Assembly: GCF_000091665.1 (NCBI RefSeq)
Contig: NC_000909.1
Span: forward strand, 1,339,460 to 1,371,459
Source of the DNA: Methanocaldococcus jannaschii DSM 2661
GTDB lineage: Archaea > AGJL01 > Methanococci > Methanococcales > Methanocaldococcaceae
Reading direction: 5' to 3'
Length of the DNA: 32,000 bases
This document shows positions 1 through 32,000 of the stretch, piece by piece (positions within the stretch are counted from its first letter, which is position 1; each line of letters begins with the position of its first letter). Below the pieces are notes generated by a model. That model saw nothing but the letters and a program-made list of their open reading frames with translations, had not been told where the DNA came from and did no database searches. Both the position numbers and the translations under genes were made by a program.

Positions 1-317
1 ACTGGGTCTATATCCTTAACTCCATAAACCTTCTCCATGTATGGAGGAACGGCATCTTTTAACTCCTGTATTCCGTTATCCGCATATCCTCTGTTTTCCC
101 ATTTTTTAGCCTCCTCACACAAAACTCTTATAACCTCCGGGTCTGCCATCTCATCTGGTTCTCCAACACCCATATCAATTAATTCCATATCAGGGTGTCT
201 TTTCATTGCCTCTTGCTTAGCTCTCTTAATTTTCTCAAACTTGTAAATTACATCTTCTTTCCCAAACTTCTTTCCACCAATTCTCTCAGCAAATAAGTTT
301 TGTATGTAACTTTCCAT
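1..317 (-). CDS. dapL: LL-diaminopimelate aminotransferase-type PLP aminotransferase, N-terminal ~105 codons (gene runs off the left edge)
   Basis: The reverse complement of 1..317 starts at ATG (315-317) and reads MESYIQNLFAERIGGKKFGKEDVIYKFEKIKRAKQEAMKRHPDMELIDMGVGEPDEMADPEVIRVLCEEAKKWENRGYADNGIQELKDAVPPYMEKVYGVKDIDP. It stays open to the window edge, so it is absent from the ORF track (no in-window stop). The DMGVGEPD-containing N-terminus is typical of the DapL aminotransferase family, and I recall it as M. jannaschii MJ1391. Confidence 0.75.
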   Translation of the reverse strand, partial: MESYIQNLFAERIGGKKFGKEDVIYKFEKIKRAKQEAMKRHPDMELIDMGVGEPDEMADPEVIRVLCEEAKKWENRGYADNGIQELKDAVPPYMEKVYGVKDIDP

Positions 318-791
318 TTTATCACCAAATTGGCATTTTTAGTTTTTGCGGAGCATTTTAAAAGAATATATGGGTAGTAATGAATGCCTTCCTTTAGTAA
401 GGTATTTTTTAATTTTAATAACTTTTGCAAAAACTACTTGTTTTAATGTAAGTAAATTTTAACAAATATAAAAATTTCGCTATTGTTTTGTATTAAATCT
501 TTAATGCGAGTATTTTATGACTTTCGTATAGTATCTTTCAAAAATAATAAAAATTTTATAAAGATTATTAATAAAGTTAATGGGGCTTTCGCAGGAATAA
601 AATCTTTAAAAGAAATCTTAATTTATAAATTTAAATTTAAAGATGTATATTACCAACTTTTTAGTCCAGAACTATTTCCCACATAAATTTTAAATATACA
701 ATATCAAATATCTTTGAGATGATTCAATTTTATCATCAGATTCATTATGAGTATTTAAATTTCATTAAATTATTTTTTATGAGGGATTGTT

Positions 792-2267
792 ATGATGGTA
801 AGGATATTTGATACAACACTTAGAGATGGAGAGCAAACACCAGGAGTTTCTTTAACACCAAATGATAAGTTAGAGATAGCAAAAAAATTGGATGAGCTTG
901 GAGTTGATGTTATAGAGGCAGGTTCAGCTATAACTTCAAAAGGAGAGAGAGAAGGAATAAAATTAATAACAAAAGAAGGTTTAAATGCAGAAATCTGCTC
1001 ATTTGTTAGAGCTTTACCTGTAGATATTGATGCTGCCTTAGAATGTGATGTAGATAGTGTCCATTTAGTAGTGCCAACATCTCCAATACACATGAAATAT
1101 AAGCTTAGAAAAACAGAAGATGAGGTTTTAGAGACAGCTTTAAAGGCTGTAGAGTATGCTAAAGAACATGGATTGATTGTTGAGTTATCTGCAGAGGATG
1201 CAACAAGAAGTGATGTAAATTTCTTAATAAAACTATTTAATGAAGGGGAAAAGGTTGGAGCAGACAGAGTTTGTGTTTGTGACACAGTAGGAGTTTTAAC
1301 TCCACAAAAGAGTCAGGAATTATTTAAAAAAATAACTGAAAATGTTAATTTACCGGTCTCAGTTCATTGCCACAACGACTTTGGAATGGCTACTGCTAAT
1401 ACTTGCTCAGCAGTTTTAGGTGGAGCTGTTCAGTGCCACGTAACAGTTAATGGTATTGGAGAGAGAGCAGGAAATGCCTCATTGGAAGAGGTTGTTGCTG
1501 CTTTAAAAATACTCTATGGCTATGATACTAAGATAAAGATGGAAAAGTTATATGAGGTTTCAAGAATTGTCTCAAGATTGATGAAACTTCCTGTTCCACC
1601 AAATAAAGCAATTGTTGGGGACAATGCATTTGCTCATGAAGCAGGAATACATGTTGATGGATTAATAAAAAATACTGAAACCTATGAGCCAATAAAACCA
1701 GAAATGGTTGGGAATAGAAGAAGAATTATTTTGGGTAAGCATTCTGGTAGAAAAGCTTTAAAATACAAACTTGATTTGATGGGCATAAACGTTAGTGATG
1801 AGCAATTAAATAAAATATATGAAAGAGTTAAAGAATTTGGGGATTTGGGTAAATACATTTCAGACGCTGATTTGTTGGCTATAGTTAGAGAAGTTACTGG
1901 AAAATTGGTAGAAGAGAAAATCAAATTAGATGAATTAACTGTTGTATCTGGAAATAAAATAACACCAATTGCATCTGTTAAACTCCATTATAAAGGAGAA
2001 GATATAACTTTAATAGAAACTGCTTATGGTGTTGGACCGGTAGATGCAGCAATAAATGCTGTGAGAAAGGCAATAAGTGGAGTTGCAGATATTAAGTTGG
2101 TAGAGTATAGAGTTGAAGCAATTGGTGGAGGAACTGATGCGTTAATAGAGGTTGTTGTTAAATTAAGAAAAGGAACTGAAATTGTTGAAGTTAGAAAATC
2201 AGACGCTGATATAATAAGGGCTTCTGTAGATGCTGTAATGGAAGGAATCAATATGTTATTGAATTAA
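792..2267 (+). CDS. cimA: (R)-citramalate synthase (2-isopropylmalate/homocitrate synthase family)
   Basis: 491-aa ORF preceded by GAGGGA. The N-terminal motif is FDTTLRDGEQ; HCHNDFGMATAN and AFAHEAGIH are catalytic TIM-barrel motifs of the HMGL-like/IPMS family. A C-terminal LeuA-type regulatory domain is present. Length and sequence match my memory of MJ1392 CimA. The start may be ATG 792 or 795. Confidence 0.9.
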   Translation: MMVRIFDTTLRDGEQTPGVSLTPNDKLEIAKKLDELGVDVIEAGSAITSKGEREGIKLITKEGLNAEICSFVRALPVDIDAALECDVDSVHLVVPTSPIHMKYKLRKTEDEVLETALKAVEYAKEHGLIVELSAEDATRSDVNFLIKLFNEGEKVGADRVCVCDTVGVLTPQKSQELFKKITENVNLPVSVHCHNDFGMATANTCSAVLGGAVQCHVTVNGIGERAGNASLEEVVAALKILYGYDTKIKMEKLYEVSRIVSRLMKLPVPPNKAIVGDNAFAHEAGIHVDGLIKNTETYEPIKPEMVGNRRRIILGKHSGRKALKYKLDLMGINVSDEQLNKIYERVKEFGDLGKYISDADLLAIVREVTGKLVEEKIKLDELTVVSGNKITPIASVKLHYKGEDITLIETAYGVGPVDAAINAVRKAISGVADIKLVEYRVEAIGGGTDALIEVVVKLRKGTEIVEVRKSDADIIRASVDAVMEGINMLLN

Positions 2268-2418
2268 TATTTTTGCTTATTTTAAAATGTTTTATTAGGT
2301 ATTGATAATTTTAATATCAAAAGGTTTATATATCGGCTGTTATTATTTTCAAATTGAAAACCTTGGACTTTTTGGGTTCTTTTTCTAAATTTTTGAAAAA
2401 TCAAAAATGTCTAAAAAA

Positions 2419-2439
2419 TGTTCCATAAATTATTTATAC
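2419..2439 (+). promoter_or_regulatory. Shared promoter-region motif TGTTCYATAAAT-N5-ATAC, copy 1 (TGTTCCATAAATtatttATAC), 76 nt upstream of the 2515 start
   Basis: Matches 8169-8189 and 16941-16961 at 16-17 of 21 positions. It overlaps a TTTATA(C)A TATA-like box. GAGGTGA (2504-2510) lies before the ATG. Confidence 0.45.
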
Positions 2440-2514
2440 AAACGGAAGACATTACATTATTACTACCTACTTAAGAATGTTCCCCTATTTCACACAAATG
2501 CATGAGGTGAAGTT

Positions 2515-4341
2515 ATGAGAAAGTTAATATTTATGGCCTTGTTAATGTCATTGCTGTTTATTGGGACTGTATTTGGATATGGAGATAATGGACCACTATA
2601 TGTGGCATATTACGAAAAATATAACATAACAGGTAACACTACAGGTGATGGCTTAGTATCTTCAACAATAGAAAGTATAACTGGATATATTGTAATTAAC
2701 AACACTGGGACTACAATAAATGATACTTTATACGATGTTTGGGTGGCAGTTAATATATCCAACAACATAACTGGACCAGAAGTTTATGTAAATGGAACTC
2801 CAAAAGGGGTTTTTATTGAGAGTTCAGCTCCTGCATATACAAACTTACCAAATGCAAACACATACATACACATCCCAATACTACCAAATAACAGCTATGT
2901 TATAATTAAATTTGCTATAGATAAATCAATAACTGGAGTTCCATTGATAATCAACGAAACATATAGTGATACTAAAATTCCATCAGAAAGATTATCAAAT
3001 TGGAGTGTCTATTTAAACATAAGCAGAAATGTTTCAGCACTACCGGCAACAGATACACCAGTTTCTGTTATTATGACAAAATATCTAAGTAACGACCCAA
3101 ATAATTATGGAAGTGACACTTGGAATTTCTTAAATATAACAGGTGCTATAGCCAACGAAGGTTCAATAACACTCTGGGATGGTCCTTACTTCTTACCAGG
3201 ATACAACGATTCATTAACCTGGACAGGAGTCGTAATAAATACTACTAAAAATGCAACCATTACAATCAACATAACAGGAAACAACACTTACACAAATAGA
3301 ACAGGAACCTTAATGAAATATGGTTTTGCTGTTATCTTCTTTGAATTCAATGGAACTAAATCAGGAACAAAAATTGAAGGGATTTATGCAACAGGATATG
3401 GTGGAGTAAGTGCAACCAAGGAAGGACCATTCTTAAATGCATCAAGCGGTAAGTATGAAATATGGTACGAAAGTGCTAATGTATCAAACAAGGCATCAAG
3501 TTACTACTTTAACTTAACTCATGTGACAATATGGGCTGTAAATGGTAGTAATCCAGTAATATTAGACCCATTTAATATAACATTATTAATCCCTAATTCA
3601 AAACAGACGTCCTCACCTAATGAAATATTATCTCCAGGAAGCGTTTGGAGTTCAACTAAATATGCCTTCACATTTGATGGAATTCCAGTTGTCTGGGCAA
3701 ACTGTACATTTAAGGTAGCAGACGAGAACATAACATTAATAAATAGAAGTATTAATGAATACTCAACAAAGTACGGAAGTTCCTATGTTGTTGTTGAGGA
3801 GATTTATGTTGTGGGTAGTTATTTGATTAAGGTGACTAAGCATATTGTTCCGGATGCGGATGGGACTTATGATATTTATATAGTTGTGGAGAATATTGGT
3901 AGTGTGAAGACTCCTGAGTATGTGTATGTTTATGATTTGATTCCTAAGAACTTCACCGTCTCAGATGAGTGGGTTAATCAATCAAGTATGTTGATTGCTG
4001 AAGGAAATCACACCATTACAACAAATCCAAGGTATAATTTAAGCATGTGGTGGGCGTTACATGCAATATATCCAGGAGCAGATGGGGACGGTAACTGGAA
4101 CGACACTGCTGAAATACTTGCAAATAAAACAGTAGTCATACACTACAAACTAAACGGAACTGGCGAATTCTACCCAAGCGACGCATTTATCGTTGGTATC
4201 GACCCTACAAACTCACTACTACCAACAACCTCACCAAAAATAACAACAGTAGCCGGAACAGTAGAAAACAACTCAGAACCATTCCTTGCATTATTGACCC
4301 TACTTGTAGGGTTGGGAATCATAATAAGAAGGGTAATGTAA
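2515..4341 (+). CDS. Secreted, heavily sequon-rich cell-surface protein with C-terminal Thr/Pro linker, TM anchor and basic tail (MJ1393-like)
   Basis: 608-aa ORF with GAGGTGA RBS. N-terminal signal peptide MRKLIFMALLMSLLFIGTVFG. About 36 N-X-S/T sequons by hand count. C-terminus is PTNSLLPTTSPKITT...SEPFLALLTLLVGLGIIIRRVM. Paralogous to the next gene. Confidence 0.85.
   Translation: MRKLIFMALLMSLLFIGTVFGYGDNGPLYVAYYEKYNITGNTTGDGLVSSTIESITGYIVINNTGTTINDTLYDVWVAVNISNNITGPEVYVNGTPKGVFIESSAPAYTNLPNANTYIHIPILPNNSYVIIKFAIDKSITGVPLIINETYSDTKIPSERLSNWSVYLNISRNVSALPATDTPVSVIMTKYLSNDPNNYGSDTWNFLNITGAIANEGSITLWDGPYFLPGYNDSLTWTGVVINTTKNATITINITGNNTYTNRTGTLMKYGFAVIFFEFNGTKSGTKIEGIYATGYGGVSATKEGPFLNASSGKYEIWYESANVSNKASSYYFNLTHVTIWAVNGSNPVILDPFNITLLIPNSKQTSSPNEILSPGSVWSSTKYAFTFDGIPVVWANCTFKVADENITLINRSINEYSTKYGSSYVVVEEIYVVGSYLIKVTKHIVPDADGTYDIYIVVENIGSVKTPEYVYVYDLIPKNFTVSDEWVNQSSMLIAEGNHTITTNPRYNLSMWWALHAIYPGADGDGNWNDTAEILANKTVVIHYKLNGTGEFYPSDAFIVGIDPTNSLLPTTSPKITTVAGTVENNSEPFLALLTLLVGLGIIIRRVM
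3775..4273 (+). repeat. 499-bp segment identical to 6813-7311 (copy 1)
   Basis: Base-by-base reading of both copies shows no mismatch. Identity starts at GGAAGTTCCTATG and stops at GAAAACAACT, just before the TM anchor codons. Confidence 0.95.
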
Positions 4342-4347
4342 AACTAA

Positions 4348-4375
4348 TTTTCTTTATTTTTTATAATTCTTTTTC
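4348..4375 (+). terminator. Oligo-T tract downstream of the 2515-4341 gene
   Basis: The tract tttctttattttttataattctttttc includes a T6 run. Archaeal intrinsic termination uses oligo-T. Position-based call only. Confidence 0.35.
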
Positions 4376-4427
4376 TAAATTCAAATATGATTTTTGACAT
4401 TAAGTTAATTTTATCGATATTATATGG

Positions 4428-7391
4428 GTGATGTGGGGCATGCCAAATATAAAATTAAAATTCATATATTTATGTATTTTACTGTTCGTATTTATGGCAT
4501 CAATGTTAAACAGTGTTTCTGGATTAAAAACAATATTCTACGATGATTTTGAAAATTGGAGTGGGTGGTATAACTACAGTAGTGGGGCTGTAGAGCAATC
4601 TTCTAATTATGCACATTCAGGAATATATTCCCTTAGAAAGTTTCTAAATGATGACCCAAATGGTGGATACAAACTAATTGGGAAGGAAATTGGAAGGGAT
4701 ATTGTAATGGAAGGTTGGATTTATAGACCTTTGCCATATGTTAGCGGAAGATGGGATAGAATAGGTATTGAGGACGAGAATTTCAACGGATACTCTATAA
4801 GAATAGAGCACGACTATAACAAAATTGCAATAGAAACTCGAGAAAATGGTATTGCTGTAAATACTTTAGTAATAACTAACTGGAATCCTCCAGAAAATCA
4901 GTGGTATTATTTTAAGTTTTATATCTACTCAAATGGAACTTTAAGATTAGAAGTTTATTATGAGAATGGTTCATTAGGAGCTACTGTCTCAGCAATAGAT
5001 AACATCTATACTAAGTTCGATAGAGTTGTTGTGCATGGAGGACAAGATTACTATGTTGATGATTTGAGGATTTCAGATTTATATCCTCCACTAAGGGTAA
5101 GATATATTGAAGAGTACAACGCAACTGCTACTGTGGATGGAACAGGAAAAACAAACTATTCCTATGGTTTAACGGGACATATCATTATTGAAAATACTGC
5201 CCCTTATAAAGAAGATACTTTAAACGATGTGTGGGTAGCAGTGGATATAAAAAATAATGCAAGTGGTTTGAGATTAGTTTATAATGGAACTCCAAAAGGG
5301 GTTTTTATTGAGAGTTCTGCTCCTGCTTATACAAACTTACCAAATGCAAACACATACATACACATCCCAATACTACCAAATAACAGCTATGTGGAATATG
5401 AGTTTGATATCGATGCATCTCAAACCCTACCAATATTAGTAAATGAAACTTACGATGTTACAAAAATACCAGCAAATAAAATGTCAGAATGGACTGTAAA
5501 TTTAATTGTATATTTAAACAAAAATCTCGTTCCTAATGGAGAAAATGTCAATGTTAATGTTATAAAATATCTAAGTAATGGGCAGTTTTATGATAACTTT
5601 GAAAATTGGACTGGTTGGAATCAGTATAAGAACGGGATAGTTCAATGGTCATCTATTCAATCTCATTCTGGAAATTACTCTTTAGAAAAATATGGGATTT
5701 CAACAAGTTTAAACAACGATCCAAATGGAGGGTACAAATTACTTCCAAAAGAAATTGGAAGGGATGTAGTTATAAGTGGATGGGTATATAGACCGAGCAA
5801 CTGGGGAGGAGGCCCTATAGACAGGATTGGTTTGGAGGATGAGAATTTTGATGGATATTCATTTGAGGTAAATCACTACAGTAATTACATATCAATTGAT
5901 AGAAGAACTAATGGAAATCCTACAGAAATTAGTCCTGAAGTTTATTGGAATCCTCCAGAGGATGAATGGTATTACTTCGAACTAAAAATTTATTCAAATG
6001 GAACAATAACATTCTCAACTTATTATCAAAATGGTTCCTTAGCCGCAACTGTCTCAACAATAGACAATACCTATACAAAGTTTGATAGGGTTGTTATTCA
6101 TGGAGGTTATGTTTATTATGTTGATGATTTGGAAGTGAATTCAAAAAACTTCGACTTTTATGGAGATAAAAACTGGAAGTATCTTGAAATAACATCTGCA
6201 AATTCAAGTGAAGGAACAGCAGTTTTATTTGATGGGGACTATTTCAAAAAAGATTACAATACCTCAAATCTAAATGCAATAAATTGGACAAATATTACCT
6301 TAAATTGGAGTAATGATAGTGCAACTTTGGTATTTAATGTATTGGGAAATTATTCATATAGTGAAAGGGATAATATTTTAGCAAAGTATGGATTTGCTAA
6401 AATACTATTTAATTACAATGGGACCAATACAAACACATCTATAAAAGGTGTTTATGCATCTGGAAGTTATAGTATTTCAACAGATCATGGAACTACGGGA
6501 GAAATAAACATTTGGATAGAAAATGTAACATTTAAAAATGATGCAAAATCATATTCCTTTAATTTAACGAATCTTAATATATGGGCAGTAAATAAATCTG
6601 CTTATGAGTTGTATTGGAATCCATTTAACAAATCTATCTGGATAGATGGGAGTAATTACACTATAACTCCAAATATTGACATACCTCCAGGAGAAGTATG
6701 GAACTCTAAAACCTACAACTTCACATTTAGTGGAGTTCCAATCGTTTGGGCAAACTGCTCATTTACACTGTCAAAAAAAGATTATATCCTTTTAAATGAA
6801 GTAAGTCAAATAGGAAGTTCCTATGTTGTTGTTGAGGAGATTTATGTTGTGGGTAGTTATTTGATTAAGGTGACTAAGCATATTGTTCCGGATGCGGATG
6901 GGACTTATGATATTTATATAGTTGTGGAGAATATTGGTAGTGTGAAGACTCCTGAGTATGTGTATGTTTATGATTTGATTCCTAAGAACTTCACCGTCTC
7001 AGATGAGTGGGTTAATCAATCAAGTATGTTGATTGCTGAAGGAAATCACACCATTACAACAAATCCAAGGTATAATTTAAGCATGTGGTGGGCGTTACAT
7101 GCAATATATCCAGGAGCAGATGGGGACGGTAACTGGAACGACACTGCTGAAATACTTGCAAATAAAACAGTAGTCATACACTACAAACTAAACGGAACTG
7201 GCGAATTCTACCCAAGCGACGCATTTATCGTTGGTATCGACCCTACAAACTCACTACTACCAACAACCTCACCAAAAATAACAACAGTAGCCGGAACAGT
7301 AGAAAACAACTTTGAGATATTTTTAATACTGATAAACGTTATCTTTGGATTAGGTATATTAACAAAGAGGAATATAAGGAATAATAAATAA
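4428..7391 (+). CDS. Large surface protein: 2515-gene-like scaffold carrying two inserted ~180-aa jelly-roll (ConA/LamG-like) modules, with a C-terminal TM anchor (MJ1394-like)
   Basis: 987-aa ORF. The start is ambiguous (GTG 4428, ATG 4431, or ATG 4440 after GGTGA at 4427-4431). Signal peptide present. Internal duplicated modules lie at 4536-5075 and 5586-6140 (FYD[DN]FENW...DPNGGYKL...RIG[IL]EDENF[ND]GYS...NPPE..WYYF...YSNGT...TKFDRVV[VI]HGG..YYVDDL). The C-terminal 166 aa are identical to the previous gene. Confidence 0.85.
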   Translation: MMWGMPNIKLKFIYLCILLFVFMASMLNSVSGLKTIFYDDFENWSGWYNYSSGAVEQSSNYAHSGIYSLRKFLNDDPNGGYKLIGKEIGRDIVMEGWIYRPLPYVSGRWDRIGIEDENFNGYSIRIEHDYNKIAIETRENGIAVNTLVITNWNPPENQWYYFKFYIYSNGTLRLEVYYENGSLGATVSAIDNIYTKFDRVVVHGGQDYYVDDLRISDLYPPLRVRYIEEYNATATVDGTGKTNYSYGLTGHIIIENTAPYKEDTLNDVWVAVDIKNNASGLRLVYNGTPKGVFIESSAPAYTNLPNANTYIHIPILPNNSYVEYEFDIDASQTLPILVNETYDVTKIPANKMSEWTVNLIVYLNKNLVPNGENVNVNVIKYLSNGQFYDNFENWTGWNQYKNGIVQWSSIQSHSGNYSLEKYGISTSLNNDPNGGYKLLPKEIGRDVVISGWVYRPSNWGGGPIDRIGLEDENFDGYSFEVNHYSNYISIDRRTNGNPTEISPEVYWNPPEDEWYYFELKIYSNGTITFSTYYQNGSLAATVSTIDNTYTKFDRVVIHGGYVYYVDDLEVNSKNFDFYGDKNWKYLEITSANSSEGTAVLFDGDYFKKDYNTSNLNAINWTNITLNWSNDSATLVFNVLGNYSYSERDNILAKYGFAKILFNYNGTNTNTSIKGVYASGSYSISTDHGTTGEINIWIENVTFKNDAKSYSFNLTNLNIWAVNKSAYELYWNPFNKSIWIDGSNYTITPNIDIPPGEVWNSKTYNFTFSGVPIVWANCSFTLSKKDYILLNEVSQIGSSYVVVEEIYVVGSYLIKVTKHIVPDADGTYDIYIVVENIGSVKTPEYVYVYDLIPKNFTVSDEWVNQSSMLIAEGNHTITTNPRYNLSMWWALHAIYPGADGDGNWNDTAEILANKTVVIHYKLNGTGEFYPSDAFIVGIDPTNSLLPTTSPKITTVAGTVENNFEIFLILINVIFGLGILTKRNIRNNK
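6813..7311 (+). repeat. 499-bp segment identical to 3775-4273 (copy 2)
   Basis: Same evidence as copy 1; the offset is 3038 nt. A second, shorter block, 2791-2900 vs 5283-5392, is 110 bp with 2 synonymous mismatches. Confidence 0.95.
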
Positions 7392-7400
7392 AGTTGGGGG

Positions 7401-7661
7401 ATGATGATGAAGAGATTTGCATTACTCTTTATTTTCCTTGCATTTATAACACCAACTTTTGCAGATGTTGAGGAAATAACAAACTATAATATGACCGTTG
7501 ATTTAACAAAAAATCCTGCACATATAACAAATGTTATAACTATTCAAAATCTTGTTAAGTATCCTCTTGTTCCAGGAATTGGGGAGTTAAGATTACAAAA
7601 AGAAGAGTCAAAGAAAATACTGATTATTCCAATACCATTTACAAAAGAAAAAAACCTGTAA
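7401..7661 (+). CDS. N-terminal half (signal peptide plus start of ectodomain) of a split surface-protein gene
   Basis: 86-aa ORF starting 10 nt after the previous stop, preceded by GGGGG. Signal peptide MMMKRFALLFIFLAFITPTFA. It ends at TAA 7659-7661, right after an A7 run. It has no TM anchor of its own. Confidence 0.6.
   Translation: MMMKRFALLFIFLAFITPTFADVEEITNYNMTVDLTKNPAHITNVITIQNLVKYPLVPGIGELRLQKEESKKILIIPIPFTKEKNL
7649..7655 (+). promoter_or_regulatory. A_AAA_AAC heptamer in the zero frame of 7401-7661: candidate -1 frameshift or slippage site, or an indel hotspot
   Basis: Zero-frame codons are GAA AAA AAC CTG TAA. The -1 frame is open from well upstream and continues from 7655 as PVKIENLRGYYIIGDKKYP into M 7712 of the next ORF. 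Confidence 0.3.
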
Positions 7662-7711
7662 AGATTGAGAATTTAAGGGGTTATTATATAATTGGGGATA
7701 AAAAATATCCA

Positions 7712-8110
7712 ATGGATGTAAATGTCTCTTATAAAGATACCTATTCAGTTATAACATATCAAGTATGGGAGCCAATAGATGGTGGAAAAAATATAACTCT
7801 AATAATTGAATATGATGCTGATATTGTTGATAATGGAATATTGTTTAAAACTGTCTCAATTCCTATTGGAGGGGATTTGAATATAAAAAACTTCCATATA
7901 AACTTTGTCTCTCCTTATTATCTAACCTACCAAGAACCAGATGGAAATAATTTCCAAATCCCTAAAAAAACTTTGCTTATTATAAATGCTGAGTTTTCAA
8001 TATTGCCATTACCGAAACTTCCAGTTCATGGATATGTGGTGTTTTGGTTAAGCATATTGTGTATATTAATAATAATATTTGTCTATACTGAGTTGAGAAG
8101 AAAAAAATAA
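7712..8110 (+). CDS. C-terminal half (ectodomain, TM anchor, basic tail) of the split surface-protein gene
   Basis: 132-aa ORF from ATG 7712, but its frame is open upstream through 7655 and beyond. There is no signal peptide and no convincing RBS of its own. It ends ...HGYVVFWLSILCILIIIFVYTELRRKK. Confidence 0.6.
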   Translation: MDVNVSYKDTYSVITYQVWEPIDGGKNITLIIEYDADIVDNGILFKTVSIPIGGDLNIKNFHINFVSPYYLTYQEPDGNNFQIPKKTLLIINAEFSILPLPKLPVHGYVVFWLSILCILIIIFVYTELRRKK

Positions 8111-8168
8111 AGAAAATAAGGAAGATAAGAAGAATAAAAACTAATAATCTCAATAATTGTCTAATATT

Positions 8169-8189
8169 TGTTCTATAAATTTTATATAC
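8169..8189 (+). promoter_or_regulatory. Shared promoter-region motif, copy 2 (TGTTCTATAAATtttatATAC), 54 nt upstream of the giant gene start
   Basis: The 13-mer TTGTTCTATAAAT (8168-8180) is identical to 16940-16952. It overlaps a perfect TTTATATA box (8181-8188). Confidence 0.5.
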
Positions 8190-8242
8190 TACCTATACAT
8201 TACTTTACTTTTGAACAGTGTTAAAAATTTCAATGGGATAAT

Positions 8243-11200
8243 ATGAAATCCTATTTAAAGAATATTTCAATATTTGTATTCACTATTTTATTGCTTTCAA
8301 ACGTGAGTTTAGGTTTAAATGTATCAACAACAAACAACAACAGTAATTTTGAATTAAATAATTCATTGATATATAAGTTAAACAATTCCTTAACAAACAC
8401 CACTAATAATAGTGGTAGCATAATAATCAATAATACAACAGATACAAACAAAGAAAAAAATGAGTGTTATTTAAACATTACTATTAATGGTTATAGAGTT
8501 ATAGTAAAAACTAATGGAGAAGTTTTTGGATTTGCAAATAAAACGCCCTTAAAGTTTATCAAAATAGGTGATAACGAATATATAATCTCTCCAATAGTTT
8601 TAAATGTTCCAATAGAAATTTACTCAAAATTCAATGATAAAATATTACATAGAACAGTTATTTTAAATTACACAAAACCAGAAAAAGAAAAAAAAGAAAC
8701 AAACATAAAAAAAGAAGAATTACATTATCTAAATGTCTCATTCAACAATTTTAAGTTGATTGTTAAAACAAATGGGAAACCCTATGCTAAATATTTAGAC
8801 CTCAATATAAAAGTTAAGACTAAAAAAATAAAAAAACATGAATACTTGGTATATCCTCTAATTCTAAATAAAACAATCATTATTTATGCAAAATTCAAAA
8901 ATGAGACATTGAATAGAACAATATTTTTAAATTACTCTATCGAGGAAAATACGACAACGAATAAAACCGTTATATTGAAAAACGTTTATTTCCCATCAGA
9001 AAAAATAGTTATAAAAACAAATTTTAAGCCACATACTGCATATATTGTAACCCCTAACAATAAAATAATACATCTAAAAGTTCATAAAAAAGGGAAGTTT
9101 TATATCTTATCCACAAAACTAAAAAAGAATGTTATATTAGGAAATTACTCAGTAGTTGTTGATGGGATTAAAAAAACCTTTGCTGTAGATTATTACAAAA
9201 TTAATGCAAAATTGATAGATAATAGATTTATCGTTGGAAACGTATCCTACTATGTTAAAGAACCGAAGTTTATAACTTGCATTGTAGATAAAAAAGAAAT
9301 TAATATTTCACTAATAAATGGGGCCTTTGAAATTCCTTTAGATTATTTAATACCCAAGTTAAATATCTCAAAACCAGAAAAAATTAAAAAAATAATTTTA
9401 ATTTGTGGAAATGCAAAAGAAAAGATAAAAGTTAAATTCAAAAATAAAGAAGAAATTAAAAAGCTAATTTCCTATGACCCAGTCAATAAGGAGATAATTA
9501 TTAAACTTGAAGGTAGTGAAAAAGAGATTAAGAAGTTATTGAAAAGATACGAAAAAAGAAAAAAATACAAGATTTCAAAAATAGTAAAGATTTACAATTA
9601 TAGTATTGTAGAAATCAAACTTAAAGCAGATAAAGAAATTCTAAAAGATTACAACTTACCTGAAAATATTCTAAATACAACTGAGATAGTGAAAAAAATA
9701 AGCAGTAATAAAATTAGAGTTGAAGTTAATAATAAAGTAGATGGGGTTTGGTATAGATTCAGCTGTAAGATTCCAAAAGGTTATAGGGTTAAAGAAATTG
9801 TTGGAGATGATGGAAGAGTAATAAGAAATAACATTTCAATAAATAGATTAACAGGAGAGGTTATTGGAGAAGTAAGATGGTATATTGAAAATAACACACT
9901 ATACTTCTACGACGATCCTATTTATGGATATGATATATCTTTAATTCCTCCAGCTCCAAATCATTCAATAGCTGTTGAATTATCTTATAATGGGCAAGAT
10001 TATGGTGGTTGTGGGCAGATTTCAGCAATTGTCTTTCCATATAATAAGGAGGATGATGAAACTACCGTGGCTACTTATGACCATGCAGGGAGGACTGGAG
10101 ATTACAATTATGCAAATAATATTGATGCTTACGCTGGTTCAAAAATAGCGATAAAATATACAAGTGGAGCATTAACAAGACAGTATGGGGTTTTAGGAAC
10201 TGCAGGTAGTTTGGGATGGTGGACATATTATTACCTATCTGAAATAAATAGGACAGATATTCCTTTAAATACCGTTCCAAATGGGATTTTAGAGAGTGTA
10301 ATTATAACAGATATGTATGCTCCTTGGAATAATAATGAGCTAAATATTACTCAAAAGGTTATTATTAGAGGAAATAATAAATGGTTTGCTACCATATACT
10401 ACATAAAAAATCCAACCACAAAAACATATACAAATTTAAAGTTTTTCCAAGGGATGGATTGGAATTTTAGAGGAAGCTGGTGGGGAGATGATGCATACTA
10501 TAATAGTATTGATGATGTTGTGTATGGCTACGATTCTAACGCACCTGTTGGGGATATACAATACGGAGGTTTTAAATCAAATATCCCAAGTTACGAACAT
10601 GATGTTAATTTGTACTGGAGTACGTGGTCTGATATTAGATATGATAATTTAAATAATGATTCATCATATGAGGGTGATGCAGGGACAGCATTAGCATGGA
10701 CTAAAGATTCATTAAAACCTGGCGAAATTTGGGTAGTGCCAATAATTTGGGGGTTAGGTTATAACTATACAGACATGATGAACGAAATAAATATGGGTTT
10801 AAGCCAGTTATATGATACTGGAGTTAAAAGTATAGATTACCCAAACAATGGAGACAGCTTTAACCCAAATATTGGCCCAATAATATACATAAATTCAACA
10901 ATTGCCTTATATGGATTGGTAGATGCATACAACTTGAATGTGTCAATTAATATAACACAGATAAATGGAACTTATATTTATACAAACTCAACTTTAATAA
11001 ACCTCTCAGTTCCTTATGAAGAAGAAAAACTCGTGAGCTTTCCAGTAAACATCTCAAATATGCCTTATGGAGCCTACAATATAACAATAAAGACAAATCT
11101 TCCAAATGACCAGAATACATCAAACGATGAAAAAAGCATTATAATCTATATAACATCATTTTCAGTCCAACCAAATTATCAGGAAAAGACTGGAAATGTT

Positions 11201-14200
11201 GGAGAAGAGATATTTTACAATATAACATTATATAACTTTGGAGTTGGAGGAAGATTTGATATAAATATAACCTACTTAACGAAAGGATGGACAACGAAAA
11301 TATACAACAACTCCATTTTAATAGCTGAAGATGCCAATGGGGATGGAATCTGGGATTATATAAACCCAAATTATGATTTAAACTCAAATAATTTGCCAGA
11401 TATCTATGTGCCAACTGGAGAGATAAATTTAACTGTCTCAAAGACAATTCCTTCAACAGCCCCATTAGGAGAGATTGATACAACTACATTAAAATTTGTT
11501 AATATAAATAATCCATCAATATTTGGAAAAACAACATTCCAGACATCAACACCATATCCTCCTTCAGTTCAAAAAACTTTCTATTTACATGGAGATACTT
11601 TAAGAACTCTAAATACTTCAATACCTACAACAATTAACAACTACACAACAATTAATAGCAATTCATTAGCTTCATGGATACAATATCCAAGATTCGCAGA
11701 CAACTTTACAGTTGTAGGAAAAATTCCAATTTTGCTTTATATAAATGACCCAAACGTTATATTTGGAACTGAAATGCATAAAATTGTTGTTTCGTTAATG
11801 GCCACAAATGGAATTGATTCCTTTACTTTAGGAAGTGATGTTGAGTATCTATACTTAGATGATACTATAAAATCTTACATTTTCAATATAACCTTAGATT
11901 CAATAATTACAATACCCAAAAACTACTATTTGGTTTTGAGAGTGGAAAATCAAATATCTTCTAACTCAATAAACATCTATCATAATTCAACATATCCATC
12001 CAATATAACGCTAAACACTACGACTTATGTTAATGTTTATAACATATTTTCAGATAAAAACGTTTATCTTCCAAATGAAAATGTTACAATATTTGCAAAT
12101 ATTACAGACCCTATTGGTTCTTACGATATAAGCGGGGCAAATATAACTGTGTATTATCCAAACGGTAGTGTATATATCAACTCTTCAATGCTACTACAGG
12201 AAATAGATAAAAACTCCCCATCACTTTGGAAGCTCTATAATTACTCATTTAGCCTCCCAGAGTCAGGAAAATATCTTATTACAATAACTGGAATCGAATC
12301 TAATGGTGTAATTTCGAAGAAAAACTATACCATATACTGCGGATATGAAATTCAGGGCTATGTAAAAGAGGACTTTGGAACCCTTGGAAAAGAAGATAGT
12401 GAAGATAAAGGAATTTATGGGGTTAATGTATCTCTACTTGAAGACAGCAATAATGATGGTATTCCAGATATTGGAGATACCATAGTAAATTCAACAACAA
12501 CAGATATTTTTGGTCATTATTCCTTCTTAGTTTATAACTCCTCAAAAACTTACTTTGTGGTAGTGAATTCAAGAACTGTAGGAACTACAAGAGGTTTAAA
12601 CCCTCAATATAGCAAAAATGACATCTGGGCTGAAGAAACATATCAAACAGTATATACTCCAATAAACTCTTCTCAATGGATTGCCAACGGAAATGCTTCA
12701 ATATTCCCAGATAAGCTTCTATTAACAACAGATGATTATGGTGAAGCAGGTAGTGTTTGGTATTACAAGCCGGTTAATCTATCTGAGGATTTGGTTGTTG
12801 AGTTTTATGCGTATTTGGGAGACAATCCTGATGGAGCAGATGGTATAACCTTTACCTTGCAATCGTTGGGAACTAACGAATTAGGTGGAACTGGAGGAGA
12901 TTTGGGTTATGGTGGAATTTCTCCGAGTGTAGCGGTTGAAGTTGATACTTGGCTCAACGATTTTGATGCTCCAGCAACAACCGACCATATTGCAATAGAT
13001 GTTAACGGCAACATAAACCACACTTACAACTCCTTAACTTACCCAACACCAAACCCTTACGATTTAGGTAATGTTGAGGATGGAAGAGAACACTTAATAA
13101 AAATCGTATGGAATGCAACAACAAAAACACTCCAAGTATATTTCGATGGCAATTTATCATTAACATGGAATAAGGATATAACCCAAATTATAGGAAACTC
13201 AGCTTACTTCGGATTCACAGGAGGAACGGGAGGAGCAAAAAATCTCCAGTATGTTAAGCCAATATACGTAAAAAATGGGGATGGGTATATAATAAATCCA
13301 ACTTATGGAGTAGTTGAGATGTTTGGAGGAAGAGACCCTAATGAAGAAGATAATTGGGAAGATGGAAAATATGAACACTACTGTTTGATAAATCTAAATT
13401 CATATAGTGGGAAAAATATAACATTTGGATTCAGCTTTGATGTAATAACAAATACGAAATCTACGGGGCAGGGTAGTTTTTCCCAATTTATAAAAAATGC
13501 AAATGCAATTTATGGGAAAGATGAGAGTTATTTCAGAATACCAAATATCGACGCAAAGAATGGAAATCACTACATTTATACAAGTGGAAATAAAATATTA
13601 GACAATTTGACTATTGTCAATGGTTCAACTCAGATTAATGGAACCATCATTTTATCAGGATTACAATGGATAGCTAACGGTAACGCATACATAAATAATT
13701 CAAATAATCTAACTTTGATACTAACGCCTGATGACTACAACCAAAAAGGTAGTGTTTGGTATTACAAGCCGGTTAATCTATCTGAGGATTTGGTTGTTGA
13801 GTTTTATGCGTATTTGGGAGACAATCCTGATGGAGCAGATGGTATAACCTTTACCTTGCAATCGTTGGGGACTAACGAATTAGGTGGAACTGGAGGAGAT
13901 TTGGGTTATGGTGGAATTTCTCCGAGTGTAGCGGTGGAGGTTGATACTTGGCTTAACGATTTTGACAGCCCAGCAACAACCGACCATATTGCAATAGATG
14001 TTGATGGGAACTTAAATCACACTTACAACTCCTTAACTTACTCAACACCAAACCCATACGATTTAGGTAATGTTGAGGATGGAAGAGAACACTTAATAAA
14101 AATCGTATGGAATGCAACAACAAAAACACTCCAAGTATATTTCGATGGCAATTTAGCATTAACATGGAATAAAGACATAACCCAAATTATAGGAAACTCA

Positions 14201-16927
14201 ACTTATTTCGGATTCACAGGAGGAACAGGAGGAGCAAAAAACCTACAATACGTTAAGCCAACATATGTGAAAAATGGGGATAATGTTTTAAATCTCGAAG
14301 AAATATCTCCAAATCCAATTATTGACAATGTGGGGGCTGATACATACATTGGAAATATATTCTTTGAAAATGTCAGTGTTGGAATATTAGGAAATGAAAC
14401 TGGGCTAAATAATTTAACATTAAAGAGTTGTGGAATTTATGGAAAAATATTAAATGCAGGGGTTAAGTTAGTTGATTATGATTGGAGTTTGCAGAATTAT
14501 CCATTGTATATTGACAATTTAACAATAAACGCCTCTGGAGGATATGGAATTTCAATGTTGAACAAAATATGGGCTATGTTGTATAACTCTCAAATATCTT
14601 TAAAAAACGGTGTAGGGATTTATTGGGCAAACTGGGCTGGTGGTTTTGGAAACATAACAATCTATAATATAACTATAAGCTCATGTAATCAAGGATTGGT
14701 TTTATATAAAGATGGAAATGGAATAAAACTAATAAACTCTCAGATTAAGAATTCCGTTTATGAGGGAGTGTATTCAAAGAACTCAACTTTAGAAATACTT
14801 AACTCTTCAATAATTAATAACTCTATTGGAATCTATGCAAATATATCAAGCATATTGGTGAATAATTCCCTTATATATAAAAATAGATATGAAGGTTTAT
14901 TATTAGAGAATTCATCCTCCTCAATATTGAATTCAAATATAATGAACAATAGCATAGGAATATATTTAAAAGAAAACTACATCTCAAAAATTCAAAAATC
15001 GAATATTTCATATAATGCCTATGGAATTGAAATAGTTAATTCATCTAACGTATATATAAATTCATCAAATATATTTAATGCAAGCACAGATGGAATTGCA
15101 ATATTTAATGGAGAAAATGTAAGTGTTGAAAACTCTCTATTGTATAATAACAATTACTCAATACTCTCTTATGGTAATTTATCAAACCTCAGTGTGTTGA
15201 ATTCATTATTAAGAGATTCAATAAACAACAGTATTGATATTGAAGTCCCTTCTGATGGATTTTTGAATAATTTAAAACTTTATAACTCAAGTGTATTAAA
15301 CAGCGGAAGCTATGGGTTGTTTATCTATTCGTTGGGAAGTGCTTCAAATGTAAATATATCCAAATCACTAATAAACGGCTCCTACAAAGATGGAATTTAC
15401 ATCTATGGAGTAAATGCTATAAACATAGTTAATAATAACATAACCAATAACGGTTTGATTGGAGGAGACCCAGCAGGAAGTGGAATAAAAATCAGTGGAA
15501 ACTATACCAAGGGAGTTTTAATTTTAAATAACAATATATCTCACAACTTGGGTAATGGTATTTCTTTAGAAGGGTTGTGGAGCAGAACATTATGTGATGT
15601 TAAAGTTGAAAACAACATAATTTCAAATAATGGTATTGAAGAAAATAGCGGTAATGGAATATACATAGGAGGAAGAGTTGAGAATGTCTCTATATTTAAT
15701 AACACGATTCAATACAGCGATGCTCAGGCAATTTTAATTCAAGAGGCAAATGGATGGAATTCTTGGGATTGGATTGGAACAAATATATCCATTATAAACA
15801 ACACAATTCAATACAATGGATTAACTGTCACAATAGGAAATATAACCGCAGGAATAACTGTTGGGGCTTATGGAGTTTATAATCAAGATAATGGATATAT
15901 AATAATAGAGGGTAATAAAATAATAAACAACAATCTCTGTCCAAATCCAACTTATGGTGGAAAAGTTGGAGGAATTGAGGTTTATGGGTTAAATGAGAGT
16001 TGGATTAGCTTAGAATTTAATATCTCAAAGAATATCATAGCAAACAACTCTGCCTATGGAATTTTAATAGGGGCAAGCAAAGACATCAACATAATTAATA
16101 ACACAATCTTCAACAATGAAAAGGGAATTACAATTCCAAACTGGGATTTTGTTCCTTACAATATAATAATCTCCAAAAACTCAATTTACAACAACTCTCT
16201 ACTCGGAATTGACTTAGATGATGATAATGTAACTCTAAATGATGGGCTATTGAACTATAATGAAGCAAATCATGGTATTGACTATCCAATAATTACCTAT
16301 GCTGAGTTAAACGGAGATAACTTAACAGTTAAAGGATACATTGGAAATGGAACTGGCAGTTCAAACTTTGCAAATGCGGTAGTTGAGATTTATTTAGTTA
16401 AAAATTTAAGTGGCGGAGATAATTTAATAGGAAATAATATTTCTTCAGATGGCACTGTATTGAATGATACCTATGGAGAAAGTTGGATTTATTTGGGAAG
16501 TTTGATTGCTGATAGTAATGGATTTTTCAGTGGAACAATAAATGTTTCTGGAAAAGGGGTTGGAGATGAATCTTTACTAACTGCAACAGCAACGATAAAA
16601 GGTATTGGAACATCAGAATTTGGAAGAAACTATCTCTTAATTAAAAAGTTCTTCAACATAACTGGAACTATAGTAATGCTTCCAAACGGCTACAACATAA
16701 CAATAAAATCATATAATACAACAAGAGATGTTTATGTTTATTGGTATAAGCCAGATAATATTGAAGTAATCAATATTTCAGGGGATTATGATGAAAATGG
16801 AACCTATGGAAACACCTACTGGTTTAAATTTAATGTGATAAATGCAAATGAGACAATGAACATATCAATAACAACCAATATAACAACAGTTGAGGGACTT
16901 ATTATCGGTATTGACCCAAAAAAATAA
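8243..16927 (+). CDS. Giant (2894 aa) secreted multidomain surface protein/adhesin with tandem N-terminal modules, CARDB-like and Cna-B-like folds, two L-type lectin domains and a long right-handed beta-helix (MJ1396-like)
   Basis: Single uninterrupted ORF. Domains read by motif:
- Signal peptide MKSYLKNISIFVFTILLLSNVSLG.
- Repeated ~85-aa modules at ~8468-8700 and ~8725-8950 (YLN[IV][TS].N...[VI]VKTNG...NRT[VI].LNY).
- CARDB-like segment at ~10900-11160 (ends NDQNTSNDEKSIIIYI).
- Cna-B/SdrD-B-like segment at ~12344-12600 (YEIQGYV...GIYGVNVSL...TTTDIFGHYSF).
- Two legume-lectin-like domains (ADGITF, VAVEVDTW, DHIAIDVNG, YFGFTGGTGG).
- Dozens of PbH1-type beta-helix turns at ~14300-16200 (N.I..N...GI...S.N..I.NN).
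- The protein ends LIIGIDPKK with no TM anchor. Confidence 0.9.
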   Translation: MKSYLKNISIFVFTILLLSNVSLGLNVSTTNNNSNFELNNSLIYKLNNSLTNTTNNSGSIIINNTTDTNKEKNECYLNITINGYRVIVKTNGEVFGFANKTPLKFIKIGDNEYIISPIVLNVPIEIYSKFNDKILHRTVILNYTKPEKEKKETNIKKEELHYLNVSFNNFKLIVKTNGKPYAKYLDLNIKVKTKKIKKHEYLVYPLILNKTIIIYAKFKNETLNRTIFLNYSIEENTTTNKTVILKNVYFPSEKIVIKTNFKPHTAYIVTPNNKIIHLKVHKKGKFYILSTKLKKNVILGNYSVVVDGIKKTFAVDYYKINAKLIDNRFIVGNVSYYVKEPKFITCIVDKKEINISLINGAFEIPLDYLIPKLNISKPEKIKKIILICGNAKEKIKVKFKNKEEIKKLISYDPVNKEIIIKLEGSEKEIKKLLKRYEKRKKYKISKIVKIYNYSIVEIKLKADKEILKDYNLPENILNTTEIVKKISSNKIRVEVNNKVDGVWYRFSCKIPKGYRVKEIVGDDGRVIRNNISINRLTGEVIGEVRWYIENNTLYFYDDPIYGYDISLIPPAPNHSIAVELSYNGQDYGGCGQISAIVFPYNKEDDETTVATYDHAGRTGDYNYANNIDAYAGSKIAIKYTSGALTRQYGVLGTAGSLGWWTYYYLSEINRTDIPLNTVPNGILESVIITDMYAPWNNNELNITQKVIIRGNNKWFATIYYIKNPTTKTYTNLKFFQGMDWNFRGSWWGDDAYYNSIDDVVYGYDSNAPVGDIQYGGFKSNIPSYEHDVNLYWSTWSDIRYDNLNNDSSYEGDAGTALAWTKDSLKPGEIWVVPIIWGLGYNYTDMMNEINMGLSQLYDTGVKSIDYPNNGDSFNPNIGPIIYINSTIALYGLVDAYNLNVSINITQINGTYIYTNSTLINLSVPYEEEKLVSFPVNISNMPYGAYNITIKTNLPNDQNTSNDEKSIIIYITSFSVQPNYQEKTGNVGEEIFYNITLYNFGVGGRFDINITYLTKGWTTKIYNNSILIAEDANGDGIWDYINPNYDLNSNNLPDIYVPTGEINLTVSKTIPSTAPLGEIDTTTLKFVNINNPSIFGKTTFQTSTPYPPSVQKTFYLHGDTLRTLNTSIPTTINNYTTINSNSLASWIQYPRFADNFTVVGKIPILLYINDPNVIFGTEMHKIVVSLMATNGIDSFTLGSDVEYLYLDDTIKSYIFNITLDSIITIPKNYYLVLRVENQISSNSINIYHNSTYPSNITLNTTTYVNVYNIFSDKNVYLPNENVTIFANITDPIGSYDISGANITVYYPNGSVYINSSMLLQEIDKNSPSLWKLYNYSFSLPESGKYLITITGIESNGVISKKNYTIYCGYEIQGYVKEDFGTLGKEDSEDKGIYGVNVSLLEDSNNDGIPDIGDTIVNSTTTDIFGHYSFLVYNSSKTYFVVVNSRTVGTTRGLNPQYSKNDIWAEETYQTVYTPINSSQWIANGNASIFPDKLLLTTDDYGEAGSVWYYKPVNLSEDLVVEFYAYLGDNPDGADGITFTLQSLGTNELGGTGGDLGYGGISPSVAVEVDTWLNDFDAPATTDHIAIDVNGNINHTYNSLTYPTPNPYDLGNVEDGREHLIKIVWNATTKTLQVYFDGNLSLTWNKDITQIIGNSAYFGFTGGTGGAKNLQYVKPIYVKNGDGYIINPTYGVVEMFGGRDPNEEDNWEDGKYEHYCLINLNSYSGKNITFGFSFDVITNTKSTGQGSFSQFIKNANAIYGKDESYFRIPNIDAKNGNHYIYTSGNKILDNLTIVNGSTQINGTIILSGLQWIANGNAYINNSNNLTLILTPDDYNQKGSVWYYKPVNLSEDLVVEFYAYLGDNPDGADGITFTLQSLGTNELGGTGGDLGYGGISPSVAVEVDTWLNDFDSPATTDHIAIDVDGNLNHTYNSLTYSTPNPYDLGNVEDGREHLIKIVWNATTKTLQVYFDGNLALTWNKDITQIIGNSTYFGFTGGTGGAKNLQYVKPTYVKNGDNVLNLEEISPNPIIDNVGADTYIGNIFFENVSVGILGNETGLNNLTLKSCGIYGKILNAGVKLVDYDWSLQNYPLYIDNLTINASGGYGISMLNKIWAMLYNSQISLKNGVGIYWANWAGGFGNITIYNITISSCNQGLVLYKDGNGIKLINSQIKNSVYEGVYSKNSTLEILNSSIINNSIGIYANISSILVNNSLIYKNRYEGLLLENSSSSILNSNIMNNSIGIYLKENYISKIQKSNISYNAYGIEIVNSSNVYINSSNIFNASTDGIAIFNGENVSVENSLLYNNNYSILSYGNLSNLSVLNSLLRDSINNSIDIEVPSDGFLNNLKLYNSSVLNSGSYGLFIYSLGSASNVNISKSLINGSYKDGIYIYGVNAINIVNNNITNNGLIGGDPAGSGIKISGNYTKGVLILNNNISHNLGNGISLEGLWSRTLCDVKVENNIISNNGIEENSGNGIYIGGRVENVSIFNNTIQYSDAQAILIQEANGWNSWDWIGTNISIINNTIQYNGLTVTIGNITAGITVGAYGVYNQDNGYIIIEGNKIINNNLCPNPTYGGKVGGIEVYGLNESWISLEFNISKNIIANNSAYGILIGASKDINIINNTIFNNEKGITIPNWDFVPYNIIISKNSIYNNSLLGIDLDDDNVTLNDGLLNYNEANHGIDYPIITYAELNGDNLTVKGYIGNGTGSSNFANAVVEIYLVKNLSGGDNLIGNNISSDGTVLNDTYGESWIYLGSLIADSNGFFSGTINVSGKGVGDESLLTATATIKGIGTSEFGRNYLLIKKFFNITGTIVMLPNGYNITIKSYNTTRDVYVYWYKPDNIEVINISGDYDENGTYGNTYWFKFNVINANETMNISITTNITTVEGLIIGIDPKK
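12674..13282 (+). repeat. L-type lectin module, DNA copy 1
   Basis: Aligns with 13664-14281. The core 12749-13282 vs 13748-14281 (offset 999) shows only scattered substitutions, and the first ~118 nt of the core are identical. There are 7 aa differences in the 178-aa core. Confidence 0.9.
13664..14281 (+). repeat. L-type lectin module, DNA copy 2
   Basis: Same evidence as copy 1. The N-terminal edge of copy 2 is 9 nt longer, so the offset changes from 990 to 999. Confidence 0.9.
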
Positions 16928-16940
16928 TTCGTCAAAAAAT

Positions 16941-16961
16941 TGTTCTATAAATCTTAAATAC
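16941..16961 (+). promoter_or_regulatory. Shared promoter-region motif, copy 3 (TGTTCTATAAATcttaaATAC), 32 nt upstream of ATG 16993
   Basis: Lies in the 65-nt gap after the giant gene. It shares the 13-mer with copy 2 and has the same ATAC spacing in all three copies. Confidence 0.45.
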
Positions 16962-16983
16962 TTTAAAAAATAAAACCTAATAA

Positions 16984-18444
16984 TTGGGGACCATGAGATC
17001 GGTATATTTAATTATTATTATTATACTATTTTTTGCATTTATTTCTTTAAGTTTTGGGGAAATATATGAGTATAGGGGGGTTGTATTTTATCCAAATGGT
17101 TCTCAAACAGTTGATGTATCTAAGTTACATATAGATTATGAAAATCCCGATGCTTTTAGCATCTATATATCTTATAGAAACTCCTCCTTTTATCTTCCAT
17201 ATTCAAAAAATATAACTCTTAATCTCCCCCCAAAAAAATTTAACATATCCATAACTATATCTGCAAGTAGAATCAGCAGAGATGAATGGAGGGTATATTA
17301 TAAAATAATCAATAACTATCCCTACAGTATCTTATTTAACATATCTTTTCCAGGAGGATTTAACATTAAAAATGCATCAGTCTTAGTTCCTGCCAAGTCC
17401 TATAAAATAATAACTTTATCAAAAATACAAAATTCAAATATTTTATATTTCGGAGATAGCAATATAAGTTTTGAAGTACCCGCTAAATTGATGATAAGAT
17501 ATTCTCTGCCAATACCATTTTCCATAATAAAGTCAAATAAAATTTTAAGTAATGGTTCTATTGAATGGACAGCTATTTATATAATAAAAAATGATAAGAA
17601 TGTCTCTTTAAATGTAAATGCAAGCTATTGGGCTGTTGTTAATAATACAAAAATAGATTTTGGTAATTATTCCTATATTATAGAACCTAATGAGAATGTA
17701 TCACAGTCATTTAATATCACTTCAGATTATGTTCCTATTTTTTATCTTAAATTTTATGCATGGCGAGATGTTTATGAAACTATAAAAATAAAACCAGCAA
17801 TTAAGGTTGATAATTCATACATTATTGGAATAGGAAAAGTTGAAGGTTTAAGTTTTAACATTCCATATTATAACTATATGGAAAGAGAAATAAAAAAGAA
17901 AAAAGAAGAAAAGGAAAACGAAGAGTCATCTAAAACTATAAACCAAATGCAGAGACATAAAAAAGAAGAGAAGTCACAGACTCAGGAGACAAAAAAACCT
18001 TCTAAAAATGAGATGAATAAACAAGAGAAAGAAAGAAAGTACCCACTAATAATTGAAGAAAAATTTAAAAAAGTAGCTGCTGCTATAGCCACAGTTACAA
18101 CTACTTCAATAACTGCTATGTTGATTCCTCCAATATTTAGGAGACGTTCATATATTGTTGATAAAGGGATTTTCTCAATTAAAGACCTTGAACTACTAAG
18201 TGGCACAGTATATGTTCCAGAGGGTTGTAAGTTAGGAAATATATTACCTGGAGGTATAACTATTATTAAACTTACTGATGTAGAAAAAGACCTTGCAAGG
18301 GACTTACATGAAATTTATGATATTCCTCTAAATTCAGCAAAAGCCATTATACTGGGTGTTAAGTATGGAGGTAGAGTATTTTTAAGTGATAAAAAGGCGT
18401 ATGATGTGGCAGTTGAAATAGGACTTGAAGCATATCTTTTTTAA
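16984..18444 (+). CDS. Single-pass membrane protein: signal peptide, sequon-rich ectodomain, K/E-rich linker, TM helix, ~100-aa cytoplasmic domain of unknown function (MJ1397-like)
   Basis: The ORF track starts at TTG 16984; ATG 16993 (MRSVYLIIIIILFFAFISLSFG) is more likely. The K/E-rich stretch is REIKKKKEEKENEE...KQEKERK. The TM helix VAAAIATVTTTSITAMLIPPIF is followed by RRRS (about 18072-18150). The C-terminal domain is YIVDKGIFSIKDLELL...VAVEIGLEAYLF. Confidence 0.8.
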   Translation: MGTMRSVYLIIIIILFFAFISLSFGEIYEYRGVVFYPNGSQTVDVSKLHIDYENPDAFSIYISYRNSSFYLPYSKNITLNLPPKKFNISITISASRISRDEWRVYYKIINNYPYSILFNISFPGGFNIKNASVLVPAKSYKIITLSKIQNSNILYFGDSNISFEVPAKLMIRYSLPIPFSIIKSNKILSNGSIEWTAIYIIKNDKNVSLNVNASYWAVVNNTKIDFGNYSYIIEPNENVSQSFNITSDYVPIFYLKFYAWRDVYETIKIKPAIKVDNSYIIGIGKVEGLSFNIPYYNYMEREIKKKKEEKENEESSKTINQMQRHKKEEKSQTQETKKPSKNEMNKQEKERKYPLIIEEKFKKVAAAIATVTTTSITAMLIPPIFRRRSYIVDKGIFSIKDLELLSGTVYVPEGCKLGNILPGGITIIKLTDVEKDLARDLHEIYDIPLNSAKAIILGVKYGGRVFLSDKKAYDVAVEIGLEAYLF

Positions 18445-18450
18445 ATAGAG

Positions 18451-18711
18451 GTGAAGTATGTGGTAGAAGAAAACAATAAAGAAATATTAATAAAATTGAA
18501 GAAAATTAGAAAAATGCAAAGGAGAAGAACGCTCATTGGTTCATTTTTAGTCTCAACATCCATAATAATTTCTGAAATTTCAGTGTTTATATTTGTTGGT
18601 GTTTTTAATATAGACATAAGCTTTGGATTGTTATTATTGTTTATTTCGTTAATTTTTTTATCGTTAGGGCTCTATTTAATCATGTATCCTCCACCTATAG
18701 TCATAGATTAG
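18451..18711 (+). CDS. Small two-TM membrane protein, translationally coupled between the flanking genes
   Basis: 86 codons from GTG 18451, which lies 6 nt after the previous stop and inside a GAGGTGA that could instead be the RBS. An alternative ATG at 18514 gives MQRRRTLIGSF.... Two hydrophobic helices. The next gene starts 7 nt after its stop. Confidence 0.55.
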   Translation: MKYVVEENNKEILIKLKKIRKMQRRRTLIGSFLVSTSIIISEISVFIFVGVFNIDISFGLLLLFISLIFLSLGLYLIMYPPPIVID

Positions 18712-18718
18712 TGAAATC

Positions 18719-19894
18719 ATGAAAAAGGACACTTTATTACTTATAATTTTAATCTTATTTTGCATCGTTCATGTTTATGGTATTTATGTACATATTTATG
18801 GTATTAATGTTAGCTTAGAAAATGTTAGTCAATACCTTTACAACACTACGGTTTATCTTTCTTATGAGAATGGAACTCCATGTTTTTATATTGGAGAGAA
18901 AAAAGAATTCGTGATTATTCCTCCATATATAAAAGTTGATAGAGACATAGCTCCTTTAATTAAAAAACTAAGATTTAAAATAGAGAATAAAAGTTATAAC
19001 CTTATCATTACAAAGAAAAATGTAAATACAAACAAGATGGCTATTATTTTTACTTCAATAAATGGTTCGAGAGAAGTTAATGGCAATAAGACAATTATCT
19101 GGATAAAAGACCCACTCAAATTAAAACAATCAGAGGTTGAGGCATTATATGAATTACCAGAAAAAGGAGAGGTTATAGCAAGATATAAAGACGGAAAACC
19201 AGCGGCGATAAAGATAAATAATAAAATATATGTTGGTTTTAAGCCAGATGAGGATGTTTTAGCTAATCTTATTTATATACATATAGTTAAGAAAACATCA
19301 AATCCTCTGCCCTATATACTTTTTACTGTTTTCTTAACTCTTGCATCTTTAATGCTAACTTTTCAAGAAACCCTAAAAAAGAAGTTTTTGGAGCTAATAT
19401 CTGCACTAGCATCAGTAAAAGTATTTATCCTCTCTCGTATAAATCTTCTTGATGAAGAAAAAGTCCTTCTAAATGACACAAGAAGAGAAATTTACAATTA
19501 TATTTTAGACAATCCTGGATGTCATTTAAGAGAACTTTCTAAAAACCTAAATAAACCAGTATCAACACTTACGTGGCATTTAAGAATATTAGAAAAAGCA
19601 AATCTAATTAAAAGTAAAAAATTTGGTAATCGATTAATTTACTATCCAGCAGATATGGATATGAGGGATTTGCCACTGTTATATTTAAAAAATGAAACGC
19701 AAAAAAGCATATTTGAATATTTATTAAAAAGTCCTGCTCATTTAAGAAAGATTGCTAAAGATTTGAATTTGAATGTTGAAACTGTAAGGTATAATTTAAA
19801 AAAACTGGAAAATCTTGGAATTGTAAAATCTAAAGAAGAGGGAAACAGAATAGTATATTATATAAATGAATCTATCTTAAAGTTTCATAAATAA
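18719..19894 (+). CDS. Membrane-tethered transcription regulator: N-terminal signal-anchor, ~185-aa extracytoplasmic domain, second TM, two cytoplasmic ArsR-type winged-helix HTH domains (MJ1398-like)
   Basis: 391-aa ORF.
- TM1: [17 protein letters not shown].
- TM2: [19 protein letters not shown] (~19306-19365).
- wHTH 1: [55 protein letters not shown].
- wHTH 2: [54 protein letters not shown]. Confidence 0.85.
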
Positions 19895-20465
19895 AGTTAT
19901 ATTTCTTATATTTTTCCAAGTTATTTAAAATTTCCTGTAAAATGTTGTCTAATTGATTTAAACAATCTTCAAAGCTTTTTTCATTAACTACTACAAAATC
20001 AGCCAATGCAATAGCATGTCCAATACTAAATCCTAACTCCCTCAAGTCCCTCTCTACAAATACTTCCCAGTTTGCTGAATCATCTTCCCTTCCTCTTTTT
20101 TTCAATCTCTCAAATCTTGTTAATGGAGAAGAGTGAATGGCTATTAAAACCAAAGGTTTATGTTTTCTAAAATAATTAACCTCATATAAGCTCCTTATAC
20201 CTTCAACAATAACTATTTCTTTATCTTTTAAATTTTCTTCTATATATTTTAGACATGCAACTGCAATTGCCTCATTTCCAAACTCCTCTCTTAGCTTTAT
20301 AGCTGTATTTCCAACATTTTCTGGAGTTAATTCTAAGCCTCTTTTTTTTGTTTCATATCTAACAACGTCTCCCATGGAAACTATTGGTAGATTATATTTT
20401 TTAGCAATTTCATAAGCTGAGCTTTTTCCCGCTCCTGGCATTCCTGTAATACCTATCAACAGCAT
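19872..20465 (-). CDS. P-loop nucleotide-kinase-like protein (adenylate/dephospho-CoA-kinase fold; UPF0200-type, MJ1399-like)
   Basis: 197-aa ORF. The Walker A motif sits at the N-terminus ([16 protein letters not shown]). Small kinase-sized protein. Its 3' end overlaps the convergent 18719-19894 gene by 23 nt. Confidence 0.75.
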
Positions 20466-20474
20466 GGTTTCACA

Positions 20475-20678
20475 CTACGTTACATTGCTTAAGGATTTTT
20501 CAGCAACATTGGAACTTTGATTTATAACATCCATATTTGCATTTCTTGTTTCGATAGCTGTCTTTATCAAATAGTATGAAACAATTATTGCTGAGAGAAC
20601 AACAACCATAACTAACAAAGAAAATTCTAAAGAAATTTGTCCTTTATTGGATTTTATAAATTTCATTATAAATTTCAT
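20475..20678 (-). CDS. Small archaeal type IV pilin-like protein with class III signal peptide (DUF361-type, KGQ motif; MJ1400-like)
   Basis: MKFIMKFIKSNKGQISLEFSLLVMVVVLSAIIVSYYL has a short basic leader, then KG/Q, then a hydrophobic helix. This is the pattern processed by EppA-type prepilin peptidases in Methanococcus. The real start may be the second ATG (20666). Confidence 0.75.
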   Translation of the reverse strand: MKFIMKFIKSNKGQISLEFSLLVMVVVLSAIIVSYYLIKTAIETRNANMDVINQSSNVAEKSLSNVT

Positions 20679-20794
20679 AATATCCCCAAAAAAGTTTTAC
20701 TAAATTTACTAATAAGTTATTATAAAGTTATAATTATTTATAACTTATTTTATTCATAGCTTTATTTGAATGTTTATTTGAACGGTGATTTATA

Positions 20795-23221
20795 ATGCTT
20801 ATTGTTAGGAAGCCAAAAAAGAAAAAAGATGAGATAGAAATTGTTAAAGTAGGTGGAAAAATAGAAGATGGGATAGAAGTTAAAAATAATCAGAAGATAT
20901 TTGCAAATTACAAAAAAGTTGGAGATAAATACAAATTATACAGATGTAGAGTAGGAGATAAGTTAATTCAGCCGTCTAAGGTTTTGGAGTTGTTAAAATC
21001 TGACAAAATATTTATATTAAAAGAAAATGAGGAAGAAATAGAAGAAGTTTTAAAATCATACAATTTAAAGTTTGATTATATAGAACTCTGCCCATTCTGT
21101 TTATTAAAAAATATCTACAAAAGATTGACAAGAAATAATAGATGTAGATATGGAAATTTAGAAATATGTATAAACTGCGGGATTAATGAAATCAAAGAGG
21201 AAGTAAAAATTAGCGAAGAATTTATAGAGAAATTTTTAAAGAGATTTAAAGATGTTGATAAAGTTCTATCTTTGTTGAGAATAAGAAATCCATTGGATAA
21301 GCCGGAATTAACAAGATATGATATTATAACAGGTAGTGAAGAAGATAAGATTGAAAATTATAAGATAGATGAGTTAGATATTCCAGAAGAACTTAAAGAG
21401 ATAATAAAGAGTAGGGGGATTGAAGAGCTTTTGCCTGTTCAAACACTATCCGTTAAAGCTGGTTTGTTAAACGGAGATGATTTATTAATTATTTCAGCAA
21501 CTTCATCTGGAAAAACTTTAATTGGTGAGTTAGCAGGAATTAAAAATTTAATTAAAACTGGAAAAAAGTTTCTATTTTTAGTTCCTTTAGTTGCCTTAGC
21601 AAATCAAAAATACTTAGAATTTAAAGAAAGATATGAAAAATTAGGTTTTAAAGTTAGTTTAAGAGTTGGATTAGGTAGGATTGGAAAGAAAGTTGATGTT
21701 GAGACATCGTTAGATGCTGATATTATCGTTGGGACTTACGAAGGAATTGATTATTTAATTAGAACTAAAAGATTAAAAGATATTGGAACAGTGGTTATTG
21801 ATGAAATCCACTCTTTGAATTTAGAGGAGAGAGGAGCAAGATTGGATGGTTTAATTGGTAGGCTGAGGTTTTTATTTAAAGAGGCACAAAAAATATATTT
21901 ATCAGCAACAATTGGAAATCCAAAGGAATTGGCTAAACAACTAAATGCCAAATTAGTTTTATATAATGGAAGGCCAGTTCCTTTAGAGAGACATATAATT
22001 TTCTGCAAAAATGACTTTGCCAAACTAAATATTATCAAAGAAATTGTTAAAAGAGAATGGCAGAACATTTCAAAATTTGGATATAGAGGGCAGTGCTTAA
22101 TATTTACTTACTCAAGAAAGAGAGCAGAGTATTTAGCTAAAGCTTTAAAATCTAAAGGAATTAAAGCAGAGTTCTATCATGGAGGTATGGAATATATAAA
22201 AAGAAGGAAAGTTGAAGATGATTTCGCAAATCAAAAAATTCAGTGCGTTGTTACAACTGCCGCTTTATCTGCAGGGGTTGATTTTCCAGCATCAACTGTT
22301 ATCTTAGAGAGTTTAGCTATGGGGGCTGATTGGTTAAATCCTGCTGAATTCCAGCAAATGTGTGGGAGGGCTGGAAGAAAGGGGATGCATGAAATTGGGA
22401 AGGTCTATCTTTTGGTGGAAATAGGGAAGAAATATCATGCAAAGATGGAAAATACTGAGGATGAAGTGGCATTTAAATTATTAAACGCAGTTCCTGAAGA
22501 TGTTAAAGTTGAATATAATGAGGATGAGGAGGAAGAGCAGATATTAGCTACAATCTCAGCTGGAATAACTAACAGATACGATATAGATAGAGTTCCTTAT
22601 ATTGGAAGGGCATTTTCTTTGAACAAAATTTTGAGTAATTTAGAGAGTTATGGAATGATAAAAGCTAATAATGATGTGAAATTAACAAATTATGGAAGTG
22701 CAGTTGCTATTTCATTTTTATATCCAAAGGTTGCTGAAAAAATTAAAGAGGGGATTATTGAGAATAAAGAGATTATAAAACTAATTACTGAAATTATGCC
22801 CTTTGAAAACGTCTATTTATCAAACAATTTAAAAATAAAGCTTTCAAAAATTTTGAATATAAATGTTCCTTCAAGGTTTTTTGATGCTTTGGAAGTTATT
22901 AGGGAGGGGATGGAAAAAATTAAGGATAAGAAGTTAAAGGAGGATTTAACTTTAATTATTATGGAATTTGAGGGAGTTGAAGTTGAAGAAAAAATTTTAG
23001 AGATGATTATTAATCTAAGGATTTCTGGAAAAACTCCTGGACAGATATCAAAGACATTATATGAAGAGTTTAAAATACAAACGTACTCTGGAGATATTTA
23101 CTATTACTTAGAGCAGTTATTAAATCTTTTAGACGCTACAGAGAGAATAGCGAGGATATTTAACAAGAGATATGCCGAGAAAGTTAAAGAACTAAAAGAG
23201 AAAATTGAAAATCCAAAATAG
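20795..23221 (+). CDS. Superfamily-2 Ski2-like helicase with N-terminal 4-Cys zinc ribbon (ASH-Ski2/Eta-type; MJ1401-like)
   Basis: 808-aa ORF with GGTGA RBS. Zinc ribbon CPFC...(x22)...CINC at 21089-21177. Helicase motifs: I ATSSGKT, II DEIH, III SAT, VI QMCGRAGRKG. Confidence 0.88.
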   Translation: MLIVRKPKKKKDEIEIVKVGGKIEDGIEVKNNQKIFANYKKVGDKYKLYRCRVGDKLIQPSKVLELLKSDKIFILKENEEEIEEVLKSYNLKFDYIELCPFCLLKNIYKRLTRNNRCRYGNLEICINCGINEIKEEVKISEEFIEKFLKRFKDVDKVLSLLRIRNPLDKPELTRYDIITGSEEDKIENYKIDELDIPEELKEIIKSRGIEELLPVQTLSVKAGLLNGDDLLIISATSSGKTLIGELAGIKNLIKTGKKFLFLVPLVALANQKYLEFKERYEKLGFKVSLRVGLGRIGKKVDVETSLDADIIVGTYEGIDYLIRTKRLKDIGTVVIDEIHSLNLEERGARLDGLIGRLRFLFKEAQKIYLSATIGNPKELAKQLNAKLVLYNGRPVPLERHIIFCKNDFAKLNIIKEIVKREWQNISKFGYRGQCLIFTYSRKRAEYLAKALKSKGIKAEFYHGGMEYIKRRKVEDDFANQKIQCVVTTAALSAGVDFPASTVILESLAMGADWLNPAEFQQMCGRAGRKGMHEIGKVYLLVEIGKKYHAKMENTEDEVAFKLLNAVPEDVKVEYNEDEEEEQILATISAGITNRYDIDRVPYIGRAFSLNKILSNLESYGMIKANNDVKLTNYGSAVAISFLYPKVAEKIKEGIIENKEIIKLITEIMPFENVYLSNNLKIKLSKILNINVPSRFFDALEVIREGMEKIKDKKLKEDLTLIIMEFEGVEVEEKILEMIINLRISGKTPGQISKTLYEEFKIQTYSGDIYYYLEQLLNLLDATERIARIFNKRYAEKVKELKEKIENPK

Positions 23222-23263
23222 ATAATATTTGGATACATGATTTTATAATAACACATATAAAAA

Positions 23264-23276
23264 TTTTTTATTTTTT
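23264..23276 (+). terminator. T6-A-T6 tract about 40 nt downstream of the helicase stop
   Basis: The sequence ttttttatttttt follows the stop at 23221. Position-based call only. Confidence 0.35.
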
Positions 23277-23367
23277 AATAAAAATGTTTATTTAGCTTTT
23301 ATTTTTGATTTAGAGGTTGTTAAATCAGCGATTTCACCCAATTATAGAACATTATGAAGCTTTTTAC

Positions 23368-23620
23368 TCAACTAACAACCGTATCGAATTTACCATTACT
23401 TGGAAATCTATTTAAAACCTCTTTAATCTTATGATAATAAATTCTAATCGATTCGTGACTTATATCTTCGAATTTGGAGGGGGATAAACCACTTTCCTCA
23501 ATGATAATCCGAGGTAGTATAAAAGCCCTGCTAAGATTTTAACCTCTATCGATTCCTATTCCTTTTAAAAAGCTTCCTCTCTACGATTCTCTCCTTTATA
23601 ACTTCTATCATGAGCCTCAT
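23368..23620 (-). pseudogene. Decayed N-terminal remnant of a transposase-like gene (HTH region; IS6-like by motif), broken by frameshifts and stops
   Basis: On the minus strand three frames together read [24 protein letters not shown] / [27 protein letters not shown] / [40 protein letters not shown]. The pattern [11 protein letters not shown]...(I/V)SHesI..y..K resembles the HTH N-terminus of IS6-type transposases. The region has visibly higher G+C than the surrounding intergenic DNA. No DDE core is present. Confidence 0.4.
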
Positions 23621-23823
23621 ATTTTATTATTTTTTATCAATATTTAATAAAAACTTAACTTGACAATCTCTTCTATCACCTTTAGAAAAAGTAATATAAT
23701 TTTAAGGTTGTTTTGAAATTCTAATTATTTTTTAATCCAAAAAGAAATATTTTATTGCATATATTTTATTACATATTAGCAGTTAAAGGTTATTTTATAT
23801 TTAAATCTTTAAAACTATTTAGA

Positions 23824-23846
23824 TAAAAAAAAGAAAGAAAAAAGGT
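23824..23846 (-). terminator. Oligo-T tracts (T6, T8 on the minus strand) just downstream of the 23853-24893 gene
   Basis: The minus strand reads caccttttttctttcttttttttat immediately after the TAA stop. Confidence 0.4.
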
Positions 23847-23852
23847 GAGAAT

Positions 23853-24893
23853 TTATAACCTATCTTTTAATACAATATTGACATCAACTTGTTTATATAC
23901 TCCTTGGTCGGAAACAACTTTTACAGGGATTTTAACAGTTGTTTCTCCACTTGGCTCTTCTTGGAAACCCATACTTGAACCAAAGAAGAAGAATATTTCT
24001 TTTGAAACTTTTTCTCCTTTATGTAATGTTCCAACATCCCATTCTGAAGTATAGAACTTAGCATCGATTGGTGTTTTGTATTTGTAAAATGCTTGAGCAG
24101 TGTTCCATCCAATGAATTTTGTAGCTGTTAATGTATTTGTCCAGCTTGAATATGAACCATTAACCGCACATGCATACCACATATTGTTGAATCCTCCTGC
24201 ATACAACCTCATACTTTGGACATCATTTTGTGAATATGGCCATTTCTTAGCAGTTGTAACTGATAAATCTTTACTACCATCTACTGCTGCAACTCCAGTA
24301 ACTGAGTTTGGAGCTAATATGTAGTATACACTTGTATAGTTGTTTCCATCATCTCCAGTCCATGTAGCATCTGGGTATATTCCAGTTCTATTTAATATAC
24401 CTTTAAATGGAGTCCCATCATTTGTGCATAATAAATATGCATCATAGTTTTGTCCGTTGTAGTTTAATGTAATCTTTTTGAGTGTTAAACCAGCAACTTC
24501 TGTGGCTCCGTCACTTTCTATTTTTACATTTGTTAATGTCGAATCATAGTAGTTTTCTAAAGTTAATGGAACTGGAACGATTAATCTTTCATCATATGAG
24601 CCATAATCTGTTGTAGTCAAGTGAGAGAGTTTGTAATCTGGAGTAGGATATGTTAAATCCAAATCTCCTTCAACATCAATTTCTTTTGGAACTCCAACAC
24701 CTATGGCTCCTGCAGCGTAGGTTATTGTGGATGTTGTTCCTTCTAATGCTGACTGAGTACTTTGCTGGCTGTTATTAAATAATCCACTTCCCCATGCGTA
24801 GAATACTGCTCCTACGACTATTGTAACTCCTAACACGATTAATAAGGCTAAGATTGGAGAGATTGCTTTTTTGTTCTTCATCCATTCAAACAT
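23853..24893 (-). CDS. Large archaeal type IV pilin-like protein (Pilin_N/DUF1628-type class III signal peptide plus ~300-aa beta-rich domain), paralog A
   Basis: 346-aa ORF with GAGGTGA RBS. N-terminus MFEWMKNKKAISPILALLIVLGVTIVVGAVFYAWGSGLF has a basic leader, then A/ISP, then a hydrophobic helix. The C-terminus VKIPVKVVSDQGVYKQVDVNIVLKDRL parallels paralog B. Confidence 0.85.
   Translation of the reverse strand: MFEWMKNKKAISPILALLIVLGVTIVVGAVFYAWGSGLFNNSQQSTQSALEGTTSTITYAAGAIGVGVPKEIDVEGDLDLTYPTPDYKLSHLTTTDYGSYDERLIVPVPLTLENYYDSTLTNVKIESDGATEVAGLTLKKITLNYNGQNYDAYLLCTNDGTPFKGILNRTGIYPDATWTGDDGNNYTSVYYILAPNSVTGVAAVDGSKDLSVTTAKKWPYSQNDVQSMRLYAGGFNNMWYACAVNGSYSSWTNTLTATKFIGWNTAQAFYKYKTPIDAKFYTSEWDVGTLHKGEKVSKEIFFFFGSSMGFQEEPSGETTVKIPVKVVSDQGVYKQVDVNIVLKDRL
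24786..24872 (-). repeat. 87-bp block identical to 26172-26258 (encodes the shared KKAISPILALLIVLGVTIVVGAVFYAWGS segment)
   Basis: Read directly with no mismatch over 87 nt (offset 1386), whereas the rest of the two genes is well diverged. Confidence 0.9.
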
Positions 24894-24918
24894 ATTACAT
24901 CACCTCGTTCTTTCCTCG

Positions 24919-25006
24919 GGTATCCTATTACAGGAGACCGTCATTGGAATTAAATATTACTTTATATATTATTAAACTTTCTTTAATGTAGGTGGTTATG
25001 TATATA
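24919..25006 (-). promoter_or_regulatory. Promoter and 5' leader of pilin-like paralog A: upstream block, TATA box, ATGACGGTCTCC start region and leader hairpin
   Basis: The minus strand reads ATATACATAACCACCTACA ...AATATATAAAG... CCAATGACGGTCTCC TGTAATA GGATACC ...GAGGTGATGTAATATG. The blocks are conserved with 26305-26386. The hairpin GGUCUCC/GGAUACC lies at 24919-24939. Confidence 0.5.
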
Positions 25007-25180
25007 CGAATTTCGTCTATATAAAATTTTCTATATAATTCATAAAGAAAATTTTAAATATGAAAATTTAACTAACAGTATGATTTTTATATGAAAAAAT
25101 ATTTATTTTTCATAAATTTTATTTTTTTCAGAATTTGAAAAGAGATTTTTATATTAAATTTGAATTTATGGATGTATATA

Positions 25181-25205
25181 AATAAAAAAGAAAAAATTAG
25201 AAAAT
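25181..25205 (-). terminator. Oligo-T tracts (two T6 runs on the minus strand) immediately after the paralog B stop
   Basis: The minus strand reads attttctaattttttcttttttatt after TAG (25206-25208). Confidence 0.4.
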
Positions 25206-26279
25206 CTACTCATCATCATAGACCGTAAATTTAACTTTAACTTCTTTAGTTACTCCTTCGTTAGATACAACTTTTAACGGAACTTCAAATGTCACATATC
25301 CATCATTTGTAGATCCTTTGTAGTTTGGCAAGTATAATGTATTGAAGAATAAGTAGGTTTTTACAGTTTTTTCTGAGTTCTTTGGTAATGTTCCTACAAC
25401 ATATTCTGGGTTGTTGAATAGTTTATCTAAGTATGTTGCAGAACTGCAGAACCATTGTGCAACCAATGTTCCACTTCCAAATCCTGGTTTTAATTCTTCT
25501 CCAGTAGCTGTGTATAACTTAACATTACTACAGTATGTTCCATAATATGGCCATGAAGTCTCTACAAGTGGAGCTACTCCAGTTGTTGTATTAACTGCAT
25601 CCCAGCTGGAGTCTGATGTTGCACCAACTGAAGAAGCCAATTTTCCATAGGTGTCTCTTGTCTGATTCCATGCAATTACATACCCATTACTAACTTCAAA
25701 CATTCCTGATTTATTTACGTATCCAACGAACAATGTTCCATCTTTCTTCAACAATTGATAGTTGTCATTTAGGTGTAACCAGAATGCATAGAACTTTGCA
25801 GATATATCTTCAAAGGCATTTGTGTAAGTTCCACCCATATCAACTATTTTTGGGATTCCTCCTACAACTTTAACTCCAGTTAATTTATAATCTTGTGTGT
25901 CAATAGTTACTGGAATTTCCACAATAAATCTTTCGTCATAGAATACTGTGCCGTATGTTGAATTATAACATCCATTTGAAGTAGATGGCTTTGCAATTTT
26001 TCCGTTACCATTTGGATAGCCTAACCATGAATCACTATCATCAGCATCTTGGTATCTTATTTTGTCAATACATGTTGCTGCAACCCTAATTGCCCCAGCA
26101 TCATAAAACATATTTGTTGCAGTCCCTTCAACTGCTGCCTGTGTCTTTTCTTGGCTGTTTCCGAATAAATTACTTCCCCATGCGTAGAATACTGCTCCTA
26201 CGACTATTGTAACTCCTAACACGATTAATAAGGCTAAGATTGGAGAGATTGCTTTTTTATTCTTTAACCAGTCCATCAT
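25206..26279 (-). CDS. Large archaeal type IV pilin-like protein (Pilin_N/DUF1628-type), paralog B
   Basis: The ORF track extends to 26330 (MTVSHGGILEGSSRGGK...). However, GAGGTG sits 5 nt before ATG 26279 (MMDWLKNKKAISPILALLIVLGVTIVVGAVFYAWGSNLF). In paralog A the homologous upstream stretch is a non-coding leader that ends in a stop. The C-terminus is FEVPLKVVSNEGVTKEVKVKFTVYDDE. Confidence 0.85.
   Translation of the reverse strand: MMDWLKNKKAISPILALLIVLGVTIVVGAVFYAWGSNLFGNSQEKTQAAVEGTATNMFYDAGAIRVAATCIDKIRYQDADDSDSWLGYPNGNGKIAKPSTSNGCYNSTYGTVFYDERFIVEIPVTIDTQDYKLTGVKVVGGIPKIVDMGGTYTNAFEDISAKFYAFWLHLNDNYQLLKKDGTLFVGYVNKSGMFEVSNGYVIAWNQTRDTYGKLASSVGATSDSSWDAVNTTTGVAPLVETSWPYYGTYCSNVKLYTATGEELKPGFGSGTLVAQWFCSSATYLDKLFNNPEYVVGTLPKNSEKTVKTYLFFNTLYLPNYKGSTNDGYVTFEVPLKVVSNEGVTKEVKVKFTVYDDE
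26172..26258 (-). repeat. 87-bp block identical to 24786-24872
   Basis: See 24786-24872. Confidence 0.9.
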
Positions 26280-26304
26280 CTTCCCACCTCTACTACTTCC
26301 CTCA

Positions 26305-26386
26305 AGTATCCCACCATGGGAGACCGTCATCGGGAGTAATAATTTTATATATTTTTTATTAATTTGTGTAGGTTATTATGTATATT
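26305..26386 (-). promoter_or_regulatory. Promoter and 5' leader of pilin-like paralog B (same architecture as paralog A)
   Basis: The minus strand reads ATATACATAATAACCTACA ...AAATATATAAAAT... CCGATGACGGTCTCC CATGGTG GGATACT ...GAGGTGGGAAGATGATG. The hairpin arms are conserved and the loop differs completely. Confidence 0.5.

Positions 26387-32000: not shown

What the first reader, a model, noticed from the sequence alone, without database searches (positions are those of the whole stretch)
8168..8190. Same 21-nt promoter-region motif in front of three surface-protein genes
The motif TGTTCYATAAAT-N5-ATAC occurs at 2419-2439, 8169-8189 and 16941-16961. In each case it lies in the short non-coding stretch upstream of a surface gene (starts at 2515, 8243 and 16993).

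Copies 2 and 3 share an exact 13-mer, TTGTTCTATAAAT; copy 1 differs at one base. The ATAC lies at the same spacing in all three. An exact 13-mer shared between two ~100-nt AT-rich spacers is unlikely by chance, by my rough estimate well below 1 in 100.

The TGTTC part lies just upstream of, or overlaps, the TATA-like element. That is where archaeal regulators often act. I did not see the motif upstream of the housekeeping genes or the pilin-like genes in this window.
Basis: seen in the sequence. Interest (0 to 1): 0.6.

Follow-up and report, generated by a model that had tools for sequence, protein, structure and literature searches.

The report
Regulator box in surface-gene promoters
The repeated motif is real: it is a conserved ~23-bp docking site fused at a fixed distance to the core promoter of the surface-protein gene cluster of Methanocaldococcus jannaschii and its relatives, most likely read by the membrane-anchored DNA-binding protein encoded in the same cluster; this is a new but unsurprising example of a local gene switch.

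Summary
Observation confirmed. The 21-nt motif occurs exactly three times in the window and in the whole 1.74-Mb genome, with none in shuffles.

It is the 3' two-thirds of a longer ungapped block: TGTC-N7-TGTTCYATAAAT followed directly by a TWTATATA-type TATA box.

A matrix built only from other genomes ranks the three sites top-3 genome-wide. It also finds a fourth site about 1 kb left of the window, in front of a small unknown ORF plus a Roadblock/LC7 gene.

I collected 31 sites in 13 Methanococcales genomes from two families. All align without gaps and sit at the heads of island transcription units, even where gene order is shuffled. The flanking sequence is not conserved.

The unit that carries the membrane-anchored tandem winged-helix regulator (18719-19894) always lies behind a box. 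One MAG has only that three-gene module, and it still has a perfect box.

The box is not a generic promoter feature.

Best reading: an operator/upstream activating site of this regulator, acting next to the BRE. Whether it activates or represses is unresolved. No binding data or 5'-end data could be obtained.

An earlier follow-up of this scan, on an overlapping stretch, reached the same idea.

The parts
2408..2430 (+). Box copy 1: TGTC (2408-2411), N7, TGTTC (2419-2423), CATAAAT (2424-2430, on the BRE positions)
   Evidence: (core22 score 28.4)
2431..2438 (+). TATA box of promoter 1 (TATTTATA, 1 mismatch to TWTATATA). Predicted TSS about 2462 (A after T); this is inferred, not mapped.
   Evidence: 23+/-2 nt spacing rule from Zhang 2009
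2515..4341 (+). 608-aa secreted protein with a C-terminal anchor (MJ1393-type); first gene behind box 1
8158..8180 (+). Box copy 2: TGTC (8158-8161), N7, TGTTC (8169-8173), TATAAAT (8174-8180)
   Evidence: (core22 28.0; full38 42.3)
8181..8188 (+). TATA box of promoter 2 (TTTATATA, consensus). Predicted TSS about 8213 (inferred).
8243..16927 (+). 2894-aa secreted giant protein (L-type lectin domains, beta-helix)
16930..16952 (+). Box copy 3: CGTC (16930-16933), N7, TGTTC (16941-16945), TATAAAT. It starts 3 nt after the stop codon of the giant gene.
   Evidence: (core22 26.8; full38 40.3)
16953..16960 (+). TATA box of promoter 3 (CTTAAATA, 2 mismatches). Predicted TSS about 16984-16986, which would give a leader of about 7 nt (inferred).
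16993..18444 (+). 483-aa membrane protein (signal peptide, ectodomain, TM at 361-379, cytoplasmic tail); first gene of the regulator operon
18451..18711 (+). 86-aa two-TM membrane protein, conserved partner in the operon
18719..19894 (+). 391-aa candidate cognate regulator. Layout: N-terminal signal/TM helix, beta-rich ectodomain 29-192, TM 197-214, then two cytoplasmic winged-helix domains (253-310 and 326-382).

Best explanation
The motif is the promoter-proximal part of a ~23-bp cis-regulatory box. The box is a direct repeat, TGTC-N7-TGTTC, continuing as YATAAAT over the BRE positions. It is fused at an invariant distance to a TATA box.

It marks a small regulon in M. jannaschii:
- the MJ1393-type unit;
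- the 2894-aa giant gene;
- the operon MJ1397-type / small membrane protein / regulator;
- outside the window, a small ORF plus a Roadblock/LC7 gene.

The most likely reader of the box is the membrane-anchored regulator at 18719-19894. Its two non-identical winged-helix domains, carried on one chain, would contact the two non-identical half-sites, which lie one helical turn apart. From there it would control TFB/TBP recruitment at the adjoining BRE/TATA, and so also its own operon (autoregulation).

Shown: the box exists, is specific, is conserved, and has a fixed position.
Inferred: the identity of the binding protein. The sign of regulation is also inferred; I lean to activation (about 55:45) because the specific half-sites lie upstream of the canonical BRE.
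For: Specificity:
- 3 of 3 genome-wide matches fall in this island.
- The matrix trained on other genomes ranks them top-3 and adds a fourth intergenic site, with full38 score 28.1 against a control maximum of 16.8.
- TGTTC at this register is at background level among 5,775 TATA-like octamers.
- The genome has one TFB and one TBP gene, so no alternative basal factor is available.

Conservation:
- 31 sites in 13 genomes of two families align without gaps. TGT at -43..-41, T at -52 and C at -51 are invariant in 31/31 sites; T at -54 is kept in 30/31 and G at -53 in 26/31.
- 28 of 31 sites have at most 2 mismatches to TWTATATA at a fixed register.
- The flanking sequence is unalignable.
- Boxes sit at the heads of units even where gene order is shuffled.

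Link to the regulator:
- In 10 of 11 genomes where it could be traced, the regulator gene lies behind a box. In G039 the box is directly in front of it. In G032, the eleventh, the promoter holds only a one-base-shorter variant, TGTC-N6-TGTAC.
- A methanogen MAG has only the three-gene module in a different neighbourhood, and still has a perfect box. Its score is 30.4, against 7.9 for the next best in 21 kb.
- The fourth-site gene keeps its box in G006, where it lies about 190 kb from the island, and in G012.
- Both recognition helices are near-invariant across the family.
- G005 and G009 both lack the regulator and are 92-98% identical over the island. G009 has nevertheless lost both boxes through local lesions, while keeping the BRE/TATA at one promoter.
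- Archaeoglobus-like relatives of the module carry a variant YGTC-N6/7-CGTWW plus a TATA box 24 nt before the first start codon of the island.
Against: - There is no binding, expression or 5'-end evidence.
- G005 and G013 keep good boxes although they have no regulator gene.
- Box and regulator are physically linked in one island, so much of their co-occurrence is trivial.
- The near-invariant YATAAAT covers the BRE itself. That could mean repression by blocking TFB rather than activation.
- Island genes are intact in three genomes that lack the regulator, which is easier to explain with a repressor.
- The half-site assignment to the two wHTH domains is untested. The fold search gave only generic tandem winged-helix and ArsR/SmtB matches.
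Confidence: 0.6

Rival explanations
1. The box is a genuine operator, but a different trans-acting factor reads it, for example a soluble transcription factor encoded elsewhere. The membrane regulator would then be just one more regulated gene of the island.
For: G005 and G013 keep high-scoring boxes without the regulator gene. Some genomes encode soluble 181-aa double-wHTH paralogues at 36-38% identity. A membrane-tethered protein would have to reach sites up to 190 kb apart in G006.
Against: The soluble paralogue is absent from G000. The minimal module in the MAG L164 carries the box with no other island gene. The island contains no other DNA-binding protein. G009, which lacks the regulator, has lost both boxes.
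Confidence: 0.2
2. The block is only an unusually strong or extended core promoter (BRE/TATA variant) read by TBP/TFB alone, with no dedicated regulator.
For: The 3' half coincides with the BRE and the TATA box. The TATA boxes are near consensus. Position -34 is A, as in typical promoters.
Against: The BRE of typical M. jannaschii promoters holds only 2.63 bits, and no element upstream of -40 was found in 134 promoters. TGTC at -54 and TGTTC at -43 are near-invariant here yet at background frequency elsewhere. There is a single TFB and a single TBP. G009 dropped the upstream half and kept the BRE/TATA.
Confidence: 0.07
3. The copies are leftovers of promoter duplication, or sites for recombination that shuffles island cassettes, with no role in transcription control.
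For: Gene order in the island differs between genomes and boxes sit at cassette borders. G007 has a ~44-nt tandem duplication that includes the box.
Against: Ungapped conservation holds across family-level divergence while the flanks have randomised. The register to the TATA box is fixed. The box is always on the coding strand upstream of a start codon. The island has no recombinase. The box also occurs at unlinked loci.
Confidence: 0.05

Closest known systems
ArnR/ArnR1 boxes of the Sulfolobus acidocaldarius flaB promoter (PMC6396743)
   Same: A membrane-bound one-component HTH regulator. Its short cis boxes lie just upstream of the BRE (-43 to -84) of genes for cell-surface structures. Two elements are needed together. 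It acts as an activator.
   Different: ArnR has an N-terminal HTH, a HAMP/sensor part and two C-terminal TM helices. Its boxes are inverted repeats, TCGAC-N5-GTCGA. Here the order is signal/TM, ectodomain, TM, then two C-terminal wHTH domains. The half-sites form a direct repeat that abuts and overlaps the BRE. There is no sequence relationship.
Upstream activating sites of archaeal activators that recruit TBP/TFB (Ptr2 of M. jannaschii, TFB-RF1 of Pyrococcus, EarA sites of the Methanococcus fla promoter). From my own knowledge; EarA is cited in PMC6396743.
   Same: Binding sites lie immediately upstream of the BRE/TATA with fixed phasing. In the case of EarA they control surface-appendage genes in the Methanococcales.
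   Different: Those regulators are soluble and belong to other families (Lrp/AsnC for Ptr2). Their site sequences are different. The sign of regulation here is unknown.
Bacterial transmembrane transcription regulators ToxR, TcpP, CadC (class reviewed in PMC10269533)
   Same: A single polypeptide with an extracytoplasmic sensor, a TM segment and a winged-helix DNA-binding part. They read direct-repeat-like sites near promoters of envelope or virulence genes while anchored in the membrane. They often have a small membrane partner protein (ToxS, TcpH).
   Different: The topology is reversed (N-terminal cytoplasmic OmpR-type wHTH). There is one wHTH per chain, and the transcription machinery is bacterial. 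Neither Methanocaldococcus nor any other Methanococcales name occurs in the text of that survey.
ArsR/SmtB-family winged-helix repressors (CzrA, SmtB) and Pyrococcus Phr
   Same: Each of the two wHTH domains matches HTH_5/HTH_20/HTH_24 profiles and these structures, with TM-scores of 0.6-0.7 over the target.
   Different: Those are soluble homodimers that bind palindromes and act as repressors. Here two different wHTH domains sit in tandem on a membrane protein, and the site is an asymmetric direct repeat.

Membership tests
Methanococcales core promoter (BRE/TATA; Zhang et al. 2009) | An 8-nt TATA box of type TWTATATA | tested here: met
   28 of 31 sites have at most 2 mismatches at one fixed register; the three window sites have 1, 0 and 2. 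Consensus taken.
Methanococcales core promoter (BRE/TATA; Zhang et al. 2009) | [quoted passage not shown] | not testable with these tools
The TSS papers or their supplements are not held. The TSS positions given here are predictions only.
Generic (housekeeping) promoter element | Occurs in front of many unrelated genes genome-wide | tested here: not met
   There are only 4 credible sites in G000. TGTTC at this register accompanies 8 of 5,775 TATA-like octamers, which is background.
Transcription-factor operator / regulon box | Sequence-specific block shared by a small set of promoters and conserved in orthologous promoters while the flanks diverge | tested here: met
Transcription-factor operator / regulon box | Physical binding by a defined protein, and an effect on transcription | not testable with these tools
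   This needs EMSA or footprinting, in vitro transcription, or a deletion mutant.
Transmembrane transcription regulator (operational class; PMC10269533), applied to the 18719-19894 protein | A DNA-binding domain and at least one TM segment in one polypeptide | tested here: met
   Two wHTH domains by Pfam. Hydrophobic segments at 1-29 and 195-244. The AF2 model, mean pLDDT 84, has helices at 2-25 and 197-240 and a beta-rich ectodomain.
Transmembrane transcription regulator (operational class) | Binds DNA and regulates while still in the membrane | not testable with these tools
   No experimental data are held.
ArnR family (Sulfolobales) | N-terminal HTH, HAMP/sensor part, two C-terminal TM helices; inverted-repeat boxes TCGAC-N5-GTCGA | tested here: not met
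   The domain order is the opposite and the box is a direct repeat of different sequence. This is a functional analogue only.

The most novel reading that the evidence does not exclude
A membrane-anchored sensor with two different winged-helix domains on one chain directly switches on giant adhesin-like surface proteins, its own operon and cytoplasmic Roadblock/LC7 (MglB-like) proteins. It would do so from the membrane through a BRE-abutting direct repeat. The circuit is conserved from the Methanococcales to Archaeoglobus-like archaea. It would amount to an archaeal 'surface contact to envelope/polarity' one-component pathway, reconstitutable in the M. jannaschii in vitro transcription system.
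Probability: 0.25. Interest if true: 0.65.

Novelty: new member of a known kind. Interest (0 to 1): 0.45.

Why it matters
Very few archaeal regulons have a defined operator, and membrane-tethered archaeal regulators are known in detail only from Sulfolobus ArnR.

This finding offers:
- a sharply defined 23-bp box with invariant geometry relative to the BRE/TATA;
- a small target set of four promoters;
- a clear candidate regulator;
- an organism with a classic reconstituted transcription system.

That makes the question of how a membrane-bound factor talks to TBP/TFB directly testable. It also gives the first regulatory handle on the uncharacterised giant lectin/beta-helix surface proteins of hyperthermophilic methanogens.

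Tried and rejected
- Published TSS data: Smollett et al. 2017 is not held. Zhang et al. 2009 has no supplements held and does not mention these genes.
- Literature search for the gene names and for the motif letters: nothing relevant.
- Rfam scan of the window: no RNA family. The box also lies upstream of the predicted TSS, so an RNA element is unlikely.
- Alternative register with CTATAAAT as the TATA box: rejected. It puts G, not A, at -34, whereas the other register gives consensus TATA boxes in 28 of 31 sites.
- Co-variation between recognition helices and the variant half-sites of Archaeoglobus-like loci: too few changes to read.
- PDB fold search: only generic tandem winged-helix and ArsR/SmtB hits, with no DNA-bound analogue that fixes the binding mode.
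- Other spacers: N5, N6, N8 and N9 in G000 gave 0-2 chance-like hits, against the four real N7 sites.
- Half-box at C1:1396576: it lacks TGTC and points antisense into a gene end, so I did not count it.

Full report
**Observation.**
The pattern TGTTCYATAAAT-N5-ATAC matches at 2419-2439, 8169-8189 and 16941-16961 on the + strand. No match appeared in 100 dinucleotide-preserving shuffles. The window is G000:C1:1339460-1371459 of a genome with replicons of 1,664,970, 58,407 and 16,550 bp. From my own knowledge these are the sizes of Methanocaldococcus jannaschii DSM 2661, and the genes would be MJ1392-MJ1401. The full motif occurs only at these three places in the whole genome. Each copy lies in a short spacer in front of an ATG (2515, 8243, 16993).

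**Downstream genes.**
- 2515-4341: a 608-aa secreted, C-terminally anchored protein.
- 8243-16927: a 2894-aa secreted giant with L-type lectin and beta-helix domains.
- 16993-18444: a 483-aa membrane protein that opens a tightly packed operon. The operon continues with an 86-aa two-TM protein and a 391-aa protein carrying two winged-helix domains.

**True extent and anatomy.**
Alignment of the three spacers shows that the similarity starts 11 nt further upstream, with TGTC/CGTC. I collected orthologous and paralogous promoters from relatives. This gave 31 sites that align without a single gap.
- T(-54) G T C(-51), then AA at -49/-48.
- TGT at -43..-41 is invariant in 31 of 31 sites.
- T/C at -40, C at -39, T at -38, A at -37, AA at -35/-34.
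- An octamer at -31..-24 follows. In 28 of 31 sites it has at most 2 mismatches to TWTATATA.

TWTATATA is the M. jannaschii TATA consensus. In that promoter model the BRE occupies -40..-32, the TSS lies 23+/-2 nt after the TATA box, and no further conserved element was seen in 134 mapped promoters (Zhang et al. 2009, PMC2699501).

The specific part is the direct repeat TGTC-N7-TGTTC, with the repeats 11 bp apart, at about -54 to -39. By the spacing rule the predicted starts are near 2462, 8213 and 16986. This is an inference; no 5'-end data were obtainable.

**Not a generic promoter feature.**
- A position matrix built only from the 17 sites of other genomes ranks the three window sites first, second and third in the whole genome. 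The 22-nt core scores are 28.4, 28.0 and 26.8. The next hit scores 18.8 and the best hit in a reversed-genome control scores 17.3.
- Among 5,775 TWTWWATA octamers in the genome, only 8 have TGTTC at the box register. Other offsets give 1-8.
- Only the N7 spacer gives real sites.
- The genome has a single TFB gene and a single TBP gene, so the box cannot be the signature of an alternative basal factor.
- No Rfam family matches in the window.

**A fourth site.**
The same matrix finds TATC-N7-TGTTC plus TATTTATA at G000:C1:~1338443 on the minus strand. Its 38-nt score is 28.1, against a control maximum of 16.8. It lies about 1 kb left of the window, in the spacer upstream of a 106-aa ORF of unknown family followed by a Roadblock/LC7 gene. 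True orthologues of that ORF keep the box in G006, where the gene lies about 190 kb from the island, and in G012, where the first half-site is TGTC. G006 has a further good box in front of another Roadblock/LC7 gene.

**Conservation.**
Within the family, the box precedes:
- giant-gene orthologues in G006, G007, G011, G016, G013 and G014;
- MJ1397-type orthologues in G005, G006, G011, G012 and G014;
- MJ1393-type orthologues in G005, G006, G007, G011, G013 and G016.

The proteins are only 45-79% identical.

The box also occurs in the second family of the order, where gene order is shuffled:
- G026: BOX-giant; BOX-MJ1393-type with two small genes; BOX-MJ1397-type, small protein, regulator.
- G039: BOX-regulator, giant, MJ1397-type, small protein.
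- G025 and G016: the regulator operon follows the box-driven giant gene without a spacer of its own.

Per-family alignments show that the box plus TATA is the only conserved block; the flanks are unalignable. One-base-shorter spacer variants exist in G032 and G039.

**Link to the regulator (inference).**
- The regulator family is small: 45 clusters among 5.8 billion proteins. All are named only 'wHTH/ArsR regulator', and all come from Methanococcales and a few Archaeoglobus-like MAGs.
- In 10 of the 11 genomes where I could trace it, the regulator gene lies in a unit headed by a box. In the eleventh, G032, its promoter holds only the one-base-shorter variant TGTC-N6-TGTAC, which scores below the matrix threshold.
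- A methanogen MAG contig (L164) has only the three-gene module, placed between Sec61-beta and CfbE with no giant gene nearby. It still carries a perfect box in front of the module. The score is 30.4; the next best in 21 kb is 7.9.
- Archaeoglobus-like contigs keep the module giant / MJ1397-type / small protein / regulator. In front of the first island gene they show a variant YGTC-N6/7-CGTWW plus a TATA box 24 nt before the ATG. This is suggestive only.
- Both predicted recognition helices (around 281-293 and 353-365) are near-invariant across the family and differ from each other. That fits two conserved but non-identical half-sites.
- The AF2 model (mean pLDDT 84) shows a signal/TM helix, a beta-rich ectodomain at 29-192, a TM helix from 197, and two wHTH domains. 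Fold matches are tandem winged-helix proteins and ArsR/SmtB repressors.

**Natural experiments.**
- G001 lost the whole island except the C-terminal wHTH part of the regulator, and it has no box.
- G005 lost only the regulator and keeps two perfect boxes.
- G009 also lacks the regulator and is 92-98% identical to G005 over the island. It has lost both boxes through local lesions. At one promoter an 11-nt deletion plus substitutions fall exactly over TGTC..TGTTC, while the BRE/TATA and downstream sequence stay intact.
- G013 lacks the regulator and has partly degenerate boxes.

This fits relaxed constraint on the box once the regulator is gone. But it rests on one or two lineages, and it also shows that boxes can persist without the regulator.

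**Mechanism.**
I read the box as the operator of the island's membrane-anchored regulator, acting on TFB/TBP recruitment next to the BRE and autoregulating its own operon. The sign is unresolved.
- For activation: the specific half-sites lie upstream of the canonical BRE, which is the usual position of archaeal activators; the phasing is invariant; and membrane-tethered regulators such as ArnR (PMC6396743) and ToxR/CadC (PMC10269533) are mostly activators.
- For repression: the near-invariant YATAAAT covers the BRE itself; the TATA boxes are near consensus; the wHTH domains are ArsR-like; and island genes remain intact in three genomes that lack the regulator.

I lean to activation, about 55:45.

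**Comparison and novelty.**
The functional analogues are the ArnR boxes of Sulfolobus, upstream activating sites such as those of Ptr2, TFB-RF1 and EarA, and bacterial transmembrane regulators. None is a sequence relative, and the ArnR architecture test is not met. No paper in the library mentions these genes or the motif. This is a new, well-defined member of a known kind of system: a local regulator with an operator abutting the archaeal core promoter.

An earlier follow-up of this scan, on the overlapping regulator operon (e1-2522941), proposed the same regulator-box link. I re-derived it independently and extended it with:
- the fourth site;
- the family- and order-level census;
- the box-only module in a MAG;
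- the contrast between G005 and G009.

Noticed in passing
outside the window: G000:C1:~1338412-1338443 (minus strand) = L079 ~5413-5444: A fourth box (TATC-N7-TGTTC plus TATTTATA) lies upstream of a 106-aa ORF of unknown family and a Roadblock/LC7 gene. The box is conserved in front of the orthologues in G006 (unlinked to the island) and G012.
   Followed up: yes
L162 (G006:C1:~943521): A good box (TGTC-N7-TGTCC plus AATATATA) lies in front of another 133-aa Roadblock/LC7 gene. This is a second link between the box and this protein family.
   Followed up: partly
window 2387-2399: AAATTTTTGAAAA lies 8 nt upstream of box 1. Similar strings precede the box in MJ1393-type promoters of G005, G006 and G011 and in giant-like promoters of G013 and G014. 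One also lies in the leader of the fourth-site ORF. The 12-mer occurs 10 times genome-wide, 3 of them in this neighbourhood. It could be a second cis element or a terminator remnant.
   Followed up: partly
G000:C1:1396576-1396596 (minus strand) = L080 ~2077-2097; L008 in G013: A half-box (TGTTCTATAAAT plus TATAAATA, without TGTC) sits in a spacer between two + strand genes and points antisense into the upstream gene's 3' end. It is conserved in G013. It may be an antisense promoter or chance.
   Followed up: partly
L083 (G001:C1:~217723-218226): In G001 the whole island is deleted between cimA and the AAA-kinase gene, except for an open 173-aa frame that corresponds to the two wHTH domains of the regulator (74-80% identity). 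This is a deletion scar, or possibly a soluble remnant.
   Followed up: partly
L065 (G007:C39), upstream of the MJ1393-type gene: A ~44-nt tandem duplication includes the upstream part of the box. The second copy runs straight into the leader and has no BRE/TATA.
   Followed up: no
L159 11080-11990: In an Archaeoglobus-like MAG, the regulator gene is followed directly by a TFB (TFIIB) paralogue called as two pieces. A box-like sequence (TGTC-N7-TGTAC) lies at the end of the regulator gene.
   Followed up: no
window 16984-16995; L157 ~110-165; L165 ~799-855: The predicted leader of the MJ1397-type operon is only about 7 nt (GGGGACC). In Archaeoglobus-like loci the TATA box sits 24 nt before the ATG, which implies leaderless transcripts.
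   Followed up: no
G000:C1:~1597770; L160 (G006), L161 (G011): A weak box-like block (TGTC-N7-TGTAC/TGTGC, degenerate in G000) lies in the conserved promoter of a 516-aa protein whose family I did not look up. Its membership of the regulon is doubtful.
   Followed up: partly

Follow-up and report, generated by a model that had tools for sequence, protein, structure and literature searches.

The window, a 32,000-nt stretch of the Methanocaldococcus jannaschii DSM 2661 chromosome, carries three genes in tandem (g1, g2 and g3) at 16993-19894 on the forward strand (Table 1). They are separated by 6 nt (g1/g2) and 7 nt (g2/g3), and the ORF coordinates confirm these gaps as given in the preliminary description of this DNA. 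g2 starts with GTG, at the position where its G001 orthologue has ATG. The same description treated the trio as a self-contained module; it is in fact part of a 17-kb surface-protein cluster of three transcription units, in which anchored paralogues are followed by the gene for a giant secreted protein and then by g1-g2-g3. No DNA-binding protein besides g3 is conserved in this cluster, and a literature search on MJ1393-MJ1398 and AF2028 found nothing relevant. A scan for sigma-70 promoters and terminators did no better than on shuffled sequences, the model being uninformative for an archaeon.

Table 1. Genes, predicted protein segments and promoter elements of the surface-protein cluster (positions in the window)
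Feature	Residues	Position	Strand	Remarks
First anchored paralogue gene		ATG 2515	+	608 aa
Giant secreted lectin/beta-helix protein gene		8243..16927	+	2894 aa; ATG 8243; context
g1		16993..18444	+	483 aa; ATG 16993 more likely start; alternative TTG 16984
g1 signal peptide	1-22	16993-17058	+
g1 tandem beta-sandwich ectodomain	23-295	17059-17877	+	14 sequons
g1 disordered K/E-rich stalk	296-360	17878-18072	+
g1 TM helix	361-383	18073-18141	+
g1 conserved cytoplasmic alpha/beta domain	384-483	18142-18441	+
g2		18451..18711	+	86 aa; GTG start; flanked by g1 and g3 in almost every syntenic locus
g3		18719..19894	+	391 aa; MJ1398
g3 signal/anchor segment	1-29			hydrophobic 5-29
g3 ectodomain	30-195	18806-19303	+
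g3 TM helix	196-216	19304-19366	+
g3 juxtamembrane helix	217-245			poorly ordered, pLDDT about 50-65
g3 winged helix 1	250-315	19466-19663	+
g3 winged helix 2	325-390	19691-19888	+
Element before first anchored paralogue		2408..2439	+	third copy; ATG 2515
Element before giant protein gene		8158..8189	+	second copy; ATG 8243
Element before g1		16930..16961	+	CGTC-N7-TGTTCTATAAAT then TATA-like TTAAATAC (16954-16961); 32 nt upstream of ATG

The trio is syntenic in Methanocaldococcus, in other Methanococcales, on contigs of one Archaeoglobus sp. MAG and on further archaeal contigs. The synteny on which the idea of a functional unit had been staked is thus found, with the same gene order and with junctions that are 4-nt overlaps or gaps of a few nucleotides across distant lineages. 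In every lineage g1-g2-g3 follow the gene for a giant secreted beta-helix protein, and on Archaeoglobus-type contigs g1 overlaps its stop codon. g3 has nevertheless been lost repeatedly: G016 and G012 have deleted g3 and kept g1-g2, and G010 lacks g1-g3 and keeps the giant gene. In addition, g3 is interrupted by in-frame stops in G008 and reduced to a remnant in G015. Several genomes that retain g1-g2, or the giant gene alone, do without g3.

g1 has hydrophobic segments at residues 1-22 and 361-383, and its AF2 model reaches a mean pLDDT of 80, with values above 90 in the ectodomain; Foldseek matches of the full-length model are dominated by tandem Ig-like barrels. Across the g1 family sequons number 5.2 per 100 aa in the ectodomain versus 0.5 in the C-terminal domain, a 10-fold excess that fits the exposed, glycosylated ectodomain proposed earlier. 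The K/E-rich stretch is variable and of low complexity among homologues and disordered in the AF2 model. It was first described as a juxtamembrane stretch in front of the cytoplasmic domain, but since it precedes the TM helix it would form an extracellular stalk. The cytoplasmic domain of about 100 aa is present as described and is conserved, but the PIN-like features attributed to it are not borne out: hhalign against five M. jannaschii PIN domains gives a probability of 3.8%, over the last 24 residues only, and of the PIN acidic quartet D390 alone is invariant, the equivalent of the third Asp being Ser/Ala. Pfam (searched also with the domains from four lineages), NCBIfam and PDB sequence searches yielded no match to this domain, and a homologue search restricted to it retrieved orthologues only. 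PDB sequence-profile searches with the isolated domain, and likewise with the g3 ectodomain, gave chance matches only (ribosomal S17 and designed repeat proteins). To judge from these searches, the g1 cytoplasmic domain is novel and has no detectable relatives. g2 is a 2-TM hairpin. Its two TM helices are preceded by an N-terminal cytoplasmic helix that bears an RRR patch, and its C-terminus carries the conserved motif GLY...PPI. A local resemblance between the C-terminal end of the g1 domain and a PIN-domain ATPase encoded at L056 was also observed.

The AF2 model of g3 has a mean pLDDT of 84 (ectodomain above 90). The two ArsR-type winged helices recognized earlier are well supported: Pfam assigns HTH_24 (1.6e-18) and HTH_5 (PF01022, 3.9e-15; 55.9 bits, cut-off 22) to two stretches each, the NCBIfam ArsR/SmtB model NF033788 scores 72.1 bits (cut-off 55), again over two stretches, and the HTH_20 model is also matched above its cut-off. 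Among solved structures, winged helix 1 comes nearest to PDB 5DUK (E 5.5e-14). Both recognition helices hardly vary between Methanocaldococcus and the Archaeoglobus-type contigs. Foldseek results for the full-length model are dominated by the winged helices and headed by ScpB and SelB; tandem winged helices serve protein or RNA binding too. The cytoplasmic location originally predicted for the winged helices, with the ectodomain facing outward, fits the hydrophobic segments and the sequon densities of the g3 family (3.1 per 100 aa in the ectodomain versus 1.3 in the winged-helix part, a 2.4-fold excess). An ectodomain does precede the winged helices, as had been described, but its flanking by two true TM helices is doubtful: a signal peptide or anchor is the likelier identity of the first hydrophobic segment, which is short in many homologues. 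The conserved ectodomain has no match in Pfam when searched from four lineages. It was found in 15 representatives out of 1.84 billion proteins, almost all of them 350-410 aa long and with almost no other architecture, and appears to be a family or fold without detectable relatives.

A transmembrane transcription regulator (TTR) is defined as a single protein with a predicted DNA-binding domain and one or more predicted TM regions (Demey et al. 2023, PMC10269533). g3 belongs to this class by its two HTH_24/HTH_5 domains and its hydrophobic segments 5-29 and 196-216. Membrane-tethered DNA-binding proteins were initially called poorly studied in archaea, but the class is already known there from the survey by Demey et al. 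(PMC10269533) and from ArnR/ArnR1, treated in PMC13286277. The likeness to ToxR and CadC suggested at first holds for the logic and not for the family. As in ToxR/ToxS, TcpP/TcpH and CadC, the DNA-binding domain of g3 would be held at the membrane through a TM helix and coupled to an extracytoplasmic sensor part; like these bacterial prototypes, g3 is co-encoded with small membrane partners and is likely to regulate neighbouring envelope genes. The prototypes have one N-terminal OmpR-type winged helix (Nin-Cout), whereas g3 has two of ArsR type at its C-terminus (Nout-Cin), and Trans_reg_C is absent from the 25 best of 35 Pfam families. g3 further differs from them in its ectodomain without detectable relatives and in having two partners, one of which (g1) brings its own cytoplasmic domain.

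Among archaeal proteins a parallel is offered by ArnR/ArnR1 of Sulfolobus acidocaldarius, which PMC13286277, citing Bischof et al. 2019, presents as membrane-bound proteins that regulate the genes for the archaellum and type IV pili, ArnR being a transmembrane protein with an N-terminal HTH region. Like them, g3 is an archaeal membrane-bound helix-turn-helix protein with cell-surface structure genes as likely targets. Its domain order is the opposite, and ArnR, as portrayed there, has no such ectodomain and lies outside any conserved three-gene unit. There is no sequence relation between the two, the homologue lists of g3 holding only proteins of g3 architecture. Each cytoplasmic half of g3 resembles in sequence and fold the ArsR/SmtB repressors (CzrA 1R1U, SmtB 1SMT) and the small archaeal protein PDB 5DUK. 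Unlike g3, which is membrane-anchored and joins two minimal domains of about 65 aa in a single chain, ArsR proteins form soluble homodimers and possess metal sites as well as flanking dimerisation helices. g3 does not fit the picture of a soluble metal-sensing homodimer of the ArsR/SmtB kind: the 27-sequence alignment contains no conserved Cys or His metal ligands, and the single Cys of g3, at residue 268, is not conserved in it.

A 22-nt promoter element, TGTCYAAAAAWTGTTCYATAAA, lies directly upstream of a TATA-like box ahead of each of the cluster's three transcription units. When upstream regions orthologous to that of g1 are aligned, nothing but this element is conserved. The 19 matches with at most two mismatches that 15 complete or near-complete Methanococcales genomes contain all fall in cluster loci; the motif was built from the window's own three sites, so that the evidence for its specificity comes from the other 14 genomes, themselves interrelated. 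Four genomes without the cluster contain no match. A one-mismatch match outside the cluster, at G000:C1:1396576, has no upstream half-site, is antisense to a CBS-domain gene and was judged to be due to chance. In distant lineages, degenerate sites of the form YGTC-N6-7-YGTWYC also lie directly before cluster genes at L034 (twice), at L036 (before g2-g3), at L059 (before g2-g3) and at L060/L061 (before g3), and a related site precedes g3 in Methanotorris. The promoter element is new here, and as a cluster-specific cis element it is a plausible target of the tethered g3. Some other factor might read the element, or the element could belong to the core promoter. A different view of the locus accepts g3 as a membrane-bound regulator and places its targets elsewhere, the motif being unrelated to g3 and their co-location a matter of co-inheritance on an accessory island. 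The repeated loss or decay of g3 without loss of its neighbours (G016, G012, G008 and G015) points that way, but in four independent lineages the motif immediately precedes g3 or g2-g3, and within each genome its matches with at most two mismatches fall nowhere outside the cluster, and we consider this view highly improbable.

On our preferred reading, held with roughly even confidence, g3 acts as a transmembrane transcription regulator on the surface-protein cluster to which it belongs; it would remain in the membrane, where g1 and g2 would be its partners. g3 would be a one-component regulator, a single chain that has an outward ectodomain, crosses the membrane with one TM helix and ends in a pair of ArsR-type winged helices. 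The tandem winged helices would bind the direct half-sites TGTC and TGTTC, 11-12 bp apart, which are found immediately upstream of the putative BRE/TATA at the three cluster promoters and, in several lineages, also upstream of the g3 gene. The sign of regulation, to judge by this location ahead of TATA, may be activation or recruitment. The stalked surface protein g1, with its novel cytoplasmic domain, and the g2 hairpin look like obligate partners that may form a complex with g3, and they would probably relay to it the state of the surface assembly made of the giant adhesin and the anchored paralogues. A parallel in the Methanococcales is EarA of Methanococcus maripaludis, which PMC13286277 describes as an activator with a winged helix that binds on the upstream side of the BRE in the archaellum promoter. 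The candidate g3 site is likewise placed just upstream of the BRE/TATA of surface-structure genes, but EarA is soluble, single-domain and unrelated to this cluster.

The genomes without g3 bear on this reading in different ways. In G012 the upstream half-sites before g1 have decayed and the TATA-like part is retained; in G016 the motifs are intact, and in G010 the motif is retained before the giant gene. Since motif and cluster are kept in G016 and G010, g3 is not required to maintain them over the time since its loss. According to PMC13286277, an EarA-controlled promoter can become factor-independent through BRE changes, a possible parallel to the genomes that lack g3. The persistence of the motif in G016 and G010 would also be expected if the trio were a structural platform that anchors or assembles the giant adhesin, with the winged helices of g3 as a protein-binding foot (holding, for example, the g1 cytoplasmic domain) instead of a DNA-binding unit, and the element read by an unlinked factor or acting as a strong core promoter. 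The best Foldseek matches of the tandem unit, protein-binding ScpB and RNA-binding SelB, agree with such a role, as does the overlap of g1 with the giant gene's stop codon on Archaeoglobus-type contigs, which suggests stoichiometric co-production. However, both g3 domains match the DNA-binding ArsR/SmtB, HTH_20 and HTH_24 models well above cut-offs with recognition-helix and wing signatures present, and the cluster offers no other conserved DNA-binding protein as a reader. Moreover, the half-sites survive in GC-richer distant lineages despite different surroundings, unlike a generic AT-rich core promoter. A purely structural platform is unlikely in our view.

A regulator that stays in the membrane must also be weighed against a latent one, whose winged-helix part an intramembrane protease would free after a surface signal to act as a soluble factor on the same promoters. 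The layout of g3 would permit release, with an ectodomain, one TM helix and the poorly ordered juxtamembrane helix, and g3 homologues often carry Pro at the outer end of the TM helix. M. jannaschii encodes intramembrane proteases whose natural substrates, to our knowledge, have not been reported, which also counts in favour of release. Against it, the homologue alignment contains no cleavage motif conserved across the g3 family, and the Nout-Cin orientation of the TM helix is atypical for site-2 protease substrates. Many transmembrane regulators, moreover, do not need release (PMC10269533). Proteolytic activation of g3 in this form is very unlikely.

Archaeal membrane-tethered transcription factors are predicted to be common, but for hardly any of them is a target, a partner or a signal known. 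In g3 a model archaeon offers one with two conserved partners and a candidate operator (two half-sites at three promoters). More boldly, and distinctly unlikely in our estimate, the locus could be a surface-to-gene device in which g1 and g2 sense docking of the adhesin, or the load on it, and inform g3, while g3, seated at a direct-repeat operator in each promoter of the 17-kb cluster, regulates the locus and holds it at the membrane; the 2894-aa adhesin would then be transcribed, translated and exported beside its anchor. Or else g3 could be a natural substrate of an archaeal intramembrane protease. A genetic system for M. jannaschii exists. Regulator action from the archaeal membrane and the control of giant surface proteins become directly testable in this setting, whose candidate regulon comprises the giant lectin-bearing adhesin and the anchored paralogues and whose relatives without g3 are natural 'knock-outs'.

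The g1, g2 and g3 genes form a real, conserved and uncharacterised three-gene membrane module encoding a stalked surface protein, a hairpin of two transmembrane (TM) helices and a membrane-anchored tandem winged-helix protein. Judging by position, they presumably correspond to MJ1397 to MJ1398, with g2 perhaps lacking a number. Neighbouring genes are 6 and 7 nt apart in the window sequence, as first described, with GGTGA-like ribosome-binding sites readable at the junctions. The ATG at 16993 is the likelier of the two g1 starts, and the g2 GTG has an ATG as its counterpart in the closest relative. At their 3′ ends, g3 and a convergent P-loop kinase-like gene share 23 nt (19872-19894). A gene of 235-241 aa with a precomputed AbpE_bact Pfam match converges on the g3 3′ end in three of three Archaeoglobus-type contigs (L032, L034 and L040).

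Features of the M. jannaschii window (chromosome 1339460-1371459; genome 1,739,927 bp, three replicons) and of compared loci (L) in other genomes (G)
Feature	Sequence	Position	Strand	Remark
g1	window	16984/16993-18444	+	ORF
g2	window	18451-18711	+	ORF
g3	window	18719-19894	+	ORF
P-loop kinase-like gene	window	19872-20465	-	convergent to g3
small anchored surface protein	window	7403-7663 and 7712-8110	+	split into two ORFs
element copy	window	2408		before 608-aa anchored paralogue
element copy	window	8158		before giant gene
element copy	window	16930		before g1
relaxed element	L034			before first cluster gene and before giant gene
relaxed element	L036			between g1 and g2
relaxed element	L059			before g2-g3
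relaxed element	L060/L061			before g3
cluster without g1-g2-g3	L077	G010:C1:886000-903500		giant 1463-1601 aa (both loci)
cluster without g1-g2-g3	L078	G011:C1:1563000-1572500		giant 1463-1601 aa (both loci)
soluble g3 paralogue locus	L075 (G001:C1)	3667-5106	-	

The cluster order anchored paralogue(s), small anchored protein, giant, g1, g2, g3 is found in five Methanocaldococcus genomes, with rearranged versions in Methanothermococcus, Methanococcus aeolicus and Methanotorris. The same series occurs in contigs named Archaeoglobus sp. by NCBI and in metagenome contigs, where the giant protein has 1781-2862 aa, the g1-like protein about 505-574, the g2-like protein about 82-113 and the double winged-helix protein 368-397 aa. 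Genes in these distant contigs meet with 4-nt overlaps or few-nt gaps, and the giant-gene stop is overlapped by g1. A g2-like gene stands before even the most divergent g3 relatives and, where the contig allows, is itself preceded by a gene whose product has the g1 C-terminal domain. Since the series recurs in other Methanococcales and in distant contigs, the coupled trio of the preliminary description holds as a unit that is syntenic beyond a single genome.

The module is not always complete. A clean deletion of g3 in two genomes (G016 and G012) places the kinase gene directly after g2, the MAG G008 has g3 interrupted by stops, G015 retains only a C-terminal remnant, and several Methanothermococcus MAGs carry g1-g2 without g3 nearby. 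G010 and a second locus of G011 have anchored paralogues and a shorter giant protein without g1-g3. This loss pattern indicates that the trio is an accessory part of the cluster and that the link between g1 and g2 is closer than that of either to g3. A remnant of the g1 promoter element lies right after the giant-gene stop in G010. The small anchored protein is intact (235-246 aa) in Methanotorris (L028 4438-5178), at L077 and L078 and in Archaeoglobus-type contigs; this comparison points to a stop, a frameshift or a sequencing error behind its split in M. jannaschii.

The g1 protein starts with a signal peptide followed by a 270-aa ectodomain with 14 N-glycosylation sequons. In the AlphaFold2 model the ectodomain is all-beta (pLDDT >90) and resembles tandem Ig-like barrels such as transglutaminase C-terminal barrels, complement MG domains and RbmA. 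The next 65 aa are K/E-rich and are replaced in homologues by Pro/Thr-rich or acidic low-complexity sequence, indicating a variable extracellular stalk. A TM helix and RRR lead to a conserved 100-aa alpha/beta C-terminal domain with the invariant motif IPL-x-SA-x-A, for which Pfam, NCBIfam and PDB sequence searches return no relative. The weakly PIN-like character once ascribed to this domain is not borne out, with no PIN profile match and an hhalign probability of 3.8%. Its last ~25 residues (...FLSDKKAY...GLEAYLF type; window 18370-18441) resemble the end of the PIN domain in a 648-aa PIN-domain protein of the same genome (L056, G000:C1:1511099-1511446), but this likeness is confined to a local stretch and lacks significance in hhalign. 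In g2, a short N-terminal helix bearing a basic patch precedes two TM helices, and the C-terminus carries a conserved PPI motif.

The g3 protein begins with a hydrophobic segment whose shortness in many homologues makes a signal peptide or anchor likely. The 165-aa alpha/beta ectodomain has a model with pLDDT >90, and its residues W128, P132, L133, G150, A154, A162 and N183 are invariant in the homologue alignment. After a single clear TM helix (196-216) come KKK, a poorly ordered helix and two ArsR-type winged helices (Pfam, NCBIfam), the first having PDB 5DUK as its best solved relative (E 5.5e-14). The ectodomain family is very small: a search of 1.84 billion proteins at E <= 1e-3 gave 15 representatives, almost all alike in length and architecture. 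Sequon density per 100 aa is 5.2 in the ectodomain versus 0.5 in the C-domain of the g1 family, and 3.1 in the ectodomain versus 1.3 in the winged-helix part of the g3 family, where one sequon is the structural N-D-T of the fold. These densities support a topology with the ectodomains outside and the g1 C-domain and g3 winged helices inside. A divergent 523-aa g3 homologue (P0073, L060 2780-4351) carries an extra sequon-rich domain of ~150 aa before the conserved ectodomain; a PAS histidine kinase gene and two response-regulator genes lie downstream.

A common element, read from the intergenic regions, precedes each of the three transcription units of the cluster. Its consensus is TGTCYAAAAAWTGTTCYATAAAT, followed 2 nt further by a TATA-like TWWATAC. 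The element contains two direct half-sites, spaced by about one helical turn and lying immediately before the BRE/TATA region. Perfect matches to the 21-nt core in the M. jannaschii genome are these three only, which is true by construction; allowing one mismatch adds a single match, judged to be chance. As an independent test, 14 other Methanococcales genomes were scanned with the 22-nt upstream part. It has 16 matches with <=2 mismatches, every one of them in a cluster locus, on the coding strand and upstream of an orthologous gene. Four genomes lacking the cluster have none; three-mismatch matches occur at the rate of a reversed-pattern control. Conservation among aligned g1 upstream regions is confined to the element, and in Methanotorris the element precedes g3 itself at a distance of 150 nt. 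Distant, GC-richer lineages have a relaxed form, YGTC-N6-7-YGTWYC (observed versus expected from shuffles: L034 2 versus 0.9, L059 1 versus 0.07, L060 1 versus 0.23), and here positional consistency counts for more than the counts. The relaxed half-site motif and a TATA-like box also stand before a stand-alone response-regulator gene at L036 12697 (minus strand), two genes 3′ of g3 and next to two TFB-like genes and one for an 88-aa HTH protein.

No DNA-binding protein other than g3 is conserved in the cluster, and the lineages that retain the half-sites also show almost no change in the g3 recognition helices. The pairing of two half-sites with two winged helices in one chain, maintained together, argues for g3 as the cluster regulator. 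It would bind the element and act from the membrane on its own cluster, with g1 and g2 as putative partners. Where the element sits suggests activation or recruitment by g3, in line with archaeal activators such as EarA, whose sites also lie upstream of BRE (as summarised in PMC13286277). Repression or mere modulation is also conceivable, as the giant gene and the motif persist in g3-less genomes. Upstream of g1, the g3-less G012 has lost both upstream half-sites and kept the TATA-like part; its relative G016, also without g3, keeps the full element. A concrete candidate operator and regulon make the trio experimentally tractable.

The g3 protein fits the definition of the transmembrane transcription regulators, a recognised class with about four predicted members per archaeal genome (PMC10269533). 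ArnR and ArnR1 are experimentally studied archaeal membrane-bound examples (as cited in PMC13286277). Despite the ToxR/CadC-like logic initially proposed, g3 is a relative of neither ToxR/CadC nor ArnR, from which it differs in domain type, number and order. Within the literature library searched, no paper mentions the three genes. The trio is a variant of the transmembrane-regulator kind. G001 also encodes a soluble tandem winged-helix protein of 174 aa that is a paralogue of the g3 cytoplasmic part (33-38% identity) and has no copy in M. jannaschii. Its gene lies directly 3′ of those for a 92-aa multi-TM protein and a secreted PepSY-like protein of 148 aa, so the locus resembles a 'split' form of the membrane-plus-double-winged-helix theme.
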